A DNA stretch of 64,000 nucleotides from Magnetococcales bacterium (GTDB taxonomy: Bacteria > Pseudomonadota > Magnetococcia > Magnetococcales > UBA8363). Positions 1 to 64,000 of this stretch are shown one piece after another. Under the pieces are notes generated by a model. That model searched no databases. It had not been told where the DNA came from and saw nothing but the letters and a program-made list of their open reading frames with translations. Within the stretch, counting starts at the first letter, position 1, and every line of letters begins with the position of its first letter. The DNA lies in contig JADGCQ010000010.1 in NCBI GenBank assembly GCA_015228925.1, positions 1,128 to 65,127 on the forward strand, in the 5' to 3' direction. The position numbers and the translations under genes are program-made.

Positions 1-1002
1 CTACCACCGGATGAGTGCCGAAGCCCAGGTGAATCCACCACCGAAGGCATCCAATAAAACCAAGTGACCGGGGCGAATCCGCCCATCCCGCACCGCTTCA
101 TCCAGTGCCAGAGGGACACTGGCCGCCGATGTGTTGCCATGGTGATCCACCGTCATGACCACCTTGCTTTCAGGAATGTTGACACGCTTGGCCGTCGCTT
201 GGAGAATGCGCTTGTTGGCCTGATGGGGAATGAACCAGTCCACATCGTCTACCGTCAGACCATTGGCCGCCAGTGCCTCCTCGGCGACGGCACCCATGGC
301 CTTGACCGCTTGCTTGAATACTTCATTGCCATGCATGTCCACAAAGCCTAAAGCGTCATGCTTGACATCAAAACCGCTGGGACGCCCCTGAGATATGCCG
401 CCAGTCACATGCAATAATTCGACATAACTGCCATCGGCATGCATGTGGGTGGAAAGAATCCCCCGATCATCCCCCCCTTCGACGGCTTCCAGTACCACCG
501 CCCCGGCTCCGTCACCAAACAAAATGCAAGTCGTCCGATCATTCCAATCCAGGATGCGGGTGAATGTTTCTGCCCCGATGACCAACACTTTTTGAGACAT
601 TCCCGAACGAATGAACTGATCGGCGATACTCAAGGCGTAGACGAAGCCGGTACAAACCGCCTGAATATCGAAAACTGGAGCTTTGGTACTCTGCGCACCT
701 ATTTTTCGCTGAACGATCGCAGCCGTTGCTGGGAATACCAAGTCAGGTGTGGAGGTAGCACAGATAATCAGGTCCAAATCCTTGGGATCACAACCAGCCG
801 CCTCCAGGGCACGCTGACCCGCGTGGGCCGCAAGATCAGAGGTCATTTCCCCCTCGGCGGCAATGCGGCGTTCGAGGATCCCCGTCCGACTGGAGATCCA
901 TTCGCTGGTCGTATCGACCAACTTGGCCAACGCATCGTTGGTCATCCGTTTTTCTGGCAGGTAGGAACCTGTTCCAATGATCCTGGCCCGCGGTGCGTTC
1001 AT
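1..1002 (-). CDS. fabH: 3-oxoacyl-ACP synthase III (KAS III)
   Basis: 333-aa ORF. Motifs [36 protein letters not shown], active-site [20 protein letters not shown] and [14 protein letters not shown]. 4-nt overlap with upstream plsX, as in the conserved plsX-fabH arrangement. Confidence 0.93.
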
Positions 1003-2021
1003 TCCATTCCCTTTCCATTGTTGAGCAAACCAACGTGCGTTTTAATGGTCTGATTGACTTTGTTGATGGTTAAATCTCGGGCAACGCGAATCGCTTGTCC
1101 GAAGGCGTAACCATCTGCTGATCCGTGACTTTTAACGACAACACCATCAAGCCCCAACAACATTGCCCCGTTCAAGGTTCTTGGATCCAACCGTTGTTTG
1201 AAGCGGTTCAATGCTGGCCGCGCCAGGAGAAAGCCGATTCGCGACCAAAGGGAATGGCGCATGCTTTCCTTGAGAAAGTGGGAGATCATCCGCACCACAC
1301 CCTCGCTGGATTTTAAACTGATATTGCCGACAAATCCATCGCAGACGATGACATCAATGTGCCCTTCATAGATGTCGGTCCCTTCGACATTACCAACGAA
1401 ATGATCACCCAAGGCGCGACGAATCAGTTCGGCGGCTTCCTTGACAACGCCAGTCCCTTTGACCTCTTCGGAACCGACATTCAACAGGCCGACTTTAGGG
1501 TTTTGGCGGTGCAGCACCTGGGTGGCATAAATTTCCCCCATGATGGCAAACTGGCAAAGATTTTTGGCACCACACTCCACATTGGCACCAAGATCCAACA
1601 TCATGGTTTTTCCGGTTTGGGTAGGGACCAACGTAGCGATGGCCGGTCGATCAATACCCGGTAACATACGCAGGACAAAGCGCGATGTTGCCATCAAGGC
1701 ACCGGTATTTCCAGCCGATACCATCGCATCGACCGCGCCAGACTTGACCAGATCAATACAAACCCGCATGGAGGAGTTTTTTTTGAACCGGAGTGCTTGA
1801 GCCGGTTCTTCTCCCATCCCCACGACCTCGGACGCCACCTGGATCTCGAAGTGGTCCCGGCTGGACTTGACCTTTTCAAGTTCTTCCAGAATGACCGCTT
1901 CCTGGCCTACGAGGACGAACCGGGTATCTGGAAAATCCAATGCCGCACGCGCGGCCCCTTCAATGACCGATCCAGGGGCATGGTCCCCCCCCATGGCATC
2001 CAGGGCTATGCGGATATCCAC
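999..2021 (-). CDS. plsX: phosphate acyltransferase PlsX
   Basis: 340-aa ORF starting [23 protein letters not shown] (PlsX hallmark GGDHAP). Position rpmF-plsX-fabH. Confidence 0.92.
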
Positions 2022-2051
2022 TTTGGTTGTTATCCCGGATCCCGGTAAGAT

Positions 2052-2234
2052 TTAGTCTTCAACCGCAGCCACCACTTCCCGACCGGCGTACCAGCCACAT
2101 TTTGGACAAACCCGATGGGGCATGGTCGGTTCCTGGCAGTTGGAGCAGACCGAGAGGCTTGGCGGTTTGATCGCATTGTGCGCCCTGCGGGCACCACGCC
2201 GAGATGAGGAAATTCGTTTCTTTGGGACAGCCAT
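2052..2234 (-). CDS. rpmF: 50S ribosomal protein L32
   Basis: MAVPKKRISSSRRGARRAHNAIK... with a CxxC...CxxC zinc ribbon. Start taken at the MAVPKK ATG (2234) rather than the ORF-track start 2249. Confidence 0.9.
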   Translation of the reverse strand: MAVPKKRISSSRRGARRAHNAIKPPSLSVCSNCQEPTMPHRVCPKCGWYAGREVVAAVED

Positions 2235-2298
2235 TTTCAACTCCTTCAAAGAAAAATCGGGTCAATACGACCGTTCATGCCCTATGAACCCGAAAGGT

Positions 2299-2826
2299 TT
2301 AGGAAAGTTTTAGCTCTTTCAATCTGGAAAAAGGACCTTCCCTGGTATTGTCTTCACAATGGCACCGCTCATGGTTACGGTTGCAGCCACACTGTGGGCA
2401 CAGGCCACGACAGTCATCGGAACACACGGGCATCATGGGGAGATCCAGCAACAATTCCTCCCGTACCAAATCTTGTATTGTCAATTCGCTGGAGGGTAAA
2501 AATGTTTGTTCGTCTTCAATGCCTTGAATTTTATGGTTGTGTGCGGGATCGACGCCAACACAAAACAGCCGTTCCATGTGGCTACTTTGTTCGCGAACAA
2601 ACACTTCCAGGCAGCGGGAACACACATACCGCCCCTGATAGGCCAGCGTTCCAGAGACACGCCATTGATCCTTAGCGCGAGAGACGGTGATATCGACGGC
2701 AACCGGATCGGGAAGCACCATCTCCTCTGGAGGTAAAGACAACAGACTACCGGAAACATGGCCAGAAAAATGCCTTTCCCGGTAACTTTTTGGATCTAAT
2801 TGAATGACAAGTCCATCCAACAGCAT
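2299..2826 (-). CDS. yceD: YceD/DUF177 family protein (23S rRNA accumulation protein)
   Basis: 175 aa. Cys-rich C-terminus CSDDCRGLCPQCGCNRNHERCHC typical of DUF177. Conserved position upstream of rpmF. Confidence 0.8.
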   Translation of the reverse strand: MLLDGLVIQLDPKSYRERHFSGHVSGSLLSLPPEEMVLPDPVAVDITVSRAKDQWRVSGTLAYQGRYVCSRCLEVFVREQSSHMERLFCVGVDPAHNHKIQGIEDEQTFLPSSELTIQDLVREELLLDLPMMPVCSDDCRGLCPQCGCNRNHERCHCEDNTREGPFSRLKELKLS

Positions 2827-2954
2827 TCAAACACCTCGTTCAGACCGAAAAGAGCCTTTGGAGATTGCTCCGAAAGGTTATTTTCCGGTGATTGGCGATG
2901 GCGTCCCACTTTCGAGCATCTTGATGAAAGGGGGCGACAACGGGGGCGATTGTG

Positions 2955-3152
2955 TCAGGAACGGACCATGTACACAACGACCAATCCAAGAAACATCAGG
3001 ACAAATCCCGTTTGGCGCAGTGGGCGATCCGACATTTCGGCAACCTTGATGATCCAGTCGCGCATTTTATCTGGGGCTACGAAATAGGGAATCCCCTCCA
3101 AGATCATCACGAGTCCCAACGCGGTTAAAAAATCCTTCAATGGTTTATCCAC
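2955..3152 (-). CDS. DUF2065 small membrane protein (YjeT-like)
   Basis: 65 aa with two hydrophobic helices (LGLVMILEGIPYF ... FVLMFLGLVVVYMV). Lies immediately downstream of hflC, as yjeT does in E. coli. Confidence 0.7.
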   Translation of the reverse strand: MDKPLKDFLTALGLVMILEGIPYFVAPDKMRDWIIKVAEMSDRPLRQTGFVLMFLGLVVVYMVRS

Positions 3153-4022
3153 TCAGGGGGTTGGAGGTTGTCCATCCTGGAGAAAGCGGAAAAAACCAGT
3201 GGGTTGTACCAGCAAAGTGGTACCCTCTGCAAAGGCTTTTTGATAGGCATCCAAAGTTCTTTTGAATTCGTAGAACTGAGGATCCTTCTTATAGGCTTCG
3301 GCGTAGATTGTGGCCGCCTCGGCATCGCCAGAACCACGGATTTCCTCGGATATTTTAAACGCATTGGCCATGATGATCTCCCGATCCTTGTCCGCGATAG
3401 AGCGAATCTTGACCGCTTCTTCCCCACCTTCGGCGCGATATTGTTTGGCTTGCCGCTCCCGTTCGGTCTGCATTCTCTTGAAGACCGCTTTGGAGTTTTC
3501 GATGGGCAGGTCGGTCCGCTTGATGCGCACGTCCAATACCTCGATGCCGTATTGCGACGATTGCAGATTGGCCTGGGTTCGGATGCGGGCCATAAGATCT
3601 TCGCGGGCACCGGCGACGATTTCCATCATAGTGAACTGACCCAGAACTTCACGCAGATTGGAATAGATGATATCGTTGATACGCGCTGTGGCACCGGCTT
3701 CATTACGAACCGTCTGGTAAAATTTTAATGTGTCCACGATCCGCCAACGGGCATAACTATCGACTTTAAGATTCTTTTTGTCGGAGGAGAGGATTTCCTG
3801 CGGTTCCTGATCGAAAACCAACAATCTTTTTTCAAAGTTATACACGTCCTGTAGAAAGGGAACCTTGAAGTGCAACCCAGGTTCGCTGACTGTACGGACG
3901 GGCTTGCCAAGTTGCAGGATCAGGGCTTGTTGTACTTGGTGAACGACAAAGACCGATTGGGACAGCAAGACAAGTCCGGCAACGGTCAGGACGGTCAGTC
4001 CCGTTTGCAATCCTTTGTTCAT
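3153..4022 (-). CDS. hflC: protease modulator HflC (SPFH/band-7)
   Basis: 289 aa with an N-terminal TM and an SPFH domain. 4-nt overlap with hflK upstream. Confidence 0.88.
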   Translation of the reverse strand: MNKGLQTGLTVLTVAGLVLLSQSVFVVHQVQQALILQLGKPVRTVSEPGLHFKVPFLQDVYNFEKRLLVFDQEPQEILSSDKKNLKVDSYARWRIVDTLKFYQTVRNEAGATARINDIIYSNLREVLGQFTMMEIVAGAREDLMARIRTQANLQSSQYGIEVLDVRIKRTDLPIENSKAVFKRMQTERERQAKQYRAEGGEEAVKIRSIADKDREIIMANAFKISEEIRGSGDAEAATIYAEAYKKDPQFYEFKRTLDAYQKAFAEGTTLLVQPTGFFRFLQDGQPPTP

Positions 4023-5104
4023 TGCTTGACCTCTTGTGTTTGCGCCTGAGTGCCGACGGGAGACATTTCAGTCAGTGGAAGGAAGGGGAGAACGCCGCGA
4101 CTGGCATCAGGGTGCATGACCACCTTTTTGGTGTTGGCCAGAACCTCTTCCATGGTTTCAATATAGAGCCGGGAGCGGGTGATTTCAGGTGCTTTTCTAA
4201 ATTCCTCCAATAGGGCGAGGAAACGGTTGACTTCACCTTTGGCACGGGCAATTTTAGTGGCTTTGTACCCTTCGGCCTGCTGGATTTCTTGAGCCGCCTG
4301 ACCTTTGGCCCTGGGGAGGATATCACTCTGGTAGCCCTGCGCCTCATTGATGGCCCGCTCACGATCTTCCCGTGCGCTGGCAACGTCCTTGAAGGCATGG
4401 ATCACCTCTTGGGGAGGGGCCACCTGTTGGAGTTGTACGTTGACGATGACAATGCCACTCTTATAGCTATCGAGAATTTCCTGCATGGTCACCCTGGTAT
4501 TGGTTTGGATGATCTCTTTTCCCGAAGTCAGGGCGGTGTCGATGTCGTTGCGGCCAATAACCTGACGAATGGCCGACTCGGCGGCGTTGCGGACGGCGTT
4601 ATGGGGGTCGTCGCCGGGATTACGGACGTTGAACAGGAAATTGGCAGCCCCATTTTCCTGGATGCGGTATTGGACCGACAGGTCGATATCGATGATGTTC
4701 TCATCGCCGGTGAGCATGAGGGACTCTACCGGGACATCGGTGTTGTTGCGTCCACGGCTGCGATAGCCGATTTCAATTCTTTGAATCTGTGTCACCTGGG
4801 GTGTGTAGACGCTTTCGATGGGGTAGGGGATGTGGAAGTGTGGTCCAGGATCGGTGGTCTCGATGTAGCGTCCGAAGCGGACGACCACCCCTTGTTCATC
4901 GGGGGCGACGACGTAGATACCGGTTGCCATCCACAGGGCGAAAACGACCAATGCGATGATTGGCCATAGTTGGCCACCGGGTAATTTGCCCTTGAATCGT
5001 TCTCTGGCAAGATCAAAAATTTTTTCCAAGTCTGGAGGCTGGGGTGCGTTGGAGCCTGAACCCCACGGACCTTGTTGTCCGCCCCCGTTATTGTTCCATG
5101 CCAT
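4019..5104 (-). CDS. hflK: protease modulator HflK (SPFH/band-7)
   Basis: 361 aa. N-terminus MAWNNNGGGQQGPWGSG...PPDLEKIF resembles E. coli HflK, followed by a TM and an SPFH domain. Confidence 0.88.
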   Translation of the reverse strand: MAWNNNGGGQQGPWGSGSNAPQPPDLEKIFDLARERFKGKLPGGQLWPIIALVVFALWMATGIYVVAPDEQGVVVRFGRYIETTDPGPHFHIPYPIESVYTPQVTQIQRIEIGYRSRGRNNTDVPVESLMLTGDENIIDIDLSVQYRIQENGAANFLFNVRNPGDDPHNAVRNAAESAIRQVIGRNDIDTALTSGKEIIQTNTRVTMQEILDSYKSGIVIVNVQLQQVAPPQEVIHAFKDVASAREDRERAINEAQGYQSDILPRAKGQAAQEIQQAEGYKATKIARAKGEVNRFLALLEEFRKAPEITRSRLYIETMEEVLANTKKVVMHPDASRGVLPFLPLTEMSPVGTQAQTQEVKQ

Positions 5105-5190
5105 GATTCAACTCCTTAGGAGTGCCGCTTCGTCTGTCATTCATGGGAAATCATCCTCAAAAAGGGGCTAATGTTCTCATTATTTGTCTC

Positions 5191-5916
5191 TCAAGTAAAG
5201 GTACTATCCAGTGTTGCCACCACGGCCAGGGCGGCGATGGCAGCGGTTTCCGTTCTGAGGATGCGGTGCCCTAGCGAGACAGCGGTGATGTGATGATCGG
5301 ACATCAACTGCCGCTCGCGGTCGCTCCATCCCCCCTCTGGGCCACAGAGGAGTGCCATGGGTTGGTCCCGGTGATGCTGGTGCCAGACAGGCAATGGTAC
5401 TCTGGGTTCATAAGCATCGAGAAATGCCCTCTTTTCGTCAGAATTTCCGGCCATGAACCGGTCCAATGGTTGCACCGGGTGCAATCTTGGAATGATCGCC
5501 CTGCGACACTGACGGGCTGCCTTGAGGATGATGCGGTTCCAGGTGGAAGATTTATTCTGGCCATGACGGGTTTCGTCAACAGGCTGTCCCCGTTCCGAAA
5601 GGAGCGGATAGATCTCCGTGACTCCCAGTTCCACCGCCTTTTGGAGAATCAAAAGCATCCGTTCACGTTCGGGGATGACGGGACATAACCGCCGAGGGTG
5701 CCTGGGTTCCATTTCCGCTGGGAGGGATTCAAAGACGACCGCTTCCATGCATCGGGGCAAGAGTCGCGCCCGGAAATAACGTCCTGCCGGATCGACCATG
5801 GTCAGCACGTCGCCAGGGCGGGCTTGCCAACGTTCCAGGGTGGTACCCATATCCGGTTCCAAGGCGACGACTTCTTCCCGTCGTGATGGGGACCAAGCAA
5901 GCCGGATCATCGGCAT
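5191..5916 (-). CDS. rsmE: 16S rRNA (uracil1498-N3)-methyltransferase RsmE
   Basis: 241 aa. C-terminal SPOUT knot motifs LLCGPEGGWSDRE and LGHRILRTETAAIAAL. Confidence 0.8.
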   Translation of the reverse strand: MPMIRLAWSPSRREEVVALEPDMGTTLERWQARPGDVLTMVDPAGRYFRARLLPRCMEAVVFESLPAEMEPRHPRRLCPVIPERERMLLILQKAVELGVTEIYPLLSERGQPVDETRHGQNKSSTWNRIILKAARQCRRAIIPRLHPVQPLDRFMAGNSDEKRAFLDAYEPRVPLPVWHQHHRDQPMALLCGPEGGWSDRERQLMSDHHITAVSLGHRILRTETAAIAALAVVATLDSTFT

Positions 5917-6668
5917 ATCCGATCCCGTGAGGCGATGGTCTCGTGGAGAATTCCCCGCAAAATGGAAACCTCCCGTTTGTCCAATGCTGCCCGGTTGAAA
6001 AGTGCCTTGAGGCTCCCCATCATCACCCGCCCTTGTCCTGGTTTGATAAAATCAATTTCCCGGAGAACCGTTTCCAAATGGGTGAATAACCGGTTCATGT
6101 CATCGGCGGAAGCCAATGTTTTATGTTCCACCGCCATCAAACCCATCTCCCGGTTGGCCTCCATGGCCAGCATGATCTCATAGGCGATGACCATGACCGC
6201 ATGGGACAGGTTGAGAGAACCGTAGGTGCCGGTGGTGGGGATGTTACACACGACATCGGCACGGTCAACATCCACCGAATGCAGTCCCGTCCGTTCGGTC
6301 CCAAACAAAATTCCCCCCTTCACCCCGTCACGGACCATGTGTTCCCGCCACCGTGTGGCCAGTTGCCGGGGAGTCAGTACCGTTTGGCGTTGGCCTCGGG
6401 AACGGTTGGTCGTGGCGGCCAGGAAATGCAGATCGCCTACCGCAGCCTCCACACTCGCAAATATTTTGGCATTGGCCAGGATCTCCAAACCACTGGCGGC
6501 AAAGGATTCCGCCTCCGGGTGGGGAAATCTTTGTGGTGCCACCAAGCGCAACTCGGTTAAACCCATGTTGGCCATGACCCGTGCCGTTGCGCCAATGTTG
6601 CCAGGATGACTGGTCCGGTCCAGAATGATGACCGGCATCCATGGGGATACGTGATGACAAATGTTCAA
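5907..6668 (-). CDS. SpoU/TrmH-family RNA 2'-O-methyltransferase (TrmJ-like)
   Basis: 253 aa. Motifs ILDRTSHPGNIGATARVMANMGL, FGTERTGL and IPTTGTYGSLNLSHAV. The true start may be the internal MPVIIL (about 6638). Confidence 0.8.
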   Translation of the reverse strand: MNICHHVSPWMPVIILDRTSHPGNIGATARVMANMGLTELRLVAPQRFPHPEAESFAASGLEILANAKIFASVEAAVGDLHFLAATTNRSRGQRQTVLTPRQLATRWREHMVRDGVKGGILFGTERTGLHSVDVDRADVVCNIPTTGTYGSLNLSHAVMVIAYEIMLAMEANREMGLMAVEHKTLASADDMNRLFTHLETVLREIDFIKPGQGRVMMGSLKALFNRAALDKREVSILRGILHETIASRDRICR

Positions 6669-6904
6669 GGTTTTCTCACTCCAGAATCAATGGGTACGGT
6701 TCATCAGGGCGTTTAAAATACTAAAATCTGGTCTCAAGCATCCAGGAGACTTTGACCGAATTCCGTTTTGAATTCAATAATCCTTCCCACAAATGAAAAA
6801 GCAGTTCAAGATAGCGTCCGGGCTGTTGTTGCGATATAAGAGAATTTTACGGTGCGCCGGGCGACCGGGCAGCAGGATGAAAACACTATCATTGGGTCGG
6901 ATTC

Positions 6905-7915
6905 TTGAAGTACAGCAAAGGGTTTTTCAAACATTCAGACAACGCCAAACGTAAGCCTGCGGCCATACGGCGTATTGCTACCCCCAAGCCCACAGGTGCC
7001 GTCAGACGCAAATCATCGCCTCCTATGGGCGTCAGAAGTTTGCTGATGCCCTTTGCGTTTTTGGCTGCCCTTGGATGTGGATGGGGAATTCTGGCACTCG
7101 TTCAGACGATCCAAACCAAAGAAGTTCGCAGCCCCTGGCAGGCATGTCTGGAAAATCAGGAAGGGGGTGCCCTCTATCCTTCTCTGATCGAAATCCCTGC
7201 GGGAAACTACAATCTTCCCAGTGAAGCCACGCCCCTGACTCCGTTTTTGCAATTTTATCGGAAGCCTCATTTTGTTTTAGAAAAAAGTTTTCTTGTTCAA
7301 AGCCGGGAAGTGGATCAGGAACAGTTCCGGCGTTATGCTGATGATGTCGAACGTCTCCAAGATTTTAATGAAAAACAGCGGTTACGGCTGCGCATGGGTG
7401 ACCATTGGGGCCACAGTGATGTCCAGGACTCCTTGGTGCGGCATGTCTCCTGGGAAGGGGCCATGGATTATGCCCAGTGGTTTTCAAAAAAAACGGGCTG
7501 TGACTACCGCCTCCCCTACAGGGAAGAGTGGGCTGTCGCCGCAATCTATCTCAATTCCCTTGGCAAATCGGTCATCGATGGTTCCATCGACTCGGAAGGT
7601 GTAGTAAAAAGCATTCTTTTTGGAACGCGGGAATGGTCACAATCCCCTTGTCCAGATGGTTATCATATTCTGGGCGGGGACGATTGGGTTGCGACCGCCG
7701 ACGACCGAAAAGAAATTTGTATGCCTGCCATACTCGCAATGGCGGGGTTTCGCTTGGTTCTCAATCCATCGAGCATTCCCGGTACCACGGCGGATGGTGG
7801 CCCGGAGCGTGGCCCAGAGCGTGGCTCGGAGCGTGGCCCAGAACATGGTGAGACCGGCGATTTCCTAAAGATGGATCAGGCATTGACCGTGGAAAAAAAT
7901 AATTCCGTTCCATGA
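6905..7915 (+). CDS. membrane-anchored FGE-sulfatase (SUMF1-like / C-type-lectin-fold) domain protein
   Basis: 336 aa, TTG start. Basic N-terminus, one TM (LLMPFAFLAALGCGWGILALV), then degenerate FGE-sulfatase motifs (IEIPAGNYNL, VSWEGAMDYAQWFSKKTGCDYRLPYREEWAVAA, GTREWSQ...GGDDW). C-terminal GPER repeats. Stop overlaps the next start (ATGA). Confidence 0.65.
   Translation: MKYSKGFFKHSDNAKRKPAAIRRIATPKPTGAVRRKSSPPMGVRSLLMPFAFLAALGCGWGILALVQTIQTKEVRSPWQACLENQEGGALYPSLIEIPAGNYNLPSEATPLTPFLQFYRKPHFVLEKSFLVQSREVDQEQFRRYADDVERLQDFNEKQRLRLRMGDHWGHSDVQDSLVRHVSWEGAMDYAQWFSKKTGCDYRLPYREEWAVAAIYLNSLGKSVIDGSIDSEGVVKSILFGTREWSQSPCPDGYHILGGDDWVATADDRKEICMPAILAMAGFRLVLNPSSIPGTTADGGPERGPERGSERGPEHGETGDFLKMDQALTVEKNNSVP
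7799..7846 (+). repeat. 4 x 12-bp in-frame tandem repeat (GPER/GSER/GPEH)
   Basis: ggcccggagcgt ggcccagagcgt ggctcggagcgt ggcccagaacat, read directly; encodes GPERGPERGSERGPEH. Confidence 0.85.
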
Positions 7916-10647
7916 ACTTAAAGTTTACCAATGTTTTTAAAATTTGCACAGCTAAAGTTCATACTTCACAGGGACTTGAAAACGTGACCAGTCGAACCGC
8001 CTTCTTCAAAACCATCCTCGGTGCCATGATCTTTATGGTTGCATGTTTTTCTCCTCTGCCGTCGAAAGGAGACGAACCCTCTTCCGGCAGTTGTGGTGCT
8101 TTCGATTTTTCCCGTTTTACGCAGGATGGCAAACTGAAATGGTCGGGAATTGTCCGGGTCATGCGCCAGGATGCCCTATTGTTTGATGATGATCAGGGGA
8201 CAAAACGGGCAGGATTTCTCACCTTCAATCAACAAGGGGAACTCCTGGAAGAAAGTGGCCGGATGTTGAAAATGCGGACTTACCGTTACAAAGGTCAACC
8301 CGAAGTCGTCGGATGGGTGGCCAAAGAGGATCTGCTTTGTCGCAATATGCCGGTTAAAAGCGACACCGGATTGGAGATGAAATTTTTCATCAAAACCAAT
8401 ACCGAGCCGCGCCCCGATGATGTCCAAACCACCGATGAAAAATCGGACCCTTCCGTGCAAATTTTCCAAGATCCAGAGTTGAAGGATTGCGTTGGAGGGC
8501 AGGGCAATTGCCGCGAAGGGGCTTCAAGGTTTCACATGTATTTTGTTTTTGACCAAACCGGGGACGCCTATCTGCTGGCGGATCGGTTTCGATTGGAAGA
8601 TGACGACCAATTGTTGGGTTGGGTGGCCAAGAAGGATGGGTTTCTTTGGAACAACGCTTTCAGCATTCGTCCTCGGGAAGACCTTGTATCCCCGGATGGC
8701 TCCGGCCCTGGGACCGTTTGCACCTACGAACAACTCAAGGATGCCGTGGCTGGCGACCGGGCGGTGTGTCATCCCATTATGGGTGGTCGGGAGTGGTTCA
8801 AGTCGGCCCTCAGAATTCCGGTTCTGGAGATGGTCGATCAAAATAATCGGCATATTTCGCCGAATATGGTGGGGGCGGTCAATGAACAACGGAGATTCTA
8901 CAAGGTGGCCCTAGCCCGCCCCGGTTTGGTAGGGCGGCGCATCAGCGATGACAAGGTTGCCATTTCTACAGGATTGGCATCACGCATCATGCCCGGTTTT
9001 TCCTCGCTGACATCCAAAAAGCATGTTGATATTTTTTTCCTTCTTGACGCTACCGCCAGTATGGAACCATTTATCGATGCTGTTCGCGGTACGCCATCCG
9101 CCCCAGGGGTGATTCAGGAGATCATCAACAAGATCAAAACATCGCAAGGTTTCAAGGAGACGGAGTTTCGTTTTGGTTTTCGTGTCTATCGGGATCCCTA
9201 TGCCGATAGTCAGTTTTCGGATGGACCGGGTGAAGGGATCGGAGAGGGGCATCCGTTGCCTTCCCAGTGTGATCTTAATGAAACCCAGCAAAAAGTTGCC
9301 TTTGAGTCTTTTCAAAAGTCCATGGCCAAAGTTCGCGTGTCGGGTAACGATGTGGAGGATGATTATCCAGAGAATCTTTTTGGCGGTTTGAACCAGGTTC
9401 TCGGCCAGGATCTGAAACCTTGCCCGGACAATCTTAAATTGTTGTTTGTCATTGGTGATAATGGCTATCAAACCAGTCGTCCCGCCAGCAATAATCAGAA
9501 TCGGGTTTTCCAGAAGGCCAAATATGCCAATCCTGTTGCTCGAAAGACTTTGGTTTCTCTGATGCATCGGGGGAGCAAGGGGTTGGGGGATAACCTGATC
9601 AGCTTTTTTATCCAAACCCCCTCTCATGCCGAACAAGTCAGGCACCCGGAATCCTATCGCAAAGCTTATTCCGAGTTTGAGGTTCAGACCAAGGATCTTT
9701 TGAGCCAGAGTTTGCCCGCAGACAGCAAATTGGAAGACCATTTTTTCCGTATGGGGGAGAATGGACTGGTTCAAAGGGTGGTGGGAACGGTTGAAAAATT
9801 GGGTAGCAGTGCCTTGATTGACGAGATCATACTCGATATCCGTGGTGGTGGTGCATTGACCAGCATCATCGATCGTCTGCGTCGGGAACGGGTGGACATT
9901 CCAGGTGTTTATTGGCATATTTTAAAACAGGGTGCCTGTGGGGAGTTGGGCAAACAGTGTGACCAGCGTATTTATGATACCACCCGTATCGGGTATATCG
10001 AAGCCGATGAGAAAGTGGTGGAAGAATTGTGGGTCACCAGCAGTGCCCTTTCCTCCTGGATCCGTATTTTGCGTGGTTTTGAGGGTTATTTTGATCTGCC
10101 AGAAGCGCAGTTGCGCCGAGCGTTGGTGAATGCCCTGGTGGTGGGATTGCAACAGGAAATACGGCGCCCCCCCATCGATGCGTCGGGTGAGACGCCAGCG
10201 GAATATGCCCAAAGGCGCGGTGGACTTCCGGTTCGCAATCACAGCCCCTTGCTCAGTTACAATGTCAACTCACTGTTGTCCGAGAAGACAGCCCGAAATA
10301 AGGATGGCCACCTTGTTGTTGTCGGACCGGACGGTTCCCCTCTTCTGGATAAGGCGGGTTTAACGGTCCCGGCTGTCCCTGTTTGTGAACTCAGACGGTT
10401 GGCTTCGTGGGCGATTCGTTCCAAGGAAATGTTGGAGATTATCGAAAAAGATTTCAATAAACCCGTTTTTAAGGTTGAATCCTATAGTCCCCATCTTTGT
10501 CCCGATGCCACGGATAACGGGCGTAGGATGGTGAAGATTGATGGGTTGATTCGGCCAGAGCCTCTTGGTGATGACAAGGATTTTCGTTTTGCGCACACAT
10601 TTGGTGGTAGTCGTGGGTATTGGATTCCGCAGGAGTTTTTGCCATGA
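7912..10647 (+). CDS. large exported or lipoprotein-like protein with a central vWA-like domain
   Basis: 911 aa. Hydrophobic N-terminal segment ILGAMIFMVACFSPL (signal or lipobox-like). Duplicated GWVAKEDLL / GWVAKKDGF motifs. The vWA-like core is HVDIFFLLDATASMEPFIDAV (MIDAS-like DxTxS) ... LLFVIGDNGYQ. Translationally coupled on both sides (ATGA overlaps). Confidence 0.6.
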   Translation: MNLKFTNVFKICTAKVHTSQGLENVTSRTAFFKTILGAMIFMVACFSPLPSKGDEPSSGSCGAFDFSRFTQDGKLKWSGIVRVMRQDALLFDDDQGTKRAGFLTFNQQGELLEESGRMLKMRTYRYKGQPEVVGWVAKEDLLCRNMPVKSDTGLEMKFFIKTNTEPRPDDVQTTDEKSDPSVQIFQDPELKDCVGGQGNCREGASRFHMYFVFDQTGDAYLLADRFRLEDDDQLLGWVAKKDGFLWNNAFSIRPREDLVSPDGSGPGTVCTYEQLKDAVAGDRAVCHPIMGGREWFKSALRIPVLEMVDQNNRHISPNMVGAVNEQRRFYKVALARPGLVGRRISDDKVAISTGLASRIMPGFSSLTSKKHVDIFFLLDATASMEPFIDAVRGTPSAPGVIQEIINKIKTSQGFKETEFRFGFRVYRDPYADSQFSDGPGEGIGEGHPLPSQCDLNETQQKVAFESFQKSMAKVRVSGNDVEDDYPENLFGGLNQVLGQDLKPCPDNLKLLFVIGDNGYQTSRPASNNQNRVFQKAKYANPVARKTLVSLMHRGSKGLGDNLISFFIQTPSHAEQVRHPESYRKAYSEFEVQTKDLLSQSLPADSKLEDHFFRMGENGLVQRVVGTVEKLGSSALIDEIILDIRGGGALTSIIDRLRRERVDIPGVYWHILKQGACGELGKQCDQRIYDTTRIGYIEADEKVVEELWVTSSALSSWIRILRGFEGYFDLPEAQLRRALVNALVVGLQQEIRRPPIDASGETPAEYAQRRGGLPVRNHSPLLSYNVNSLLSEKTARNKDGHLVVVGPDGSPLLDKAGLTVPAVPVCELRRLASWAIRSKEMLEIIEKDFNKPVFKVESYSPHLCPDATDNGRRMVKIDGLIRPEPLGDDKDFRFAHTFGGSRGYWIPQEFLP

Positions 10648-11468
10648 ACTGGGGATTGCAGGTCCGTTCCGCCACGGTGAGTTGGGGTGGCGTCTTTGAT
10701 CTTCACGTCGGCGGTCTGAAGTTGGACGATGACAGTTTTTCCCGCCGGTTGCCGGTTTTGGGAAGGAGTGGCAGTGGCAAGAGTACCTTGCTGTATCTCC
10801 TGACCTTTCTCAAAAGACCCAAGGAGGGTTGGGTTCGGTGGACTTTCCCGGATGGTAATCAGGCCTCTTGGGGACCGAGGGGGCTGGATCCCGCCGCCTC
10901 TTCGCTCTCTTTGACCGATATCCGCCGTCGTTGTTTTGGTTTTGCCTACCAAAACAGCACGCTGACCCCTTATTTGCGTATTCGGGAAAATCTTCGTTAT
11001 CCATTGGAAATCTTGGGGAAGATGTCCAAAGATGACATGGATCGCAAGGTTCACACGGCTATGGAGCGGATCTTGTTACGTGATGAGGATGGTTCCTATA
11101 TTGAGGAAACCACGGCGGAGGAGTTTCTTGAGCGTTATCCCAACGAGCTTTCCGGTGGACAATTTCAGCGGGTCGCTCTGGCACAGGCGATGATTCACGA
11201 TCCTTATGTGTTGTTTGCCGATGAGCCGACGGGTAATCTTGATACCGAAACGCGCAAAGAGGTGATGGATTTGGTGGATCGTTGGCTTGCCAAAGGGGAT
11301 CGTTTGGTGATTTGGGTCACCCACCATCAATCCGATTCTACAGACCCCAAGGTCAGCCACTGGCTTATGGTTGCCAACAATCGTTGTCACCTTAGATTGA
11401 AGGGGGGCAAACGTGAACTTTTGGCCGGGGAAGGGAATGGATCTTCGTCTGGTCAGAATGGTGACTGA
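10644..11468 (+). CDS. ABC transporter ATP-binding protein (MacB/LolD/FtsE-like)
   Basis: Walker A GRSGSGKSTLL, signature LSGGQFQRVALAQA, Walker B VLFADEPTGNLD, H-loop VTHH. Start taken at ATG 10644, which overlaps the upstream stop (ATGA); the ORF track starts at 10620. Confidence 0.85.
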   Translation: MNWGLQVRSATVSWGGVFDLHVGGLKLDDDSFSRRLPVLGRSGSGKSTLLYLLTFLKRPKEGWVRWTFPDGNQASWGPRGLDPAASSLSLTDIRRRCFGFAYQNSTLTPYLRIRENLRYPLEILGKMSKDDMDRKVHTAMERILLRDEDGSYIEETTAEEFLERYPNELSGGQFQRVALAQAMIHDPYVLFADEPTGNLDTETRKEVMDLVDRWLAKGDRLVIWVTHHQSDSTDPKVSHWLMVANNRCHLRLKGGKRELLAGEGNGSSSGQNGD

Positions 11469-11605
11469 TGCGGTGGGAATGTGATGATGAACGTGATGCA
11501 AACCAATGATCGCTGTGAGGGTAGGAGGCTCCATGGTTGTGGCGTGTCGCGGCCATTGGGGTGTGGTATGGAAATTTGTTGGTGTCATGATCGTGGGTAC
11601 GGCTC

Positions 11606-13471
11606 ATGAGAGGGCTTCCGGTGTGGATCCCTTTGGGATGGAAGGCGTATTGGCGTTCCTTCAACTGTGGCCGTTTTGGGTGTGTGGGGGGAGGGCGTGA
11701 TTTTGCCTGGTTGACCTTGCTCCTTTCCCTGGTCATCGCCATGGCACTGCTGTTGGTTGGGAGCCGGGCCGGTCTTTTGGAACGGTTTACCGATGCCTTG
11801 CTGGGGACGTTGCGTCCTTATGGCGTCCCCATTTGGGCGACAGCACACTGGCAAAACCAGAATGGAATCAATTCTGGTCTCCTGGAAAGGTTGGCGGAAA
11901 TGGAAACGCGCGTCCCTGGAGAATCATTCGGGATGACCGCATATCCCTACCGACGCATCGCCAATTCCAGTCCGCAAATTTCTCTCCCGGGAACCGCCGT
12001 GTGGGATACCAGTATCCCTTTGATTGGTTGGGCGGTTTATCCCAATGATCCCCTTTGGAATTTGGGTACTGGATTTCCACAACGCCAAGTTGGCAACAAA
12101 CATTCGGCCAAGGAATGGTTTGACCTGCCGCTGACGGTGGTACTGAACGAATCCCTGTTTGCAACCCAGTTTGATTATGCCTCCTATAAAGAAGAGGTCC
12201 AACCTGTGTTGGAAGAAAAAAAACTGCGCCGACTTCCTGAAAGAGTGGCCAAGGGGCAGTTGAAAGATGTTTTGGATACGCTATGGTTGAAAGTGACCGT
12301 GGGCGATGAGGAGAAGATACTGCCCTTTCAGATACGCTGGGCCGACCATATTCCCGCCATGGAAAAGGTGGCTTATTTATTTCCATTGACGACCTACAAC
12401 GCACTGTTGGCGGCTCACCATCTTCCCGATCTGCATTATGATCCCATCACCCTGGGGAAAGGCAACGCCAACGATTATGAACGGTTGAAATCATCCACCT
12501 ATCCGGTTGCCGATCTGTTGGGTTTTTCCTTGTGTGTCTCCCAGGAGATTGAGGCCAGTGGCTTGACGGAACTTCCTGAAATTCGTCAGGATCGCTGTCC
12601 CAAACCAAAGCTTGCTTCTGGGCTTGGCCAAGTTACGGGACAGTCTGAGGAAGGGCAGGTCAAGGCCATTGCGGATACCTTGTTGCATGACCAGGAAAAT
12701 AATCTTTGGCTGCCGTGCCACCGGCTACCGCGCAGCAATCCCATGCGTCAGGAACTGTGTTCTGAATGGCGTGGTGATAGTGTGGGCAATCCTATTTTTC
12801 TCCCATGGAATGTGACCGGCGTTGGGACCGCCTTTGAAGCGGTTCACGTTTACGTTCCCGATCCCACCAAACTGACCAAGGGGATTGTCAGTGTCTTGTC
12901 CATTCGTACCAAAGAAGGGTTACAGGCATTTACGGTTCATCCCATGTATCAGGATGCCCTGAATCGTTTTAATCTGTTGAGCGATCTGCTTTCTACCATG
13001 GTGCCGGCTTATGCGGTGACGTTTGGTATTTTCCTGGGTACTTTGTTACTGGCCAATGTTGGGACATTGATCGGTCATCGGCAGCACCATTATGGAATCC
13101 TTTTGAGCCGGGGAATTCGTTGGACCGGAATCTATGCCAAGCTGATCTGGCAGATGGCCCTGGCAACCTTTTTTGCGGGTTCCATCGCCATATTTGCCAT
13201 GATTCCCGGCTTGCGTTACCTCCTGGAAGAGGGATTCCGACAGATTATCTACCAATATAAGGGACTCCTGCCACCGGGATATGAATTTGAAGTTCTCCCT
13301 TTGCCTTGGAGGTCTATTGCCGTGACCACCGGCGAGGTGTTTGCTATTGTGGTTTTGGTGACTATTTTTGTTTTACTGCGTCTCCCTATGCGTGCGGGAA
13401 CGGCCCCTTCCGATCTTCTCCACGGTGATGGTCGGGCACCAAGAAAAACCCGAAGAAAAGGTAAGGTCTGA
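11606..13471 (+). CDS. FtsX-like ABC permease with a large periplasmic domain (MacB-type topology)
   Basis: 621 aa. N-terminal TM (LTLLLSLVIAMALLLVG), ~400-aa extracytoplasmic region, and three C-terminal TM helices (YAVTFGIFLGTLLLANV..., ALATFFAGSIAIFAMIPGL, VFAIVVLVTIFVLL). Start uncertain. Confidence 0.6.
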   Translation: MRGLPVWIPLGWKAYWRSFNCGRFGCVGGGRDFAWLTLLLSLVIAMALLLVGSRAGLLERFTDALLGTLRPYGVPIWATAHWQNQNGINSGLLERLAEMETRVPGESFGMTAYPYRRIANSSPQISLPGTAVWDTSIPLIGWAVYPNDPLWNLGTGFPQRQVGNKHSAKEWFDLPLTVVLNESLFATQFDYASYKEEVQPVLEEKKLRRLPERVAKGQLKDVLDTLWLKVTVGDEEKILPFQIRWADHIPAMEKVAYLFPLTTYNALLAAHHLPDLHYDPITLGKGNANDYERLKSSTYPVADLLGFSLCVSQEIEASGLTELPEIRQDRCPKPKLASGLGQVTGQSEEGQVKAIADTLLHDQENNLWLPCHRLPRSNPMRQELCSEWRGDSVGNPIFLPWNVTGVGTAFEAVHVYVPDPTKLTKGIVSVLSIRTKEGLQAFTVHPMYQDALNRFNLLSDLLSTMVPAYAVTFGIFLGTLLLANVGTLIGHRQHHYGILLSRGIRWTGIYAKLIWQMALATFFAGSIAIFAMIPGLRYLLEEGFRQIIYQYKGLLPPGYEFEVLPLPWRSIAVTTGEVFAIVVLVTIFVLLRLPMRAGTAPSDLLHGDGRAPRKTRRKGKV

Positions 13472-13492
13472 AATGGCAGAGAATGTCGGCCC

Positions 13493-14518
13493 ATGCTAAA
13501 TGATGAAATTGTACCTTATCTTGTTGATATGACTGCACAATCAGACAGGATTGGGTTGATCGATGGTCTGGTCAAGACGCTGAATAAGTTTACATCGGCC
13601 TCTTTGGTCCGTTTTTTTGATTTGCACCAGAAGGCTGTCAAAGAGCAGCAAACATCCGGATTTTTGATTGAATACGTGCTGCATGAGCCTTTATCTCCCA
13701 TGAGTAAGGCAATCCATGTCGGTGAAATTCAAGGGTTGGCCCAGGTGATCGGTCAAAGTAGTCATACATTCGTACCCATCATGCGTCTTGCGTCAGACCA
13801 GGGCGAGCAATTGGTATTTGCCCTGGTGGAGGGGTCAAAGGTCCGTAGCGTTCTGCACTTGGAGACACCTAAGCTTGATGTGCAGGATGAGGTGATGTCC
13901 AGATTGTTTTGGAATATGTTCGTGAATCTGGAACGGACGATTCGTGCCAAGGATCAGGATCCTTTGACCGGGTTGTTGAATCGTCGTTCCTTCGATGAGA
14001 CGATTTCCACTATTCTTGATTGTAGTATGAATGACAGTGAGATTAACCGCCTGGGGGGTGAAGGGGCTTGTCTTGCTGTGTTTGATATTGACCATTTTAA
14101 ACGGGTCAATGATACGTTTGGACATGCCATTGGCGATGAGGTCTTGATTTTGTTTGCCCGCCAGATGGAACGGATGTTTCGTGTTGCCGATATTTTGTAT
14201 CGTTTTGGTGGAGAAGAGTTTTTAGTTATTTTGTTGGATGTGGATGTGATCAAGGCGCGTGCGGCATTGGAGCGTTTCCGGGAGAGCATTGCCACGCACC
14301 GTTTTCCGCAGGTCGAGACGGTGACGGTAAGTATTGGATTTGTTATGGTTAACGGCAGGGACTTTCCTCCAGAGTTGATCGAAAAGGCCGATAAGGCACT
14401 TTATTATTCCAAGGAAAACGGGCGTAATCAGGTCAATGGTTTTGACGATTTGGTCCGGGAAGGGTTGTTGGCCAGTATTGCGCATGGTAGCGAAGAAGAT
14501 GTGGAAGTGTGGGGATGA
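13493..14518 (+). CDS. diguanylate cyclase (GGDEF domain) with an uncharacterised N-terminal region
   Basis: 341 aa. DPLTGLLNRRSF, FDIDHFKRVNDTFGHAIGD, RFGGEEF (GGEEF active site), ALYYSKENGRNQ. Confidence 0.85.
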   Translation: MLNDEIVPYLVDMTAQSDRIGLIDGLVKTLNKFTSASLVRFFDLHQKAVKEQQTSGFLIEYVLHEPLSPMSKAIHVGEIQGLAQVIGQSSHTFVPIMRLASDQGEQLVFALVEGSKVRSVLHLETPKLDVQDEVMSRLFWNMFVNLERTIRAKDQDPLTGLLNRRSFDETISTILDCSMNDSEINRLGGEGACLAVFDIDHFKRVNDTFGHAIGDEVLILFARQMERMFRVADILYRFGGEEFLVILLDVDVIKARAALERFRESIATHRFPQVETVTVSIGFVMVNGRDFPPELIEKADKALYYSKENGRNQVNGFDDLVREGLLASIAHGSEEDVEVWG

Positions 14519-14593
14519 TCGTGGGGATCATCTTCCTTTCCCAAAGGGACGGACTATTTTTTAACCCTGTACCAGCCTTATGGATGTTGAACA

Positions 14594-15667
14594 ATGCTTT
14601 CTAATACCGTAATCAAGCCGAGTCAACGTTATCAAGAGCAATTGGACGGTGGTTTGCTGACACAGGACCAGGATCAGTCGGCGGCTTTGCCCTATTTGGA
14701 TGGTCTGGTGGAATCGCTGTGTCGTCCCGTGGCACTGACGGCCACCCAGGGGGTTATGGTTTGGCGGTATGAGGATGGTTTGCCAGAACCGCGAGGTCTC
14801 TACATGCATGGCCCGGTGGGGCGGGGCAAATCCATGTTGATGCAATGGGTGTTTGACGCGGTCCCTTTTAAGGAGAGACGCCGGGTTCATTTTCATCCGT
14901 TCATGGATGAACTGCATAATCGTATGCACAAGGCTAGGCCGGAAGTCAACGTGGATGTGATGTTGTATATTGCCAGTGAAATTGCTATGGAATCCAGGCT
15001 ATTGTGTTTTGATGAATTTTTTATTGATCATATTGCCGATGGGATGCTTTTGGGACGGTTATTATCCGCTTTGTTTCAGTGTGGGGTGACGTTGTGTGCC
15101 ACATCCAACTGGGATCCTGACAATTTATTCAAGGGGGGATACAACCGGGCCAGTTTTCTGCCATTGTTGAACACGATAAAAAAGCATGTGGAACCGATGG
15201 ATTTGTCCAGTGGTGCCGATTGGCGGCGTAAGGGGGGGGCTGTCGCATCTCTCAAGGATGGGACGGCGGAGGAGGAATTTATCCGATTGACCCAATCCAA
15301 ACCCAGTCCGGCCAAACTGACCTTGGGGCGTCATGAGATGGCCGTTCGGGGAAAGAAAAATGGTCTTTATTGGTTTGACTTTAAAGAATTATGTGTTCGC
15401 AATCTGGGGGCATCGGATTATATGGATTTATGCAAGAAGGCAACGACGGTCATCATTTCCGACATCCCCGATTTGCGGGCCAATGTGGCTGACTCCGCTT
15501 CACGTTTTGTCATCCTGGTGGATATGCTCTACGAATCCAAAATACCGCTCCGTTTGTATAGTGCGTTGGAATTTGACGAGCTTTGTCCAGAAGGGCCGGT
15601 GGCGTTTGAGTTTCGGCGGGCGGCATCCCGTTGTCACGAACTGATGCGGCTCAACGGTTCGTTATAA
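14594..15667 (+). CDS. zapE: cell division protein ZapE (AFG1-like ATPase)
   Basis: 357 aa. Walker A LYMHGPVGRGKSMLM, Walker B LLCFDEFFIDHIADGM, and overall AFG1/ZapE layout. Confidence 0.85.
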   Translation: MLSNTVIKPSQRYQEQLDGGLLTQDQDQSAALPYLDGLVESLCRPVALTATQGVMVWRYEDGLPEPRGLYMHGPVGRGKSMLMQWVFDAVPFKERRRVHFHPFMDELHNRMHKARPEVNVDVMLYIASEIAMESRLLCFDEFFIDHIADGMLLGRLLSALFQCGVTLCATSNWDPDNLFKGGYNRASFLPLLNTIKKHVEPMDLSSGADWRRKGGAVASLKDGTAEEEFIRLTQSKPSPAKLTLGRHEMAVRGKKNGLYWFDFKELCVRNLGASDYMDLCKKATTVIISDIPDLRANVADSASRFVILVDMLYESKIPLRLYSALEFDELCPEGPVAFEFRRAASRCHELMRLNGSL

Positions 15668-15714
15668 TCGTTGTATTGCATCGAAATGATCGGAGTCAAC
15701 ACGCCGCAACGCGA

Positions 15715-17205
15715 TCAGGTTCCGCAAAAGGTTTGATAAACGGGATTTTGTATCTCCGGGGGGTGCTGGTAGGAGGCGAATTCTGGTCGGTCCTCATAGG
15801 GGCAGGCGAGGGCAGACAATAGAGATTGCAACGGTTCCATGGTGTTGTTTTCGGACGCCGCACGTAAGGCTTCTTCCACCTTATGATTGCGTGGGATGAT
15901 CGCCGGATTATGGGACCGCATGTGTGTATGGGCAATGTCGGATGGTGTGGCATGACGGGCCAGTCGTTCTCGCCATCTTTGATGCCACGCCTTGAAAGCT
16001 TCGTGTTGGTACAAATCTTCGGGGCTAACCTGATCGATGTTCAACATGCGGAAGGTTTGGGTATAATCGGCTTGGTGCTGCTGCATCCACTGCAATAAGT
16101 CCGATACCAGGATGGCATCGTCAGGGGCTTCATCGCACAAGCCGATTTTTTTTCGCATCATAGCCAGCCATCGTGTATTAAAAAGTCCACGAAACGTTTG
16201 GATGGTTTCCTCGGCCATTTCGACGGCGGTATCTGGGTTGTCATGAAGGAGTGGCAAGAGTGTTTCGGCAAAACGGGCCAGATTCCATTGCATGATTTCG
16301 GGTTGTTTTCCAAAGGCGTACCGGCCTGCGTGGTCGATGGAACTGAACACGGTATCCTGGGCATAATGATCCATGAAAGCGCAGGGACCATAATCGATCG
16401 TTTCGCCAGAGATGGTTATATTATCGGTGTTCATGACGCCGTGGACAAAGCCGACACGCATCCAGTGGACAATCAAGTCTATTTGCCGATCCATCACCCC
16501 TTGGAGCAGCATCAAGGCTGGGTGATCGTTTTCCCGTATTTCGGGGAAATGCCGATTCAGGGCATAATCGACGAGGGTTCGGATCCCTGTAATTCCCCCT
16601 TTGATCGCCATATATTGAAAGGTGCCAACACGCAAATGGCTGGCAGCCACACGGGTCAATATGGCTCCGGGTTGTTCGGTTTCGCGGAATATTTGTTCTC
16701 CGGTGGTGACGACCGCTAGGCTGCGTGTTGTGGGAATCCCCAGGGCATGCATGGACTCACTGATGATATATTCGCGCAACATGGGTCCAAGGACCGCTTT
16801 GCCATCGCCGTTGCGTGAATAGGGGGTGCGACCGGAGCCTTTGAGTTGAATATCCAGGCGTTGATGATCGGGTGTCCGATGTTCACCCAGGACGATGGCC
16901 CGACCGTCACCCAGCATGGTGAAAAAGCCGAACTGATGGCCGGCATAGGCTTGTGCCAAGGGGTCAGCCCCTGGGGGGATCCGATTGCCCGAAAACAGGT
17001 GCGCACATTGCACATCGTTGGCGTCTGCAACGTGCAATCCGAGCTTCTTGGCAAGCGATACGTTGAAAATGACCATGCGTGGGTTTGGAACCTGGACCGG
17101 CAGGTGACGGGTATACATCAAGCTGGGCAGGTGCGGGTAGCTGTTATCAAAGCGGAAACCGGTAATACACATGTTGTCATCCTCCTCTCGGGTTTTTCCA
17201 AACAA
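15715..17205 (-). CDS. selO: protein adenylyltransferase SelO (YdiU/UPF0061)
   Basis: 496 aa. GHQFGFFTMLGDGRAIVLGE, DIQLKGSGRTPYSR, LREYIISESMHALGIPTTRSLAVV, GFVHGVMNTDNITISGETIDYGP. Confidence 0.9.
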   Translation of the reverse strand: MFGKTREEDDNMCITGFRFDNSYPHLPSLMYTRHLPVQVPNPRMVIFNVSLAKKLGLHVADANDVQCAHLFSGNRIPPGADPLAQAYAGHQFGFFTMLGDGRAIVLGEHRTPDHQRLDIQLKGSGRTPYSRNGDGKAVLGPMLREYIISESMHALGIPTTRSLAVVTTGEQIFRETEQPGAILTRVAASHLRVGTFQYMAIKGGITGIRTLVDYALNRHFPEIRENDHPALMLLQGVMDRQIDLIVHWMRVGFVHGVMNTDNITISGETIDYGPCAFMDHYAQDTVFSSIDHAGRYAFGKQPEIMQWNLARFAETLLPLLHDNPDTAVEMAEETIQTFRGLFNTRWLAMMRKKIGLCDEAPDDAILVSDLLQWMQQHQADYTQTFRMLNIDQVSPEDLYQHEAFKAWHQRWRERLARHATPSDIAHTHMRSHNPAIIPRNHKVEEALRAASENNTMEPLQSLLSALACPYEDRPEFASYQHPPEIQNPVYQTFCGT

Positions 17206-17303
17206 GAAGCTGTATCTTGGAATTTACCGGAATACCATGGAAAAAAAATCCCCGACTGTCTACCATGGCCGTCATTGGTTTGCTTGACTGATATTTTCGA
17301 CCT

Positions 17304-18689
17304 ATGGACACCCCATGCATCTCCCAGGAACCTATGTATACGCCGTTAATTTCTCTCCCTCTTAAAAATTTATTAAACAGTTATACCGAACCGGCCATCC
17401 TGTTGGATAAGGATTTTTTTATTCATGGTTATAATGATGCCTACATCCAGGAGTATGGCAGCGTTTCAATTCCAGAGGGCCATAAATGCTACGAGATATC
17501 CCATTCTTTCTCCAAGCCGTGTGACCAGGAGGGGGAGTCTTGTCCCATGTTCTCCTGCATGGAATCGGGACGTGCCCATAAAATGATGCATGTCCATGTC
17601 ACGTCGCGGGGGCGGGAATATGTTGAGGTGGAGATGCGGCCCATTGCCGGGGATGATGGTCAACCGGAATATTTTTTAGAAATTCTTAAGCCAAGTCATA
17701 TTGCCCAGGCCATGCCATCACCGGTTGGCTTGGTGGGTACTTCGGAACCGTTCAACCATATGATCGATATGATCCGGCGTGTCGCTCCCAGTCGGGTTTC
17801 GGTATTTTTATCGGGTGCTTCCGGTACGGGAAAAGAGGTCGTCGCACGGGCTATTCATGATTCCAGTGATCGCAGTGATAAACCGTTTGTGCCGGTGGAA
17901 TGTTCAGGATTGACCGAGACGCTGTTTGAAAGTGAATTGTTTGGCCATGAAAAAGGGGCGTTTACCGGGGCTTATTTGAAAAAACGGGGTTTGGTGGAAG
18001 CGGCCCATGGTGGCACGCTTTTTTTGGATGAGATCGGCGATGTCCCGTTGCCGTTACAGGTTAAATTATTACGGCTTCTTGAAACCAAAACCTACCGCAA
18101 TGTCGGCAGTGTCGATACCCTCCATGCCGATTTTCGGCTCATTTCGGCGACCAATCAGGATTTGGGTGCCATGGTGGAAGCGGGGACATTTCGCCTTGAT
18201 CTGTACTATCGTATTTCCGTTTTTCCCATTCATATTCCTTCGCTGAGTGAACGGAAAAAGGATATCCCCTTGTTGGTGGAAACTTTGTTGCAGCGCATGG
18301 AGGGTTTCCGCAACAATGGCATCACGCCACGGGCCATCAAAGCTTTGGAAAATTATCATTTTCCAGGGAATATACGGGAACTGCTGAATTTTCTCGAACG
18401 GGCACTCCTTTTGGCGGAGAACGAACCCATCGATCTCAAGCATCTTCCGCAGGTGTGTCGAGATCTTTCCACGGCGGACGATACGGCGGTGTTGCAAGAC
18501 GAAACCATACTGCCTCTTCGCGAAGTGGAACGCCGTTACATCAAACAGGTTCTTGCACGGAGTCAGGAAGATCGGAAAAATCTTGCCGAACGGCTCGGGA
18601 TTAGCGAGCGGACCCTCTACCGCAAAATTGAGGAAGCCCATGGGATCAATGATTCGATCACGGAGTGCCAGGAATCCAATGTCCTCTGA
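17304..18689 (+). CDS. sigma-54-dependent transcriptional activator (Fis-type HTH) with a Cys-rich N-terminal sensor
   Basis: 461 aa. AAA+ motifs [15 protein letters not shown] and [15 protein letters not shown], plus [27 protein letters not shown]-terminal [19 protein letters not shown]. The N-terminal ~130 aa contain 4 Cys ([26 protein letters not shown]). Confidence 0.88.
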
Positions 18690-18705
18690 TCTTTCTTATT
18701 GGAAA

Positions 18706-18721
18706 TGGCATGTCGGGTGCA
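18706..18721 (+). promoter_or_regulatory. candidate sigma-54 (-24/-12) promoter
   Basis: TGGCATgtcggGTGCA versus consensus TGGCAC-N5-TTGCA, with exact GG-N10-GC spacing. Lies 17 nt after the activator stop and 49 nt upstream of the small ORF at 18770. Confidence 0.45.
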
Positions 18722-18769
18722 TCGGTCTGAAGATATTCTTGACCGTGTCTCAATAGGAGAACTCGTATC

Positions 18770-18955
18770 ATGGGATCATTATCCATCGTAGCCAGCCAGC
18801 AGGAATATAAAATATTTGATCATGAGGCAGGGGAAATTTTGATAACGGGCATCGGTAGTTATAGAAATGCCCTGAGAATTTATGATCGGTTGACGATGCT
18901 ACGGGAAATCGCCGATGGATCTCAGATAGGCTCGACCGCCAATCTGATCATGTAA
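18770..18955 (+). CDS. hypothetical small protein (61 aa)
   Basis: ATG preceded by AGGAGA at 9-nt spacing, and by the sigma-54-like promoter. No recognisable motif. Confidence 0.4.
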   Translation: MGSLSIVASQQEYKIFDHEAGEILITGIGSYRNALRIYDRLTMLREIADGSQIGSTANLIM

Positions 18956-19192
18956 CCAAGTTTTCTCTCGGAACGGATATTTTGTCAACCAAAAGGACTT
19001 GTCCCGTTGGTAAAGAAAAGGTTTGCTTGTCGTTTGGTGGGAAATACCGTTTTAAAAAACGAACTTTCGCGCTATAGTGGATGCGGCGTTTGAGAAACTT
19101 TTAAGCCACTTTGAAGAATATACCATGGACGCCCTGGGGACAGCCGTGTGCCGTTCGTCCCGTTTTGGTCATTTGAGTGAGGTTCGACTATC

Positions 19193-19591
19193 ATGAGAAT
19201 CCTGATCGCTGACGACGATGACAGTTGTAGGCTCCTGCTGAAAGACATCCTTGCCCCCTATGGCGAATGCGCTTTGGCAGAAAACAGTAGCCAAGCGTTG
19301 GATCTGTTCCGCAACGCCTACAACGAAGAGGCCCCTTTTGAACTGGTGTGCCTGGATATCATGATGCCTGATCTGGATGGCAAAGAGGCCCTGTCCCAAA
19401 TGCGGGGTATTGAAAAAAAGTTGAAAGTCTCTCCCAATGATCGAAGCATTATTTTCATGATTACCGCCCTGAATTCCATGCAAACCGTGGTTTCGTCTTT
19501 TGAGGGAGGTGGCTGTAATGCTTACCTTACCAAACCAATCACCAAGCGTTCTTTGCTTGAGAAAATTAAAAAATACGGGTTGATTGACTGA
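19193..19591 (+). CDS. single-domain response regulator (CheY-like receiver)
   Basis: 132 aa. MRILIADDDDSCRLLL, phospho-acceptor context VCLDIMMPDLDGKEAL, ITALNS, LTKP. Confidence 0.88.
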   Translation: MRILIADDDDSCRLLLKDILAPYGECALAENSSQALDLFRNAYNEEAPFELVCLDIMMPDLDGKEALSQMRGIEKKLKVSPNDRSIIFMITALNSMQTVVSSFEGGGCNAYLTKPITKRSLLEKIKKYGLID

Positions 19592-19649
19592 GTTGACATG
19601 AGAAGATGGATCAACCATCCGGGAACGCAGAGGGTAATCGGATCTTGCC

Positions 19650-20240
19650 ATGCCCAAACAGACTAAAACATACACCAAAATCCTTGAGGCGGCGTTGCCA
19701 CTGTTTGCGGCGTTTGGCTACCGAGGAGTCGCCATGCGCGATATTGCCAATACCGTTGGCATTACAGCGGCGGCACTGTATAACCATTTTCCAAACAAAG
19801 AGACTTTGTATCTCAAGGCATTGGAATATGCCTTTGAGGCGCAGGTGGGGGGATTGTCGGGGGCACTCGGAAACGCTCGGACACCGCACGAACGATTGAC
19901 CGCTTTTGTCGGTTTTTGGGTGGAAACCTTTGGGAGTGATGTCATCCTCCGTGCCCTGTTGCAGAGAGAAATGACCGATGCCGACGATACCCGGTTGGCC
20001 CTGTTGGTCCAGCACGTATTCCAACCGATTTATGCGGAGGTTGAGAGTTTCCTGACCTCCATCTCCGGGCGACATGACCCGTTGATGTTATTCACTTCCA
20101 TCGCCGGGTTGGTCATGTATCACTTTGAAACTACCCCCATGCGGAAGCTTCTTCCTGGGTTCCGTCCTAGCCAGGATGAACATGAGGCACTCGTTGAACA
20201 TGTCACGATGCTCTTGGAACATGGTATTGATATGGCCTAG
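19650..20240 (+). CDS. TetR/AcrR-family transcriptional regulator
   Basis: 196 aa. N-terminal HTH ILEAALPLFAAFGYRGVAMRDIANTVGITAAALYNHFPNKETLY. Confidence 0.85.
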   Translation: MPKQTKTYTKILEAALPLFAAFGYRGVAMRDIANTVGITAAALYNHFPNKETLYLKALEYAFEAQVGGLSGALGNARTPHERLTAFVGFWVETFGSDVILRALLQREMTDADDTRLALLVQHVFQPIYAEVESFLTSISGRHDPLMLFTSIAGLVMYHFETTPMRKLLPGFRPSQDEHEALVEHVTMLLEHGIDMA

Positions 20241-20319
20241 GTATTTTCCCGCATGGTGGTCGCAGGCCCAAAGGCGATTGACCATGCCGTCCATTGATTA
20301 AATATTCCATGGTTTCTTA

Positions 20320-21321
20320 ATGCGTATACTTGTTGTTGATGTTTCGGTGGATGATCGTCGATCAATCATCGATATATTAAAATCGATAGATCATTTTGAA
20401 GTGACGCCGGCTGGATCGGCCCAGGAGGCCTATGATCTTTTAGGGATTGGAAAAGAGACCATTCCCCAAATCCAACTGGATCTGATTGTTTTGGATATGG
20501 AACTTTCACCACCCGGGGGGCTTGCGGTTTGTCGCATCATCAAAGAGTCGAACCATCTCAAGGATATTCCCATCATTATACTGGCCGGTGACCAGGGGGT
20601 GGATAGCTTGGCTTCCGCTTTTTCATTGGGGGCTATCGATTATGTCAGAAAGCCTGTTGAAAAAATGGACCTGTTGACCCGGGTTCATTCGGGTTTGCGC
20701 TTGAAAGAGGAAATGGATATTCGAAAAGCGCGTGAGCAGGAGTTGTTGGAAGTTACAAAAAAATTGGCATCGGCCAATCAAATTCTCAGACGCATGGCTT
20801 TTTTGGATGGCCTGACGGGAATTGCCAATCGACGATTTTTTGATGAAATTTTTCAAAAGGAATGGCGCCGGGCGGCGCGGTCACAGAGTACAATCGCCTT
20901 GATCCTGATTGATATTGATTTTTTCAAATCGTTCAATGATCGTTACGGTCACCAAGCTGGAGATGATTGTCTGAAACAGGTCGCCAAAGCCTTGGAATCT
21001 TCTCTGAAACGACCTGGAGATCACGCCATTCGCTATGGCGGCGAGGAGTTTGCCGTCCTTTTGGCGGAGGAGATCAGTCTGGAAGGGACACGGAAGGTTG
21101 CGGAAACCTTGCGGGCTAATGTCGAAGCCCTTGGTTTGACGCACGACGGGAATCCCGTCCATGGCCATGTCACGATCAGTGTTGGGGTTGCCCTGGCACG
21201 ACCTGAGGAGGGATTGTCGCCGCAATCCTTGGTGACGCAAGCGGACAAGGCCCTCTATGAAGCCAAACACCAGGGGCGCAATCGCATTGTCATCGCTTCG
21301 GGTTTAAGCACCAGTTTTTAA
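20320..21321 (+). CDS. response regulator-diguanylate cyclase (REC-GGDEF, PleD-like)
   Basis: 333 aa. Receiver (RILVVDVS..., LIVLDMELSPPGG), then LDGLTGIANRRFF, IDIDFFKSFNDRYGHQAGD, RYGGEEF, ALYEAKHQGRNR. Confidence 0.88.
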   Translation: MRILVVDVSVDDRRSIIDILKSIDHFEVTPAGSAQEAYDLLGIGKETIPQIQLDLIVLDMELSPPGGLAVCRIIKESNHLKDIPIIILAGDQGVDSLASAFSLGAIDYVRKPVEKMDLLTRVHSGLRLKEEMDIRKAREQELLEVTKKLASANQILRRMAFLDGLTGIANRRFFDEIFQKEWRRAARSQSTIALILIDIDFFKSFNDRYGHQAGDDCLKQVAKALESSLKRPGDHAIRYGGEEFAVLLAEEISLEGTRKVAETLRANVEALGLTHDGNPVHGHVTISVGVALARPEEGLSPQSLVTQADKALYEAKHQGRNRIVIASGLSTSF

Positions 21322-21462
21322 GTCGGTTTTGTCCCCAATCGTTCACCATCGTAGCCCTCCTGTGATTGGAATTTTTTTTATGGCTGGCTACTTCTCCTCG
21401 ATGATCACGCAACTTGTGTGCTGACTAGTCCTTACCTAGCCAGAAGATGCATAGCGGCAATC

Positions 21463-22155
21463 TCAGTCAACGCTGCGTAACCTTGCGTCCAGAAACAGAT
21501 GATAGAGTGCGGCCACGAGAGAAAAATCCCCAATCAGAAGATCAAGCAATCCTGAGTCAAAGATGTACGGCTCATATTCGGAGACTCGGCACAGATAAAC
21601 ATTCTTTTTTCTGTAGATATTGCGTATCGGTTCTGGTGTTCCTTCCGGTGGCATCACCGGCGGACGTTTGTAGTCGGTGCCTTCAACTGCAAATCCCTTT
21701 TTCTCGGCCTCTTTTACCGTATTCAGGAAGAGTTCCTGCCGTTGCTGGATCATTGTCCGAACGGTTCCCATCGTCGTTGGCTTGGCTGAGTAGAAACCCA
21801 TTCCGTAGCGGCAGCGATCTGGCGTTACTTCGAAAAAATAGGCTGGCATACCGGTCCATTCAGGGTCTTCACGGTGGTAGGCGAACCATGCTTCCGTCTT
21901 GTAAGGTGACTTGTTGGCGGAAAAACGGGTATCCCTCTGTGGACGCGATAGCTTCAGGGAGATTTTGCTATCGATTTGTACCATATGCGACGCCAATCCC
22001 TCCGCCAGGGATTTAAGCGGTTTCATCACATGGGTTTCATAGGCGTCCTTGTTTGAATGATACCACCCGCGCGAATTGTTTTCTCTCAACTTTCCCAAGA
22101 AAAGCGGAAGCTGGTCATTCAGGGGTAAAAATATCGGCGTGTTTGAATCCTTCAT
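21463..22155 (-). CDS. DUF2461 (TIGR02453) family protein
   Basis: FLGKLRENNSRGWYHSNKDAYETHV and SRPQRDTRFSANKSPYKTEAW motifs. Start moved to ATG 22155 (GGTGGG upstream) because the longer ORF (to 22302) overlaps the upstream gene. Confidence 0.7.
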   Translation of the reverse strand: MKDSNTPIFLPLNDQLPLFLGKLRENNSRGWYHSNKDAYETHVMKPLKSLAEGLASHMVQIDSKISLKLSRPQRDTRFSANKSPYKTEAWFAYHREDPEWTGMPAYFFEVTPDRCRYGMGFYSAKPTTMGTVRTMIQQRQELFLNTVKEAEKKGFAVEGTDYKRPPVMPPEGTPEPIRNIYRKKNVYLCRVSEYEPYIFDSGLLDLLIGDFSLVAALYHLFLDARLRSVD

Positions 22156-22249
22156 TTGAAAACCCACCATGGATGAAAACAATGACATCATTACGGACAT
22201 CCAGGGCAACCCAATGTGGCAGTTTCGTCGTTGTCTCCCTGGACTCGTT

Positions 22250-22609
22250 CTAAAGCATCCCAAGTGCCTGCTTGTAGAGATGCAGTATGGCCTCTTCCTC
22301 ATCGATTTCGTTGGGATCGCGTTTACGCAAGCGAATCACCTGCCGCATGATCTTGGGATCGAACCCTTGTGATTTGGCTTCTGCATAGACATCGCGGACC
22401 TGGGAGGCGACTTCTGCCTTCTCCTCCTCGAGACGCTCAATACGATCAATGAAACGCATCAATTGGTCGGCTGCGATTTCTTCAACCACCAAGTGGTCCT
22501 CCCCTTTGGGTAACCCGTCTCCCTGATTCTCGATAACTTTCAAACCCATGACTTGATCCTTCGATGATATGGTAATGACACTCCCACGATCAGCATAATC
22601 TACCATCAA
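22250..22609 (-). CDS. DUF2312 / GapR-like nucleoid-associated protein
   Basis: C-terminal ~75 aa LMRFIDRIERLEEEKAEVASQVRDVYAEAKSQGFDPKIMRQVIRLRKRDPNEIDEEEAILHLYKQALGM match the UPF0335/DUF2312 pattern. The N-terminal ~45 aa are an extension, or the true start is internal (MGLKV, about 22549). Confidence 0.75.
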   Translation of the reverse strand: MMVDYADRGSVITISSKDQVMGLKVIENQGDGLPKGEDHLVVEEIAADQLMRFIDRIERLEEEKAEVASQVRDVYAEAKSQGFDPKIMRQVIRLRKRDPNEIDEEEAILHLYKQALGML

Positions 22610-22677
22610 ATTCTTTTCCAGTCTTTACCCAAAACCACCGACAAGGTAGGATGAACTGTGAATGATGAATTTGTCGT

Positions 22678-24450
22678 GTGTCAATTGTGATGATTACTCT
22701 GCGCGTGGAGAACGAGATGTCCCTGTCTCAGCCTGTCGAAGAATCCCTGGTACTGCTGCAAAAACACATCCAGATGTTGGGAGATATCCCCAACGTCACC
22801 AAAGCTGGATTCATGAATATTGCCGATCACATGGGGGATTTTTCCGCCAGCTTTGCTTCGGGAGCCAGTCGTGCCATCACCATTCGCGAGCGTATTGGCG
22901 TCAACAACAGTGAATTGGGACTGACCGATCTTCGCCACAACCTGCGGCAGATCTATCGTGAAATCACCGGGGTGTTTCAGTCCATCAAGTCCCTGGTGAA
23001 AGATAAAGAATCCTTTTCCTCCAGCATGGAACAAATCGCCGATTGGGGAATGCGTCTGGAACAGGATGCCCATCTGCCGCTCATGGTGGATCAGGTGCGC
23101 GGTCAGGGGAAAGAAGAACTTGAACGCCAAACCTTGGCCGCCATCATCGATAGTCTGATGCGGCAAATGCGACCGTTGGTTCACGAGGTTTCTTCCTGTA
23201 CCCAGGAAGCCAGCGATATCATGAATCACCTCACCCGGCGTATTGTCGCCGATCTTGATACCTCCAACCACAGCCTTACTGTTCTCAAAGGCCATACGGC
23301 ATCGACCTTGAAGCGGATGTCTGCGGGGGTCCAAAACCTCCTCAAGAACTGTACCCTGGTGGAAAGTCAATCCGATAGCGTCAATGAGATCATCTTTGAG
23401 ATGGTCCAGGCCATGCAGTATGACGATATTTCGTCTCAGCGCATCAGTCATGTCATCACCGCATTGCAAAAGGCCATGGAAAAGCTTCAATCTCTCGGCA
23501 CCGCCGAGGATCCTCAAACCAACTTGCGTTGGTTTATCCTGGTCATCCGCATTTGCGGTGAGCAACTGCGCGGGATCAATACCGATCTGGTGGCTGCGGT
23601 CAACGATATGCATCATCATCTCACCCGTATTTCCGATGTCGCCGAAGGACAAAAAAATGCCGTTTCTTTAGCCCAGAGCCTGAGCATGGAGTTGCGTAAG
23701 GATTGCGCTGAAATCAGCTATCACCTTCATATTCTGTTACGCTTGGGTGTGTTCGACGAAGACCTTTCCAGCGATGTCCTCAAAACCCTTTCCAAGGCGG
23801 AAAATGCCGTTTTCCAAGCCAAACGTGCCCTGGATATGCTTTCCATGACCTGTGAGCGTCTGGAACATCTGGTGATGGGGCTGGATACCAGTCGCAACGG
23901 TCGCTTGGAAAATCTGGCCCGCTCCGTATCGGCCATTGCCATGATCGTCAAGCAAGAGGGGAAGGAACGCCATGCCCAACTGATGCAAGCGGTGGATAAG
24001 CTTCAGGCGATTACCATGTTTTTTTCTGAAAAAACCACCCCGAAGGTGATGCGGACCCATAGTTTATTGCGTCGTCTTCCCATGTTGCTGCAACAGATTG
24101 AAGCGACCAATAATGACATTCGCGCCATGATGAATGAAAATCTATCGGGATCCCGCACCGTTGGCATCCAGATCATGTTGCTTTCGGCGGAAATGGATTT
24201 TCACAACACCATCGAACGTGAATTAAACCGGATCATGGAACAACTCGCCATGACTACAGAGAAGGTAGCGACGGGTACCCTGGCGACCGAACTCGGTGGT
24301 AATCTTCATGAAATGGCCCGTGAATTTGAAGATTTGGCTTCCATGTATACCATGGACAGCGAACGCCGCGCCCATGGAGACGCCCTGGGTGGCGATGCCG
24401 ACCTTTTTGGCGAATCGACTGGTTCAGACGACGAAATTGAACTGTTCTAA
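22678..24450 (+). CDS. hypothetical protein, predominantly helical/coiled-coil, acidic C-terminus
   Basis: 590-aa ORF with consistent coding-like composition. The antisense 323-aa ORF looks like a shadow. No motif recognised. Start uncertain. Confidence 0.55.
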   Translation: MSIVMITLRVENEMSLSQPVEESLVLLQKHIQMLGDIPNVTKAGFMNIADHMGDFSASFASGASRAITIRERIGVNNSELGLTDLRHNLRQIYREITGVFQSIKSLVKDKESFSSSMEQIADWGMRLEQDAHLPLMVDQVRGQGKEELERQTLAAIIDSLMRQMRPLVHEVSSCTQEASDIMNHLTRRIVADLDTSNHSLTVLKGHTASTLKRMSAGVQNLLKNCTLVESQSDSVNEIIFEMVQAMQYDDISSQRISHVITALQKAMEKLQSLGTAEDPQTNLRWFILVIRICGEQLRGINTDLVAAVNDMHHHLTRISDVAEGQKNAVSLAQSLSMELRKDCAEISYHLHILLRLGVFDEDLSSDVLKTLSKAENAVFQAKRALDMLSMTCERLEHLVMGLDTSRNGRLENLARSVSAIAMIVKQEGKERHAQLMQAVDKLQAITMFFSEKTTPKVMRTHSLLRRLPMLLQQIEATNNDIRAMMNENLSGSRTVGIQIMLLSAEMDFHNTIERELNRIMEQLAMTTEKVATGTLATELGGNLHEMAREFEDLASMYTMDSERRAHGDALGGDADLFGESTGSDDEIELF

Positions 24451-24505
24451 ATCAGGATCTTCAGTCTTTAGTTTGAACGACCGTTTCCAGCCTACGCAAC
24501 CCGGA

Positions 24506-24540
24506 CTTGAAGTCTGGACACTCTTGGTCCAGACTTCAAG
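24506..24540. terminator. strong hairpin between convergent genes (possible bidirectional terminator)
   Basis: CTTGAAGTCTGGAC-actcttg-GTCCAGACTTCAAG: 14-bp perfect stem, 7-nt loop, between the 590-aa ORF stop (24450) and the htpG stop (24570). No clear U-tract on either side. Confidence 0.5.
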
Positions 24541-24569
24541 CCGAATTTCGAGTAGTTACGCAGGATATT

Positions 24570-26498
24570 TCAGGAAGCCATTTCTAAAAGAAGTTTGTTG
24601 AGCTTGCGGATAAACCCCGGAGGGTCATCCAATTGCCCACCTTCGCTTAACATGGCCTGATCGTACAAGATACGGCCCAAATCGTTAAACCGTTCCTCGT
24701 TGCTTTCGTTGCGTAAACGCTCCACCAAGGGATGGCTGGGGTTGAGTTCCAGAATGCGCAAGGTTCCGGGGACACTCTGTCCCGCCTCTTTGAGGATACG
24801 CGCCATGGTGGAACTCATGTCGTGTTCGTCACTGACCAAGCAGGCGGGGGAATCGGTCAGCCGGTGGGTCAATCGTACCTCTTTGACGATTTCTCCCAGA
24901 TTTTTCTTCACCCGTTCCACCAAATCTTTGAAATCCCCCTCTTTCTTTTCCAACTCTTTTTTCTCATCTTCATTTTCCAACTTGCCCAGGTCCAATCCCC
25001 CCTTGGCGACCGATTGCAACGATTTGCCTTCAAACTCGGTGAGATGAGAAATCAACCATTCATCCACCCGGTCACTGAGCAACAAGACTTCGATCCCTTT
25101 TTTGCGGAAGATTTCCAGGTGTGGACTGTTTTTTGCGCCAGCAAAATTTTCAGCCGTGACATAATAGATTTTTTCCTGATCCGGCTTCATCCGGCTCACA
25201 TACTCGGCGAGGGAAACTTCCTGATCGGCGGTATCGTTGTGGGTTGTGGAAAACCGGAGAATCTTCGCCAAACGATCCTTGTTGCTGAAATCCTCGATCA
25301 CCCCCTCCTTGAGTACCAACCCAAAGGTTTTCCACAACTCTTTGAACTTATCCGGTTCTTTTTCCGCCATCTCTTCAAACAGGCCAAAAACCTTCCCCAC
25401 GGCCCCTTTGCGCATCGCTTCGACCATGGGATTGTTTTGCAATATCTCCCGAGAGATGTTGAGCGGCAGATCGGCGGAGTCGATGACCCCTCGGATGAAC
25501 CGCAGATAACGCGGCATCAACTCTTTTGCCCCCTCCATGATAAACACCCGGCGCACATAAAGTTTGACGCCATGTTTACCATCGCGATCCCAAAGATCGA
25601 AGGGTGCTTTTTTGGGAACATAAAGCAGAAGGGTATAATCTTGTTTTCCTTCCAGCCGGACATGCAGATGGGTTAGGGGTTCTTCATAATCGTGGGAGAT
25701 ATGTTTGTAGAATTCCTTATATTCTTCATCTTTGATGTCACTTTTATTTCGCGTCCACAGTGCCGAGGCCTTGTTGACGGTCTCCCATTCGGGGGGCTTG
25801 ACCTCCTCCGGTTTGTCCGCTTCCTTGTCTTGATCCATCTTGGAATAATCGGGTTTGACCATGAGGATGGGCCAGGGAACATGGTCGGAGAATTTGCGGA
25901 TGATGGAACGGAGTCGCCAATCATCCAGAAATTCGGTTTGGTCATCGTTGAGGTGCAGAACAATCTCCGTACCCCGTTTTTCCACGTCCACCATTTCGAT
26001 GGTGTATTGACCATCCCCAGAAGACTGCCAGCGGACCCCGCTTTCCCTGGGAAGACCGGCTTTACGGGTCGTCAGGGTGACATTGTTGGCGATGATAAAC
26101 GCCGAATAGAATCCGACGCCAAATTGACCAATCAGATTGGCATCCTTGGCTTGATCACCGGTCAAAGATTTTAAAAATTCTTTGGTCCCCGACCGGGCGA
26201 TAGTGCCGATGTTGCTGATCACCTCATCCCGGTCCATACCGATACCGTTATCGGTGATGGTAACCGTCTTGGCCTCTTTGTCGCAGGTGATGCGGATTTC
26301 CAGGTTGGGTTCATTTTCGTATAAACTGGCGTTGGATACCGCTTGGAATCTGAGTTTATCCGCCGCATCCGAGGCGTTGGAAATCAGCTCTCTGAGGAAA
26401 ATCTCCTTGTTGCTGTACAAGGAGTGAATCATCAGGTGGAGAAGCTGGGTCACTTCGGTTTGGAAGGCATGTGTCTCTTTGTGTTCAACATTGCTCAT
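24570..26498 (-). CDS. htpG: molecular chaperone HtpG (Hsp90)
   Basis: MSNVEHKETHAFQTEVTQLLHLMIHSLYSNKEIFLRELISNASDAADKLRF aligns with the E. coli HtpG N-terminus. Start taken at ATG 26498; the ORF track extends to a TTG at 26519. Confidence 0.93.
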   Translation of the reverse strand: MSNVEHKETHAFQTEVTQLLHLMIHSLYSNKEIFLRELISNASDAADKLRFQAVSNASLYENEPNLEIRITCDKEAKTVTITDNGIGMDRDEVISNIGTIARSGTKEFLKSLTGDQAKDANLIGQFGVGFYSAFIIANNVTLTTRKAGLPRESGVRWQSSGDGQYTIEMVDVEKRGTEIVLHLNDDQTEFLDDWRLRSIIRKFSDHVPWPILMVKPDYSKMDQDKEADKPEEVKPPEWETVNKASALWTRNKSDIKDEEYKEFYKHISHDYEEPLTHLHVRLEGKQDYTLLLYVPKKAPFDLWDRDGKHGVKLYVRRVFIMEGAKELMPRYLRFIRGVIDSADLPLNISREILQNNPMVEAMRKGAVGKVFGLFEEMAEKEPDKFKELWKTFGLVLKEGVIEDFSNKDRLAKILRFSTTHNDTADQEVSLAEYVSRMKPDQEKIYYVTAENFAGAKNSPHLEIFRKKGIEVLLLSDRVDEWLISHLTEFEGKSLQSVAKGGLDLGKLENEDEKKELEKKEGDFKDLVERVKKNLGEIVKEVRLTHRLTDSPACLVSDEHDMSSTMARILKEAGQSVPGTLRILELNPSHPLVERLRNESNEERFNDLGRILYDQAMLSEGGQLDDPPGFIRKLNKLLLEMAS

Positions 26499-26558
26499 GG
26501 TGGCCATCAACCCCTTCAAAATGGTCTAGCGTTCAGAAAAAAAAACTGTCGTTGGCAG

Positions 26559-26589
26559 ATATGGGGATGACCAATCGATTCCGCAAGGG
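26559..26589 (-). promoter_or_regulatory. candidate sigma-32 heat-shock promoter of htpG
   Basis: On the minus strand: CCCTTGCGG-N14-CCCCATAT, versus the sigma-32 consensus CCCTTGAAA-N13-15-CCCCATnT. Lies about 40-60 nt upstream of the htpG start candidates. Confidence 0.55.
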
Positions 26590-26622
26590 TTGTTGTGATT
26601 TTTTCCCCGCTTTAAACCCTTT

Positions 26623-28053
26623 TTAGATCAAACCATCTTTCTTTTTTGTCTGCACTCTGCGGTTTAATGTTTGTCGGGTGATGCCCAATAATGCTGCGGC
26701 GATACCTTGATTATTTCCAGATCGGCGTAGTGCTTCCTGGATCAACAGATCGGTGGCTGTTTGGATGGTCGGCAGGGGATCGGGATGGTCGCGGAATATT
26801 CCTTCATCACTGTCATGACGTTGTGGTTCGGCCACGGTCAATCCAGACTTGGAGAAAATATGCCGTTTAAAAAGATCCATGGATAACATACCCCCTTCAT
26901 GATGGGCCATGGCATCCATGGTCATCCCTTTCAACTCCCTGATATTTCCGGGGAAATGGTAGGATTCCAATAATTTAAAAATTTCTGGAGGGGGTGTTGG
27001 GACCGGATGTTTCCGGGTTTCCGATATTTCCGCCAAGAAATGGTTCAGCAAAAGTTTGATATCCTCTTTGCGTTCCCGCAAGGGGGGGATCAAGACATGA
27101 TGCGCGGCCAAACGAAAATAGAGATCGGCGCGAAAACCGGAGGTTTCCATGGCTTGTGCCAAGTTACGATTGGTGGCGCAAATGACCCGGGCACTGGTTT
27201 TGATGGGGAGATCGCTTCCCAGGGGGTAATATTTTTTTTCCTGCAACAGACGCAACAGCTTGACTTGGGATGCCTGTCCCAAGTCGCCGATTTCATCCAG
27301 GAACAGCGTTCCATTTTTAGCGGTGGCAATCATCCCTTCACGATGCTGATCGGCCCCGGAAAAGGCCCCGCGACGGTGGCCAAAGAGGGTATCAGAGAAC
27401 ATATTATCATCGATACCCGCCACATTGACCGCGACCAACGGCCCTTCGCGACCACTTAAGCGATGGGTCGCTTCCACCATAAGTTCTTTGCCAACCCCCG
27501 TCTCGCCCATGATTAAAACCGGCTCTTCCGCATCGGCCACCGCTTCAATGTATTTAAAGATGGCGTGCATTTTTCGGCTTTGGGTGATGATTTCGGAAAA
27601 GGCGGGATTGTGTTCAACCCGGTCCGAGAGCAGATGGTGTTTGAGGCGTCCAATCTCCAACTGGAGATGATGGCGTTCCATGGCCCGTTGCACGCTGGAA
27701 ATGAAACGATTTTCATCCACCGGTTTGACCAAGTAGTCGAAAGCACCTTCTTTCATGCAGGAGACTGCGGTATCCAGATCATGAACTGCCGTCATGATGA
27801 TCACAGGGATGTCGGGGAAAAAACGCCGAATTTGGGGAAGGAGTTCCCGACCTGTGAGATTGGGCATCATCAGGTCCAGCAGGATGACCGATGCCCCATG
27901 GATTTCCAATTGGCCGATAAGTTCACGGCTATCGGGATAGGTGACCACGGGTGAAATATCATGGTTGCGCAGCAGCACCATGGAGGAGAATAATAATTCT
28001 TCCTCGTCATCGACCAAAACGACCGGTGCGGTATAGCGTTGTTTATGGGGCAT
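26623..28053 (-). CDS. sigma-54-dependent response regulator (NtrC family)
   Basis: 476 aa. Receiver (VVLVDDEEELL..., ILLDLMMPNLTG), AAA+ (GETGVGKELMVEATH, GHRRGAFSGA, FRADLYFRLAAHHVLIPPLRERKEDI), C-terminal HTH AAALLGITRQTLNRRV. Confidence 0.9.
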   Translation of the reverse strand: MPHKQRYTAPVVLVDDEEELLFSSMVLLRNHDISPVVTYPDSRELIGQLEIHGASVILLDLMMPNLTGRELLPQIRRFFPDIPVIIMTAVHDLDTAVSCMKEGAFDYLVKPVDENRFISSVQRAMERHHLQLEIGRLKHHLLSDRVEHNPAFSEIITQSRKMHAIFKYIEAVADAEEPVLIMGETGVGKELMVEATHRLSGREGPLVAVNVAGIDDNMFSDTLFGHRRGAFSGADQHREGMIATAKNGTLFLDEIGDLGQASQVKLLRLLQEKKYYPLGSDLPIKTSARVICATNRNLAQAMETSGFRADLYFRLAAHHVLIPPLRERKEDIKLLLNHFLAEISETRKHPVPTPPPEIFKLLESYHFPGNIRELKGMTMDAMAHHEGGMLSMDLFKRHIFSKSGLTVAEPQRHDSDEGIFRDHPDPLPTIQTATDLLIQEALRRSGNNQGIAAALLGITRQTLNRRVQTKKKDGLI

Positions 28054-28126
28054 GGGTTGGGGTATTGGTTTTTTGTTGGAGCAGCGGTTGAAAAATCAGA
28101 AAATATGGATCATTACCCATTCTGGA

Positions 28127-28633
28127 TCACTCCGACAAGGATTTCATATAGATCAGGTTGTCATCACCTGTGCGGTAATAATCTTTGAGAACACACTGAA
28201 TGTGATAACCTGTCTTGGCATAGAACCCCCGGGCGCGCAAATATCCGGGGGTCGATGAGGTTTCCAGGTAGATCCGTTTGGCCCCGGCGTGTTTCATGGC
28301 GGCTTCTGCGGCCTCTTGGAGGCGTTGACCCAGACCGCTCCCCTGCAATTTCGGCACGACGACCAACCAGTAGAAATCAAAACGCCCATCCGTCGCCGTA
28401 ATGGGGCCGTAACAGGCATAACCGGATAGTTGCCCGGAAGGTTCTCGCGAAAACAAAAAATAATAGCCGCTTTTATCCCCCATAGTGAGTCTGGCTTCCA
28501 CCAACTCCACCGCCATTTCTACCTCTTCCGGGGTAAAATTACCACTTCGGGTTACCAGATCACGAACCCGGTCCATGTCCTCCGGGACTGCAACCGTATC
28601 GAATAAAACATCTGCACCACTTTGGTGGATCAT
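28127..28633 (-). CDS. GNAT-family N-acetyltransferase
   Basis: Acetyl-CoA motif VVVPKLQGSGLGQRLQEAAEAAM. Start moved to ATG 28633 (GGAGGG 9 nt upstream); the ORF track extends to 28750. Confidence 0.75.
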   Translation of the reverse strand: MIHQSGADVLFDTVAVPEDMDRVRDLVTRSGNFTPEEVEMAVELVEARLTMGDKSGYYFLFSREPSGQLSGYACYGPITATDGRFDFYWLVVVPKLQGSGLGQRLQEAAEAAMKHAGAKRIYLETSSTPGYLRARGFYAKTGYHIQCVLKDYYRTGDDNLIYMKSLSE

Positions 28634-28774
28634 GGCGGATCGCCCTCCAAAATACCTATTTTCACAATGACTGGATCTTTCCGAACCCAGAACCCATGGG
28701 TTTAGTTTTGGAACTTTTTGATTCTTCCACGGAAATTGTATGACGGGCAAGGCTTCCTAGAATCTGGTACCCCT

Positions 28775-29788
28775 TCACCCGGTGCGATGTTTGATCTTAT
28801 TTTCCAGTGCCTTCAACTCGGCCTCGTCCTGCGCATCCGCTGCTTGTGCCTCTTGGGTTTTGCGATGTTGGTCGTAGTTCAGAAACTTTGGGGCAATCTG
28901 TTGCTCCATCTGCGCATGACTCACAGATCCCGCCCCGGACAGGAGGGGGAAATCATTCGCGGTGATGATTTGCCCAACGTTCTCGCGCCAGAAACTCATA
29001 CTGGTCATCGTTTGCCGTTTGGCACGCAATTCGGCGGTTTCCAGAAAGATGACCACCAAGCGGTTGAGAGTGTCGATTTCGTCTTCGGTTAAGTAATTTT
29101 TGGCTACCAGGATGTCCTGTTTGCGTACCCTTTCGCCTTTCCAGGCCAGCAAGCCAAAATAGGCGTCGGCAGGGTTGGCACGGGCAAGGATAATTTCGGC
29201 GGCGGTTTGCCGTGTCACTGCGTACAGCAGCAGGTTTTGCACGGTGGCAAAGAATTGCTGGATGGTCCGGTCGGTCTTGTCGTAATCGGACGCCAGCGCA
29301 AACAGGTCGCGCACCTTCTGATAAAACCGTTTTTCCGAGGCGCGAATATCGCGGATGCGCACCAGCATCTCGTCGAAATAATCGGGGCGGCCATCGGGGT
29401 TCTTGAGCCGCTCGTCGTCCATGGCGAAACCCTTGCGCAGGTATTCCGCCAGCACCGTGCTGGCCCAGCGGCGAAACTGCACCCCACGCGGTGAGCGCAC
29501 GCGGTAGCCTACGGCCAGAATGGCGTCCAGGTTGTAGAGCGTGACCGAGCGGCGCACATCGCGGACACCCTCGGTTTGAACTACCGAGGATTCCTCGGTA
29601 GTTGCTTGCCAAGCCAATTCACCATCGGCATAGATATGTTTGAGATGTAGCCCGATGTTGTCCGTACTGACGTTGAAAAGCTCCGCCATCTCACGCTGCG
29701 TCAGCCAAACAGTACTCTTGTTGGCATATAATTGAATGCGGCTTTGGCCATCTTCGCTGGTGTAGAGGATGAGTTGCGTCATGTCCAA
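28775..29788 (-). CDS. rhuM: RhuM-family virulence-associated protein
   Basis: 337 aa, TTG start. LILYTSEDGQSRIQLYANKSTVWLTQREMAELFNVSTDNIGLHLKHIY ... LDAILAVGYRVRSPRGVQFRRWASTVLAEYLRKGF ... IRASEKRFYQKVRDLFA match the RhuM family pattern as I remember it. Confidence 0.75.
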   Translation of the reverse strand: MDMTQLILYTSEDGQSRIQLYANKSTVWLTQREMAELFNVSTDNIGLHLKHIYADGELAWQATTEESSVVQTEGVRDVRRSVTLYNLDAILAVGYRVRSPRGVQFRRWASTVLAEYLRKGFAMDDERLKNPDGRPDYFDEMLVRIRDIRASEKRFYQKVRDLFALASDYDKTDRTIQQFFATVQNLLLYAVTRQTAAEIILARANPADAYFGLLAWKGERVRKQDILVAKNYLTEDEIDTLNRLVVIFLETAELRAKRQTMTSMSFWRENVGQIITANDFPLLSGAGSVSHAQMEQQIAPKFLNYDQHRKTQEAQAADAQDEAELKALENKIKHRTG

Positions 29789-30783
29789 CCCAGCGCGGCC
29801 TGAACCAAGCGTAAGATCAAGGCATCGTAGTTGATCCCCGACCGCAACACCGTGACCACAAAGCCGGCATCATGAGATAAGCATGGGTTGGCATTGACTT
29901 CCAGGATCCACGGCTGATTTTCGGCATCGACGCGAAAATCAACCCGAACATACCCCTCCAACGCAAACATTTGCCACACGTCCAAAGCGATGGTCTGCAA
30001 CCGTTTTAATAGCGGCTCATCGCATGGCGGAAACTCAAACCGACGTGGCGTATGGTGGTATCCAAAACTGGCGGCATCCCACTTGGCGGCATAATCGATG
30101 ATGCGCACCCCCTGATCGGGGTAGTCCACAAACAACATTTCCACCGCCCCAAACACCTGCCCTCCCGTTGGACCCGCCACCACCGAGCAATTGAATTCCC
30201 GACCCGCCACATACCGTTCGGCAAAATGGTCGTGGGGTGACACAACACGGCGTTTCGCCAAGGCGGCGGCGACTTCCGACCCTTTGACGACCGAACTCTC
30301 ATCCATATCCAACGACCCATGTTCCCACACGGGCTTGACGATCCAGAGATCATCCCCGGAAACATCCGTGCCAGTCGTCGTCCATGGCGGGGTGGGGAAA
30401 CCGGCTGCTTGCAATGCGAGTTTGCAGGAGATCTTGGAGTTGACCACCTCCTGGAGTCCACCCGATACCCCGGTTATGGGGATACCCGTTTGGGCCAGAC
30501 GTATCGCCGCCTCATGGGCACGCCGACCTAGACCACCCAACCCTTCTACCAGATTAAAAATAACTTTGGGGTTGTGCTGGGAGATGGCGGATAGTTGTTC
30601 CAGATTCGGCCCCAAAGCGATAATGGGAGCGGTCATCCCAAGGCGTATCAGGCTTTCGGCGACCTCCGAGGCCTGAACACGGGTATCTTCCTCATCCAGT
30701 GAGTCACCCCAGGCACCATGCACCACCGCAACAACGTCACCCTGGTTCAAGGAGGGGGTATTGTCTACTGATGCGGCGGTCAC
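29779..30783 (-). CDS. ATP-grasp ligase (D-alanine--D-alanine ligase-like), copy 2
   Basis: 334 aa, GTG start. KISCKLALQAAGFPTPPW, WIVKPVWEHGSLDMDESSVV, ERYVAGREFNCSVV, YVRVDFRVDAENQPWILEVNANPCL. Confidence 0.75.
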   Translation of the reverse strand: MTAASVDNTPSLNQGDVVAVVHGAWGDSLDEEDTRVQASEVAESLIRLGMTAPIIALGPNLEQLSAISQHNPKVIFNLVEGLGGLGRRAHEAAIRLAQTGIPITGVSGGLQEVVNSKISCKLALQAAGFPTPPWTTTGTDVSGDDLWIVKPVWEHGSLDMDESSVVKGSEVAAALAKRRVVSPHDHFAERYVAGREFNCSVVAGPTGGQVFGAVEMLFVDYPDQGVRIIDYAAKWDAASFGYHHTPRRFEFPPCDEPLLKRLQTIALDVWQMFALEGYVRVDFRVDAENQPWILEVNANPCLSHDAGFVVTVLRSGINYDALILRLVQAALGWT

Positions 30784-31751
30784 AACCGTTTCCGGCCCGC
30801 TTCCAGGATCATCCCCAGCATGTCGTCATAAGCGACCCCGACAAGACCGGCGATGATGGGAAGATCGGAATGGGTTTGATGCAATCCCGGTAGCGGGTTG
30901 GCTTCCAGGAAATAGGGATTCCCTGCTGCATCACAGCGAAAATCGATGCGGGCGACATCGCGGCACCCCAATGCCATAAACGCTTCACGGCCCAGTTGCA
31001 CAATCCGATCCCCGACCGTATCCTGCGCCAATTGATACGTGACCCGCGATTCACTGAGTTCCTTGTTGGTCATGGTGTAGATTTCGGCGTCGGCTTGGTC
31101 GTTGAGGAAAATTTCCATGATTCCCAACGGATGGATATCGGGGGTATTGCCGATCAAGGCGACGGTGAATTCCCGTCCCGATAAGAACGTTTCCACCAGT
31201 ACGGGTTGGCGAAACCGTTCCAGTTTGGCGGCAACGACCCCGGGCAACTCTTTTTTGTCCCGCACCAGGGATTGCAGATCACACCCCTTTCCCGTCCCTT
31301 CCCACAATGGCTTGACGAACAAGGGGAAGGGGAGATTGATTTGGGCAATATCATCCAGGGAGTTGACCACACACCAGGGTGCCGTCGGAATCCCGGCGGT
31401 GTGGATGACCCGTTTGGCCATGGCTTTATCCAACGTCAAGGCCATGGTCAGCGGATCGGAAAATAAATAGGGTTGCCCAAACATTTCCAACAGTGCCGGC
31501 ACCTGGGCTTCACGGCTTCGTCCATGTAGCCCCTCTGCGATGGATAAAACCAGATCCCAGCGCATCCCTTCGACCAACCGACGGGCCAATTGTTGCCCTC
31601 TGCCGATCCGTTCCACCGAATGTCCCAACCGGGTCAGGGCACCGTCGATATGATCCAAGGTATCGCCGGTATCGAATTCAACCACATCTTCCGCGCTGTA
31701 GCCTTCACGCAGGTAGTCGTCGCGCAGATCGTAAACAAAGCCAACACGCAT
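30780..31751 (-). CDS. ATP-grasp ligase (D-alanine--D-alanine ligase-like), copy 1
   Basis: MRVGFVYDLRDDYL..., DKAMAKRVIHTAGIPTAPW, LFVKPLWEGTGKG, VETFLSGREFTVALIGN, ARIDFRCDAAGNPYFLEANPLPGL. Start at ATG 31751 (GGAGAA upstream); alternatives are 31766 and 31817. Confidence 0.75.
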   Translation of the reverse strand: MRVGFVYDLRDDYLREGYSAEDVVEFDTGDTLDHIDGALTRLGHSVERIGRGQQLARRLVEGMRWDLVLSIAEGLHGRSREAQVPALLEMFGQPYLFSDPLTMALTLDKAMAKRVIHTAGIPTAPWCVVNSLDDIAQINLPFPLFVKPLWEGTGKGCDLQSLVRDKKELPGVVAAKLERFRQPVLVETFLSGREFTVALIGNTPDIHPLGIMEIFLNDQADAEIYTMTNKELSESRVTYQLAQDTVGDRIVQLGREAFMALGCRDVARIDFRCDAAGNPYFLEANPLPGLHQTHSDLPIIAGLVGVAYDDMLGMILEAGRKRL

Positions 31752-31771
31752 AGGGGACTTCTCCATGAACC

Positions 31772-33130
31772 TCAAGTGGATGGAGAATCGCCAGTTACCC
31801 CATCGGGATAACGGCAAGTCCGGCCTTGGTAGTTGGTCAACAACAGATCACCCTCTTCCCGGTTGAGGGGCATACCGGGCAACAGGGGAATCTTGCCGCC
31901 ATTGTCCGGGGCATCGATGACAAAGCTGGGTATTGCCAAACCGGAAGTGAATCCACGCAGTTGTTTAATAATTTCCAGCCCTTTGGTCACCGGGGTACGA
32001 AAATGGGACGATCCAGGGATGGGGTCACACTGGTACAGATAATAGGGGCGGACGCGATGGCGCAGCAGACCATGATAGAGCCGTTTGAGGGTTTGGGCAT
32101 CATCATTGATCCCAGCCAGCAATACGGTTTGCGCCCCCAATGGCAAGCCGGCATCGGCCAGACGACCCAGCGCGACCGATGCTTCGGGGGTCAGTTCGTC
32201 GGGATGGGTGCAGTGGATATTGATCCACAATGATTTAAACCGGCTGAGAAGGGCCGCCAACGCAGGGGTAATCCGCATGGGCAGGACCATGGGAACTTTG
32301 GTTCCGATACGGAGGATTTCCACATGAGGAATTTCCGCCAGACGTTGCAACAACACGCCGAGTTCTTCATCGCCCAAGGTCAGGGGATCGCCACCGGAGA
32401 TGACGACATCGCGTATCCGATTATCGCCAGCGATATGATCGACCGCTTGCCGCCAATGTTGCCGAAAGCCTTGTATTTTTTCCTGGGGTTGGGTGCCTAC
32501 CATGCGTGAGCGGGTGCAATATCGGCAATAGGTGGCACACTGCTTGGTTGCCATGAGCAACACCCGGTCGGGATAGCGATGAACGAGGCCGGGGACGACC
32601 GTTCGATCTTCCTCTCCCAGGGGATCGATCAGTTCCTGCGGTGTCACGACGCGCTCGCCGCCCACGGGGATATGCGTCCGCCGTAGGGGATCGGTACCAT
32701 TTTCCGGGTCCATCAATGACGCATAATAGGGGGTCAAGGCCATGGGAAGTTTGGGTTCACCACGGCGAAATGCGTTTAACTCTTCGGGCGTCAGATAAAA
32801 CAGTCTTTGCAGATCTTCCAACCGATGAATACGGTTTTTCAGTTGCCAACGCCAATCATTCCATTGTTGCGCCGTGACATCGGGATAGTGGCGGCTACGA
32901 AACTGTTGACTACGTTCATTTTCAGGGAACGTCGGGGAGAGGCCAGGCAGGGCGTGGCAAAATCCAGAGAGATGTTTGGACGAGTGGGGCAGGGGGGAAT
33001 AGCGACTTTCAGGAGGTTTATCTTCCTGGTCGCCCGAAGGTTCGTCATCGCCACCATAGCCTTCGCTTCCGTCAAACAAACCACGGTGTGAAGTTTGGTG
33101 GATCGGCAAGGTGACACTGGCTTGGCTCAT
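31772..33130 (-). CDS. KamA-family radical SAM enzyme (lysine 2,3-aminomutase-like)
   Basis: 452 aa. WNDWRWQLKNRI, radical SAM CATYCRYCTR (CxxxCxxC), VVISGGDPL, NIHCTHPDELT, QTVLLAGINDD, PYYLYQCDPIPGSSHFR. Has an ~80-aa low-complexity N-terminal extension. Confidence 0.85.
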   Translation of the reverse strand: MSQASVTLPIHQTSHRGLFDGSEGYGGDDEPSGDQEDKPPESRYSPLPHSSKHLSGFCHALPGLSPTFPENERSQQFRSRHYPDVTAQQWNDWRWQLKNRIHRLEDLQRLFYLTPEELNAFRRGEPKLPMALTPYYASLMDPENGTDPLRRTHIPVGGERVVTPQELIDPLGEEDRTVVPGLVHRYPDRVLLMATKQCATYCRYCTRSRMVGTQPQEKIQGFRQHWRQAVDHIAGDNRIRDVVISGGDPLTLGDEELGVLLQRLAEIPHVEILRIGTKVPMVLPMRITPALAALLSRFKSLWINIHCTHPDELTPEASVALGRLADAGLPLGAQTVLLAGINDDAQTLKRLYHGLLRHRVRPYYLYQCDPIPGSSHFRTPVTKGLEIIKQLRGFTSGLAIPSFVIDAPDNGGKIPLLPGMPLNREEGDLLLTNYQGRTCRYPDGVTGDSPST

Positions 33131-33573
33131 TTTGCGATCCTTTTATTTCAAGTTACAGGTTTTCTTCATAAGGAGAATCCGCTGCCTTCCAAAAGCAGTA
33201 CCCCGAATTCTGGCTTACGTATAAGTCAACATCGGGGGGTTGACAAGTTTTTTCTTTCATGGGAACACATTTTTTTTTCAACGGGGTTGCTTCAAAGAAT
33301 ATGTTATTGAAAAATATATATAATTTATTTCAACTGGCGTCACGGTCCGGGGAAGGATTTTGGACTGTTTTTTGGCAACGATCCGACATTAATTTCATGC
33401 ATTTCGCACGCCAGACGATGGCTTGATTTGCAGGGAAGGCAGTACCATCGCACTTTAAGTTAGAGCCATACGATTCTTGACAAATCTTAAAGGGTGTCCA
33501 TATGGCCTCCCATGTTATAGAATGGTAGAATTGCGGGTAAACGGTTTGGGATGTTCCAGCGAAAGGGGCAGGT

Positions 33574-35754
33574 ATGACCCAGTGGAAGAAACTTGTTCTT
33601 GGCGTTCTCTTCCTGGTCCTGTCGGTGGTCCTGGTGTGTTGGCTTGCCCGTTCTTCCCTGTCCCCTCCCTCGGACAATCGGAAACAAAATCCCGCTACCG
33701 CCACGATCCGACTGCGGTTTGGCCATAATTCCCCGGTGGACAGTGCCCTACATGTGGCGGCGCAACGCTTTGCCGACGATATCGCCCGTAAAACCAATGG
33801 CAAGGTCCAGGTGACGGTCTACCCATTTCAGGAACTGGGCAACGATGATCAAATGTTGGAAATGGCCCGTCAAGGCAGACTGGATATCCTCCTGACGCCA
33901 ACCGCTAAAATGAGTGTGGCGATACCCGCCATGCAATATGCCGACCTCCCCTTCTATTTTCCCTCCAGGGAGGCCCTTTACCACATGCTTGACGGCGAAC
34001 CGGGACGGTTGCTGTTGGGAAAGCTGCATACCATCGGTCTTCAAGGAATCGCCTTCTGGGAAAACGGTTTCAAACATTTTACCGCCAACCGTCCTATTCA
34101 CGACCCCGACGATTTTAAAGGGCTGAAAATCCGTACCATGAAAAGCCGCATTATCATGGACCATTTTGATGCCATGGGGGCTGTCCCTATCCTGATTGAT
34201 TTCCACGTAACCCGCCAGGCCTTGGCCGACAAAGTGGTCGATGGTGAAGAAAATCCCTTGGTGGCTATCGTTGGCATGAAGTTTTACCAGGTTCAATCGC
34301 ACCTGACATTGAGCAGCCATGGTTACCTGGGCTATGTCCTGTCCACCAGTGCCAAGGTCTTGCAAAATCTTCCACCCGATATTCGCAGCCTCATCATGGC
34401 AACAGGCCGAGAATTGGTCCCCTTCGAACGAGAAGAGACCCAACGTCGGGAAAAACAATTCCTTGAAACCATCCGCCAAGCGGGGGTAACCATCCACAAC
34501 CTTACCGAGGCCGAACGGCGTCGGTTTACCCAAAATGCCGCTCATATTGTCCGCCAATTCGAGTCGGTCATCGGTTCCGATATCCTCTCCAAAACCGAGG
34601 AATCCTTGCGGTTTGAACAACCCATTGCAGAATCGAACAATGATATCGTGATTGGTTTCGATAGCGATCTTTCCAATATTGGGGTTCGGGCAAGCTTGGG
34701 TATCAAACAAGGTGCCCTGTTGGCCATGGAAGAGATCAACAGATCGGGTGGCGTTCTGGGAAAAAAACTTGTACTCATCAGTCGGGATAACAGGGCTATG
34801 CCCTCATCCGGGCTGAGAAATTTTCAGGATCTGGCTTCCAATCCCCAGGTGGTCGCCATACTGGGGGGGGTGTTCAGCAGTATTTCTGAAGTACAATCCA
34901 AGGAGGCCCAACGCCTCGGTATCCCCTACCTCGTCCCGTGGGGGGCGGCGGCCTCCATCGTCGAAGATTGCCCACCTCCCAGCTTTACCTTTCGCGTGTC
35001 GGCCAATGATCGGTTGGCAGGCCCTTTCCTGGCGGGCAGTGCCATCAAACGGTTCGACAAGGTGGCGTTGGTATTGGAAAACTCCTCTTGGGGCCGGGGA
35101 AATCTGGATGCCATGGGGAGCTTTCTGAATCAGGTGGGGCATCCGCCGGTACAGGTTGTCTGGATGAACCGGGGTGAAAACGACGCCGCATCCATCCTGC
35201 GCCAAGTCAGAGCATCGGGGGCTAAAGGGATCATCCTGGTGGCCAATACCCGGGAAGGGGCCGGACTCATCAAGGCGATGCTCCGGGATAAAATCGATGG
35301 GCAAACACCATTACCCATCATCTCTCACTGGGGAATCGTAAGTGGTGATCTTTGGCATCAGGTTGGGGCCGTTCTCTCAGAAATCGACCTACAGGTGTTG
35401 CAAACCTTTTCTTTCGCCAATACAACCAATCCTCAGACCCATCGGGTCTTGGAATCTTATAAAAAAATATTTTATCCCCATGAACGTGAAACGGAAAAAG
35501 ATTTTCTCCCTTCTCCTGTGGGAATCTCCCACGCCTACGATTTTGTTCACCTCCTGGCTCTGGCAATCGCCAAAGCTGGAAACACGGTCCGTAGCGATAT
35601 TCGGGATGCGTTGGAACATTTGGATGACTATCGGGGGCTGATCAAACACTATGTCCACCCCTTTACGCCAGAACATCATGATGCTTTGGACGTGGAGGAT
35701 TATTTCCTGACCCGGTTTAATCAAAATGGCCATTTGGTCGCTGGTGACCGTTGA
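33574..35754 (+). CDS. fused periplasmic solute-binding protein: TRAP DctP-type SBP + LivK-like (type I) SBP
   Basis: 726 aa. Signal/anchor LVLGVLFLVLSVVLVCWLA. The N half is IRLRFGHNSPVDSALHVAAQRFADDIARKTNGKVQVTVYPFQELGND (DctP family). The C half is IVIGFDSDLSNIGVRASLGIKQGALLAMEEINRSGGVLGKKLVLISRDN (Leu/Ile/Val-binding-like). Confidence 0.75.
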   Translation: MTQWKKLVLGVLFLVLSVVLVCWLARSSLSPPSDNRKQNPATATIRLRFGHNSPVDSALHVAAQRFADDIARKTNGKVQVTVYPFQELGNDDQMLEMARQGRLDILLTPTAKMSVAIPAMQYADLPFYFPSREALYHMLDGEPGRLLLGKLHTIGLQGIAFWENGFKHFTANRPIHDPDDFKGLKIRTMKSRIIMDHFDAMGAVPILIDFHVTRQALADKVVDGEENPLVAIVGMKFYQVQSHLTLSSHGYLGYVLSTSAKVLQNLPPDIRSLIMATGRELVPFEREETQRREKQFLETIRQAGVTIHNLTEAERRRFTQNAAHIVRQFESVIGSDILSKTEESLRFEQPIAESNNDIVIGFDSDLSNIGVRASLGIKQGALLAMEEINRSGGVLGKKLVLISRDNRAMPSSGLRNFQDLASNPQVVAILGGVFSSISEVQSKEAQRLGIPYLVPWGAAASIVEDCPPPSFTFRVSANDRLAGPFLAGSAIKRFDKVALVLENSSWGRGNLDAMGSFLNQVGHPPVQVVWMNRGENDAASILRQVRASGAKGIILVANTREGAGLIKAMLRDKIDGQTPLPIISHWGIVSGDLWHQVGAVLSEIDLQVLQTFSFANTTNPQTHRVLESYKKIFYPHERETEKDFLPSPVGISHAYDFVHLLALAIAKAGNTVRSDIRDALEHLDDYRGLIKHYVHPFTPEHHDALDVEDYFLTRFNQNGHLVAGDR

Positions 35755-35776
35755 CCTTCTCGTATTGGAAACATAC

Positions 35777-38700
35777 ATGGTTAAGAAAAGCATCCGTGTC
35801 AAGTTAATTAAGTATATTTCTGCCCTGGTAGCCATTACCGTTATCCTCTCCACCCTGTTTCTCTCGCTGCTTTTGTTTGGTCATATGGAACGGGAGCGTC
35901 GTGCGAACCTGTCCAATCAGGCGTTGCACGAAATGCTGCGTCTGGAACAGGTCATTGCCATGTTGGTGGAAAATACCCAGCGATTGACCGAAAACCACTT
36001 GGTGATCAATGGAATGATCGATCCCCAGGGACGGGAAACTTATCTCCCAAAAATTGTTGAAAATTTTATCTCTGGCCGGGATGTGATCTCCTTTTCCCTG
36101 GTCGATTTTGATGGTCGTCCACTCTTTGAAAAGGGAGAACATCCTGTTGACCTCAAGGAATCCGATCAATTACGTATCGCATTGGGAATGGGGCAACCAG
36201 GGATATTCCTGTCGCAGTCGGATCATCGTCTGGTGGTGGTTGCTCCCGTCCATTATTATGAAACCACGCAAGGGGCCATCGTTGTCAAATTTGACCTGGA
36301 AACGATATGTAAACGATTGTTTATAGGCGAAGAAGGGATATACCAAGCTTTTGTCCATGGGGAGGATAATCTGTATGTGTTTAATTTTCAGTCAGGTATG
36401 GATTATCTTTCCGAGACCGTCATGGCGGGAGATTCTGCCCCATTTTTGATGCAACTCAAAGGGGGCGTTCAAGTGGGAACGCCTACGGCGATTTTTTTGA
36501 TTCCCATTCAGAAAGCCATTGGCAACTTTGTATTGTTGGGATTGGTGCTGGTGGTGGGGGCGGTGGGGGCCTCCATGTGGTTGGGCCATAACATAGCCCG
36601 CCCCATCATTGTCTTGAGTGACAGGGTACGAAAAGTCGGTGTCGTTGGCGAATTATGTTGTTCACCCTTGGGAAGTGGGGATGAATTGGAACTCCTGGCC
36701 CAGACCTTCGACGAACGGACCCGTGAACTGAGTATGATTCAAAAAGAGCTGGAATATCGGGTTGCCGTGCGCACTTCCGAACTTAGGCGGAGCGAAGCCA
36801 GGCTGAACAAGGCGCAATCGGTGGCTCGCGTGGGAAGCTGGCAGTTGGGTATGACCTCTGGTCGTTTGACCTGGTCCGATGAAGTGTACCGCCTGTTTGA
36901 CATTCCCCAGCAAACCCCTTTGGACTATGAAACTTTTTTTATTCAGTTTGTTTACCCGGATGACCGTGAAAAGGTGGCTCAGGCTTGGCGAAATGCCCTG
37001 GCGGGTGTTTCTCCTTATGACGTAGAACATCGCATTGTGGTCAGTGGAGCCATTCGATGGATGCGGGAATTGGCGGAATTTGTCCGCGATGAACACGGGG
37101 TCGTCATCGAAGTCAACGGCACCGTCCAGGATATTACCGATCGTCAAGAGGCCCAGGAAAACATTCGCCTCCTGTCGCAGGCCATGGACCAAAGTTCGTC
37201 GGAAATTGTGATCACCGATCTGGATGGTCGGATCATCTATATCAACCCCAGGTGCATGGAGACGACCGGTTATTCACGGGATGAACTGATGCACCATAAT
37301 CCCAGACTTGTCCAATCGGGTAACACCCCTTTGAGTGTGTATCAAGACCTTTGGCAGACCATTTCCAATGGACAAACTTGGCGGGGGGAACTGCAAAATA
37401 AAAGAAAAGATGGAACCTTGTTTTGGGAATATGCTGTGATCACTCCGGTCCGTGACATGGACGGAACCATTACCCATTATCTGGCCATCAAGGATGACAT
37501 TACCGAAAAGAAACAATTGGAGGAAGAACGTCAACAAGCCCTGGCCAAGGCGGAACAGGCCAGTCGGGCCAAGTCTGAATTTTTGGCCAATATGAGTCAT
37601 GAAATTCGCACCCCGATGAATGCCATCATCGGTTTGAGTCATTTGTGCTTGCAAACCCAACTGACCGCCAAGCAGAAGGATTATATTCGCAAAGTACACA
37701 ACTCGGCCACATCTCTCCTGCGTATTATCAATGATATCCTTGATTTTTCAAAGATTGACGCCGGACGGTTGGATATGGAATCCATCGCCTTTACCTTGGA
37801 TGAATTGCTGGGCAACCTGGCCTCCATGATTACGTTGAAGGCTCATGAAAAGCGTTTGGAATTTATCATGAAGCCGGCACTGGATATTCCCCATGATCTG
37901 GTGGGGGATCCGCTCCGACTTGGGCAGGTTTTGCTGAATCTGGCCAGCAATGCCGTCAAGTTTACGCAGGAAGGGGAAATCTCCATCACGATCGAAGTGT
38001 TGCATCGGGAGGAGGGGTTTATCCGTTTGCAGTTTATCGTTGCGGATACCGGAATAGGGATGAGTGAGGAACAGATCGACGGATTATTTCAAGCATTCAG
38101 CCAAGCGGATACATCCATTACCCGCCGGTATGGTGGCACTGGCTTGGGATTGGCCATTTCCAAACGTTTGATTGAAATGATGGACGGCTCCATCCATGTG
38201 GAAAGCCAACTGGGTGTCGGTTCCCGATTTCGGTTTGATGTTCGTTTGGGGCTGGGAAAAGAGATGGCTCGTAGGCATTTGGTTCCTGCCAACGATTTTG
38301 CGGGCCGGAAGGTGTTGGTTGTGGATGACAATACCAGCACACGGGAGGTAATTGCATTTTATCTCACGGCGTTTACCTTTGATGTCACCCAGGCCCATGA
38401 TGGCAAGGAGGCGATCCGTGTGCTTGAGGAAGCACAACGATCGGGAGATCCGTTTGCGCTGGTCATCATGGATTACATGATGCCTGAGTTGGATGGTGTT
38501 GCGACCGCATCTTTGATCCGTTCCAATCTGGAATTGACTTCTCCACCGTTGATTATCATCACCAGTGCCTTTGGTGAAGAACAGGTGATCAGACGCGCTT
38601 CAGAAGAGGCTCAAATCGATGGCTTTCTTGCCAAACCCGTCAACCAGAGTCTGTTGTTTGAATCGATCATGGAAGTTTTTGGCAAGGTATCCCACGATGC

Positions 38701-39838
38701 AATCAATGATTCCCGTATTCAAGGTCAGGATCGGGAGATATTGGCTCAGTTGTCGGGTGCCCGAATTTTATTGGTGGAGGACAATGAAATCAATCAACAG
38801 GTGGCGCGGGAATTGTTGGAACAGGCCAACATTTGCGTGGTCGTGGCGGATGATGGGCAACAAGCGGTTGATTTGGTGTTTCGGGAACCCTTTGATGGCG
38901 TTTTGATGGATGTGCAGATGCCCATCATGGATGGCCTGACGGCGACGCGGGAAATTCGTAGGGATCCCCGTTTTTCCGATCTTCCCATTGTGGCAATGAC
39001 AGCGAACGCTATGTCCGGTGATCGTGAGTTGTGTATAGAGGCGGGGATGCAGGACCATATTGCCAAGCCGGTGGATCCAAAGGCCATGGTCACGACTTTG
39101 GCCCGTTGGATCAAGCCTTCCGTCCCCCAACCTTTTCCTGAAGCAATCCGGGACCAGGATGGGGTTGGAAAACTGCAACCGGCACCGGAGGTATTGCCGA
39201 CGATTGCAGGCATCGATGTGCATGTGGGTGTCAAGCACCTGGGAGGTCAATGGCAAAGTTATCTTGAGTTATTGGCCAAATTTCGGAGAAACCAGGAAGG
39301 GACGGTTTATGCCATTCAGGCGGCTTTGCAAACCAGGGATATGGAGACGGCGCAGCGATTGGCTCATACCTTAAAAGGGGTTGCCGCGACGGTTGGTGCG
39401 ACCTCCATGGCGCGTAAGGCGGGTCAACTTGAATCTTGTTTTAGAGACAATCAACATCACGATCAATGGGATGACTGGTTGGCGATTTTGGCCAACGAAC
39501 TTGAAGAGCTTTGCAAAGCCATTGATCATGCCCTTCCGAACAAGCCAGACCCGGGGATCTCGATGGGCTTGGCGCAGATGGATGATGGGGAGAGCGCGCT
39601 AACGATTGTTCAACGGAATACGTTGTTATGTGAACTTTTTCAACAATTATCGGCTTTTGATTCGGTTGTAGAAGAAACTTTGAACCAGTTGCGACAGTTG
39701 CCATTGTCGGAGGATGTGGGTAAGGCTATTCAAAAGATTGCGGACAAGGTATCCTTGTACGATTTCGAGGCGGCAGCCGTTGAACTCAATCAGTTTGCCC
39801 AGGGCATTGGTCTTGAGTTGGAGCCTTTGCATCATTGA
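35777..39838 (+). CDS. hybrid sensor histidine kinase (periplasmic sensor-HAMP-PAS-PAS-HisKA-HATPase-REC-REC-HPt)
   Basis: H-box MSHEIRTPMNAIIGL; G2 box GTGLGLAISKRLIEMMDG; receivers VLVVDDNTSTREV...MDYMMPELDG and ILLVEDNEINQQV...MDVQMPIMDG; HPt HTLKGVAATVGA. Start taken at ATG 35777, after the upstream stop; the ORF track starts at 35726. Confidence 0.88.
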   Translation: MVKKSIRVKLIKYISALVAITVILSTLFLSLLLFGHMERERRANLSNQALHEMLRLEQVIAMLVENTQRLTENHLVINGMIDPQGRETYLPKIVENFISGRDVISFSLVDFDGRPLFEKGEHPVDLKESDQLRIALGMGQPGIFLSQSDHRLVVVAPVHYYETTQGAIVVKFDLETICKRLFIGEEGIYQAFVHGEDNLYVFNFQSGMDYLSETVMAGDSAPFLMQLKGGVQVGTPTAIFLIPIQKAIGNFVLLGLVLVVGAVGASMWLGHNIARPIIVLSDRVRKVGVVGELCCSPLGSGDELELLAQTFDERTRELSMIQKELEYRVAVRTSELRRSEARLNKAQSVARVGSWQLGMTSGRLTWSDEVYRLFDIPQQTPLDYETFFIQFVYPDDREKVAQAWRNALAGVSPYDVEHRIVVSGAIRWMRELAEFVRDEHGVVIEVNGTVQDITDRQEAQENIRLLSQAMDQSSSEIVITDLDGRIIYINPRCMETTGYSRDELMHHNPRLVQSGNTPLSVYQDLWQTISNGQTWRGELQNKRKDGTLFWEYAVITPVRDMDGTITHYLAIKDDITEKKQLEEERQQALAKAEQASRAKSEFLANMSHEIRTPMNAIIGLSHLCLQTQLTAKQKDYIRKVHNSATSLLRIINDILDFSKIDAGRLDMESIAFTLDELLGNLASMITLKAHEKRLEFIMKPALDIPHDLVGDPLRLGQVLLNLASNAVKFTQEGEISITIEVLHREEGFIRLQFIVADTGIGMSEEQIDGLFQAFSQADTSITRRYGGTGLGLAISKRLIEMMDGSIHVESQLGVGSRFRFDVRLGLGKEMARRHLVPANDFAGRKVLVVDDNTSTREVIAFYLTAFTFDVTQAHDGKEAIRVLEEAQRSGDPFALVIMDYMMPELDGVATASLIRSNLELTSPPLIIITSAFGEEQVIRRASEEAQIDGFLAKPVNQSLLFESIMEVFGKVSHDAINDSRIQGQDREILAQLSGARILLVEDNEINQQVARELLEQANICVVVADDGQQAVDLVFREPFDGVLMDVQMPIMDGLTATREIRRDPRFSDLPIVAMTANAMSGDRELCIEAGMQDHIAKPVDPKAMVTTLARWIKPSVPQPFPEAIRDQDGVGKLQPAPEVLPTIAGIDVHVGVKHLGGQWQSYLELLAKFRRNQEGTVYAIQAALQTRDMETAQRLAHTLKGVAATVGATSMARKAGQLESCFRDNQHHDQWDDWLAILANELEELCKAIDHALPNKPDPGISMGLAQMDDGESALTIVQRNTLLCELFQQLSAFDSVVEETLNQLRQLPLSEDVGKAIQKIADKVSLYDFEAAAVELNQFAQGIGLELEPLHH

Positions 39839-39863
39839 ACCCGCTTGCCATGTTGAGAAAACA

Positions 39864-41021
39864 ATGTTGCGTACCATGAACGAACCCGATGAAAAAATAG
39901 GTGTCATCCTGTTGGTGGATGACCAACCGGAGAGCATTCATGTCGTGAAAGCCGCTTTGGACAAGCATTTTATCTTGAAAATTGCCACGCGGGGGGAATT
40001 GGCATTAAAAATTGCGGCTTTGGGTGGCATTGACCTGATTCTCCTGGATGTGGTCATGCCGGGTATGGATGGCTATGAAGTGTGTCGTCGTTTGAAGGCG
40101 GATGTGCAGACGCAGGATATCCCTATTATTTTTCTGACATCCAAAGACAATCAGGAAGATGAAATGGTTGGTTTGCGTCTTGGTGCGGATGATTTCATCC
40201 GCAAACCCAGCAACCCATCCATCGTGTTGCTCCGGTGCATCAACATTGTCACCTATCAACGGACCAAGAGTGAGTTGGCTCAAAGAAACCATGAGTTGCA
40301 ACAATCATTGATTGTTCGGGAAAACATTGAGCGGCTTGCTCAACATGATCTTAAGGGACCGCTGACGGGCATTATTGGTGTTCCCCAAATTCTTCTGGAG
40401 GCGGATAACCTGACGGAGGGACAAAAATCAATTCTTAAGATGATGGAAAAAAGCGGATATGCCATGCTGGAGATGATCAACCGCTCTCTGGATTTGTTCA
40501 AAATGGAAAATGGTAGTTATCTGCTGAATCCAGAACGATTTGACCTGTTGGAAATATTGGAAAGAATCGCCGCCGATTTAAAACGATCCGCTGCGACAAA
40601 AGGGGTGACGATTCAAATCGTGCCTCCCGATGGTGGACCGTGTGAGGTTGTTGGGGAGAAAATGTTGTGTTATCCCATGTTTTTTAACCTGATTTTGAAT
40701 GCGATCGAAGCTTCCAATCACAATGATATTGTGGTTGTTCACTGGTCCAGTGGTTTTGGCGGAAAAAGTGTGCGGATTACCAACAGCGGTGAAGTTCCCC
40801 AGGCCATCCGGGAGCGGTTTTTCGATAAATATGTGACATCCGGCAAAAGAAATGGGACGGGTCTGGGAACCTATTCCGCATGGCTTTCGGCCAGAACCCA
40901 ACACGGGGAGATTGCGTTGGATTCCAGCCAGCCTGGGAAAACGTCGGTTGTTGTCACTCTGCCATTTTCTGAAGCGTTCACGAAACCCGCTTTTTCTGCA
41001 ATGTTGCATCCTGCCATTTAA
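39864..41021 (+). CDS. response regulator-histidine kinase fusion (REC-HisKA-HATPase)
   Basis: Receiver ILLVDDQPESIHVV...LDVVMPGMDGYEV; H-box AQHDLKGPLTGIIG; GTGLGTYSA. Start taken at ATG 39864 (MLRTMNEPDEK), downstream of the previous stop. Confidence 0.85.
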   Translation: MLRTMNEPDEKIGVILLVDDQPESIHVVKAALDKHFILKIATRGELALKIAALGGIDLILLDVVMPGMDGYEVCRRLKADVQTQDIPIIFLTSKDNQEDEMVGLRLGADDFIRKPSNPSIVLLRCINIVTYQRTKSELAQRNHELQQSLIVRENIERLAQHDLKGPLTGIIGVPQILLEADNLTEGQKSILKMMEKSGYAMLEMINRSLDLFKMENGSYLLNPERFDLLEILERIAADLKRSAATKGVTIQIVPPDGGPCEVVGEKMLCYPMFFNLILNAIEASNHNDIVVVHWSSGFGGKSVRITNSGEVPQAIRERFFDKYVTSGKRNGTGLGTYSAWLSARTQHGEIALDSSQPGKTSVVVTLPFSEAFTKPAFSAMLHPAI

Positions 41022-41104
41022 TAGTGCGATTGGGGTACTGGTTCGGCAGGGCAATCGCATTTAAAATTGGCACACCCAAATGCCTCGGCAAAAATAAATG
41101 ATTA

Positions 41105-41309
41105 AAAGAAAAAAGGGGTCTGGGGGATTGCCCCCAGGGTTTTGACTTTAAATCAAAAGCTTCAATGTTCTGCTTTTGAATCTTTTTTTGATATTTGAAT
41201 CAAAAGCCTGAAAATAGAGAAAAAATTCAAAAGCTTAAACATGGAAACCTTTTTGTTCAAATTCAAAGTCAAAACCCTGGGGGCAATCCCCCAGACCCCT
41301 TTTTTCTTT
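41105..41309. repeat. MITE-like palindromic element (45-bp terminal inverted repeats, 115-bp core)
   Basis: 41105-41149 is the exact reverse complement of 41265-41309 (aaagaaaaaaggggtctgggggattgcccccagggttttgacttt). Each arm holds its own hairpin CTGGGGG-attg-CCCCCAG. The core carries three TCAAAAGC(T/C)T copies. Sits between convergent genes. Confidence 0.8.
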
Positions 41310-41439
41310 CAATAATATTTTATGGGTATCAACAAATTACTTCAATATCAACACGCCCTGGTGTTTCAGAAATTTCAAATGCGATTGCCCTGACTGGTTC
41401 GGTCGAATGGGACACGGCCACCGAAATGAGAAGGAAACC

Positions 41440-41691
41440 CTATCCAAACAGGTTCCTCAAGGCGGGTAGAACGGTCACGATGATGATCAACGCCAACATC
41501 CCCTTGATGACCGCCAGATCGGTGCGAATGGGGGCAAGTTCTTTCTCCATGTCGTGCTTTGTCACCAGTGCGTCCAAACTGGCTTTCTGCGTCTCCTGGA
41601 TGGCAGCCGCCATACCCTTTTGGGGATCATCAAACCCTGATGCCTTGAGCGTCTCCACGAACTTGAGTGTGTCAAAGGTGATGGTGGTCAT
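41440..41691 (-). CDS. DUF1640-like small coiled-coil protein with a C-terminal TM helix
   Basis: 83 aa: MTTITFDTLKFVETLKASGFDDPQKG...DMEKELAPIRTDLAVIKGMLALIIIVTVLPAL. Pattern recalled from the DUF1640 family; not verified. Confidence 0.5.
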   Translation of the reverse strand: MTTITFDTLKFVETLKASGFDDPQKGMAAAIQETQKASLDALVTKHDMEKELAPIRTDLAVIKGMLALIIIVTVLPALRNLFG

Positions 41692-41847
41692 GTCAGGTGG
41701 TTCTCCAAGAAAAATGGACGATGCCTACGTCACACCACGGATCCTCCCCAAGTCAGGAAAAATATTTGACAACCCCCGCCGGGGGGATAATCCCCCCGGC
41801 CCCCCGCAATCGTTTTTTTAAACGACGCATCCCGAACTGGTTTCGGT

Positions 41848-42156
41848 TCAGTGGGCAACCTTTTTCTTCTTTTTCTCGGCGTGGGTCTTGAGTTCTTCGG
41901 TGAGGGTATCAATGGTGTCGTTGACAGCCGCCATGACCGTTGCCGACTCTCTGGTGGCCGTGATGGTGCTGCCGGGAACATTGATCACCGCCTTGGCTTC
42001 GGCGCGCTGCTCGTTTTTGTGCGCATGTTTCTCAATGGTAAAACGGGCACTGGTTATGGGGCCGAATCGTTGATCCAAATTTTCCAATCGTTTGGTGATT
42101 CGGTCCTTCAGTTCATCGCCGATATCCAGTTGGCGGCCTTCAAGTTTAATTTCCAT
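41848..42156 (-). CDS. hpf: ribosome hibernation promoting factor (HPF/RaiA, short form)
   Basis: MEIKLEGRQLDIGDELKDRITKRLENLDQRF...TATRESATVMAAVNDTIDTLTEELKTH resembles the E. coli HPF layout. Start at ATG 42156; the ORF track extends to 42195. Confidence 0.8.
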   Translation of the reverse strand: MEIKLEGRQLDIGDELKDRITKRLENLDQRFGPITSARFTIEKHAHKNEQRAEAKAVINVPGSTITATRESATVMAAVNDTIDTLTEELKTHAEKKKKKVAH

Positions 42157-42388
42157 CTTTTTTTTCTTTCCCCTGTTGCCAAAGGTCTTTCCCAAAATCC
42201 CAAGACCATGTGACCGTTCTCACGTAAAAGGTCTGGGACACCCAGTTGTTGTGTATGGACCCGCAAAGAGTCGTTCCAAAAAAATCAGGCCAGAAGCGAA
42301 CCCATGGACTGTTAACCACAGGCTTTCTGGCCATAAACACCCCTATCAGGGAGAAAAATCCCCTCCCTGACAGGGAATTTCCGACTTT

Positions 42389-44263
42389 CTATCCAATGGT
42401 TACCAGAGGGGCACCCACATTGACCATATCGCCCTTCTTGACGCTGATTGCGGTAATGGTGCCATCCTTGGGGGCATGAATTTCCGCTTCCATCTTCATG
42501 GCCTCGATGATGATGATGACATCTCCCGTCTTGACCGGCTTGCCAATTTCCGCAACAACCTTGCAGATGGTCCCAGAGAGGTTGGAAGGGACAACCAAAC
42601 TTTTTCCATCCGCAGGCACCGATACGGCACCCGCTTTGGCGGCGGCTTTGGAACTTGAAGCTTTGCGCGGTTTTGCAGACTGCCTGGAGGCGGCTTCACC
42701 GCCACCCCCCGCTGCCGGGAGAAAGCCCCAGCATTTGGAATAAACATCACCGATATAGACCATCTGTCTCCCTTCGGTGCTTTCCGCAGGGGCGGACGCC
42801 GCAGCGGCTGGGGCGGCGGCTTCTGCCGCTGGTTTGGCCGCCTGGGCACCGGGAGCCGGCTCAAAGGCACTCGGATTATCGCGGTTTTCCAGGAATTTCA
42901 AGCCGACCTGGGCAAATAAGGCGTAGATCATGACATCATCGATGACATCTTTGGCCAGCTTGATCCCTTTTTCTTTGGCCAGATTCTTGACTTCTTCGGT
43001 CAGCTTATCCACTTCCGGTTCCAGGAGATCCGCCGGACGGCAGGTGATGGGTTTTTCCCCTTTTTCCAACACCCGTGCTTGCAACTCTTTGTTCATGGGG
43101 GCGGGGGTGGCACCATACTCACCGCGCAGGATGCCGCGTGTCTCTTTGGCGATATTCTTGTACCGCTCGCCGCTCAACACGTTGAAAACCGCTTGGCTAC
43201 CGACAATCTGCGATGTGGGGGTTACCAGAGGAATGTAGCCCAAATCTTTGCGTACCCGGGGGATCTCTTCGAGAACGGCGTCAAATTTATCCATCGCCCC
43301 TTGTTGCTTGAGTTGGCTTTCCATGTTGGTCAACATACCGCCCGGAACCTGGGCAACCAAAATGCGGGAATCCACCCCTTTGAGCGAGCCTTCAAACTGG
43401 GCGTATTTTTTCCGAACTTCGCGGAAATAGGCGGCGATTTCTTCAAGCTTTTTGATATCCAGGCCGGTGTCGCGTGGCGTCCCACCCAGGATGGAGACCA
43501 CCGATTCGGTAGCGGAATGGCCATAAGTCATACACATGGAGGAGATGGAGGTATCCACCATGTCGATTCCCGCCTCACACGCCTTGACGATGGCCGCCGT
43601 GGACATACCGGTGGTGGCATGGCAATGCATGGCGATGGGAAGCTTGACCGTTTCCTTGAGTTTGCTGACCAACTCTTCGGCGGTGTAGGGATTGATCAAC
43701 CCGGACATGTCTTTGATGCAGATGGAGTGGGTTCCCATATCTTCCATCTTTTTGGCCATATCCAGCCAAAACTGGGTTTTATGGACCGGACTCAGGGTGT
43801 AGGAGAGGGTTCCCTGGGCATGTTTGCCCACTTTGACGACGGAACGGATAGCCGTTTCCAGGTTGCGCACATCGTTCATGGCATCAAAGATGCGAAAGAC
43901 ATCCATGCCGTTGACGGCGCAACGCTCGACAAATTTTTCGACCACATCGTCGGCATAATGCCGATAACCCAGAATGTTTTGCCCTCTGAAGAGCATCTGC
44001 ATGGGGGTTTTCGGCATGGCTGCCTTGAGACGCCGGAGTCTTTCCCAGGGATCTTCACCCAGGAATCGGATACAGGCATCGAAGGTGGCTCCCCCCCATG
44101 TTTCCAATGACCAATACCCGACTTCATCAAGCTTGGCGGCGATGGGAAGCATGTCGTCGATGCGCATGCGGGTGGCAAGCAAGGATTGATGGGCGTCCCG
44201 AAGAACGACCTCAGTAATTCCAAGGGGTTTTGTTTTCATAGTTTTTCCATGTTTCCTGGTCAT
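42389..44263 (-). CDS. biotin-dependent carboxyltransferase + biotinyl carrier fusion (oxaloacetate decarboxylase alpha / pyruvate carboxylase subunit B-like)
   Basis: 624 aa. [40 protein letters not shown]. Ala/Pro/Gly-rich linker, then biotinylation motif [11 protein letters not shown]. Confidence 0.85.
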
Positions 44264-44440
44264 GACGCTGTTTGAAAACCAAGTTGGTAAATGGGATAAT
44301 TAACAATACTACAATGACGATGCGACGGAACGCATCCCTGCCAGAGCGGGGCCAGAACGGGCTTGGCCCACAAACCAAGCTCCCACACCAAAGCCCAAGG
44401 GCAAGCGAAACATTCCATAAAATTCATACATGCTTGTGCA

Positions 44441-45328
44441 TCATACCACCTTTTTTAAGTCAAATTCCAGGATGCCAGTTGCTCCCGCCTCTTTTAACTT
44501 GGGGAGGAGATCCCGGACCATGGATCGGTCCACGACGGTCTCCACGGCACGCCAGCGGTCATCCAGGAGTGGATTGACGGTGGGCGAGGTCAAGCTAGGG
44601 AGAATGGACATGATGCCGTCCAGATTGTGTGTTGGAACGTTCATTTTTAACAATACTTTGTGGCGGGCGTCGAGGGCCGCTTTCAGCAACAGGGCGATTT
44701 GATCAATTTTTTCCCGTTTCCATGATACTTGCATCGCCTGGGGGTTGGCGATGAGCTTGGTACGGGTAACCAGGAGTTCTTCGACGATTCTGAGCCGATG
44801 CGCCCGCAGGGTCGAGCCGGTTTCGGTGATTTCCACCACCGCGTCCACCAATCCTTCCACGACTTTGGCCTCGGTGGCCCCCCAGGAAAAAATAACCTCA
44901 GCCTTAACCCCCCGCTCTTCCAGGTAGCGGCGGGTAAAATTTTGCAACTCGGTGGCGATCCGTTTCCCTTGCAAATCCTGAACGCTTTGGATGGGGGAGT
45001 TTTCCGGGGCCACCAAAACCCAGCGGCATGGCTGGTTGGAGCTTTTGGAATATTCCAGGGTGGCCACATCGGTGATTTGGTCCTGGCAATCGCGTTCGAT
45101 GATCCAGTCCCAACCGGTCAACGCCGCATCCAGGGTGCCATCGGCGACGTACAGGGCCATTTCCTGGGGCCGCATAAGCTTGCAGATCAGGGATGGGTCA
45201 TCGACCGTCGGAAAATAGTTGCGGGCGTTGATACCAATGGACCATCCCGCCTGGGCAAACAGTTCGACGGTGGCCTTTTCCAGGCTCCCTTTGGGGATTC
45301 CCAATTTAAGCTGATTTGGTGCATTCAT
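44441..45328 (-). CDS. hisG: ATP phosphoribosyltransferase (long form)
   Basis: 295 aa from MNAPNQLKLGIPKGSLEKATVELFAQAGW. Start set at ATG 45328, because the 5' part of the 387-aa track ORF runs into gph. Confidence 0.85.
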   Translation of the reverse strand: MNAPNQLKLGIPKGSLEKATVELFAQAGWSIGINARNYFPTVDDPSLICKLMRPQEMALYVADGTLDAALTGWDWIIERDCQDQITDVATLEYSKSSNQPCRWVLVAPENSPIQSVQDLQGKRIATELQNFTRRYLEERGVKAEVIFSWGATEAKVVEGLVDAVVEITETGSTLRAHRLRIVEELLVTRTKLIANPQAMQVSWKREKIDQIALLLKAALDARHKVLLKMNVPTHNLDGIMSILPSLTSPTVNPLLDDRWRAVETVVDRSMVRDLLPKLKEAGATGILEFDLKKVV

Positions 45329-45344
45329 TCTCGTCTCGCCAGTA

Positions 45345-46037
45345 TCAATCCTGGGGGTGACCCAGGAGTTCGATGAGTTGATTGAAATGATGGATAATAC
45401 CGTCGGGGTGAAGATCTTCCAATGGTTCTCCACGATTATATCCGTGGGATACGAGGAACAGTTTGCAGCCCGCATTCTTGGCCGCGAGCGCATCGGTTTC
45501 GGAATCACCGACCATGACCGTTGTTGCCGCATGAGCTTGTAATTGCGACATGGCATGGTGCAGGGGGAGGGGATTGGGTTTGCGTTCCGCCAGGGTATCG
45601 CCACCGACCACTACGGGGAAAAAACGGGTTAGATCGAGATCATCCAACATGAGGTGGGTGAGAAATTCCGGTTTGTTGGTGACCACCGCCATGGGACAAT
45701 TGTGGCGTTGCAGGGTTTCCAGGGTTTCGATAACACCGGGATAGGGGTGGGAATGATCGGTGAGGTGTTGGCGATAATAATCGAGAAATTCGGTGACCGC
45801 CGCCTCAAAATCGGGATCATCCACGGGCGGTATGGCTCCCAATCCCCATAATCCCCGTGCTAAAAGATAGCGCGCCCCATTGCCGACATAATCGCGGACC
45901 AATTCCAGGGGGAGTTCCGAGTGTCCCCGCCGGGTGATGACATGATTGGTCGCCCGCCATAAATCGGGGGCAGAGTCCACCAGGGTGCCGTCCAGATCAA
46001 ACAGGATGGTCCGTATTGTCGAGGGAAAAGTCATCAT
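45345..46037 (-). CDS. gph: phosphoglycolate phosphatase (HAD superfamily)
   Basis: 230 aa. HAD motifs ILFDLDGTLVDS, VVTNKP, MVGDSETDALAAKNAG. Confidence 0.8.
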   Translation of the reverse strand: MMTFPSTIRTILFDLDGTLVDSAPDLWRATNHVITRRGHSELPLELVRDYVGNGARYLLARGLWGLGAIPPVDDPDFEAAVTEFLDYYRQHLTDHSHPYPGVIETLETLQRHNCPMAVVTNKPEFLTHLMLDDLDLTRFFPVVVGGDTLAERKPNPLPLHHAMSQLQAHAATTVMVGDSETDALAAKNAGCKLFLVSHGYNRGEPLEDLHPDGIIHHFNQLIELLGHPQD

Positions 46038-46561
46038 TGCATCCGGGAGATATGGGGTAGTCCGCGATAATTTCCGTCATGATCCAGACCATAGCCTACC
46101 ATGAATCCGTCGGGTACCTGGAACCCTACATGATCGACTTGGACGTTGACCTGCCGCCCGGAAGGTTTATCCAACAGGACGACGGTGATCACTTCGGCTG
46201 CCCCCTTATTGATAAGGTGAGTTTGGAGTGTTTTCAAGGTATATCCCGAATCAAGGATCTCATCCAAGAGAATCACCGGATGGCCTCGGATATCCAGGGT
46301 GTGATCCAGGATGATTTGGATGGCTCCGGGGCTGGAGGTTCCCGCCCCGTAGGAGGAAGCGGTGATAAAATCGACCCTGGGATTGACACTCAGGCGGCTC
46401 AGGGCGCGTACCAAGTCGGCGGCGAAGATGAAGGCCCCTTTCAGGATTGCCAGGATGATGGGATTGGGTTTCAGGACTGGAAGGAGTTCCTGTGCCAGTT
46501 CGGTAATACGCTGGCTGATGCGTGTTTCATCGAGAACCGTGTGTAAGACGGGGGGATTCAT
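46034..46561 (-). CDS. hpt: hypoxanthine phosphoribosyltransferase
   Basis: 175 aa from MNPPVLHTVL. PRPP motif VILLDEILDSGYTL. ATG 46561 overlaps the metW stop (ATGA); the longer track ORF overlaps metW. Confidence 0.85.
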   Translation of the reverse strand: MNPPVLHTVLDETRISQRITELAQELLPVLKPNPIILAILKGAFIFAADLVRALSRLSVNPRVDFITASSYGAGTSSPGAIQIILDHTLDIRGHPVILLDEILDSGYTLKTLQTHLINKGAAEVITVVLLDKPSGRQVNVQVDHVGFQVPDGFMVGYGLDHDGNYRGLPHISRMQ

Positions 46562-47238
46562 TTCTTCCCCTTTTCCAGAAGGAACACCGCGACTGGGGCC
46601 AGCAGGTTGGAGATTGTCCGGGGGAGGATTCTCACCAGATGTCTTTTCAACGGGCTTCGGGGAAGTCCGCCCCAGGCGGCCAGGGGAATTTGTTTGATGA
46701 TATTGATTTCCATCTGCCGACAGAGATCCTGGAAATCGAGAATGGAACACATGCGAATATTGGGGGTGTCGAACCATTCGTAGGGGAGCATGGGGGTTTT
46801 GGGCATTCGGCCCGAAATCAGGAGTTGCGTCCGTATGTTCCAATGGCCAAAATTGGGAAAGGAGACGATAATTTTTTTCCCAACGCGCAACATTTCGTGG
46901 ATGACAAACCGTGGCCGACGTACCGCCTGGAGCGTCTGGGATAGGATGACATAATCAAAGGTGCCGTCAGTGTGGTCTGACAGCCCCTGGTCGATGTCGC
47001 CGTGGTACACGGGGAGACCACGGGCGATGCAGGCATGCATCCCCTGGGTGGAGATTTCCACGCCAAAACCACGGGCGTTTTTGTTATTGATCAGATATTC
47101 CAACAGCAAACCGTCGCCGCAACCAAGATCAAGGACGCGCGCCCCATCGGCGACCAAGCTGGCGATGATCTCCTGGTCGATGCGCAGATCGGAGGCGTCG
47201 GTGGCATGGATGGGAGCGATGTCATGGTATTGCGTCAT
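46558..47238 (-). CDS. metW: methionine biosynthesis protein MetW
   Basis: 226 aa. SAM-methyltransferase-fold motif VLDLGCGDGLLLEYL. 4-nt overlap with metX upstream, the canonical metXW pair. Confidence 0.85.
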   Translation of the reverse strand: MTQYHDIAPIHATDASDLRIDQEIIASLVADGARVLDLGCGDGLLLEYLINNKNARGFGVEISTQGMHACIARGLPVYHGDIDQGLSDHTDGTFDYVILSQTLQAVRRPRFVIHEMLRVGKKIIVSFPNFGHWNIRTQLLISGRMPKTPMLPYEWFDTPNIRMCSILDFQDLCRQMEINIIKQIPLAAWGGLPRSPLKRHLVRILPRTISNLLAPVAVFLLEKGKK

Positions 47239-48521
47239 GCGGGGCGATCCTTGTGATGCCGACGGTGCAGTTCTTCGTCGTAGAGCCGATTGATGAACGT
47301 GGCGATGGAACGGCTGTATTCCAGGTCTGGCAAAAGGAATGAATCATGTCCGTGGGGGGAGTGAAACTCTTGGTAGGAGACGTTCTTCTGGTGCAAATTC
47401 AGGATACGGACGAGTTCTTTGGAGCGGGAACTGTCAAAACGCCAGTCGGTATCAAAGCTCATGACGAACAGGCGGGCATGGACCTTTTGCAGCCTTTGGG
47501 CGGTGGTTTCGGGATCGGGGAACGGATCAAAATAATCCATCGATTTGGTGATATACAGATAGGTGTTGGCATCAAACTTTTTGCCGAAGGTCGATCCCTG
47601 GTATTTGAGGTAGGATTCGACGGCGAAATCGGTTTCCAATGCGAAGGAGAACTGTTCCCGGTTTTGGAGTCGGCGTCCAAATTTTTCGTGCAACCCTTTT
47701 TCCGACAGATAGGTGATATGGGCCATCATGCGGGCGACGGAGAGTCCGCGTTCTGGTTTGGGGCCGTGATAATAATCGCCGTTGTTGAAATCGGGATCTT
47801 GGGTGATCGCTTGCCTTGCGACGGCGTTGAAGGCGATATTTTGTGCCGATAGGCGGGGGGTGGAGGCGATGATCAGGGCACCGCCGACACTTTCGGGGTA
47901 ATCGAGTGCCCATTGCAGGGCGATCATCCCTCCCATGGATCCTCCGGCGACGGCGAGGACTTTTTTGATTCCCAGGTGGTCGAGCAACGCCTTTTGGAGG
48001 CGAGCGATATCACCGATGGTGATCAGGGGAAAGTTGAGGGCGTAGGGTTTATTGGTTTTGGGATCGATGCTGGAGGGGCCGGATGTCCCGTCGCAGCCGC
48101 CAAGATTATTGGAGCATAGAATAAAAAAGCGGTTGGTATCAAACGGTTTTCCGGGACCGATGTAGCTATCCCACCAACCGGTTTTGGTGTCATTGGGGTG
48201 ATGGTGTCCGGCGGCGTGGGCGTTGCCGGAGAGGGCATGGCAGATCAGAATGACGTTGCTCAGGGTGTCATTGGGTGTGCCATAGGTTTCGTAGGCGACG
48301 GTGATGGGTTGCAGGGTGGCACCGCTGTCGAGTTTCAGGGGGTCGCCCTGTTCAAACAACGTCACCGTCTGGGTTGTCACCAGGCCTATAGATTGGGCAG
48401 ACTGGCCGGAATCGGGTCGATGTGAGGATGTGTGGTCCATGGGCCTTCGATCAAAAGGATTGTTACCATCCGACGGTGGGATCTTCCATTCATTTTTCCT
48501 TTGCGTCAAGTGCTTGTCCAC
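47235..48521 (-). CDS. metX: homoserine O-acetyltransferase MetX
   Basis: 428-aa alpha/beta hydrolase. ILICHALSGNAHAAG, nucleophile elbow AGGSMGGMIALQWA, HSPHGHDSFL. The N-terminal ~40 aa may precede the true start. Confidence 0.88.
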   Translation of the reverse strand: MDKHLTQRKNEWKIPPSDGNNPFDRRPMDHTSSHRPDSGQSAQSIGLVTTQTVTLFEQGDPLKLDSGATLQPITVAYETYGTPNDTLSNVILICHALSGNAHAAGHHHPNDTKTGWWDSYIGPGKPFDTNRFFILCSNNLGGCDGTSGPSSIDPKTNKPYALNFPLITIGDIARLQKALLDHLGIKKVLAVAGGSMGGMIALQWALDYPESVGGALIIASTPRLSAQNIAFNAVARQAITQDPDFNNGDYYHGPKPERGLSVARMMAHITYLSEKGLHEKFGRRLQNREQFSFALETDFAVESYLKYQGSTFGKKFDANTYLYITKSMDYFDPFPDPETTAQRLQKVHARLFVMSFDTDWRFDSSRSKELVRILNLHQKNVSYQEFHSPHGHDSFLLPDLEYSRSIATFINRLYDEELHRRHHKDRPA

Positions 48522-48643
48522 ATCCTAGGCCATGGACAGGGTGTGGCATTCTCATCCCACCTTGACCACGACGGGTGTTTTATGGAAATGATCGCCATTT
48601 TGTCCATGGCGGCGGTTTCAATTTAAGGATGAAGGGGTGACCA

Positions 48644-51600
48644 TTGTCCGAGACACCACAAGCATCTTCCATTCTGCTGTCCCATCTGCATGGGCTGAGC
48701 GATCCCCACAGAAAAATTTTGCAATTGGTTGCCATTGCTTTTGATGTCATTCCGGCATCCTTGGTGGTGGCTTGTCTGAAAAAACTGAAAATCAAGCAGT
48801 CCAATGCCGGTTGGTTTAGTGTCAGAACCTTGCAGCCCTATATTGAGTCTTTGATTGCCATGGGTTTGCTCAAACGGGATTTGGATACGGGATTTCATTT
48901 TCGGATTGTCCCGACCATTGCCGATGCTGCGGTGCTAGAGGCGGTGGCGGATGGGGTGTTTGCCGATTTGATGCGGGTCATCGAAGGGGAATTGCCGTCG
49001 GTGCTGCATTCTGGCGGCGTGGGCGGGATGCCGCGTTTGTTGAGTTTTGATCGGGCTGTGCGGGAGATTCGTCTGGGGTTGCTGACGGGGGATGAGGAGC
49101 GGGTATTTCGTTTTCTGGGGTATGCCGCCAGCCAACGTTCTGAAGAGTATCGCAGGAATCCCCCGTTGGTTCGGTTGTGTGCCGAGCCGTGGGATCTGGA
49201 GCGGATGGCGGCGTTGCCATTGGGGATTCAGGTCAAGGCTTTGGAGGAGATGCTCACCTTGGCGTTGTTGAATCTGGACCCGGTGGATGGTTTTGGAAAA
49301 CTCCTGGAGATGCACCGTCATCAACCCTGCGCCAAAAACGGACCCGAATTGCGTGCCTTGTACATGATTGTCCTGTTGATTCAGGGGCGGTTGCAAGAGG
49401 CAGTGGATTTACTGGCGAATCACAAAACCAGACCTGTGGGGGCCGAGATTGTTTTCAAGGGGTGGATCGATTTTTTGAAGGGGAAAAATCGGCAGGCGAT
49501 TGCGACCCTCGATAAGATGGTATTGCTCCTTGACGATTTCCGGCTGATGAGCAAACACAATCCATTTCCTTATTATTGGGGCGGTTTATTTTTGTTGCTG
49601 GGGTTGTTGAAACAGGGGAAGGGGGAAGCCCGTCAGCATGTGTTGAATATTGTGCAACGGATGGAACGCAATCCCAACAATCCTCTGACTTCGGCCTGTC
49701 AGGCGATGCGGGCGGTGGCTTTGGCGCGGGGAGGAGATTCCGATCATGCTCTGTTGATCTTGGGTTATCGGGCCGAAACGGCCAAAGAGGGGCTTCCATG
49801 GCTCCGTTCCGAGATGGTGACCCCGCTCATGCCGGTTCGGGAAGGGGGGTGGAATCCGGCGTTGCCCAAAGCGGTGTTTTCGTGGCGTGCGGATGGCTTG
49901 CCCGAATTGTTTCGCATGATGGCTTTGTATTGGATCGATCATGAGGTGGCGGCGGTGGCGGCGGTTGTGGCGCATGTCACGGCGATTCACAAACGGGCCT
50001 TGGCGCATGATTATCCGTGGGTGGCGATGGAGACGGCGGCCTTGTTGGGGCGGTTGACGGAGCGGGATGATTGTCGTGAGACCCAGGAGGGCTTGGAAAA
50101 ACGGTTGGGTTTTTCCTGCGTGACGGCGCAGATTCAGCGTGAGGAACGATGGGAACAAACGTTGTCGGCCCTGATGAACCTGTTGGGGCGGGGGACAGAC
50201 GATTCGAGCGGCGATTCTTTTTTGAGTGGCAACCGGCGGTTGGTTTGGCTCATCGAAACCCATGGTCATCGTGGCAGCATCCAGGCACGGGAACAGACCC
50301 TTTCCGACACGGGGGAATGGAGTCGGGGCAAGGCGTTGTCGGCGCGGCGGCTCCATGGTGCCGAGATCCACAATTGGGGGTATCTCACCCCCCAGGACAT
50401 CAAGATATGCGCGGCGATCCGTCAGGAGTACATCTATAACGGCACCCGCTATGATTTTGATTGGGCGGGGGCGATGTTGGCCATGGTCGGGCATCCCCAG
50501 GTGTATTGGCTGGACAATCCCACGACGACCATCGAGGTGATTCGCGGGGAGCCGGAATTATTGGTGAATGAACACAATGGCCGGGTCCGTATCCGCTTTG
50601 CCCACAAGATTGAGGGGCCGGGGGTGCTGGTGTTGCGGGAGGGGGAGCGTCGTTGTCGGGTGATCGAAATCACCGGCGAACACCACAAGATCGCCGACAT
50701 CCTGGGACCGGAGGGGTTCAACGGTCCCGAAACCCAGAAGGGACGGGTTATGGGGGTGGTGGCGCGATTGGCCAACCTGGTGACGATTCAATCCACGGTG
50801 GATGTTGAAGCCGATGGGGAAGAGTTGGCGGAGGTGGAGGTTGATTCGCGTCCTCGGTTGCAGTTAGTCCCCAATGGTGCTGGATTATCGGCGCGTCTGT
50901 TGGTTCGTCCTTTGGGCACATCGGGTCCATGGTCCAGGCCGGGCAAGGGGAGTGTGGTGATGTTTGCCGAACGGGATGGCCAACGGGTGAAGGTCCGCCG
51001 CGATTTTCAACAGGAAAAACGGTTGGTGGAGGAGCTGGTGGGGCTATGTCCCGCGTTGGCGGGTCGTTCGGTGGACGATTGGTCGTGGACGTTGGGCAAG
51101 GTGGAGGACTGTCTGGAACTGTTGGCGGAGCTTCAGGAGGCGGGGGACAAGGTTGTGGTCGAATGGCCGGAGGGGGAGCGGTTTCGGCTGGCCAACAAGG
51201 TGACCATGGATCGTTTGCAATTAAAAATTCGCCGGGAGCGGGATTGGTTTGCGGTGTCGGGGACGGTGACGCTGGACGATGCCTTGGTGTTGGAGATGGG
51301 GCAGTTATTGAAAATCACCAAGGCAGGCGGGCGGTTTATCCCTTTGGGCAATGGCCAGTTTGCCGCCTTGACCGAAGCATTTCGCAAGCGGTTGGCCGAA
51401 ATGTTGGACATGGGGGAGGAGGGTTCCAAGGGGTGGAAGGTCCATGCGTTGACCTCACCATGGCTCAAGGAGATGGCGGGGGAGAGTGGCCGGGTTGTTG
51501 GGGACAAACATTGGAAGGAGCAGGTAGCGCGCCTGGATGCGATGGAATCGGGGGATGCGGCGGTCCCTTCGACTTTTCAGGCGGAACTGAGGGAGTATCA

Positions 51601-52972
51601 GATCAAGGGATTTCAATGGTTGCATCGATTGTCGGTTTGGGGGGTGGGAGGATGTTTGGCGGATGACATGGGGTTGGGCAAGACGTTGCAGGCGATGGCG
51701 TTATTGCTGCATCGCGCCCCGGATGGTGCTGGATTGGTGGTGGCCCCGACATCGGTATGTACCAATTGGGAGGCGGAAATCAAACGGTTTGCCCCCACCC
51801 TCAATCCGGTGATTTTGGGGGGGCCGAACCGTGCGGAACGGGTTTCGGGGTTGAAGGCGTTTGATGTTTTGATCGTGAGTTATGCCTTGCTCCAGATTGA
51901 AGAGGAACTGTTGGGGACGGTGATTTGGAACACCATTGTGTTGGATGAGGCGCAGGCGATTAAAAATCGGATGACCAAACGGTCTCGCGCCGCCATGGCG
52001 TTGCAGGGTCATTTTCGCTTGATGACCACGGGTACCCCCATCGAGAATCATCTGGGGGAATTATGGAATTTATTCCGTTTTTTAAATCCTGGTCTGTTGG
52101 GGTCGTTGGAGCGGTTTAACGAACGGTTTGCCATCCCCATTGAACGCTTTCGGGATCGGGAGGCGTCCCAGCGGTTGAAGACGCTGATTCGTCCTTTCAT
52201 TCTACGGCGGACGAAAAATCAGGTACTTCAGGAATTGCCGCCGTTGACGGAGATTGTGTTGCATGTGGAGATGGGACCGGAGGAGTCCGCCTTTTATGAA
52301 TCGTTGCGGCAGCGGGCCATGGCCGCTTTGGAGGGGGCGGATGATGCGGGAGATGGGCAGAATCATCTGGCGATTTTGGCGGAGTTAATGACTTTACGCC
52401 GTGCGTGTTGCAACAGTCGTCTGGTACAATCGAGTTTAGTATTGCCCAGTGCCAAGCTGGAGACATTCAAGGATGTGGCGCGGACGCTGTTGGACAATCG
52501 GCACAAGGCGTTGGTATTCAGTCAATTTGTCGGTCATTTGACCATTATTCGGGAATTCTTGGTGGCCGAGGGGATTTCATTTCAATATTTGGATGGCTCG
52601 ACCCCGGTGGCCAAGCGCAAGGAGAGTATCGACGCCTTTCAGAGCGGGGTGGGGGATTTCTTTTTGATCAGCCTCAAGGCGGGTGGGGTGGGGTTGAACC
52701 TGACGGCGGCGGATTATGTGATCCATATGGATCCCTGGTGGAATCCGGCGGTCGAGGATCAAGCCTCCAATCGGGCGCATCGGTTTGGCCAGAGGCGTCC
52801 GGTGACGGTATATCGGCTGGTGACCCGTGGGACCATCGAGGAGAAGATTGTTGAACTTCACGCGCAAAAACGCGATTTGGCCGATGATCTTTTGGAAGGG
52901 GGGGATATGAGTGGTCGTTTGAGTGCCGCCGAATTGTTGGGGCTGATCCGTATGCCGATGAACGGCGCATGA
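48644..52972 (+). CDS. SNF2-family ATPase/helicase with a ~950-aa uncharacterised N-terminal region
   Basis: 1442 aa, TTG start preceded by AAGGATGAAGGGG. C-terminal SNF2 motifs LREYQIKGFQWL, LADDMGLGKTLQA, LDEAQAIKN, LMTGTPIENHL, ALVFSQF, LISLKAGGVGLNLTAA, WWNPAVEDQASNRAHRFGQ. Confidence 0.88.
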   Translation: MSETPQASSILLSHLHGLSDPHRKILQLVAIAFDVIPASLVVACLKKLKIKQSNAGWFSVRTLQPYIESLIAMGLLKRDLDTGFHFRIVPTIADAAVLEAVADGVFADLMRVIEGELPSVLHSGGVGGMPRLLSFDRAVREIRLGLLTGDEERVFRFLGYAASQRSEEYRRNPPLVRLCAEPWDLERMAALPLGIQVKALEEMLTLALLNLDPVDGFGKLLEMHRHQPCAKNGPELRALYMIVLLIQGRLQEAVDLLANHKTRPVGAEIVFKGWIDFLKGKNRQAIATLDKMVLLLDDFRLMSKHNPFPYYWGGLFLLLGLLKQGKGEARQHVLNIVQRMERNPNNPLTSACQAMRAVALARGGDSDHALLILGYRAETAKEGLPWLRSEMVTPLMPVREGGWNPALPKAVFSWRADGLPELFRMMALYWIDHEVAAVAAVVAHVTAIHKRALAHDYPWVAMETAALLGRLTERDDCRETQEGLEKRLGFSCVTAQIQREERWEQTLSALMNLLGRGTDDSSGDSFLSGNRRLVWLIETHGHRGSIQAREQTLSDTGEWSRGKALSARRLHGAEIHNWGYLTPQDIKICAAIRQEYIYNGTRYDFDWAGAMLAMVGHPQVYWLDNPTTTIEVIRGEPELLVNEHNGRVRIRFAHKIEGPGVLVLREGERRCRVIEITGEHHKIADILGPEGFNGPETQKGRVMGVVARLANLVTIQSTVDVEADGEELAEVEVDSRPRLQLVPNGAGLSARLLVRPLGTSGPWSRPGKGSVVMFAERDGQRVKVRRDFQQEKRLVEELVGLCPALAGRSVDDWSWTLGKVEDCLELLAELQEAGDKVVVEWPEGERFRLANKVTMDRLQLKIRRERDWFAVSGTVTLDDALVLEMGQLLKITKAGGRFIPLGNGQFAALTEAFRKRLAEMLDMGEEGSKGWKVHALTSPWLKEMAGESGRVVGDKHWKEQVARLDAMESGDAAVPSTFQAELREYQIKGFQWLHRLSVWGVGGCLADDMGLGKTLQAMALLLHRAPDGAGLVVAPTSVCTNWEAEIKRFAPTLNPVILGGPNRAERVSGLKAFDVLIVSYALLQIEEELLGTVIWNTIVLDEAQAIKNRMTKRSRAAMALQGHFRLMTTGTPIENHLGELWNLFRFLNPGLLGSLERFNERFAIPIERFRDREASQRLKTLIRPFILRRTKNQVLQELPPLTEIVLHVEMGPEESAFYESLRQRAMAALEGADDAGDGQNHLAILAELMTLRRACCNSRLVQSSLVLPSAKLETFKDVARTLLDNRHKALVFSQFVGHLTIIREFLVAEGISFQYLDGSTPVAKRKESIDAFQSGVGDFFLISLKAGGVGLNLTAADYVIHMDPWWNPAVEDQASNRAHRFGQRRPVTVYRLVTRGTIEEKIVELHAQKRDLADDLLEGGDMSGRLSAAELLGLIRMPMNGA

Positions 52973-53004
52973 AATATTGATGAAAAAGAACAACCGGGGG
53001 GATT

Positions 53005-56000
53005 ATGGCTTATACATGGTTGCACCTTTCCGACATTCACATGGGATGCCGTGGAGAAGAAATCCGCAGACAGGTGGATGCGGAGTTTAAACCCCACCTT
53101 CAGAAGATGGTGAAACGGCTGGGGGCACCGGACATGATCCTGCTGACCGGGGATCTGGCCTTTAGTGGCAAGGAGGAGGAATACAAGCAGCTTGATGCGT
53201 TTTTGGCGGCACTGACAGGATGGATCAGGGAGATCCAGCCCGATGCCCCCCCGCCGATTTGGGTACCGGTGCCGGGCAACCATGATCTGGCTAGGCCCGA
53301 TAGAAATGATTTGGTCCTGGACTTTGCCAACTTGAAACAAGTAGCGGATGGGGATGAGTCTGTACGCCACGGTTTGGGCCAACGTTTTTTCTCGAAAAAA
53401 AATGTCCAGCTTATCGCCCCGCTGTTCCAGGCGTACCAGGATTGGTTTGCCCATAAGGTGAAACCGGGTTGGGAGGGCAGGGACTTTCATCTTTCCCATT
53501 TCCCCGGTGACTGGTGCCTGGAGTTGAACCTGCCGGACCGTTTTCCTTTGCGTCTGGTCGGTTTAAATTCTGCCTGGATGCATTTGGGAGACGGCTTTGC
53601 CCATCAAAAACTGGGGCTTTTCACCCAACAATTACAGGCAGCTTTGGGAGAGAATAAAAACCTGGAATTTGCCCAGGGACCAGCACTGTTATTGCTGCAC
53701 CATCCCCCCTTGACATGGTTTTCATCCAAAGCACTCACGCGGTTCAAGGAAGAAATATATACCCCAAAACGTTTTCACGCCTGCCTGTTTGGCCACATGC
53801 ATGATGAAAACACGACCGTGATCTTTGAGGCGGGCGGACCGCCACGCTATTATCTTCAAGCCCCCTCCCTGTTTGGTGTGGAAAAACTGGGTACTTCCCA
53901 AGAGGAACGTCGGTTTGGTTATGGTTGGGGTCGGGTGACGCAGGAGGGGGAAATTTTCACTTGGCCTTTTCTGCGGGGCAAACATGGCGGGGAGCAGCAA
54001 TTTATTTGGAACTCCAACTTTTCCGGCAATGTGGAAACCGGCCATCCGTTCCGAACCAAGATGCAAGCGGTCGCTACCGTGCCGACTGTCGATCTTAAAC
54101 CCTGGCTCCGTTCCCTTCACGACCGCACCAGACATATCAAGATCAGCGGCATCGGCTCCGGCGGTGGGAGTGGCAAGAATGCCAACCTTTATCCCATCGA
54201 GCAGCTTTACACGGTTCTGAAAAGTCGTGATGTTGTAGAGGGTGGTGATCCTCTTCGTGCCGAAGAGGTCAATCTGGCCGACCTGTTGCCCAGGTACCAG
54301 CGGTTGTTCATCGAGGGGCAGCCGGGGGCGGGCAAGACGACGTTTCTGTATCTGGCCGCCGCCATGTTGGCCAAGGATCTGTTGGGAGAGGCTGGCCCGC
54401 AAGGGGAATCCTGGCGTAAACGATATTTGGGGATGGATGACCGCCAGGAAGCACCGACCCCTCTTTTTCTAAAATTATCGGAGTTGGCGGCATGGCTGGC
54501 TGATCCTAAAACACCCCAAAAAGCGGACGACCGTTTTCGCTTGTTGGATTTCCTCCAGACCACAGCCGATGCCGGGAAAGAAGACGCTTGGCGGGAGCAT
54601 TGGCAATGGTTGTTGGATGCGGGACACGCCATTCTCCTCCTGGATGGTCTGGACGAGGTGGCGGACGAAAGGGTGCGCGAACGGGTATTCGCCATTTTTC
54701 AGAATGCGGCGACCCATTGGCAAAAAATCGCCATCATCGTCAGCAGCCGTCCCTTCGGTGCGGAGAGGCTCACCGCAATGGGTTTTCACCGAACGGTGAT
54801 CGAACCGTTTGGCGCAGTTCAGGTCCGGGAGTTCATCAACCGTTGGTCGGCGGCCCTGTATGGCCATGCCATTGGCGAGCAGCCCACCGGCGAAGCGGGT
54901 AAACATACCGAAACTTTGGAAAAGGCGATTCTTGACAAGCCCACCATCCGCAAGTTGGCCTCCAATCCCGTCATGTTGACCTGCCTGTGCGTGGTTCATT
55001 GGAACGAAGGGCAATTGCCGGAAGGGCGGACGCGGGTTTATAAGGCGGTAATCCGTTGGTTGCTGGGGAGTCGGGAAGAGCAACGAACCAAAGCGGGATG
55101 CACCAACCGTTTTGCCCTGGAGGCTTTTTCCGCCATTGCCTTGACCATGATGGGAAACAGCAAGGGTGATAAGAAGGCCATCTTCGATTTGGAAGAGGCA
55201 GCCGTCGCCGTCGAGTCGCTCCATGCACGCCATTTCCCGAAAGTCACGATGGACCGGCTGATTTTGGTTCGGGAATGGGTCCGTTTTGAGTGTTTGTATA
55301 GTGGCATTCTGGAGGAGACGAGCCGAAACCGTCTCCGTTTCTGGCATTTAACCTTCCAGGAATATTTGGCGGCGCAAAACTTGGCTTGGATGAGCGATGA
55401 CAAGGACAATGGCTGGTGGTCGGTTGTCAAAAACCGGCTGGAAAACGCCCAGTGGCGGGAGACGGTAGATTTGTTTCCGGGGGCATTGTTTGATGAGGGG
55501 GGCGGACGCCGGGTGGATGAGTTACTGACGCGGGTGCTGAAAAAATATCCCGGTAATGATTTGGCGCAGGATGCCCGCAAGGCCGGTATTTTGGGGCGGA
55601 TCCTGGAGCCGATGAGGGTGTATGAATATCAGCCCAAGCCGGAAATTCAAGCTCAGTACCGGGAGGTGCTGGACCGGGCTATGGACATCTTCGAGCCGAA
55701 GGGGGCGGCCAGAGTCCCTATTGCCGTGCGCCTTCCGGCGGCGGAGGCGTTGGGCCAGGGGGGAGATCCCCGTTTTACCGGGGATCGCTGGCGGGAAGAC
55801 CTGATCAAAGTCCCCGGCACAGCCATCGCCTTGGGAAAATATCCGGTGACGGTGCAGGAATACCAACGGTTTGTCGAGGATGGCGGTTATGACAATCCCG
55901 ATTATTGGCAGGAAGATCGCGCCTGGACTTTCCGCCAAGCTGAGAAATGGCAGGAACCGGATGAGTGGGCCAATCAGTTGGACCATCCCAACCGTCCGGT

Positions 56001-56469
56001 AGTGGGGGTCTGCTGGTATGAAGCGGCGGCTTATTGCGTGTGGCTCGGCAGGAATAAAGGTGTCAAGTTTTTCTTGCCCGAGGAGAAGGATTGGGAAACA
56101 GCCGCTACCCCTGCCCAAGGGGAATATCCCTGGGGTAAGCCGGGCCCGACCCCGGAGTTAGCCAACTATGGTGATGGCCAGATTGGCGCACCGACGCCGG
56201 TGGGTCTCTATCCCGTCGGCAATGGTCCCTACGGTCATTGTGATCTGGCGGGCAACGTTTGGGAATGGTGTGCTAGCCCGGGGGAGGGTGATGATGTGTC
56301 TGACGAGGAGATTCAAAAGTACGGACTACCGAAGGTGCTTAAGGGCGGGTCCTGGTACTACGCGGCTGGCGACCTCCGCGCTGCTGGGCGTAACGGGAGC
56401 CGTGCCGATTACCGCCTCGTCGGTCTGGGCTTTCGCGTCGCCGCCCCCGCCAGCATGATTGATCCTTGA
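53005..56469 (+). CDS. DGR target 1: metallophosphoesterase-NACHT/STAND NTPase-FGE-sulfatase (C-type-lectin fold) protein with C-terminal VR
   Basis: 1154 aa; no signal peptide seen. Calcineurin-like motifs LHLSDIHMG, LLTGDLAFSG, VPGNHD, LLLHHPP, LFGHMH. Walker A IEGQPGAGKTTFL (nt ~54316-54342), Walker B ILLLDGLDEV. C-terminal FGE fold PVVGVCWYEAAAYCVWLG, LAGNVWEWC, KGGSW...LGFRVAAP. The last 42 codons carry VR1. Confidence 0.85.
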   Translation: MAYTWLHLSDIHMGCRGEEIRRQVDAEFKPHLQKMVKRLGAPDMILLTGDLAFSGKEEEYKQLDAFLAALTGWIREIQPDAPPPIWVPVPGNHDLARPDRNDLVLDFANLKQVADGDESVRHGLGQRFFSKKNVQLIAPLFQAYQDWFAHKVKPGWEGRDFHLSHFPGDWCLELNLPDRFPLRLVGLNSAWMHLGDGFAHQKLGLFTQQLQAALGENKNLEFAQGPALLLLHHPPLTWFSSKALTRFKEEIYTPKRFHACLFGHMHDENTTVIFEAGGPPRYYLQAPSLFGVEKLGTSQEERRFGYGWGRVTQEGEIFTWPFLRGKHGGEQQFIWNSNFSGNVETGHPFRTKMQAVATVPTVDLKPWLRSLHDRTRHIKISGIGSGGGSGKNANLYPIEQLYTVLKSRDVVEGGDPLRAEEVNLADLLPRYQRLFIEGQPGAGKTTFLYLAAAMLAKDLLGEAGPQGESWRKRYLGMDDRQEAPTPLFLKLSELAAWLADPKTPQKADDRFRLLDFLQTTADAGKEDAWREHWQWLLDAGHAILLLDGLDEVADERVRERVFAIFQNAATHWQKIAIIVSSRPFGAERLTAMGFHRTVIEPFGAVQVREFINRWSAALYGHAIGEQPTGEAGKHTETLEKAILDKPTIRKLASNPVMLTCLCVVHWNEGQLPEGRTRVYKAVIRWLLGSREEQRTKAGCTNRFALEAFSAIALTMMGNSKGDKKAIFDLEEAAVAVESLHARHFPKVTMDRLILVREWVRFECLYSGILEETSRNRLRFWHLTFQEYLAAQNLAWMSDDKDNGWWSVVKNRLENAQWRETVDLFPGALFDEGGGRRVDELLTRVLKKYPGNDLAQDARKAGILGRILEPMRVYEYQPKPEIQAQYREVLDRAMDIFEPKGAARVPIAVRLPAAEALGQGGDPRFTGDRWREDLIKVPGTAIALGKYPVTVQEYQRFVEDGGYDNPDYWQEDRAWTFRQAEKWQEPDEWANQLDHPNRPVVGVCWYEAAAYCVWLGRNKGVKFFLPEEKDWETAATPAQGEYPWGKPGPTPELANYGDGQIGAPTPVGLYPVGNGPYGHCDLAGNVWEWCASPGEGDDVSDEEIQKYGLPKVLKGGSWYYAAGDLRAAGRNGSRADYRLVGLGFRVAAPASMIDP
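56343..56452 (+). repeat. DGR variable repeat VR1
   Basis: Gap-free match to TR 57794-57903 with 14 mismatches, all at TR adenines (hand alignment). Lies in the last 42 codons of the 53005-56469 CDS. Confidence 0.9.
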
Positions 56470-56498
56470 TTTTTTTGATTTTTGTCCTTTGTGGGGGT

Positions 56499-56519
56499 CC
56501 AGGGGGCGCAGCCCCCTGG
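56499..56519 (+). promoter_or_regulatory. GC hairpin 29 nt downstream of the VR1-gene stop (candidate DGR target-recognition hairpin/cruciform)
   Basis: CCAGGGGGC-gca-GCCCCCTGG: 9-bp perfect stem, 3-nt loop. The same element at the same spacing follows VR2. Confidence 0.7.
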
Positions 56520-56540
56520 TTTTGCAAAATGGCCTATTTT

Positions 56541-56652
56541 TGTCATTTTAGGGCTGTTTTTGTCATTTTGATTGACAGAATAGCGATATTTTATTAGATT
56601 TTGTCATTCTGGTGTCATTTTGACGATCATCGTGTCACTTTGAAAGTGACAC
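56541..56652. promoter_or_regulatory. array of TGTCA/TGACA half-sites and palindromes upstream of the DGR accessory genes
   Basis: TGTCA at 56541, 56602. TGTCA-N7-TGACA at 56561-56577. GTCA-TTT-TGAC at 56614-56624. 21-bp perfect palindrome GTGTCACTTT-G-AAAGTGACAC at 56632-56652, ending 1 nt before the annotated ATG. Confidence 0.6.
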
Positions 56653-56653
56653 A

Positions 56654-57346
56654 ATGACAAAGAACACGAGGGATTGTCATGTGAATCTGTCTCTGACCGA
56701 AGCGGCCATCGTCCTGGGGAAGACCCCTCGGCAGGTGCGCTATCTCATCAAGAACGGGACGCTGAAGGCGAAGAAGGAAAAGGGGTGCTGGGTCATCGAC
56801 AACGCCGATCTTCCCCTTTCCGCCGCCCAGCGTCAGGCGGTGGCCCGACGTGCCGAGACCGCACAGAATGCCATGGCCGAAGCCACCGAACCGCTGCGAA
56901 AAGCGGCATCCCCGGCCCCTTCCCCCGCAGAAACGAAAACCGCAGACGGCGAAAAAGAGAAAAAAGTCTATTCCGTCACCGATCTGAAGGCTTTTACCCT
57001 GGGAGCGGACATTTGCCGGGCGTTGGAAACGCATCTGGGCCGGGAGGATTCCGCCAGGCTTTGCCTTTTTGAAGCCCTGAAGAAGCTCTGCCGGGGGTGT
57101 CACGCCTTTCAACCGCCCCAAAAGGAGGCTCGTTTTACCGAGGCACGGGAGGCGGCAGCGGATGCGGTCGCCATCTTGCTCCTGGAAGGCGATGCCGATG
57201 ATCCCCAGCGCACCACCCTGGCCCGCCGCATTGAGACCGAACTGATCCCCAAGCTGGCGGCGTTGGCCGCTGGTCAGGAAAAACGGGCGCGCAAAAAACA
57301 GCAGGGGAGCCTCAGCGGCTTTTTCCCCGGCATGCTTGGGGAGTGA
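56654..57346 (+). CDS. helix-turn-helix (excisionase/MerR-like HTH) protein, DGR-associated
   Basis: 230 aa. N-terminal LSLTEAAIVLGKTPRQVRYLIKNGTLKAKKEKGCWVI resembles an HTH_17-type motif. Stop overlaps the avd start (GTGATG). An alternative GTG start at 56681 has GAGGGA upstream. A long antisense ORF is considered a GC shadow. Confidence 0.6.
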   Translation: MTKNTRDCHVNLSLTEAAIVLGKTPRQVRYLIKNGTLKAKKEKGCWVIDNADLPLSAAQRQAVARRAETAQNAMAEATEPLRKAASPAPSPAETKTADGEKEKKVYSVTDLKAFTLGADICRALETHLGREDSARLCLFEALKKLCRGCHAFQPPQKEARFTEAREAAADAVAILLLEGDADDPQRTTLARRIETELIPKLAALAAGQEKRARKKQQGSLSGFFPGMLGE

Positions 57347-57687
57347 TGCGACCCGCCCCCCTGTATGGCGACACCATGCGCCTCGCCGCCCTGATTCTTC
57401 GGTTGACCGAAACACCGACGTTCAGGCAGTCACCATTGGGGCGGCGCTTGCAGGATGGTGCGTTGCGTCTTGTGGATCATGTGGTGTTGGCGTTGGCCGG
57501 CCAGGACCGGCAACACCGCATCGCTGCCGCCGATGCCGAACTGCAAACCTTGCGTGCCCATTGTTTTCTCGCGCTTCAAATGGCCTTGATGGAGGAAGAT
57601 TCTTTTTTGATACTGGCCGAAGCGGCCCAAAAGGTGGGTCGGCAATTGGGTGGATGGATCAAAAAAGGGCGGGCTAAATCCGCTTGA
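57343..57687 (+). CDS. avd: DGR accessory variability determinant (Avd, four-helix-bundle family)
   Basis: 113-114 aa, basic and helical. C-terminus AEAAQKVGRQLGGWIKKGRAK resembles Bordetella phage bAvd AEVGRILGSWIARVNRKGQ. Located immediately upstream of TR and RT. Start is GTG 57343 or ATG 57346. Confidence 0.8.
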   Translation: MMRPAPLYGDTMRLAALILRLTETPTFRQSPLGRRLQDGALRLVDHVVLALAGQDRQHRIAAADAELQTLRAHCFLALQMALMEEDSFLILAEAAQKVGRQLGGWIKKGRAKSA

Positions 57688-57793
57688 CGCCGCAGAAAAC
57701 TTGCCTCCCAGGGGAGGGGCCGCTATTCTGAACTGGGGACGCTTCGAAACAAGAATTCCGCTATGGCTATGGACATCACCATGAACCCACAAG

Positions 57794-57903
57794 GGGCGGG
57801 TCCTGGAACAACGCGGCTGACAACCTCCGCGCTGCTAGGCGTAACAGGAACCATGCCGATAACCGCAACGACAATCTGGGCTTTCGCGTCGCCGCCCCCG
57901 CCA
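57794..57903 (+). repeat. DGR template repeat (TR)
   Basis: Non-coding copy of VR1/VR2 between avd and RT. 23 adenines in 110 nt; seven AAC codons when read in the VR frame (RGGSWNNAADNLRAARRNRNHADNRNDNLGFRVAAP). Confidence 0.9.
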
Positions 57904-57970
57904 ACACGCCGGACACATCCGCCGTGCAGAAGTGGCCCCGGTGCTTGCATTGTGCGCCGAAACATCCCAT

Positions 57971-58020
57971 GCCCGCCCGTTCTCGTAGGCAGCAGACGCC
58001 GAGCGTCCGGGCGGGCTTTT
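57971..58020 (+). other. GC-rich stem-loop plus T-tract in the TR-RT spacer
   Basis: GCCCGCCCG (57971-57979) pairs with CGGGCGGGC (58008-58016). Inner GACGC/GCGTC pair (57995-57999 / 58003-58007). Followed by TTTT (58017-58020), 15 nt before the RT ATG. Confidence 0.55.
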
Positions 58021-58034
58021 TCGCCTTTGTGACC

Positions 58035-59027
58035 ATGCGTCGCTTTGGCAATCTGTTTGTGGAGGTCGCCTCGACGAACAATCTTTGGCGGGCCTGGCAG
58101 GACTTTTCCAAAGGAAAACGCCAGCGCATCACGGTGGCTGATTTTGTATGGCAAGCACCCCAGGAAGTTGTGTCTCTGCACCAGCAATTGATGGCGGAGA
58201 ACTATCGCCCCCAGGGCTATCGTCTGAAAATGATTCATGAACCCAAACACCGCCTGGTGGCGGCAGCTCCGGTGTGTGACCGAATCGTCCATCATGCCAT
58301 CTATCGAATTCTCTCACCGCTTTTGGATCCAGGGTTGATCCGGGAGACCTGGGCCTGTCTGCAAGGGCGCGGCAGCCATCGGGCGCAAATCGCCTGTGTG
58401 GGGGCCATGCGGAATTATCCCTGGCGGATGGCCCTGGATATACGCCATTACTTTCCCAGTATTGATCACGCCATTCTTCTGGAGGAGGTCATGGCGCGGC
58501 GTATCAAGGACCGGCGTCTGCTCGAACTGCTCAGGAAAATCTGTCGCAGTGGTGCTGGACTCTATCGGCATCCGGGGATTGGGGAATTTTTGGATTTTCC
58601 CCCTGGTTTTCCCCCGGATGGATGTGGTCTGCCCATTGGCAATCTGACCAGTCAGTGGCAGGCCAATCACTATCTTTCGGGATTGGATCACCATGCCAAA
58701 CGGGTTCTTGGGGTTCCCGCCTACCATCGGTACATGGATGACATGGTTTTTTTCGCCCATTCCAAAAGCCAGTTGCAGGAGACCCGTGACGCCGTGGCCC
58801 AATGGCTTTGGGTGTATCGGCGTCTGAAATTGAAACATCCCAACGCCGCCATCCGTTCCACCAAGCAACCCATGACCTGGCTGGGCAAACGCATTTCCAC
58901 CGCCGGTATCAACCCAAGTCGGCGGCAGATTCGCAAAATGCAGTGTCGGATGACAACCCTGGTCCGTCAGGGGGATGAGGAGACCATCCGCCATGCCGTT
59001 GCCTCCTATCGCGGAGTGCTGTTGTAA
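58035..59027 (+). CDS. DGR reverse transcriptase
   Basis: 330 aa from MRRFGNLFVEVASTNNLWRAWQDFSKGKRQR. RT motifs include LPIGNLTSQWQANHYL (the I/LGxxxSQ signature of DGR RTs) and catalytic YHRYMDDMVFF. Start set at ATG 58035, downstream of TR; the track ORF begins at 57924, 21 nt downstream of TR. Confidence 0.88.
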   Translation: MRRFGNLFVEVASTNNLWRAWQDFSKGKRQRITVADFVWQAPQEVVSLHQQLMAENYRPQGYRLKMIHEPKHRLVAAAPVCDRIVHHAIYRILSPLLDPGLIRETWACLQGRGSHRAQIACVGAMRNYPWRMALDIRHYFPSIDHAILLEEVMARRIKDRRLLELLRKICRSGAGLYRHPGIGEFLDFPPGFPPDGCGLPIGNLTSQWQANHYLSGLDHHAKRVLGVPAYHRYMDDMVFFAHSKSQLQETRDAVAQWLWVYRRLKLKHPNAAIRSTKQPMTWLGKRISTAGINPSRRQIRKMQCRMTTLVRQGDEETIRHAVASYRGVLL

Positions 59028-59035
59028 GGGAAGAT

Positions 59036-59155
59036 TGACAAAGTGTCATTTATAAGGTGACGTTTTGTCAGTTTGTCACTTTTCAAATGACACTTTGTCC
59101 ATTTGAATGGACAAAATTGGATGTAAAACGACCTGATTGTCACTTTAAATGACAA
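59036..59155. promoter_or_regulatory. second array of TGTCA/TGACA palindromes downstream of the RT gene
   Basis: TGACA-AAG-TGTCA 59036-59048. TGAC-N5-GTCA 59058-59070. TGTCA-N9-TGACA 59074-59092. TTGTCCAT-TTGA-ATGGACAA 59095-59114. TTGTCA-N7-TGACAA 59137-59155. Confidence 0.6.
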
Positions 59156-59185
59156 AAAACGGCTATTTTTGGTCATTTTGCAAAG

Positions 59186-59206
59186 CCAGGGGGCTACGCC
59201 CCCTGG
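59186..59206 (-). promoter_or_regulatory. GC hairpin 29 nt downstream of the VR2-gene stop
   Basis: On the coding (minus) strand: CCAGGGGGC-gta-GCCCCCTGG. Mirror image of the 56499-56519 element. Confidence 0.7.
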
Positions 59207-59235
59207 ACCCCCACAAAGGACAAAAACCAAAAAAA

Positions 59236-62200
59236 TCAAGGATCAACCATGCTGGCGGGGGCGGCGACGCGAAAGCCCAGAAAGACGTAGCGGTTATCGG
59301 CATGGCTCCAGTTACGCCCAGCAGCGCGGAGGCTGTCAGCCGCGAAGCCCCAGGACCCGCCCCTGATAGGATGAACATCTCGATCACCTTTGGTGATAAC
59401 GGGATCCTGGGTTGGCACCGCGCCAGTGCGTTTTTTATAAGCCTTCTCATCCCAAATATCTCGGCACCATTCCCAGACGTTGCCGGCCAGATCGAGATGG
59501 CCGAAAGGACCACGGCCAGCGGGATATTGTCCCACCAGTTCCGGCTTCCCTTTTTGCCCGTCCAAGCCAAAACAGGCCAACTCCTTCGTTGGTTTTTTAT
59601 CGCCGTCCCAGGGATAAACGCGACCATCGCTTCCCCGTGCGGCATATTCCCATTGCGCCTCGCTGGGTAGAAGAATGGGACTCCCGGACTCTTTGCTGAG
59701 CCATGCGCAAAAGGCCATGGCATCGTTCCAATCCACACCTACTACCGGCTGCTCTGGATCCGAGAATCTTTGGTCGCGCCAATACTCAGGTTCTTTGTGT
59801 TTTACCGCTTTGAGAAAAAGTCCATACTGTTGGTTGGTCACTGGTGTTTCCGCCAATAGGAACGGCGAGAGTTTCACCCGATGCTCCGGTTTTTCATAAC
59901 TGTTTCCTTTGTTGTCTCCCATGGTGAAAATGCCACCGGGTACCGGCAACAGCCGTAGCCCCGGCAAAGGCTCCAGAATTTTCGTTGCCGTGATCTCTCG
60001 GCCATGAACGGCGTTGACCAGGGCTTTTGCCCCCGCTGCCAGGGAGGAACGGGCATCGACCATTACGGTCCCCAGTGGTGCGGGGAGCTTGGGTGCCGCC
60101 GGGCTATCCGGCGTGAACACTGTGATCAGGCGGCAGTCGCTGGCCAGATAGTGCAACCCCTCTTCACATTCGGCGTCGGTAAACAGACGGTCTTCAGCAC
60201 CGAGCAGAAAGGCAACGGCCCCGACCTTGGCCCGAATCGGATCCAGGTATTGCAGCCATTCGTTGGAGACCCATTCCCGCGCCGTTTTCGGCCAGACATG
60301 CACCCCCGCATCGGCCAGGAGAGGGGCCAATTGTTCGGCGAAGGTCTCCCTATCGGCATCATGGATCAGTAGCAGGTCATAGTCTTTGCCACCCGCTTCG
60401 CCCAACAGCCCCTGTGCCAGCCTGGAGACGTTTTCATCTGTATGTTGTTTCAGCCCCTCCGCAGCCGCTAGAACGGCGGTATCGGTCACCCCCTTGAGTA
60501 GCCGCAGAATCGCCGTCAGGTGTCCCACCGACGTTTTTTTATCCTGTAGTGCCTTGGCAAAAACAGAATAATCGGTCTGTTCCGCCTCGGTCAGCATATC
60601 CCGCATCAGATTGGCGCGGTCTCCCTTGAGAATATCCGGCAACAGCCGCGTCATGAACGGCGCGAATAGTTGATGGTCTGGGATCCCCACCAATAACAAC
60701 AACACCTCGCGCCACCATTTTTCATCCCCCTGACTTGCCAGAAAGTCCAAGAGCGTTTCGTCCGACGACGCCATCACCACATGCCGCGCCGCCAGATATT
60801 CCTGCAACCCCAGATGCATGAAGCCATACTGATTGGGTGCATATTCGATGAAAACGCCCGTATCGCGGTGGAGCCACTCCAAAATTTGGAGTCCCGTGGG
60901 TCTGTTTTTTTGACTGGGCAAGCATTTTTCAGCAAAATTGGCAAATTCCAGCCGTTTGACATTATCGCGGCGGTTTTCCTGGTGAAGTTTCCAGGCCAGG
61001 GGGCGCAGGATGTCCAGGGCTGTTTTTACATCCAGGAGTGGTTCACCCCCAGTTTGCTCCCGACGCCATTTGCCCAATAGGATTTCCAGGCATCGTTGAT
61101 AAAACGCCGCCCGTTTTTTGGGAATTTCTCCCACCCGGAGTACCACTACACACAACAGGGTGAGCAACAGTGGGTTGCCCATCAACACCTTGATGCGTTG
61201 GTCGGAAAAATTATTCTCATCCATGGCTTTGAGGAGGCGCAGGGAACGGGCTTTGGCTTCATTAGCCAAGTCGGGTACGAGATATTGGCCAGCCTCATCG
61301 AACCAAACTTTGACGAATTCCTCGACCTGTTCACCATCCAGGGGTTTGACATCCAGGGGAAAGAAATTTTCCAGCCGCACCCCATCCCCATATCCGGTAA
61401 AACGACAAGAGACGGCGGCGTAGATCTGCTGGTTTTGTAAACCGACCAGACCATCGTTGATTCGTTTTGCCACTTTGGCCCGCAGGTTGGAGTCGGCGAT
61501 TTCATCCAAGCCGTCGAAGAGGAGCAACAGCTTGCCATCTTTCCAATAATCCCGGCCTAGTTCTTTTGGGAAACGCCCGGCGGAAAGATCTCCTAATTCT
61601 TTGTCGATGAAGGATTGGAGGGGTATATGCAGATATTCTTCGCTAAAATGGCGCAGACGCAAAAAGACCGGCATCAACCCTTCCGGTAACCCCAAAGAGT
61701 GCGACCCTTGGATGAGGCAATGGTGCAGCATTTTTTTAAGCGAGGTCGTTTTGCCCGCACCCGGTTCACCAAACAACACCACGCACTGCCGCAAGCCGCC
61801 GTCCGCATTTTTGAAAGCCTCTTCCAGTTTGACATCACCAGCACTTTGCTGCCACGCCTCCTCGGCTATGCGCCCCCGACGCTCTTTCAGATCAACCCCA
61901 AAGGCGCGTTGCGAGATGCGCAACGGCACATAGACTTCATTTAAATCTAGGGAAATATCACCACCATCCACCCCCAACAACGACAACCGGCCAAATTTCT
62001 CCAGTGCCCAGGTGGAATAGCCATCTTTCCCGGTGTTTGCAATCTTTTCCTCCACGGGTGGAGGCTGCTTGGCCAGTTCTCGGATACGTTGGGACAGTTC
62101 CAGAAATTTTCTTTTCCTTTCTACAGGTTGCAATTCCTCCAATGTTTTGCCTGGTGTTCCGAATCCTTGAAACTCGGTCAGTTTTATCTGGGAAGTGGTG

Positions 62201-62574
62201 CCACTGTCTGGGTGAATAAAAGAAATCTCGCCGACGGATGATGGTGATAAAAACACGGGAAGGATCGTGAGTCGTCCCTGTTCACTCGCGGAAAGAATAG
62301 GAGGAAGTTCATATGTTTTAATAAAATGAGAGGCTAGAAAAATTTCCGAGATAAACAAAATGGCTGTTTGTGTTTGGCGCAGTGCTTCCTCTATCTCTTT
62401 GCGCCATTTGTCTCCTGCTTTGATGTCTTGATCTACCCAAACTCGGGCAACTCCGTCAGCCTCCAAAGTTTGTTTGAAAGGGAGAAACTCTCGCAGCACT
62501 TCTTCATCCGCGTGACTATAGCTGATAAAAACTTTTGATCTTTGCACGACTTTCATCCATTCAATTTGGGTCAC
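59236..62574 (-). CDS. DGR target 2: TIR-NACHT/STAND NTPase-FGE-sulfatase (C-type-lectin fold) protein with C-terminal VR
   Basis: 1112 aa; no signal peptide seen. N-terminal TIR-like KVFISYSHADEEVLREFLPF...VWVDQDIKAGDKWRKEIEEAL...AILFISEIFLAS. Walker A LFGEPGAGKTTSL (nt ~61744-61773), Walker B LLLLFDGLDEI. C-terminal FGE fold PVVGVDWNDAMAFCAWLS, LAGNVWEWC, RGGSW...LGFRVAAP. Start is GTG 62574 or ATG 62556. Confidence 0.85.
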   Translation of the reverse strand: MTQIEWMKVVQRSKVFISYSHADEEVLREFLPFKQTLEADGVARVWVDQDIKAGDKWRKEIEEALRQTQTAILFISEIFLASHFIKTYELPPILSASEQGRLTILPVFLSPSSVGEISFIHPDSGTTSQIKLTEFQGFGTPGKTLEELQPVERKRKFLELSQRIRELAKQPPPVEEKIANTGKDGYSTWALEKFGRLSLLGVDGGDISLDLNEVYVPLRISQRAFGVDLKERRGRIAEEAWQQSAGDVKLEEAFKNADGGLRQCVVLFGEPGAGKTTSLKKMLHHCLIQGSHSLGLPEGLMPVFLRLRHFSEEYLHIPLQSFIDKELGDLSAGRFPKELGRDYWKDGKLLLLFDGLDEIADSNLRAKVAKRINDGLVGLQNQQIYAAVSCRFTGYGDGVRLENFFPLDVKPLDGEQVEEFVKVWFDEAGQYLVPDLANEAKARSLRLLKAMDENNFSDQRIKVLMGNPLLLTLLCVVVLRVGEIPKKRAAFYQRCLEILLGKWRREQTGGEPLLDVKTALDILRPLAWKLHQENRRDNVKRLEFANFAEKCLPSQKNRPTGLQILEWLHRDTGVFIEYAPNQYGFMHLGLQEYLAARHVVMASSDETLLDFLASQGDEKWWREVLLLLVGIPDHQLFAPFMTRLLPDILKGDRANLMRDMLTEAEQTDYSVFAKALQDKKTSVGHLTAILRLLKGVTDTAVLAAAEGLKQHTDENVSRLAQGLLGEAGGKDYDLLLIHDADRETFAEQLAPLLADAGVHVWPKTAREWVSNEWLQYLDPIRAKVGAVAFLLGAEDRLFTDAECEEGLHYLASDCRLITVFTPDSPAAPKLPAPLGTVMVDARSSLAAGAKALVNAVHGREITATKILEPLPGLRLLPVPGGIFTMGDNKGNSYEKPEHRVKLSPFLLAETPVTNQQYGLFLKAVKHKEPEYWRDQRFSDPEQPVVGVDWNDAMAFCAWLSKESGSPILLPSEAQWEYAARGSDGRVYPWDGDKKPTKELACFGLDGQKGKPELVGQYPAGRGPFGHLDLAGNVWEWCRDIWDEKAYKKRTGAVPTQDPVITKGDRDVHPIRGGSWGFAADSLRAAGRNWSHADNRYVFLGFRVAAPASMVDP
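59253..59362 (-). repeat. DGR variable repeat VR2
   Basis: The reverse complement matches TR 57794-57903 without gaps. 12 mismatches, all at TR adenines. Lies in the last 42 codons of the 59236-62574 CDS. Confidence 0.9.
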
Positions 62575-62638
62575 GGGACTGGTTTGACATCAGCGCGAAG
62601 TAAAAAAATGATCGCGTTACAATACCCCAAACACCAAA

Positions 62639-62668
62639 CAGGCACTTAAGCTTGCGCCTAAGTGCCTG
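62639..62668 (-). terminator. hairpin terminator downstream of tRNA-Lys
   Basis: CAGGCACTTA-N10-TAAGTGCCTG (10-bp stem) with T-rich sequence on both sides. Starts 6 nt after the tRNA 3' end on the minus strand. Confidence 0.6.
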
Positions 62669-62673
62669 TTTTT

Positions 62674-62749
62674 TGGTGAGCCGTGTTGGAGTCGAACCAA
62701 CGACCCACAGATTAAAAGTCTGTTGCTCTACCGACTGAGCTAACGGCCC
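62674..62749 (-). tRNA. tRNA-Lys (anticodon UUU)
   Basis: The reverse complement reads GGGCCGTTAGCTCAGTCGGTAGAGCAACAGACTTTTAATCTGTGGGTCGTTGGTTCGACTCCAACACGGCTCACCA. 7-bp acceptor stem, D-loop AGCTCAGTCGGTAGAGC, anticodon loop CTTTTAA, T-arm GTTGG-TTCGACT-CCAAC, encoded CCA. Confidence 0.92.
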
Positions 62750-62914
62750 CCACAATCCAAAGATGCGGCATCCTAAAACATGTTCCGGTGCTTGGCAACC
62801 CCTATATCCCTTTCCGTAGACAATATTCGGTCATTTTTCATTTGAGCAAGGTCGCCATGGAACTTTTTCCGTATCAATCGGAAAATTTTAACCCGTGGCA
62901 CTCCCCCAGATTGA

Positions 62915-63982
62915 TTACACAGCCCCACGGGCCTGCACCAAAGATTCTAAAGAGGTTCCCGCAAGCATGGCAATGTCAAACAGGCTGTGTCGGGCAAAAA
63001 GATCATAGGCCGCAGTCTCGTCGGAAAAAATGTGCGTCTTGACCATGGGGTTGCCGGAAGCGAATACCATGGTGTCTCCCTGCCATCCAACATGCGCCGT
63101 CGCTCGGTAAACATAGGTGACATTGCCGGTCAATTGCGCCGTGATCGACGTATGGCTAACCTGCGGATGAACCCAGGCCAAACCGCCAGCCGTATGAACC
63201 TCAATATCATGGTCGTTGGTCACATGGCCATTCAATACCTGAGCAATCGCCGAGGCGGTCATCCCCGTACCACATGAAAGCGTCAGTCCAACCCCGCGCT
63301 CATGGGTCTGCACCAAAATTTTGTTGGAATCCAATACCTCAACAAAACTGATGTTGGCACGGTTGGCAAACATCGGGTGATGCTCCAACGCCGGACCAAG
63401 ACGGTTCCAATCAACATCCCGCAACCTTTTGACCGTGATGATCATGTGCGGGTTGCCGATGGACAAAATAGTCCCCACCAGCATTTCCCCGGCGACCTCA
63501 AAGGACTGCGAAATAAAGGGGGTCGTGGAACCATTCGCCAAAACGCGGCCCGGGTTGGTTTCCACACGCCCCATATGGATGCGAACAAACGGTAACCGAT
63601 ATGGCTCGGAAATAAAATTATGCGTCTCATACTGTCCCCCCTTGGTCTCGAAAATCAGGGGGGATCGCCCAGCATAATACCCGTCGTAGGCTACACGCGA
63701 TGCGCAACGCAACCCGTTGCCGCTCATTTCCGCTTCGCTGCCGTCGGGATTGAAAAATTGCATCCGTGGATGGGATGCGTCATGGATGGAAACAAAAATA
63801 ACCCCATCCGAACCAATGCCCCCACCCCGAAGACCCGCCAAACGGGCAAAGGCCGGTTTGACAGACTCCGGTACCTGCTGCGAACCGGTCTCATCAACCA
63901 CGATAAAATCGTTGCCAGCTCCATGACATTTGATAAAATCCACCCCAAAAGGCTCCAACATGGTACCTCCCAATAAGTTCAA
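62915..63982 (-). CDS. dapF: diaminopimelate epimerase-like protein (DapF family, atypical)
   Basis: 355 aa. KCHGAGNDFIVVDE, FFNPDGSEAEMSGNGLRC (Ser where DapF has catalytic Cys73), SIGNPHMII, HERGVGLTLSCGTGMTASA (second catalytic Cys present). ~70-aa C-terminal extension relative to E. coli DapF. Confidence 0.7.
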   Translation of the reverse strand: MNLLGGTMLEPFGVDFIKCHGAGNDFIVVDETGSQQVPESVKPAFARLAGLRGGGIGSDGVIFVSIHDASHPRMQFFNPDGSEAEMSGNGLRCASRVAYDGYYAGRSPLIFETKGGQYETHNFISEPYRLPFVRIHMGRVETNPGRVLANGSTTPFISQSFEVAGEMLVGTILSIGNPHMIITVKRLRDVDWNRLGPALEHHPMFANRANISFVEVLDSNKILVQTHERGVGLTLSCGTGMTASAIAQVLNGHVTNDHDIEVHTAGGLAWVHPQVSHTSITAQLTGNVTYVYRATAHVGWQGDTMVFASGNPMVKTHIFSDETAAYDLFARHSLFDIAMLAGTSLESLVQARGAV

Positions 63983-64000
63983 AACAACCCACCTACCGAA

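Follow-up and report, generated by a model that had tools for sequence, protein, structure and literature searches.

A Magnetococcales diversity-generating retroelement with two NLR-like target proteins predicted to be cytoplasmic

Introduction

What would a diversity-generating retroelement (DGR) diversify inside a cell? The question is raised by a locus of a magnetotactic Magnetococcales bacterium, analyzed here in a 64-kb window, the whole stretch of DNA under study. Judged from its sequence, the locus is a chromosomal, complete DGR. The cassette runs in the order HTH gene, Avd, 117-nt template repeat (TR) and reverse transcriptase (RT), and sits between two convergent target genes, T1 and T2. 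Both targets are soluble, NLR-like proteins in three parts: an enzymatic effector at the N-terminus, a NACHT module as the ATPase switch, and at the C-terminus a non-catalytic C-type-lectin (CLec) fold of FGE type. We consider a hypervariable intracellular NLR-like sensor to be the best reading of the locus, and a reasonably probable one. The label 'immune receptor' is drawn from the architecture of T1 and T2 by analogy.

Results

Architecture and localization of the targets

Pfam, AF2 and Foldseek were used to delimit the domains of both proteins. T1 (53005..56469, + strand; ORF of 1154 aa) consists of a metallophosphoesterase, a NACHT NTPase, a helical linker and an FGE-type CLec fold ending in variable repeat 1 (VR1). 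T2 (59236..62574, - strand; ORF of 1112 aa) consists of a TIR domain, NACHT, helical domains, an internal TIR-like domain and an FGE-type CLec fold ending in VR2. The original prediction had named both ORFs, 53005-56469(+) and 59236-62574(-), and had proposed the effector-NACHT-FGE/CLec layout, which the Pfam NACHT, TIR, metallophosphatase and FGE profiles all match. The Walker A (GQPGAGKTTFL, GEPGAGKTTSL) and Walker B (LLLDGLDEV, LLFDGLDEI) motifs it quoted occur verbatim in the translations, and the AF2 models (mean pLDDT 87.7 for T1 and 78.8 for T2) resemble animal NLR NACHT modules and TvpA/FGE folds.

The T1 effector is a calcineurin-like metallophosphoesterase (aa 6-267; 53020..53805, + strand; Pfam Metallophos 40.9 bits, cutoff 21.5), and YydB metallophosphoesterase is among the Foldseek matches of T1. 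Its sequence matches are weak, the closest being the class III phosphodiesterases Rv0805, Icc and GpdQ (E 5e-4 to 1e-3), followed by Mre11/SbcD. The T2 effector is a TIR domain (aa 15-111; 62242..62532, - strand; Pfam TIR_2 71.9 bits). Both effectors look catalytically competent, because the metallophosphoesterase motif residues D50, GNHD 91-94, H232 and H264/H266 are conserved in 74 homologues, with D10/H12 nearly invariant, and E89 of the TIR domain matches the Glu of the AbTIR NADase 'YEL' motif in a PDB alignment to 8g83/7uwg. Past the NACHT helical region and ahead of the sensor, T2 has a second, internal TIR-like domain (aa ~731-834; 60073..60384, - strand), identified by profile-profile matching and AF2. 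Its Pfam TIR_2 match is under the cutoff (E 0.004); it aligns with the N-terminal TIR domain at a profile-profile probability of 99.0% (E 4e-18), and alternates strand and helix in the AF2 model (pLDDT 70-84).

The best PADLOC and NCBIfam matches of both effectors are anti-phage models: NCBIfam 'DS8 anti-phage protein' and PADLOC PDC-S60 for the N-terminal part of T1, and PADLOC ThsB/SAVED-TIR/PDC-S66 for the T2 TIR domain. DS9 is also among the models matched by the N-terminal domains. In these two collections both proteins stay below the curated cutoffs of all validated anti-phage families, with NCBIfam EruA at 23-26 bits where 1000 are required, and PADLOC matched nothing in the NACHT or sensor parts.

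The T1 NACHT core (aa 433-615; 54301..54849, + strand) was identified by Pfam, Foldseek and invariant residues. It scores 27.3 bits with NPHP3_N/NACHT (above 24.8) and 24.2 with NACHT itself, slightly below 26.7. It carries Walker A GQPGAGKT and Walker B LLLDGLDE, followed after the core by a winged-helix 'FWHLTFQEYLAA' motif (aa ~779-790); residues G438/G441/G443/K444, D547, E551, R582 and H781 are invariant in the homologue alignment. Foldseek matches it to NLRC4/NLRP3/NOD2 with E values of 1e-12 to 1e-10. The T2 core (aa 264-427; 61294..61785, - strand; Pfam NACHT 28.5 bits, above cutoff) has Walker A GEPGAGKT, Walker B LLFDGLDE and, past the core, 'FMHLGLQEYLAA' at aa ~585-596. It too has invariant columns in its homologue alignment, and the same three NLRs are among its Foldseek matches. 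In both target families the Walker A/B motifs of NLR type, the sensor-1 Arg and the His motif of the winged helix are invariant; the NACHT modules of T1 and T2 are only 27% identical and their CLec domains 40%.

Both sensors are FGE-sulfatase/C-type-lectin-fold domains by Pfam (T1 aa 942-1146; 55828..56442, + strand, 129 bits; T2 aa 876-1104; 59263..59949, - strand, 178.5 bits). Foldseek matched T1 to EgtB/ToxD and T2 to PvdO/FGE/TvpA, the T2 sensor superimposing on TvpA with a TM score of 0.71 normalized to TvpA and an rmsd of 3.0. The PDB sequence matches of the T1 sensor include Treponema denticola TvpA (2y3c). The FGE catalytic cysteine pair is absent from the T2 sensor in alignments to Streptomyces coelicolor FGE and TvpA, and in the FGE alignment the matching stretch is the hypervariable region. 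Lacking these cysteines, and with its VR aligned to the C-terminal stretch of TvpA, the sensor looks like a binder, not an enzyme. T1 is 100% identical to a named protein of a Magnetococcales MAG, and its source record calls it a 'SUMF1/EgtB/PvdO family nonheme iron enzyme'; the name holds for the fold alone and misleads about function.

The fold that the C-terminal domain shares with TvpA raises the possibility that T1 and T2 are surface-displayed ligand binders like the classical DGR targets Mtd, TvpA and LdtA. However, hydrophobicity scans and AF2 revealed no N-terminal hydrophobic segment, signal peptide, lipobox or transmembrane helix in either protein, in agreement with the cytoplasmic location claimed originally. 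The sole strongly hydrophobic 19-mer, T2 461-481 (GNPLLLTLLCVVV), is a conserved NACHT helical motif that is present in T1 too. The AF2 models begin straight at the first strand of the cytosolic enzyme domains, and the ATPase and NAD+-dependent domains need cytosolic substrates. We find surface display very improbable, and predict that T1 and T2 are cytoplasmic.

The DGR cassette and its repeats

An HTH_17/excisionase-like accessory gene of 230 aa (56654..57346, + strand) opens the DGR operon. Pfam HTH_17 matches it under the cutoff (E 3e-4), and PHROG 66 'excisionase and transcriptional regulator' matches with E 2e-5. Its stop codon is overlapped by the start of Avd, the accessory variability determinant (57346..57687, + strand; ~113 aa), which matches PHROG 3206 'Avd protein of DGR' (E 2e-10) and, under the cutoffs, NCBIfam DivGenRetAVD (42.6 bits) and Pfam bAvd (35.8 bits). 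The TR (57792..57908, + strand; 26 adenines) is separated by a 126-nt spacer (57909-58034) from the RT (58035..59027, + strand; 330 aa, with LPIGNLTSQ and YMDD), which was identified by Pfam RVT_1, PADLOC RT (123 bits) and PHROG 1423 (E 2e-83). The RT ORF opens at 57924; the homologues are 330 aa long and align from residue ~35-38, and the start codon is likely M38.

Repeat comparison placed VR1 at T1 aa ~1113-1151 (56341..56457, + strand; 87% identical to TR) and VR2 at T2 aa ~1071-1109 (59248..59364, - strand; 89%). Over the 113-nt TR core (57794-57906, 25 adenines), VR1 has 15 mismatches to TR and VR2 has 13. All 28/28 fall on TR adenines, as expected from the DGR hypermutation of both targets that had been proposed. 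The remaining bases contribute 0 mismatches in the 226 compared core positions, which implies recent templating; the chance probabilities of the adenine-only pattern are 1.8e-12 and 1.4e-10. The last ~40 residues of each target are the VR, as stated in the original prediction; its count of 12 variable codons was off by one in each case, 13 codons being changed in VR1 and 11 in VR2.

In the TR core, 15 codons have an A as their first or second base, none of them mutable to a stop codon, and the TR retains stop-free, AAC-rich coding. The theoretical repertoire is ~5.9e12 peptides per VR. The last differing codon, AAC in TR, is AGC in the VRs; because G is found in 4/4 VRs examined, this is probably a fixed IMH/IMH* difference. 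Among 98 homologues, entropy is 3.2-3.9 bits at 11/14 TR-adenine-codon positions and 2.3-2.9 at the remaining three, with near-invariant G, W, L, R and GFR positions interleaved. By these alignments the VR region is hypervariable across the whole homologue family.

Each VR is followed by a GC-rich hairpin. The first, CCAGGGGGC-GCA-GCCCCCTGG (56499..56519, + strand), lies 30 nt past the T1 stop codon and has a 9-bp stem (z = -2.7); the second (59186..59206, - strand; z = -3.8) has the same stem with a loop one base different. Both are contained in a 207-nt inverted repeat (88%) common to the 3' ends of T1 and T2, and this 3' flank is far better conserved between the targets than their coding sequence. 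The first hairpin is a putative retrohoming target-recognition element and/or terminator.

Motif counts revealed two TGTCAY arrays flanking the cassette. The left array (56541..56651, no strand) includes a perfect palindrome, TGTCACTTTGAAAGTGACA, at 56633-56651, and overlaps a sigma-70-like promoter (56572-56600, promoter scan) just upstream of the HTH gene. The right TGTCAY/RTGACA palindrome array (59044..59156, no strand) follows the RT stop codon and precedes the VR2-side hairpin. Of the matches to exact TGTCAYTTT in the window, 7/8 lie in the two cassette flanks (1.5 expected in the whole window), and the flank palindrome has 5 matches against 0.05 expected.

Distribution and loss among relatives

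The same cassette, with the HTH gene and flanking palindrome arrays, occurs in four Magnetococcales genomes, this one and three others. The relative L019 has an ORF for a closely similar protein at the HTH position, L023 and L024 have genes of 223 and 234 aa there, and all three have the hairpin stem with different loops. The RT lineage and the target families co-occur on contigs. Among homologues the NACHT-FGE portion is constant and the N-terminal domain is swapped (Metallophos, TIR, SEFIR, SIR2, DUF4062, Mrr, CHAT, kinase). A convergent pair of one TIR-type and one phosphoesterase-type gene is kept even in distant metagenomes.

In relatives at ~90% nucleotide identity the entire HTH-Avd-TR-RT cassette is gone. 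One of these (L014) has T2 split by a CAG-to-TAG nonsense change; in another (L018) T1 is largely uncalled and T2 is truncated. With the cassette lost and the targets damaged in such close relatives, the system is therefore dispensable, and it may be costly. The same losses would fit a recently silenced, decaying DGR, in which the adenine pattern is a fossil and the genes are now ordinary fixed receptors heading for loss. The VRs of L019 and L014 show non-adenine differences too, and metagenome scans for VR variants found none. However, the present locus has all its components intact. The RT has YMDD, Avd, TR and the two hairpins are in place, and T1 and T2 are full-length. The VR cores carry adenine changes exclusively, and the TR is still free of stops. 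Decay is in our judgment unlikely.

VR sequences also differ between close relatives, as would be expected if the targets served kin or self/non-self recognition instead of anti-phage defense. In the manner of fungal HET/NLR incompatibility determinants, T1 and T2 would sense proteins that come from non-kin cells or from incoming conjugative DNA, and would then kill the recipient. The architecture is identical to that of fungal NACHT incompatibility proteins, a cell with two receptors diversified independently would carry a strain-specific 'barcode', and Doré et al. (PMC10907252) raise the same alternative. However, the sensors appear cytoplasmic by hydrophobicity and AF2, a receptor that changes stochastically inside a clone is a poor kin label, and effector swapping with a TIR/SIR2/DUF4062 repertoire is typical of anti-MGE systems. 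Known Magnetococcales are single cocci that are not known to mix their cytoplasm, and this too counts against kin recognition, to which we assign a low probability.

The neighborhood of the locus is housekeeping by profile searches (MetX, HisG, HtpG, DapF, tRNA-Lys), and no defense island was recognized around it, the single exception being a SNF2 helicase with at most a putative role. Such surroundings would suit non-immune signaling. The pair would then be an NTP-gated sensor whose ligand, for example a glycan or metabolite, is endogenous or comes from the environment; the TIR domain and the phosphodiesterase would tune a nucleotide second messenger, and the cell would not be killed. The weak resemblance of the T1 effector to cyclic-nucleotide and glycerophospho-diesterases points the same way, and the conserved convergent TIR/phosphoesterase pair could reflect a synthesis/degradation couple. 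Yet ~1e12-fold hypervariation is useless to a fixed-ligand sensor, and the anti-phage models noted above are the best matches of both effectors. Nucleases, SIR2, proteases and kinases freely take the place of the N-terminal domains, an argument for toxic outputs that can be exchanged for one another. A signaling role seems improbable to us.

Discussion

We favor a hypervariable intracellular NLR-like sensor, and its mechanism can be proposed by analogy. The mutagenesis steps follow Bordetella phage BPP-1 and Legionella DGR biology. An RT-Avd complex would copy TR RNA into cDNA, misincorporating opposite adenines, and the mutated cDNA would replace VR1 or VR2. Two elements would direct retrohoming: the GC-rich homology (GTCGCCGCCCCCGCC...) that both 3' ends share, and the conserved hairpin that follows each VR. 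The activation steps are modeled on NLR, Avs and bNACHT proteins. In the cytoplasm, the variable face of the lectin fold would bind an invader-derived macromolecule, and binding would free the NACHT module from an ADP-bound autoinhibited state. T1 or T2 would oligomerize, and clustering would switch on the N-terminal effector. The output of T2 would be TIR-mediated NAD+ cleavage or NAD-derived signaling, the binuclear-metal phosphoesterase of T1 would attack nucleotides or nucleic acid, and the infected cell would undergo growth arrest or death. If this is true, the DGR lets the lineage re-aim both receptors at new invaders with the scaffold unchanged. How a randomly diversified cytoplasmic receptor with toxic effectors avoids autoimmunity is a puzzle for the mechanism.

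The bNACHT/Avs proteins share with T1 and T2 the order of effector, NACHT/STAND switch and C-terminal sensor, and the use of TIR and other NAD+/nucleic-acid effectors. In characterized bNACHT/Avs proteins the sensor is a TPR or helical domain, fixed in the germline, and recognizes conserved phage proteins, whereas the sensor here is a lectin fold rewritten by a retroelement. T1 and T2 have no significant match to the curated bNACHT/Avs models of PADLOC and NCBIfam.

The Mtd, TvpA and LdtA systems resemble this one in their adenine-specific mutagenesis from TR to VR and in having Avd and RT, a 3' end that is GC-rich and IMH-like, a downstream hairpin after the VR, and a CLec/FGE fold whose C-terminal face carries the VR. 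TvpA matches the target sensors directly, both in sequence and in structure. Bordetella phage Mtd, TvpA and Legionella LdtA are secreted or surface-displayed binders with neither NTPase nor enzymatic effector. In contrast, T1 and T2 are large, predicted cytoplasmic signaling proteins. T1 and T2 also share the fold of the formylglycine-generating enzyme/EgtB/PvdO family and match Pfam FGE-sulfatase strongly, but the catalytic cysteine pair of FGE is lacking here.

Known Magnetococcales are unicellular cocci. In contrast, the thesis of Doré et al. (2024, PNAS; PMC10907252) ties such DGRs to multicellular hosts. In Thiohalocapsa PB-PSB1 (DGR 3 and DGR 6) and other bacteria they described 'clade 5D' DGRs whose two targets are STAND-CLec proteins, in some cases with an N-terminal TIR, predicted the targets to be cytoplasmic, proposed that they are antigen sensors, and showed natural VR diversification in PB-PSB1 by metagenomics. 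Clade 5D and this locus are alike in having two targets, each with a single CLec and a central STAND/NACHT NTPase, a likeness of locus architecture. In PB-PSB1 the N-termini of the targets are EAD8 adaptors or unknown, and the protease effectors are separate; here both effectors are fused. The accessible parts of their text and supplements contain neither a metallophosphoesterase nor Magnetococcales.

Kaur, Iyer, Burroughs and Aravind (2021, eLife 10:e70394; PMC8195603) reported STAND (NACHT clade)-FGS proteins with N-terminal TIR or calcineurin effectors, in at least two copies per genome with different effectors. A DGR is linked to these genes in cis or trans, with the RT and a four-helix accessory protein adjacent or elsewhere. 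The authors called these intracellular proteins analogues of the hypermutating receptors of adaptive immunity. The architecture and hypothesis are the same as here; theirs is a survey, and this specific locus is not in it.

The original prediction allowed for such surveys, and rightly held that no locus of this kind had been functionally characterized; our literature search found no experimental paper on this or any homologous locus. Its reading of an intracellular, NTPase-gated DGR receptor is supported, but it overrated the novelty of that reading, the identical hypothesis of a hypervariable intracellular receptor having been published (PMC8195603, PMC10907252). Within the literature searched, nothing was found on a Magnetococcales host, an HTH protein with palindrome arrays, an internal TIR-like domain or a conserved convergent TIR/phosphoesterase pairing. 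New here are the Magnetococcales host, the HTH protein and palindrome arrays that flank the cassette in four genomes, the internal TIR-like domain of T2, the TIR-type/phosphoesterase-type pair conserved in distant metagenomes, and the loss of the cassette with damaged targets in close relatives.

A complete DGR between two convergent genes

The locus at 53005-62574 was predicted to hold a diversity-generating retroelement (DGR) together with two genes bearing its variable repeats, and the ORFs, Pfam matches and adenine pattern of the repeats confirmed this. The two target genes are convergent. T1 (53005-56469, + strand) encodes 1154 aa and T2 (59236-62574, - strand) encodes 1112 aa, with three smaller ORFs between them, all on the + strand. 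The first is an HTH_17-like gene (56654-57346). The second (57346-57687) encodes the accessory protein Avd, recognized by the PHROG 'Avd protein of DGR' (E 2e-10); its scores fell below the cutoffs of both curated models, Pfam bAvd (35.8 bits vs 40) and NCBIfam Avd (42.6 vs 80). The third, open from 57924 with a probable start at 58035 (330 aa), is a reverse transcriptase (RT) that matches RVT_1 and PHROG 1423 (E 2e-83). The hallmarks of DGR RTs, [I/L/V]GxxxSQ and YxDD, are present in it as LPIGNLTSQ and YMDD, next to the template repeat (TR; 57792-57908, + strand, 117 nt). TR lies between Avd and RT and ends 126 nt before the probable RT start.

VR1 (56341-56457, + strand) is a copy of TR at the 3' end of T1, and VR2 (59248-59364, - strand) is an inverted copy at the 3' end of T2. 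VR1 departs from TR at 15 positions of the 113-nt core and VR2 at 13, and 28/28 of these differences fall on TR adenines (hypergeometric P = 1.8e-12 and 1.4e-10, respectively). The window contains no non-adenine mismatch between TR and either VR, which argues for recent templating. It thereby tells against a decaying element; that the element is decaying or silenced is, in our estimate, unlikely.

In TR, A occupies position 1 or 2 of 15 codons, most of them AAC, and mutation cannot turn any of these into a stop codon. The last adenine codon (AAC -> AGC) carries G in 4/4 VRs examined and is probably an IMH/IMH* difference; with this codon left out, the repertoire is ~5.9e12 peptides per VR. Each VR sits at the 3' end of its target within a CLec/FGE fold, has a GC-rich IMH-like end and is followed by a hairpin. 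The locus is thus a structurally complete DGR with every component apparently intact.

Two pattern scans of JGI metagenome contigs, one using VR/TR with N at the adenine sites and the other the IMH-proximal constant part, returned no VR variants. An RT search of GTDB representative genomes gave only RTs of 26-36% identity, in unrelated MAGs. The nearest named RT homologues belong to Magnetococcales, Nannocystis, Thermoanaerobaculia and Planctomycetota.

Architecture and location of the target proteins

T1 and T2 are cytoplasmic NACHT proteins built of three parts, and the variation at the tip of each lectin fold is adenine-specific and templated by TR. The proposed layout of effector, NACHT and FGE domain was recovered in both genes with Pfam (Metallophos or TIR_2, NACHT/NPHP3_N and FGE-sulfatase), and the Walker motifs quoted in the original prediction occur verbatim in the ORFs. 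AlphaFold2 models were built on family alignments and reached a mean pLDDT of 87.7 for T1 and 78.8 for T2.

The central module of T1 (aa 433-615) scored 27.3 bits with NPHP3_N (cutoff 24.8) and 24.2 bits with NACHT, under the cutoff of 26.7, while that of T2 (aa 264-427) scored 28.5 bits with NACHT (cutoff 26.7). In Foldseek searches of the PDB both central modules aligned over 570-770 columns with NLRC4, NLRP3 and NOD2 (E 1e-16 to 1e-10), in line with an NBD-HD1-WHD-HD2 fold. T1 and T2 each carry Walker A together with an acidic, extended Walker B, and both motifs are conserved in the two families. In the family alignments the P-loop Lys is invariant for T1 and at least 90% conserved for T2, and the Walker B Asp/Glu and sensor-1 Arg are invariant or nearly so. 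A winged-helix motif was located in T1 (FWHLTFQEYLAA, H781 invariant) and in T2 (FMHLGLQEYLAA, H587 invariant). The His of this F(W/M)HL..QEYLAA pattern (FxHxxxQE[FY]LAA) is that of the ADP-contacting winged-helix motif of animal NLRs. T1 and T2 are old paralogues, 27% identical in their NACHT modules and 40% in their lectin-fold domains. The curated anti-phage STAND models (Avs1-5, named bNACHTs and EruA) gave no PADLOC match to the NACHT or sensor regions, and the targets scored 23-26 bits with NCBIfam EruA, which has a cutoff of 1000.

The C-terminal FGE-sulfatase domains span aa 942-1146 in T1 and aa 876-1104 in T2 (Pfam). A C-type-lectin-fold sensor had been proposed, and Foldseek agrees, matching the C-termini to PvdO, FGE and EgtB and to the DGR variable protein TvpA (2y3c; TM 0.71 normalised to TvpA, rmsd 3.0 A). 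The database name of T1 is 'SUMF1/EgtB/PvdO nonheme iron enzyme'. True FGE enzymology was rejected since the catalytic cysteine pair (CxxxxC) is missing: when T2 is aligned to S. coelicolor FGE, the 'LCHDSYC' segment is either lost or exchanged for GFAAD, and there is no Cys in VR1, VR2 or the TR-encoded peptide. This segment coincides with the position of the VR, which aligns with the C-terminal stretch of TvpA. With the cysteine pair gone and the VR in its place, the sensor is a binding scaffold and not an enzyme.

Hydrophobicity analysis found no hydrophobic N-terminus or credible transmembrane helix in T1 or T2, as the original prediction had it. The sole hydrophobic peak of T2 is the NACHT 'GNPLLLTLLC' helix, common to T1, and in both AlphaFold2 models the chain starts directly in strand one of the effector domain. 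Surface display was therefore rejected, and we regard it as extremely improbable. That the DGR targets NACHT proteins is almost certain.

Effector domains

The N-terminus of T1 (aa 6-267) matches Pfam Metallophos with 40.9 bits (cutoff 21.5). The metal-binding motifs DxH, GD, GNH[DE], H and GH are present as LSDIH, TGDLA, GNHD, HHPP and GHMH and are invariant or nearly so among 74 homologues. Foldseek matched this region in the PDB to YydB chain 9a6c_B, which we take to be a metallophosphoesterase. The N-terminus of T2 (aa 15-111) matches Pfam TIR_2 with 71.9 bits. Its E89 falls on the catalytic glutamate in the 'YEL' motif of AbTIR, an NADase. Judged by these motifs, which are intact in both, the two effectors appear to be active.

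Between its NACHT helical region and its lectin-fold sensor, T2 has a second, internal TIR-like domain (60073-60384, - strand; aa ~731-834). Whole-protein Foldseek was unable to single it out, and it was resolved by profile-profile comparison, in which hhalign against the N-terminal TIR gave 99% probability and E 4e-18; Pfam gave E 0.004. The AlphaFold2 model has an alternating strand/helix pattern over this domain, which is conserved throughout the TIR-NACHT-FGE family, and in the alignment one of its Glu residues matches the catalytic Glu of the N-terminal domain.

T1 and RT have exact matches in the protein collection, at 100% identity to proteins from a Magnetococcales MAG. Intact T2 is absent from it (best match 92% identity, 85% coverage), and the source annotation may have treated T2 as a pseudogene or given it another start. 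The in-frame ATG at Met7, 18 nt past the GTG, could plausibly serve as the start instead.

Flanking hairpins, motif arrays and the HTH gene

The 3' ends of T1 and T2 share a 207-nt inverted repeat (88% identity) made up of the VR and ~90 nt of 3' flank. Each flank contains a hairpin with a 9-bp GC stem, at 56499-56519 (+ strand, z = -2.7) beside VR1 and at 59186-59206 (- strand, z = -3.8) beside VR2. The stem is kept, with differing loop bases, in three other genomes (four in all). Since retrohoming is unable to homogenise sequence outside TR, conservation of the flank points to a function in cis, which by analogy would be target recognition. We liken the hairpin flank to the target-recognition elements of Bordetella phage and Legionella DGRs. 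The TR-RT spacer folded no better than shuffled sequences (z = -0.9), and an Rfam scan of the locus found nothing relevant besides a tRNA-Lys.

The spacers between the cassette (HTH gene, Avd, TR and RT) and the hairpins of VR1 (56541-56651) and VR2 (59044-59156) are filled with TGTCAY motifs and TGTCAC-N7-GTGACA palindromes, and 7/8 exact TGTCAYTTT matches in the 64-kb window sit in these two spacers. The motif is enriched 20-40-fold in 4/4 cassette-bearing Magnetococcales genomes; in the three relatives the arrays lie at 13412-13827 and 16357-16567 (L019), 7405-7603 and 9961-10089 (L023), and 4412-4653 and 7114-7348 (L024). In the four genomes the arrays co-occur with a ~225-aa HTH_17/excisionase-like gene, and they were not found in relatives that lack the cassette. 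The left array overlaps a promoter-like site ahead of the HTH gene. The arrays are probably bound by the HTH protein. Read conservatively, such binding would control the DGR operon, and any part played at the retrohoming sites is speculation. The literature searched contained no description of such arrays with an HTH gene as a DGR accessory feature.

Distribution of the cassette and of the target pair

At 35-50% identity there are >100 Metallophos-NACHT-FGE and >50 TIR-NACHT-FGE proteins. Both families have members in Magnetococcales, Nannocystis/Polyangiaceae, Thermoanaerobaculia, Acidobacteriota and many metagenomic contigs, with the N-terminal domain swapped among Metallophos, TIR, SEFIR, SIR2, DUF4062, Mrr, CHAT, ParA-like and kinase domains. 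Across 98 homologues, 11/14 TR-adenine-codon positions have a residue entropy of 3.2-3.9 bits and the other 3 one of 2.3-2.9 bits, with hardly any variation at the Gly, Trp, Leu, Arg and GFR positions between them, a pattern that reads as a family-wide DGR signature. RT homologues (50-85% identity) apparently lie on the same contigs as target homologues in at least 10 cases.

The same cassette arrangement (target, ~225-aa HTH, Avd, TR, RT, convergent target) was found in three more Magnetococcales genomes (L019/L020, L023 and L024), where the flanking genes differ each time and target identity and order vary. The right-hand DGR target of L023 (10090-12511) is a 451-aa TIR-FGE protein that lacks NACHT, followed by a 272-aa FGE fragment; the arrangement represents target degradation or else a minimal 'TIR-sensor' variant.

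Two relatives of ~90% nucleotide identity, L014 (4909-5544 and 8458-8468) and L018 (9642-16908), lack the cassette. Synteny of an SNF2-family helicase gene, T1 and T2 is kept in both, and a 636-bp segment encoding a coiled-coil ORF stands in place of the whole 2.7-kb cassette. A CAG-to-TAG mutation in L014 separates the TIR from the remainder of T2. In L018, T1 is called only as a 246-aa FGE fragment, and T2, without its TIR, borders on a truncated Mu-like prophage. The VRs of these relatives differ from the window TR at adenine sites and at 9-10 other sites, a pattern compatible with another TR or with drift once the DGR was lost. The view that the cassette is a mobile element bounded by the palindrome arrays was not supported, as the replacement in L014 also removes the T1 hairpin and has no recognisable ends.

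Two more distant loci of ~40% identity, L021 (9001-16086) and L022 (9001-16378), have TIR-type and Metallophos-type NACHT-FGE genes tail to tail, 300-650 bp apart. VR-region nucleotide identity within the pair is 82% over 126 nt in L021 and 86% over the last 37 nt in L022, and no RT or TR was found within 9 kb. The conserved unit is here the pairing of TIR and phosphoesterase effectors and not a DGR in cis. This convergent pairing, ranging from Magnetococcales to the ~40%-identical metagenomic lineages, is conserved across phyla with or without a DGR in cis.

A local TR was likewise not found within 9-10 kb of these two loci, of the homologous protein P0003 (L015) or of the Nannocystis protein P0085 (L017); if these targets are still diversified, TR would have to act in trans. 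In L017 (10001-22527 of Nannocystis punicea CP114040.1) three FGE-fold genes are clustered beside an integrase. Two of them, both of the Metallophos-NACHT-FGE type, are convergent and have a 38-nt 3' end in common (97% identical); the third lies by a MoxR-like ATPase. With no RT within 10 kb, they are probably trans targets of a remote DGR.

Genomic setting

The window is chromosomal and includes MetX, HisG, HtpG, a carboxylase, two-component kinases and DapF. The tRNA-Lys(UUU) gene (62674-62749, - strand) lies 100 nt past the T2 start. Synteny with L014 stops at ~62601, and the tRNA gene may thus lie at the boundary of a recombined segment or island. The SNF2-family helicase (48644-52972, + strand, 1442 aa) ends 32 nt ahead of T1. 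It has strong PADLOC DpdE/ZorD-type matches, mainly in the helicase region (residues ~660-1440), and a ~940-aa N-terminal region with no Pfam match. It was rejected as a component of the system, being syntenic only in L014 and L018 and absent beside the cassette in L019, L023 and L024. Three other long ORFs, 7912-10647 (911 aa), 11606-13471 (621 aa) and 22678-24450 (590 aa), all on the + strand, have no Pfam match at E <= 1e-5.

Proposed function and comparison with known systems

Following established DGR biology, RT-Avd would copy TR RNA into adenine-mutagenised cDNA, which would replace VR1 or VR2 under the guidance of the GC-rich 3' homology and the hairpin. Following NLR, Avs and bNACHT biology, a ligand at the variable face would relieve NACHT autoinhibition. 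Oligomerisation would cluster and activate the TIR, leading to NAD+ cleavage or signalling, and would activate the phosphoesterase, leading to hydrolysis of nucleotides or nucleic acid, and the infected cell would be aborted. We consider such a DGR-diversified, NLR-like immune sensor pair a reasonably probable explanation of the whole locus. Its uncertainty lies in the immune-function part, where two other readings apply: the receptors could serve kin recognition or allorecognition, which we think quite unlikely, or the effectors could act in non-lethal nucleotide signalling, which seems equally improbable.

The locus may be more than a DGR with two independent receptors. The TIR-type and phosphoesterase-type proteins may be an obligate, co-evolving pair, and the two effectors might work on one nucleotide pathway, the TIR making or consuming an NAD-derived molecule that the class-III-like phosphodiesterase destroys or processes. 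If so, there would be a threshold shielding a randomly diversified cytoplasmic receptor from autoimmunity. The HTH protein, in turn, may bind the TGTCAC-N7-GTGACA arrays beside both VR hairpins, so that diversification itself would be regulated through DGR transcription, through marking of both retrohoming sites, or both. The joint reading, an obligate effector pair with regulated diversification, is unlikely.

Should DGR-diversified NLR-like proteins really detect invaders, prokaryotes would possess a receptor system in which targeted hypermutation runs ahead of the antigens. Beyond phage tail fibres and the adaptive immunity of vertebrates, such anticipation has been proposed and never demonstrated. 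The 9.6-kb locus unites two full-length targets, each with its effector fused, with the regulator, Avd, TR, RT and both cis hairpins. Being compact, with every part apparently intact, it is a reasonable candidate for synthesis and reconstitution, and a clean one for a first functional test of such receptors, although a specialist would not find it surprising. For comparison, nature supplies 'cassette-minus' loci in the related genomes. The proposed link between such DGRs and multicellularity can be checked against the host order. To our knowledge, described Magnetococcales are single cocci, and an order that is unicellular as far as its described members go would be a data point against a strict link.

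The immune-receptor interpretation is supported as a hypothesis and is identical to the published one. The finding is a correct rediscovery of a kind of system already known and still hypothetical, and its conceptual claim is already in Kaur et al. 2021 and Doré et al. 2024. New here are the TGTCAY arrays, the internal TIR-like domain, the conserved effector pairing, the Magnetococcales host and the cassette-minus relatives with damaged targets. A literature search found no functional study of such loci, in keeping with the original prediction. A 2026 preprint describes STAND clades with FGE-sulfatase sensors as defence-associated and does not mention DGRs.

Kaur et al. 2021 (PMC8195603) described N-terminal effectors, including TIR and calcineurin, joined to a NACHT-clade NTPase, with multiple copies bearing distinct effectors and with an RT and four-helix accessory protein nearby or elsewhere, and likened these proteins, as potential analogues, to the vertebrate receptors that hypermutate. 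Doré et al. 2024 (PMC10907252) demonstrated natural VR diversification in Thiohalocapsa and noted that CLec-STAND proteins are experimentally uncharacterised; in the portions of its text and supplements available to us, Magnetococcales, metallophosphoesterase and Nannocystis are not mentioned. Its clade 5D comprises DGRs with two STAND-CLec targets, some with TIR and mostly cytoplasmic. The present locus resembles clade 5D in target layout, in that each of the two targets has one CLec domain and a central STAND NTPase.

Follow-up and report, generated by a model that had tools for sequence, protein, structure and literature searches.

Introduction

The closest characterised relative of the protein described here is DS-8 (DefensePredictor system 8), a single MPP-NACHT protein of E. 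coli that protects against phage (Science 2026, PMC13092281). Its defence is lost when catalytic residues of the metallophosphatase (MPP) domain or an NTPase residue of the NACHT domain are mutated, and in the DS-8 paper its MPP is likened to SMPDL3A, a phosphodiesterase that acts on nucleotides and cGAMP (PMC13092281). Calcineurin-like domains of conflict systems have been predicted by Kaur et al. to be nucleotidyl phosphodiesterases (PMC7159879), and the effector domains listed in the literature as associated with bNACHT proteins include calcineurin-like phosphoesterases.

DGR-diversified STAND-CLec sensors, one of them with a PF00149 domain, were described by Dore et al. (2024, PNAS; PMC10907252). 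In DGR clade 5D, the 'STAND NTPase antigen sensors', two targets each contain a central NACHT/nSTAND and one C-terminal C-type-lectin (CLec) VR, which is also the layout found here, and N-terminal effectors such as TIR have been reported (PMC10907252). The DGR 7 target of Thiohalocapsa PB-PSB1 was drawn with PF00149 'Metallo', NACHT and CLec, as in the protein below, but it also carries a vWA and is part of a MoxR/VMAP ternary system, in which PF00149 was interpreted as serving signal transduction (PMC10907252).

The locus analysed here lies in the window, namely the whole 64,000-nt stretch of DNA, and judging from its sequence its target 1 is a candidate bacterial immune sensor of the NLR type, with an N-terminal metallophosphoesterase (MPE) 'warhead' and a tip that would be rewritten by the adjoining retroelement. 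DGR-diversified NLR-like proteins are the nearest bacterial analogue of a somatic-hypermutation receptor repertoire, and to our knowledge no member of the DGR-diversified STAND-CLec/NLR-like proteins has been experimentally characterised.

Domain architecture of target 1

From the N- to the C-terminus, target 1 contained a calcineurin-like MPE, a NACHT NTPase and an FGE/C-type-lectin domain according to Pfam (Table 1); the HMM and structure searches that the initial annotation had proposed upheld all three of its domain calls. The full-length AF2 model had a mean pLDDT of 88.1, and no signal peptide was found in the protein.

Table 1. Positions of the target genes, their domains and the DGR elements in the window
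Feature	Position	Strand	Evidence and remarks
Target 1 gene, MPE-NACHT-CLec	53005..56469	+	ATG start, 1154 aa; ORF list, translation
MPE module, aa 1-350	53005..54054	+	Catalytic core and beta-rich C-terminal subdomain (aa ~290-350); PF00149, NCBIfam, Foldseek
NACHT NTPase	54295..55794	+	NBD aa 431-620, helical/winged-helix region aa 621-930; motifs, Pfam, Foldseek
C-terminal FGE-type CLec sensor domain, aa 931-1154	55795..56466	+	PF03781
VR1	56343..56455	+	aa 1113-1151, near C-terminal end of CLec; 87% identical to TR
GC-rich hairpin 3' of VR1	56499..56519	+	9-bp stem, 3-nt loop; repeat, DNA fold z-score -2.7
HTH_17-like accessory ORF	56654..57346	+	230 aa; weak PF12728 match
avd (accessory variability determinant)	57343..57687	+	114 aa; PF22296 bAvd E 1.2e-8, under family gathering score
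TR (template repeat)	57792..57906	+	Repeat pairing with VR1 and VR2
DGR reverse transcriptase (RT)	57924..59027	+	PF00078 E 4.2e-11; PADLOC RT E 2.7e-36
Hairpin after VR2	59186-59206	-	Same element as after VR1; repeat/fold
VR2	59250-59364	-	Inside target 2; 13/13 TR/VR2 mismatches at TR adenines
Target 2 gene, TIR-NACHT-CLec	59236..62574	-	1112 aa; Pfam TIR_2 8.5e-20, NACHT 1.6e-6, FGE 2.5e-52

All five MPE motifs (DxH, GD, GNH[DE], H and GHxH) were present in canonical order, and every string quoted in the initial annotation was located: LHLSDIHMG (aa 6), LLTGDLAFSG (46), VPGNHD (89), LLLHHPP (229) and LFGHMH (261). Pfam Metallophos (PF00149) matched aa 6-267 (E 3.9e-10; 40.9 bits against a cut-off of 21.5), and the eight metal ligands (D10, H12, D50, N92, H93, H232, H264 and H266) were invariant across 99 homologues. 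The alignment thus shows that the predicted catalytic site is complete and that purifying selection on it is strict, in agreement with the earlier view that the domain looks catalytically competent. That view was to be given up if the N-terminus proved to be of a non-catalytic or unrelated family or to have lost its metal-binding residues; by profile it belongs to the catalytic MPE superfamily, and these residues were all kept.

The MPE domain model (pLDDT 89.6, pTM 0.91) had its top Foldseek match in YydB of Bacillus subtilis (PDB 9a6c_B; E 1.1e-16, TMq 0.60), an entry that is an integrative model of the YydD-YydB complex rather than a crystal structure. YydB is a separate polypeptide partnering YydD and lacks a NACHT fusion, unlike the MPE of target 1, and the literature search found no paper on its function. 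The best solved neighbours were Rv0805, GpdQ and Lmo2642 (class III cyclic-nucleotide phosphodiesterases and relatives) together with SMPDL3A and acid sphingomyelinase (ASM), at E 2e-10 to 8e-9, with which target 1 has in common the binuclear-metal MPE fold and motif set; Mre11/SbcD were weaker (E 1e-6 to 1e-5), and the Foldseek probability was 1.00 against each of Rv0805, GpdQ, SMPDL3A, PAP and Mre11. This likeness to phosphodiesterases holds at the superfamily level only, since the MPE is only 12-18% identical to these five neighbours (TM 0.4-0.6) and differs from solved phosphodiesterases in conserved inserts (helices 100-156), the beta-rich 290-350 subdomain and the tether to an NTPase switch. 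In the PDB sequence search the best match was Rv0805, with SbcD and Mre11 weak. The nearest solved fold relatives are small-molecule phosphodiesterases, which speaks for a small molecule with a phosphodiester or pyrophosphate bond as substrate and against DNA ends.

The P-loop module that the initial annotation had placed at about aa 438 was found there, with Walker A GQPGAGKTT at 438-446, Walker B LLLDGLDE at 544-551, S581-R582-P583 and the winged-helix H781 in FWHLTFQEYLAA. Walker A and B, the SRP and the winged-helix His were invariant or nearly so in 75 full-length homologues. Pfam NPHP3_N matched aa 433-582 (27.3 bits, passing the 24.8 cut-off), and Pfam NACHT (PF05729) matched aa 528-615 at 24.2 bits, slightly under its gathering score of 26.7, while being precomputed on most target 1 homologues. 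Foldseek aligned the modelled central region with NLRC4, NLRP3, NOD2 and NAIP5 (E 1e-11 to 1e-9, approximately 590-640 aligned columns), consistent with the NBD-HD1-WHD-HD2 fold of animal NLRs.

Pfam FGE-sulfatase (PF03781) covered aa 942-1146 (E 2.8e-37), starting at about nt 55828, close to the nt 55800 given before for an FGE-fold domain, and PDB sequence matches of the domain included EgtB, ToxD and FGE, as well as TvpA (2y3c), which is itself a variable protein of a DGR.

The DGR and diversification of the sensor tip

Besides target 1, the DGR cassette contained an HTH gene, avd, TR, RT and a convergent target 2, so that by its gene and repeat content the DGR is complete and canonical. 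The RT translation had the IGNLTSQ and YMDD motifs, and homologues of the HTH gene adjoined avd/RT in two related loci, L008 and L028 (PF12728 E 3.5e-9 and 6.8e-7). No extra TR copy was found inside the 64,000-nt window. Housekeeping genes (metX/metW, hisG and dapF) flank the DGR locus. The host is a Magnetococcales MAG; the literature stresses a multicellular setting, outside which this host falls.

VR1 differed from TR (57794-57906) at 15 positions, all 15 at TR adenines, in line with the lectin-fold sensor having been called 'diversified'; over both targets, 28/28 TR/VR mismatches fell at TR adenines and non-adenine drift was zero. The 25 adenines of the TR (113 nt aligned) were each at the first or second position of a codon in the target frame. 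Compared with the closest homologue (87% identical), target 1 had 64% identity in the VR and 84-91% elsewhere, the differences piling up at those VR codons where variation was predicted. The repeats and protein alignments together show that RT, Avd and TR would diversify 16 codons (aa 1118-1151) of the CLec fold in an adenine-directed manner; the lack of any non-A TR/VR mismatch and the low VR identity support mutagenic homing indirectly. The hairpin 3' of VR1 is, from its sequence, a putative DGR target-recognition element.

Target 2 and the pairing with NADase twins

Target 2 was 40% identical to target 1 in the CLec and 27% in the NACHT domain, and the two targets had one common TR and independent VR sequences. 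A second target was present at six MPE-type loci, at all of which the partner was a TIR (window, L001, L008, L011 and L025) or SIR2 (L028) protein; at half of the MPE-type loci none occurred within 8-10 kb. A TIR domain was found at 5/12 MPE-type loci versus 7/62 other NACHT-CLec loci. The paired loci descend from one ancestral cassette, and hence none of these counts are independent. Single-chain TIR/SEFIR-MPE-NACHT-CLec fusions were also encountered (P0004, P0102 and P0119). The recurrent pairing of MPE sensors with TIR or SIR2 twins is a side lead.

In one unlikely reading, the MPE sensor would be functionally coupled to a NADase twin (TIR; SIR2 in one relative) to give a two-enzyme output, in which the twin would cleave NAD+ or make an ADPR-derived signal and the MPE would hydrolyse the ADPR/cADPR-type product. 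If so, NAD+ loss could become irreversible against phage NAD+-reconstitution pathways, or the TIR signal could be tuned, and the locus would represent a DGR-programmed dual-receptor immune module with metabolically linked arms.

Proposed mechanism and alternative explanations

The best explanation, to which we give a probability of about 0.7, is that target 1 acts in the cytoplasm as an NLR-like (STAND/NACHT) sensor-effector whose tip is rewritten by the DGR and whose phosphodiesterase is triggered by a ligand, leading to cell arrest or death. A hypervariable CLec variant would bind the ligand that fits it, which would most probably come from a phage or another invader, upon which the NACHT module could exchange nucleotide and oligomerise, gathering the N-terminal MPE domains and turning on the binuclear-metal phosphodiesterase. 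Candidate substrates include (cyclic) nucleotides, ATP/NTP and the NAD derivatives ADPR/cADPR; by abortive infection, their hydrolysis would lead to arrest or death of the cell, and the convergent TIR-NACHT-CLec twin may act in parallel. Ligand, oligomerisation, activation and toxicity are steps that we infer. Points that weigh against this explanation are the Pfam NACHT score just under threshold, the low whole-protein score against the DS-8 model, a fold likeness to phosphodiesterases at superfamily level, the scarcity of DGR RTs at related loci and a host from outside the multicellular setting. A phosphoesterase as the output of a STAND switch, as proposed in the initial annotation, agrees by analogy with DS-8, which needs both its MPP and its NACHT residues.

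With the same architecture and logic, the MPE could instead be an Mre11/SbcD-type nuclease degrading DNA or RNA when activated, in the manner of the Avs nuclease effectors, which we regard as possible but unlikely. Nucleases predominate among the Avs effectors characterised so far (background in PMC10907252), SbcD and Mre11 were recovered, though weakly, by sequence and structure, and PADLOC matched target 1 to the CBASS 'Effector / Endonuclease' model PDLC00736 (E 2.5e-8), which with PDC-S60 made up its only matches, both in the MPE region. However, the PDLC00736 match spans residues 1-119 only, corresponding to the generic motifs I-III, and in Foldseek the small-molecule phosphodiesterases were 4-6 orders of magnitude ahead of Mre11/SbcD; the likening of the DS-8 MPP to SMPDL3A (PMC13092281) and the prediction of Kaur et al. 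(PMC7159879) point the same way. Of the nucleic-acid or nucleotide-signal hydrolysis suggested earlier, the modelled structure favours the small-molecule phosphodiesterase over the nuclease, neither being proven.

It is improbable that the MPE is a signal processor tied to its NADase twin rather than a killer, either quenching TIR-made nucleotide signals (cf. SMPDL3A and cGAMP) or destroying ADPR/cADPR so that NAD+ loss is irreversible. The TIR or SIR2 partner at each two-target locus, the TIR frequencies, the single-chain fusions and the nearness of the MPE fold to cyclic-nucleotide and nucleotide phosphodiesterases would fit this role, but the pairing counts share one ancestry, half of the MPE-type loci lack a nearby second target, and DS-8 works alone, with no TIR partner (PMC13092281). 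Each twin has moreover its own independently diversified VR, so that as a rule they would respond to separate ligands. A role outside phage defence, raised explicitly by Dore et al. (PMC10907252), is quite improbable: target 1 would then be a hypervariable receptor for self/non-self (kin) recognition or regulation, comparable to heterokaryon incompatibility by fungal NLRs or 'regulatory tuning' by cyanobacterial DGR targets. The missing signal peptide, the housekeeping neighbours and the absence of any phage linked to the locus would be compatible with such a receptor, while a cytoplasmic location argues against the sensing of neighbouring cells. Furthermore, TIR, SIR2 and the MPE module belong to the usual repertoire of defence effectors, the only NCBIfam MPE models matched (DS8 and DS9_1), like PDC-S60 of PADLOC, represent anti-phage or candidate defence proteins, and DS-8 is a validated anti-phage protein (PMC13092281).

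A protein identical to target 1 is present in NCBI nr, from a Magnetococcales MAG, under the name 'SUMF1/EgtB/PvdO family nonheme iron enzyme', and its C-terminal domain is indeed similar in sequence to EgtB, FGE and PvdO. A non-haem iron or formylglycine-generating enzyme is nevertheless highly improbable. The NCBIfam equivalog scores were far under their cut-offs (EgtB 89.9 versus 360, SenA 85.2 versus 420, PvdO 32 versus 500), and this identity was rejected. Pfam found no DinB-like iron-binding domain, the CLec domain is also similar to TvpA, and residues 1113-1154 contained no cysteine; this stretch, which we take to be the site of the FGE catalytic cysteine pair, is here the hypervariable VR. 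Our analysis thus corrects a misleading database name.

Relation to known systems and distribution

Like DS-8, target 1 starts with a metallophosphatase followed by a NACHT NTPase, and the MPP domains of DS-8 are homologous to its MPE. DS8 and DS9_1 were the only NCBIfam MPE models matched, DS8 being anti-phage; the DS8_antiphage model (NF053861) matched the MPE region only, with E 9e-22, residues 7-289 aligning to model positions 1-251 of 994 with 76.6 bits against the 790 of an equivalog. By analogy target 1 would work like DS-8, yet it is not a member of the DS-8 family: DS-8 is without CLec domain and DGR and has a germline-fixed sensor, whereas target 1 adds a retroelement-diversified CLec. 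The tripartite plan of effector, STAND NTPase and C-terminal sensor is also that of Avs and bNACHT proteins (Gao 2022; Kibby 2023), from which target 1 differs in having a hypermutated CLec fold instead of TPR or another fixed repeat as sensor, and an MPE instead of a nuclease, protease or TIR as effector; in PADLOC, target 1 gave zero matches to curated Avs or bNACHT models. Compared with PB-PSB1 DGR 7, target 1 is a tripartite NLR-like protein that stands alone and begins with its MPE, and its host is a Magnetococcales MAG.

The initial annotation could name no characterised homologue with this three-part architecture, but the architecture is no orphan: among the best 120 homologues listed, 77 had a similar length and the same three Pfam domains, and a PF00149, NACHT and CLec DGR target was drawn by Dore et al. 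(2024). The implied novelty was therefore too high, and target 1 is a good fresh example of an already published system type, with no class of its own; frameworks with the same logic have been published (PMC10907252, PMC7159879). The locus is a compact candidate for experimental study, its parts appearing intact (two targets, avd, HTH gene and RT motifs) and an anti-phage role having been proved genetically for DS-8, the domain-level relative of its effector. Two questions could be approached with this locus: which substrate a metallophosphoesterase hydrolyses when switched on by a STAND module, and whether phage molecules are recognised by hypervariable lectin tips.

Dozens of proteins had the MPE-NACHT-CLec architecture, their sources including Magnetococcales, Nannocystis and Acidobacteriota. 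A DGR RT was present within the flanks of only 3/12 MPE-NACHT-CLec loci examined (window counted), so diversification is not universal in this family. The same MPE module was joined to many STAND, TPR, HEAT and EAD chassis, indicating a portable effector, and the NACHT-CLec chassis elsewhere carried a TIR, Mrr, DUF4062 or ParA-like domain in place of the MPE.

Domain architecture of the target 1 protein

The protein encoded by target 1, which joins a calcineurin-like metallophosphoesterase (MPE), a NACHT NTPase and a domain of the C-type-lectin/FGE fold (CLec), is a well-preserved member of a published class of NLR-like sensors diversified by a diversity-generating retroelement (DGR) and not a new category. 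The reading of the initial annotation, a phosphoesterase fused to a NACHT module and a diversified lectin-fold sensor, is upheld. Conflict systems that are built around NTPases and carry DGR-diversified FGS/CLec domains were described by Kaur et al. 2020 (PMC7159879), who predicted that the calcineurin-superfamily domains of such systems are nucleotidyl phosphodiesterases. DGR clade 5D of Dore et al. 2024 (PMC10907252) has two targets, each of which has a STAND NTPase at its centre and one CLec variable region, and with TIR or peptidase N-termini in some; the same authors figured a Thiohalocapsa target composed of PF00149, NACHT, vWA and CLec domains. Beyond Dore et al., no experimental work on DGR-NLR systems was found in the literature after 2024.

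All five MPE strings quoted in the initial annotation were recovered by motif search in canonical order (residues 6, 46, 89, 229 and 261), and the Pfam search assigned residues 6-267 to Metallophos above the gathering score (E 3.9e-10), not to a non-catalytic or unrelated family. The P-loop module lies where it had been placed, with Walker A (GQPGAGKTT) at residue 438 and an extended NACHT-type Walker B (LLLDGLDE) at residue 544; over residues 433-615, NPHP3_N scored above its cut-off and NACHT 2.5 bits below. The proposed C-terminal FGE-fold domain matched Pfam FGE-sulfatase at residues 942-1146 (E 2.8e-37). Judged by these profiles, the domain scores are far above chance level.

A full-length AlphaFold2 model, built on an alignment of 75 homologues, reached a mean pLDDT of 88.1. 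In Foldseek, its central region superposed on NLRC4, NLRP3, NOD2 and NAIP5 over ~600 columns (E 1e-11 to 1e-9) and its C-terminus on EgtB, ToxD and FGE folds, and sequence comparison also matched the C-terminal domain to TvpA, a DGR variable protein of Treponema. The NACHT signature (G441/G443/K444/T446, D547/E551, S581-R582-P583 and H781 in FWHLTFQEYLAA) was invariant or nearly so in 75 full-length homologues. Since the first MPE beta-strand of the model starts at residue 2 and a leader peptide is absent, target 1 should be cytoplasmic.

An identical protein from a Magnetococcales MAG is entered in NCBI nr as 'SUMF1/EgtB/PvdO family nonheme iron enzyme'. Residues 1113-1154 of target 1, the variable stretch, contain no cysteine, and they correspond to the region that carries the catalytic cysteine pair in FGE; Pfam found no DinB iron-binding domain in the protein. 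On these grounds the name is a domain-transfer artefact, and the equivalog scores likewise spoke against an FGE/EgtB-type enzyme, which was ruled out.

The DGR and its probable activity on target 1

The DGR is canonical, and 16 codons in the lectin tip are its predicted sites of rewriting. An element of 113-115 nt occurs in three copies, at the 3' ends of targets 1 and 2 (variable regions VR1 and VR2) and upstream of the reverse transcriptase (RT) gene (template repeat, TR), with no fourth copy in the 64-kb window. TR differs from VR1 at 15 positions and from VR2 at 13, and 28 of 28 mismatches fall at TR adenines, so that the word 'diversified' in the initial annotation was justified, VR1 lying within the target 1 ORF. 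All 25 adenines of the 113-nt TR occupy codon position 1 or 2 in the target frame (TR-encoded peptide RGGSWNNAADNLRAARRNRNHADNRNDNLGFRVAAP, VR1-encoded KGGSWYYAAGDLRAAGRNGSRADYRLVGLGFRVAAP), which is the classic AAY-codon design. A 9-bp GC hairpin with a 3-nt loop stands ~45 nt beyond the stop codon, 3' of both VRs. The two targets have the TR in common and differ in VR sequence; they are 40% identical in CLec and 27% in NACHT.

Features of the DGR island and of its closest relative
Feature	Coordinates	Strand	Size	Remarks
SNF2-family helicase	48644-52972	+	1442 aa	PADLOC DpdE/ZorD-like, E 1e-184
Target 1 ORF	53005-56469	+	1154 codons	ATG start; ORF list and translation
VR1	56343-56455			3' end of target 1 ORF; repeat analysis
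HTH_17-like ORF	56654-57346	+	230 aa	between target 1 and avd; weak HTH_17 match
avd	57343-57687		114 aa	bAvd match, E 1.2e-8
TR	57792-57906			just 5' of RT gene; repeat analysis
RT	57924-59027			RVT_1 (Pfam); DGR hallmark IGNLTSQ; YMDD
Target 2	59236-62574	-	1112 aa	TIR-NACHT-CLec (Pfam)
VR2	59250-59364	inverted		3' end of convergent 1112-aa gene; repeat analysis
Closest relative (locus L001)	GCA_002753615.1 PEAO01000008.1, 1437-8965			target 1 87% identical

Homologues of the HTH_17-like ORF adjoin avd/RT in two distant DGR loci, L008 and L028 (PF12728, E 3.5e-9 and 6.8e-7), and the ORF is a candidate for a conserved DGR accessory or regulatory gene. Shorter matches to it were also seen at two further loci, L025 and L011.

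Comparison with L001 indicated that the two proteins are 91% identical in MPE, 87-88% in NACHT and the helical region, 83.5% in the constant part of CLec and 64% in VR, where the differences fall at predicted variable codons. This concentration of divergence provides comparative evidence that diversification really acts on the VR of target 1. L001 retains both targets, with TIR split off as a separate ORF; HTH, avd, TR and RT are all missing, with a coiled-coil ORF of ~160 aa in their place, and mismatches between its VRs and the window TR also occur at positions other than adenines. It looks like a decaying or frozen copy, with the DGR recently lost and the receptors left frozen.

The locus survey, covering 80 loci from species-representative genomes and 6 looked up directly, yielded 11 distinct MPE-NACHT-CLec loci besides the window. 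A DGR RT was found within the flanks of 2 of these 11 (L008 of Ca. Multivoradales, and L028) and near ~11 of the roughly 60 NACHT-CLec loci whose N-termini are of other kinds; obligate linkage is thus not supported, and DGR linkage of MPE-NACHT-CLec genes is facultative. On Nannocystis punicea CP114040 (~2.468-2.488 Mb; loci L004/L010), three clustered CLec genes, including two MPE-NACHT-CLec paralogues of 1163 and ~1466-1519 aa, lie beside a phage-type integrase. Because no RT was found within 8-10 kb of them, these genes may encode sensors that are diversified in trans or fixed in the germline, within a mobile island.

Relatives and re-use of the MPE module

The MPE was present in 99 of the best 120 homologues listed, and 77 of the 120 were of about query length and had the three-part architecture in common. 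Homologues aligning over the full length were 32-87% identical to target 1 and came from Magnetococcales, Rhodospirillales, the isolates N. punicea and N. pusilla, Thermoanaerobaculia, Acidobacteriota and others. On the NACHT-CLec chassis, the N-terminal MPE could be replaced by TIR, ParA/MinD-like, DUF4062 or Mrr domains or be missing, the pattern expected of an interchangeable effector.

Searching residues 1-432 alone against 1.84 billion representatives gave 1212 clusters at E <= 1e-10 and 273 at E <= 1e-30. Among 84 long members, the partners were NACHT (38) and FGE (34), further STAND types (nSTAND1, nSTAND5, AAA_35, NB-ARC), and also TPR, HEAT, EAD1/EAD2, TIR, CHAT, SIR2, kinases and dynamin. 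Within STAND proteins the MPE is thus a portable module, and individual homologues show that its re-use is free: P0113, with 67% identity in the MPE, joins it to a TPR array, P0221 to a dynamin-like GTPase, and P0251 to a Ser/Thr kinase and FGE domain.

Comparison with known defence systems

DS-8, a single-protein MPP-NACHT anti-phage system of E. coli, was validated in the DefensePredictor study (Science 2026, PMC13092281), in which mutation of the MPP catalytic residues or of NACHT abolished defence and the MPP was compared to SMPDL3A. The bNACHT paper also counts calcineurin-like phosphoesterases among NACHT-associated effector domains. Of the NCBIfam MPE families, the target 1 MPE matched DS8 (E 9e-22) and DS9_1 (E 1e-8) and no other. 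The two MPPs are homologous at domain level, but target 1 is not a DS-8 member, the DS8 model scoring 76.6 bits against a cut-off of 790 and matching the MPP region only. No bridging DS-8 equivalog reached the cut-off among 9 MPE-bearing representatives and 2 isolate proteins (Pseudomonas sp. App30 L076 and Puniceibacterium L080). PADLOC matched the MPE region to PDC-S60 and to the CBASS 'Endonuclease effector' model; Avs/bNACHT membership was rejected, as no such model matched target 1. The effector domain of target 1 has a genetically validated anti-phage relative. Target 1 is a good experimental candidate.

Proposed mechanism and substrate of the MPE

The NTPase and phosphoesterase active sites of target 1 are intact and conserved. 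Eight metal ligands (D10, H12, D50, N92, H93, H232, H264 and H266) were invariant in the 99 MPE-carrying homologues among the best 120 listed, the sole exceptions being N-terminally truncated sequences. The alignment thus disclosed no loss of metal-binding residues, consistent with the catalytic competence anticipated by the initial annotation. Analogy with Avs, bNACHT, animal NLRs and DS-8 suggests that one VR variant of the CLec tip would bind an invader-derived ligand in the cytoplasm, whereupon NACHT would exchange nucleotide and oligomerise, and clustering of the MPE domains could switch on hydrolysis, most likely of a nucleotide-type phosphodiester or pyrophosphate, leading to growth arrest or death. 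Rv0805 and GpdQ, relatives in the MPE fold, are active as oligomers. We put the probability of this model at about 0.7.

Foldseek matches of the full-length model, mostly NLR and FGE, gave no information on the MPE, so residues 1-360 were modelled separately (pLDDT 89.6, pTM 0.91). The best solved neighbours (E 2e-10 to 8e-9) were Rv0805, GpdQ, acid sphingomyelinase, SMPDL3A, purple acid phosphatase and Lmo2642, with TM-scores of 0.4-0.6 that place the assignment at superfamily level; Rv0805, a class III cNMP phosphodiesterase, was also the best PDB match by sequence. A nuclease acting on nucleic acid, as in Mre11 or SbcD, was demoted from first choice because those structures, although matched (E 1e-6 to 1e-5 only), were 4-6 orders of magnitude worse than the phosphodiesterases. 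The modelled fold leans towards a small-molecule phosphodiesterase; within the overall model a small-molecule substrate is slightly favoured, and a nuclease is rather unlikely. The top match overall was modelled B. subtilis YydB (9a6c_B, E 1e-16), a chain of an integrative model of the YydD-YydB complex; no usable literature on YydB/YydD function was found, and the pair could be a related two-gene system.

Functional coupling of the MPE with NADase effectors was also weighed. In all six loci where a second target stands beside the MPE sensor, this twin has a domain that consumes NAD+ (TIR at five of them, namely the window, L001, L008, L011 and L025, and SIR2 at L028), and three single chains (P0004, P0102 and P0119) combine TIR/SEFIR, MPE, NACHT and CLec. 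The twins are convergent NACHT-CLec genes. A TIR profile matched 5 of the 12 MPE-type loci; among the other 62 NACHT-CLec loci it matched 7 (Fisher p 0.02, or 0.005 with SIR2 counted, for loci that are not phylogenetically independent). Given this non-independence, and half of the MPE-type loci being solitary, such coupling is considered improbable.

Genomic surroundings

The DGR cassette and the upstream SNF2 helicase form a ~14-kb island between housekeeping genes, with metX/metW and hisG upstream and dapF downstream of the cassette. The SNF2 gene ends 33 nt 5' of target 1, and the N-terminal ~650-940 aa of its product had no profile match (Pfam matches from residue 985, PADLOC from 658). 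Its adjacency to target 1 is kept only in the near-identical L001, where the SNF2 protein is 97.6% identical; it was thus dropped as a system component and treated as a neighbour, and may be an independent defence gene within the same island. Elsewhere in the window, an unrelated signalling cluster of ordinary appearance (33574-41021, forward strand) encodes a DctP/periplasmic-binding fusion, a 1370-aa hybrid histidine kinase (Cache-PAS-HisKA-HATPase-REC-Hpt) and a REC-histidine kinase.

Follow-up and report, generated by a model that had tools for sequence, protein, structure and literature searches.

A probable complete diversity-generating retroelement with two effector-STAND-lectin target genes in a Magnetococcales genome

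The region at 53005-62574 of the window (the whole 64-kb stretch of DNA analysed) contains two convergent target genes flanking a cassette of three plus-strand genes, together with a template repeat (TR), two variable repeats (VRs), a structured spacer, two hairpins and two motif arrays (Table 1).

Table 1. Features of the locus, with positions in the window
Feature	Position	Strand	Description
Target gene 1	53005-56469	+	1154 aa; stop codon 56467-56469; translation intact
VR1	56343-56452	+	14 mismatches with TR; TR homology reaches 56455
Hairpin 1	56499-56519	+	CCAGGGGGC-GCA-GCCCCCTGG; 9-bp GC stem, 3-nt loop; forms in DNA fold
Left array	56541-56679	.	9 TGTCA/TGACA motifs; 0.46 expected, P 2e-9
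Accessory gene	56681-57346	+	221 aa; GTG start at 56681, GAGGG 8 nt upstream
avd	57346-57687	+	113 aa; pI 10.1
TR	57794-57903	+	23 A in 110 nt, all at codon positions 1/2 of the VR frame
Structured spacer of the DGR RNA	57905-58016	+	between TR and RT
DGR reverse transcriptase (RT)	58035-59027	+	330 aa; RVT_1 4e-11
Right array	59036-59154	.	7 TGTCA/TGACA motifs; 0.44 expected, P 4e-7
Hairpin 2	59186-59206	-	CCAGGGGGC-GTA-GCCCCCTGG (minus strand); mirrors hairpin 1
VR2	59253-59362	-	12 mismatches with TR
Target gene 2	59236-62574	-	1112 aa

The product of target gene 1 combines an N-terminal calcineurin-like metallophosphoesterase (Pfam Metallophos, 3.9e-10), a central NACHT/NPHP3_N STAND NTPase (Pfam NPHP3_N, 4.9e-6; Walker A GQPGAGKTT, Walker B LLLDGLDE) and a C-terminal FGE-sulfatase/C-type-lectin-fold domain that contains VR1 (Pfam FGE-sulfatase, 2.8e-37). 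That of target gene 2 carries an N-terminal TIR domain (Pfam TIR_2, 8.5e-20, also matched by PADLOC TIR effector models), a central NACHT domain (Pfam, 1.6e-6; Walker A GEPGAGKTT, Walker B LLFDGLDE) and a C-terminal FGE-sulfatase/C-type-lectin-fold domain with VR2 (Pfam FGE-sulfatase, 2.5e-52), which matches TvpA (2y3c), a variable protein of a DGR, at 3e-12. PADLOC models matched the effector parts only, and none matched the full-length target proteins. By domain content, the two proteins are intracellular NLR-like STAND sensors of Metallophos-NACHT-CLec and TIR-NACHT-CLec architecture. They share the tripartite build of Avs and bNACHT, in which an N-terminal effector (TIR or phosphoesterase) precedes a NACHT NTPase, here with intact Walker motifs, and the C-terminus is the sensor. 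This sensor consists of TPR-type repeats in Avs and bNACHT but here is a DGR-hypermutated lectin-fold domain; the defence role of the two proteins is putative. Most likely, the targets would provide hypervariable recognition of invader molecules, with NACHT oligomerisation coupling recognition to the TIR or phosphoesterase effector; immune function has not been experimentally demonstrated for any STAND-CLec protein (PMC10907252).

The VRs lie at the far 3' ends of the convergent open reading frames, as in the preliminary description, whose mismatch counts for VR1 and for the reverse complement of VR2 were reproduced by gap-free alignment. The 17 TR positions it listed are the exact union of these mismatches, each a TR adenine. 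Tabulated by TR base, 26 of 26 TR-VR differences fall at A and none at any other base, and the 87 non-A positions are identical in each VR (174 of 174 comparisons). Chance would place every mismatch on A with a hypergeometric probability of 4e-12 (VR1) and 4e-10 (VR2). No further copy of the repeat was found in the 64-kb window. The limits originally assigned to TR hold as a core, but the homology is slightly longer (57792-57906) and ends at C57907, the first non-A mismatch. Within this extension, both VRs have G in place of A57904, as do those of relatives (TR CCAACA, VR CCAGCA), so this difference is fixed between the ends of TR and VR and did not arise by mutagenesis. The earlier VR-frame translations are correct, and the 12 variable codons counted from them each differ in at least one VR; 14 codons are potentially variable, corresponding to ~10^12.7 peptides per VR. 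Codon position 3 holds no TR adenine, and stop codons cannot arise from A substitutions.

The differences between VR1 and VR2 are confined to TR-A positions, and the proteins that the VRs terminate share 40% identity over the lectin-fold domains and 27% over NACHT, which bears out the proposal that each was rewritten separately. Identity of the target genes is 56% in the 300 nt preceding the VRs, and with targets so diverged, perfect identity at the non-A positions excludes a recent duplication. At the level of sequence, the alignments establish adenine-specific rewriting of both VRs after the divergence of the two target genes.

The cassette encodes the proteins expected of a DGR. The avd product gives specific matches to bAvd (PF22296, 1.2e-8) and DivGenRetAVD (NF033474, 6e-11), both under the curated cut-offs, and its orthologues in relatives carry precomputed PF22296 matches. 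The translated RT contains both motifs previously reported, IGNLTSQ and YMDD, and in the PDB it matches 8ub7 best (a reverse transcriptase of 328 aa, E 2e-29), compared with E 1.5e-16 for a group II intron RT. The spacer is predicted to fold into P1 (57905-57912 with 57919-57926) and P2 (57971-57979 with 58008-58016, GCCCGCCCG/CGGGCGGGC, followed by TTTTT), with an inner hairpin pairing 57988-57991 and 57997-58000. Over 19 loci spanning many phyla, pairing holds in 95.7% of cells and 13 of 21 pairs show compensatory changes, whereas slid controls were 30-42% paired and 0 of 500 shuffles were as good. Hairpin 1, a candidate DGR target-recognition hairpin or cruciform, begins 44 nt past the end of the TR homology. 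Its position is kept in relatives, in which stem letters change and pairing stays (GACCCCGC/GCGGGGTC in L025, ATCGCGC/GCGCGAT in L016), and the structure is conserved across phyla. The 3-nt GNA loops and this offset differ from the consensus published for a phage set, a 4-nt GRNA loop at 4-34 nt (PMC3240598). Judged from the nucleotides, the genes and catalytic motifs are intact, the spacer RNA is conserved and covarying, and the hairpins are conserved. Every sequence-level hallmark tested for the initial DGR interpretation was found (A-only differences, RT, Avd, VR position, hairpins, RNA), and the region is very probably a complete chromosomal DGR of the 'effector-STAND-lectin' type.

The first gene of the cassette encodes an accessory protein. 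This gene and avd overlap in TGATG, stop codon of the one and start codon of the other, and are predicted to be translationally coupled. The protein starts with an HTH_17 domain (a winged helix of the MerR/excisionase type), continues in a long helix and ends in a four-helix bundle (AF2 model, pLDDT 90), and HTH_17 is present in 71 of 71 members of its family. Identity in related loci is 69-85%, and of 28 genome loci from many phyla, 22 have both avd and RT downstream of a homologue; no homologues were found in phage or plasmid collections. Fold matches are all weak (E 0.1-0.6), to BldC for the N-terminal domain and to 2gsc, 4dwl (bAvd) and 2rld for the bundle, with MutS absent from them. The N-terminal 45 residues superpose on DNA-bound BldC (TM 0.7-0.77 by the BldC chain, rmsd ~1 Å). 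BldC and excisionase-type proteins bind cooperatively to arrays of short repeats and, at recombination sites, serve as architectural factors; unlike them, the HTH here is fused to the long helix and bundle and is encoded inside a DGR operon. The known DGR accessory classes are avd, HRDC, MSL and CH1 (Wu et al. 2018, PMC5758913). The accessory gene resembles MSL in being small (MSL 112-283 aa) and in lying within the cassette alongside avd, and may yet prove identical to it, but is tentatively set apart by MSL's published description as MutS-like, with pI 7.2 +/- 1.7 and no mention of an HTH, against pI 9.2, HTH_17 and a four-helix bundle here. CH1 proteins are acidic and occur only in avd-less cassettes (PMC5758913), whereas this basic protein accompanies avd.

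The two arrays sit between the cassette and each VR hairpin, the right one mirroring the left and linked to it by inverted-repeat pairs I4, I6 and I7. Palindromes of the form TGTCA-N(5-11)-TGACA are confined to them (TGTCATTTTGATTGACA at 56561 and TGTCACTTTGAAAGTGACA at 56633-56651 on the left, 59074-59092 and 59138-59154 on the right), and elsewhere in the window there are at most 3 TGTCA/TGACA motifs per 200-nt stretch. The arrays recur in 12 loci of other phyla, with 26 motifs on the left and 28 on the right (54 observed, 1.7 expected). The HTH gene and the arrays, like the identity of the targets, go beyond the preliminary description, and together they suggest a putative DNA-binding accessory factor, which may regulate retrohoming or direct it to the VRs. 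It is quite conceivable, at somewhat less than an even chance, that the HTH protein only autoregulates transcription of the DGR operon and has no role in retrohoming, or that the arrays are bound by a host factor, for instance a response regulator of the PhoB type. A promoter scan placed a sigma-70-like promoter (TTGACA-17-TAGATT, 56572-56600, plus strand), pointing at the cassette operon, inside the left array, where two TGTCAT motifs, at 56602 and 56613, have an 11-bp spacing. The Pho box contains TGTCA repeats with the same spacing, which this pair presumably resembles. Also in line with autoregulation or a host factor, one related locus (L038) retains a few TGTCA motifs even though the HTH domain is absent from its accessory protein, and another (L015) lacks the left VR, yet has 2-3 motifs (1 TGACA, 2 CGACA) at the start of its HTH gene. 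Against either reading, the right array lies downstream of RT and adjoins the VR2 hairpin, where the promoter scan finds no site; it is conserved as strongly as the left one in the 12 loci, and a locus without the right VR (L023) is also without the right array. Host regulator motifs, moreover, vary by phylum, whereas TGTCA/TGACA is constant and occurs with a conserved HTH domain.

In the proposed mechanism, the HTH accessory gene, avd, TR with its structured spacer RNA, and RT would be transcribed as one operon from the left-array promoter. An RT-Avd complex would make cDNA from the TR RNA, with misincorporation opposite template adenines, and the cDNA would replace ~110 nt at the end of the sequence for the ligand-binding C-type-lectin-fold domain in each convergent gene, guided by the GC-rich 3' homology block and the downstream GC hairpin. 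With 14 codons open to change, each VR could then explore ~10^12-10^13 peptides, none of them frameshifted or cut short by a stop.

In 16 of 20 related loci the layout is the same, a single TR with two VRs in mirror arrangement, and the mismatches lie overwhelmingly at TR adenines. Some related loci are degenerate. In L001/L008, avd is frameshifted, MITE-like insertions are present and each VR carries 6-9 non-A mismatches; L003 has lost 2 nt from VR2 and contains an additional, third VR that is degenerate; and in L037 the HTH gene is internally deleted and the right target fragmented. Since a relative with a broken avd (L001/L008) has gained non-A mismatches, the clean VRs here argue for recent homing, and we infer that the element is active or recently active; a search for a second assembly or for reads of this population found none. 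That it is instead a relic, which rewrote both VRs in the past and is now silent or fixed, the VR sequences being simply inherited, appears improbable. These relatives do span all stages of decay, and the VRs are identical between the L001 and L002 assemblies, the one pair that shares an identical related RT; this identity is either uninformative or speaks against rapid turnover in that decayed relative. In the present locus, by contrast, none of the five genes is disrupted, the catalytic motifs are present, 0 of 174 non-A comparisons differ, and hairpins, arrays and spacer RNA are undamaged. The notion that the three repeats are ordinary paralogous sequence, homogenised by gene conversion or duplication without reverse transcription, could draw on the paralogy of the targets and on a 207-nt inverted repeat (88% complementary) covering the VRs and their 3' flanks, but is effectively refuted by the base-specific mismatch spectrum: gene conversion would neither restrict differences to adenines in a third copy that is non-coding (P ~1e-10 to 1e-12) nor put all TR adenines at codon positions 1/2. 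In addition, the RT, avd and covarying template-adjacent RNA lie between the repeats, and the pattern is seen again in 16 independent loci.

The rewriting DGR favoured here shares with the prototype BPP-1 DGR (mtd-avd-TR-brt) the avd-TR-RT order, A-specific TR-to-VR transfer, a VR that ends a C-type-lectin-fold domain gene, and a structured RNA 3' of TR, as well as a GC-rich VR 3' end, a TR/VR difference just past it and a downstream GC hairpin (PMC3240598). BPP-1 is phage-borne with a single target, a tail-fibre protein, whereas the present element is chromosomal, has two convergent targets encoding intracellular STAND NTPases, and adds the HTH accessory gene and flanking TGTCA arrays. Closer counterparts are the STAND NTPase-FGS(CLec) conflict systems with DGRs (Kaur et al. 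2021, PMC8195603) and the DGR RT 'clade 5D' loci, e.g. Thiohalocapsa PB-PSB1 DGR 3 and 6 (Doré et al. 2024, PMC10907252), the likeness to the latter being one of gene and domain layout. In common with these systems are two targets with a central NACHT/STAND module, a single C-terminal DGR-diversified CLec/FGS domain and N-terminal TIR and calcineurin-like phosphoesterase effectors, alongside RT and a four-helical accessory protein; the host here differs in being a Magnetococcales MAG. The Metallophos-NACHT-CLec and TIR-NACHT-CLec targets belong to the class described in those studies, and the element is therefore of a known kind, effector-STAND-FGS with DGR, in a Magnetococcales MAG. The searchable parts of the text and supplements of both papers (PMC8195603, PMC10907252) hold no mention of an HTH_17 accessory gene or flanking arrays. 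No description of the conserved HTH accessory gene or of the TGTCA/TGACA repeat arrays was found in the searchable literature.

Cultured Magnetococcales are single cocci, and no paper linking DGRs to Magnetococcales was found in the searchable literature. Among clade-5 RTs from described species, 82% are in multicellular or aggregate-forming bacteria (PMC10907252). The RT of the present locus is 100% identical to an NCBI protein of a Magnetococcales MAG.

The locus is a complete DGR, with one template repeat (TR) in a central cassette and one variable repeat (VR) at the end of each of two convergent target genes that flank it (see the table), and the preliminary description was correct in both observation and interpretation. 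It had counted 14 mismatches between the TR and VR1 and 12 between the TR and VR2, all at TR adenines. Gap-free alignment of the TR with VR1 on the plus strand, and with the reverse complement of VR2, reproduces these counts, places 26/26 differences at a TR A, and yields a union identical to the 17 positions originally listed. The non-A positions are the same as in the TR at 87/87 sites in VR1 and at 87/87 in VR2. With 23 A among the 110 TR nucleotides, the chance of A-only mismatches is 4e-12 for VR1 and 4e-10 for VR2 (hypergeometric). The TR-VR homology is wider than first described, and includes a GC-rich block, CTGGGCTTTCGCGTCGCCGCCCCCGCC, that is the same in TR, VR1 and VR2. This is followed by A57904, which is G in both VRs and in the relatives (TR ...GCCAACACG, VR ...GCCAGCA(C/T)G). 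On the sequences compared, A57904/G, which lies past the GC-rich block, is a fixed difference between TR and VR, not a mutagenesis event; the first non-A mismatch after it is at 57907. A search with the two conserved repeat ends as queries found no copies beyond TR, VR1 and VR2 in the 64-kb window.

Coordinates of the DGR, its flanking features and selected features of related loci (window positions unless a locus is named)
Feature	Position	Strand	Remark
SNF2-family helicase gene	48644-52972		1442 aa, directly upstream of target 1
Target 1 (Metallophos-NACHT-CLec)	53005-56469	+	contains VR1
Target 1 metallophosphatase N-terminus	53005-54060	+	residues 1-~350
VR1	56343-56452	+	
VR1-end C-run, CCCCCGC	56444-56450		
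GTGGGGG before hairpin	56491-56497		
Hairpin, VR1 side	56499-56519		starts 44 nt past homology end
Left array	56541-56679		9 TGTCA/TGACA motifs
Accessory gene (HTH_17)	56681-57346		221 aa
avd	57346-57687		113 aa
TR	57794-57903		
TR-VR homology, full extent	57792-57906		TR coordinates
Spacer RNA	57905-58016		
Spacer helix, first	57905-57912/57919-57926		
Spacer helix, second	57971-57979/58008-58016		
Spacer inner hairpin	57988-57991/57997-58000		
RT	58035-59027		
Right array	59036-59154		7 TGTCA/TGACA motifs
Hairpin, VR2 side	59186-59206		starts 44 nt past homology end
VR2	59253-59362	-	
Target 2 (TIR-NACHT-CLec)	59236-62574	-	contains VR2
tRNA-Lys(UUU)	62674-62749	-	100 nt upstream of target 2 start
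avd of L001	L001 9130-9507		C-terminus frameshifted
~40-nt repeat of L001	L001 9501-9541, 11131-11171, 16989-17028		three copies
L004 locus	L004 902-10552		target sides exchanged
Deleted HTH gene of L037	L037 5051-5312		missed by gene caller
Bundle-only gene of L038	L038 5097-5408		103 aa

Read in the VR frame, the TR adenines, most of them in AAC codons, always occupy the first or second codon position and never the third, and stop codons are unreachable by any TR-A substitution. At 12 codons one VR or both differ, and 14 codons are potentially variable, corresponding to ~10^12.7 peptides per VR. Both VRs end 17 nt ahead of the target stop codons, in an FGE-sulfatase/C-type-lectin fold. Over the 300 nt that precede their VRs the two targets are 56% identical, and the proteins share 40% identity in their lectin-fold domains and 27% in their NACHT regions; to judge from these values, the targets are old paralogues. 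A 110-nt block that is perfect at non-A sites in two diverged genes and a non-coding copy requires that the TR was copied repeatedly. The earlier proposal of one TR and two separately adenine-mutagenized VRs is thus upheld by the A-only mismatches and the diverged targets.

A comparison with the closest relative (L001/L008, RT 85% identical) bears on the state of the element. In this relative the avd C-terminus is frameshifted beside a MITE-like insertion, the right array (one of two motif clusters that flank the cassette) is broken by insertion, and each VR contains 6-9 non-A mismatches, so that it looks like a decaying DGR; next to the frameshift is a ~40-nt repeat that occurs three times in L001. 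The lack of non-A VR mismatches in the window, set against these 6-9 per VR, argues that homing here is recent, and we infer that the DGR is probably active at present. L001 and L002 (two assemblies) share an identical related RT and do not differ anywhere in 17 kb, VRs included, and are therefore uninformative on population variation. Neither metagenome_contigs nor genome_contigs had a match (0 each) to a VR pattern in which every TR-A position was N.

The IGNLTSQ and YMDD motifs attributed to the RT are present in its translation, and correspond to the [I/L/V]GxxxSQ motif and catalytic YxDD expected of a DGR-type RT. The protein matches Pfam RVT_1 (4e-11), and its closest solved relative is the 328-aa reverse transcriptase 8ub7 (E 2e-29), compared with only 1.5e-16 for a group II intron RT; judging from its length, 8ub7 is probably the Bordetella phage RT. 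With 100% identity, the RT matches an NCBI protein of a Magnetococcales MAG. A database look-up found no exact match to the 330-aa RT, the public record having a longer 352-aa call. The avd product scores under the cut-offs of both Avd models (PF22296 bAvd, 1.2e-8, 35.8 bits, cut-off 40; NF033474, 6e-11, 42.6 bits, cut-off 80). Its size, pI (10.1) and position fit Avd, and its orthologues in the relatives have precomputed PF22296 matches.

Target 1 contains Metallophos (3.9e-10; DxH, GD and GNHD motifs), NACHT/NPHP3_N (Walker A GQPGAGKTT) and FGE-sulfatase fold (2.8e-37) domains, while target 2 contains TIR (8.5e-20), NACHT (GEPGAGKTT) and FGE-sulfatase fold (2.5e-52) domains. The STAND matches lie above their cut-offs (28.5 bits vs 26.7 for NACHT in target 2; 27.3 vs 24.8 for NPHP3_N in target 1), Walker A and B are intact in both proteins, and the FGE-sulfatase matches reach both C-termini. 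The lectin-fold domain is related to that of the Treponema DGR variable protein TvpA (2y3c, 3e-12). Partial matches of the targets to the DS8/DS9 anti-phage phosphoesterase models were found; PADLOC gave a full-length match for neither target and nothing for the HTH protein. An effector-STAND-FGS architecture, with effectors including TIR and calcineurin, was tied to DGRs by Kaur et al. 2021 (PMC8195603), and Doré et al. 2024 (PMC10907252) proposed that such STAND-CLec proteins are hypervariable antigen sensors. By architecture (a central STAND, a single C-terminal diversified CLec, two targets), the window locus resembles the systems of Kaur et al. and the ‘clade 5D’ type of Doré et al., and a chromosomal DGR targeting STAND-CLec proteins is a kind already described. 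The target-1 metallophosphatase N-terminus is missing from the orthologues in three related loci (L001, L003 and L004), whose alignments begin at window residues ~354-363, and a distant locus, L005, does have a Metallophos-NACHT-CLec protein. Effector domains appear to have been swapped on a conserved NACHT-CLec chassis.

The locus is a clean, intact DGR with hypermutated NLR-like sensors in a lineage, Magnetococcales, not discussed for DGRs; no papers tying the two together were found in the searchable literature. That two targets with different effector domains share a common template is useful, not surprising. Of wider value are the conserved extras: a compact, symmetric cassette in which HTH-avd-TR-RT is flanked on both sides by an array, a hairpin and a VR, together with a candidate DNA-binding accessory protein, candidate binding sites and a covarying spacer RNA, all of which recur in many phyla. 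These provide a testable handle on two DGR questions, the regulation of retrohoming and the direction of cDNA to its targets, and the HTH/four-helix-bundle gene, the mirrored arrays and the spacer RNA somewhat raise the interest of the locus beyond the DGR itself.

The 128-nt gap between TR and RT forms a conserved RNA. In an alignment of 19 loci (Magnetococcales, Planctomycetota, Acidobacteriota, Myxococcota, Gemmatimonadota, Accumulibacter and others), its three helices are paired in 95.7% of cells, with compensatory changes at 13/21 pairs; 0/500 shuffles reach the observed values, and slid-partner controls give 30-42% pairing. The RNA ends 18 nt ahead of the RT start codon, with GCCCGCCCG...CGGGCGGGC and then TTTTT. 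Scanned against Rfam, 52000-64000 yielded a tRNA only, the spacer matching no known RNA family. It is the counterpart of the BPP-1 spacer RNA that the RT-Avd complex needs for priming. A structured RNA trailing the TR in DGRs is mentioned in PMC8867640.

Downstream of each VR come the stop codon, a T-rich stretch and a 9-bp GC hairpin with a 3-nt loop (CCAGGGGGC-GCA/GTA-GCCCCCTGG). The 94 nt downstream of the VRs are 87% identical between the two sides, though outside the TR homology, against just 56% for the coding sequence ahead of the VRs. In the relatives the hairpin position and pairing are kept while the stem sequence changes (CCAGGGGT/ACCCCTGG in L005, GACCCCGC/GCGGGGTC in L025, ATCGCGC/GCGCGAT in L016). 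A simple intrinsic terminator was rejected, because the stem is conserved in the relatives but the T-tract after it is not. The window hairpins fit the DGR hairpin/cruciform that Guo et al. 2011 (PMC3240598) defined functionally, which has GC-rich 7-10-bp stems and in which structure outweighs sequence. They differ from the phage consensus of that study in their loop (3-nt GNA vs 4-nt GRNA) and lie farther from the VR. When the 3' flank of VR1 is folded as DNA, the C-run at the VR end pairs with the GTGGGGG before the hairpin. A GGGG-TCC ahead of the stem is conserved in many relatives, not all (it is absent, for example, from L025).

Between the cassette and each hairpin lies an array of TGTCA/TGACA motifs, whose 9 (left) and 7 (right) copies compare with ~0.45 expected, the rest of the window being far lower. 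The 64 kb contains four TGTCA-N(5-11)-TGACA palindromes, including TGTCAC-N7-GTGACA, all within the arrays. In an unbiased 5-mer enrichment, TGACA ranks first in the Magnetococcales loci (96 observed vs 3.6 expected) and does so independently in 12 loci from other phyla (54 observed vs 1.7 expected), where the motifs are evenly divided over the left and right flanks. A MITE origin was rejected, because the position of the arrays relative to the cassette is kept across phyla. The left array contains a sigma-70-like promoter directed toward the operon, and the right array contains none. Two loci have a single VR: L023, with the left VR only, has no array right of the RT, and L015, with the right VR only, has TGTCGACA motifs by that hairpin and 2-3 at the operon start (1 TGACA, 2 CGACA).

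The gene next to the left array encodes a 221-aa protein, and is translationally coupled to avd via TGATG. It is 69-85% identical across Magnetococcales loci, a conservation equal to that of the RT. HTH_17 is present in 71/71 family members examined, within the first ~45 residues, the rest having no Pfam family. In the AlphaFold model (pLDDT 90), a winged helix is followed by a long helix, then a disordered linker, and last a four-helix bundle. Fold comparison placed the N-terminal domain closest to BldC-DNA complexes and the bundle closest to three members of the Avd/23S-IVS family (2gsc, 4dwl (bAvd) and 2rld), all at weak E-values (0.1-0.6). Comparison of the bundle with the Avd profile found no detectable homology (hhalign probability 0.1-0.2%) and, given this and the weak fold resemblance, the protein is not claimed as an Avd paralogue. 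A PDB sequence search with its profile gave nothing meaningful.

In a library of 1.8 billion proteins, the family has 235 or more clusters at E<=1e-30; no homologues were found in the phage collection, and the plasmid collection gave only a 38-residue HTH match. A homologue is followed by avd and a DGR-type RT in 22/28 genome loci from many phyla. Among 20 accessory-avd-RT loci examined, 16 combine a single TR with a mirrored pair of VRs whose mismatches fall overwhelmingly on TR A. In L037 the HTH gene is internally deleted and the right-hand target is fragmented. Wu 2018 (PMC5758913) described avd, HRDC, MSL and CH1 as DGR accessory classes. Compared by published description, the small size and avd co-occurrence of the MSL class fit the 221-aa protein, for which fold search and Pfam gave no MutS-like match. 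No description of the accessory gene or the arrays was found in the searchable literature (Doré 2024, Kaur 2020/2021, Roux 2021, Wu 2018).

We read the accessory protein as a cassette-encoded candidate DNA-binding factor that would bind at the operon promoter and next to each target. Autoregulation is the safe part of this reading, and the marking of target sites, or recruitment to them, a more interesting possibility. Bound to the array beside each legitimate target, the HTH protein would recruit or position the RT-Avd-RNA complex or the cDNA, either via its helical-bundle domain or through DNA bending and hairpin extrusion, like excisionase-type architectural proteins; its binding to the left array would in addition autoregulate the operon. 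That a widespread, undescribed accessory factor binds the arrays, marks the targets and autoregulates the operon, so providing protein-based target-site selection for retrohoming, is offered tentatively, as a possible but rather improbable reading. A caveat to binding by the accessory protein is that L038, a distant locus, retains a few TGTCA motifs on both flanks without an HTH domain. Its accessory gene encodes the four-helix-bundle half only (hhalign probability 98.8%).

Four other Magnetococcales loci (RT 77-85% identical) are syntenic with the window element. L004 has a TIR-NACHT-CLec orthologue (61% to window target 2) on the left and the target 1 orthologue (66%) on the right. This exchange of sides indicates that, compared with the window, the central HTH-avd-TR-RT module has the opposite orientation with respect to the targets. 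Recombination of the mirrored VR/hairpin arms with each other would fit such an inversion; in the window these arms form a 207-nt inverted repeat, 88% complementary. The neighbours of the window element are housekeeping genes (hisG, dapF, a carboxylase), indicating that it is chromosomal, and the occurrence of the DGR block in differing genomic neighbourhoods among related MAGs suggests that the block moves as one unit. Close to the start of target 2 is a tRNA-Lys(UUU) gene. On the other side, the SNF2-family helicase matches PADLOC DpdE (1e-184) and ZorD (1e-112) very strongly, so that the DGR may be part of a small defence island.
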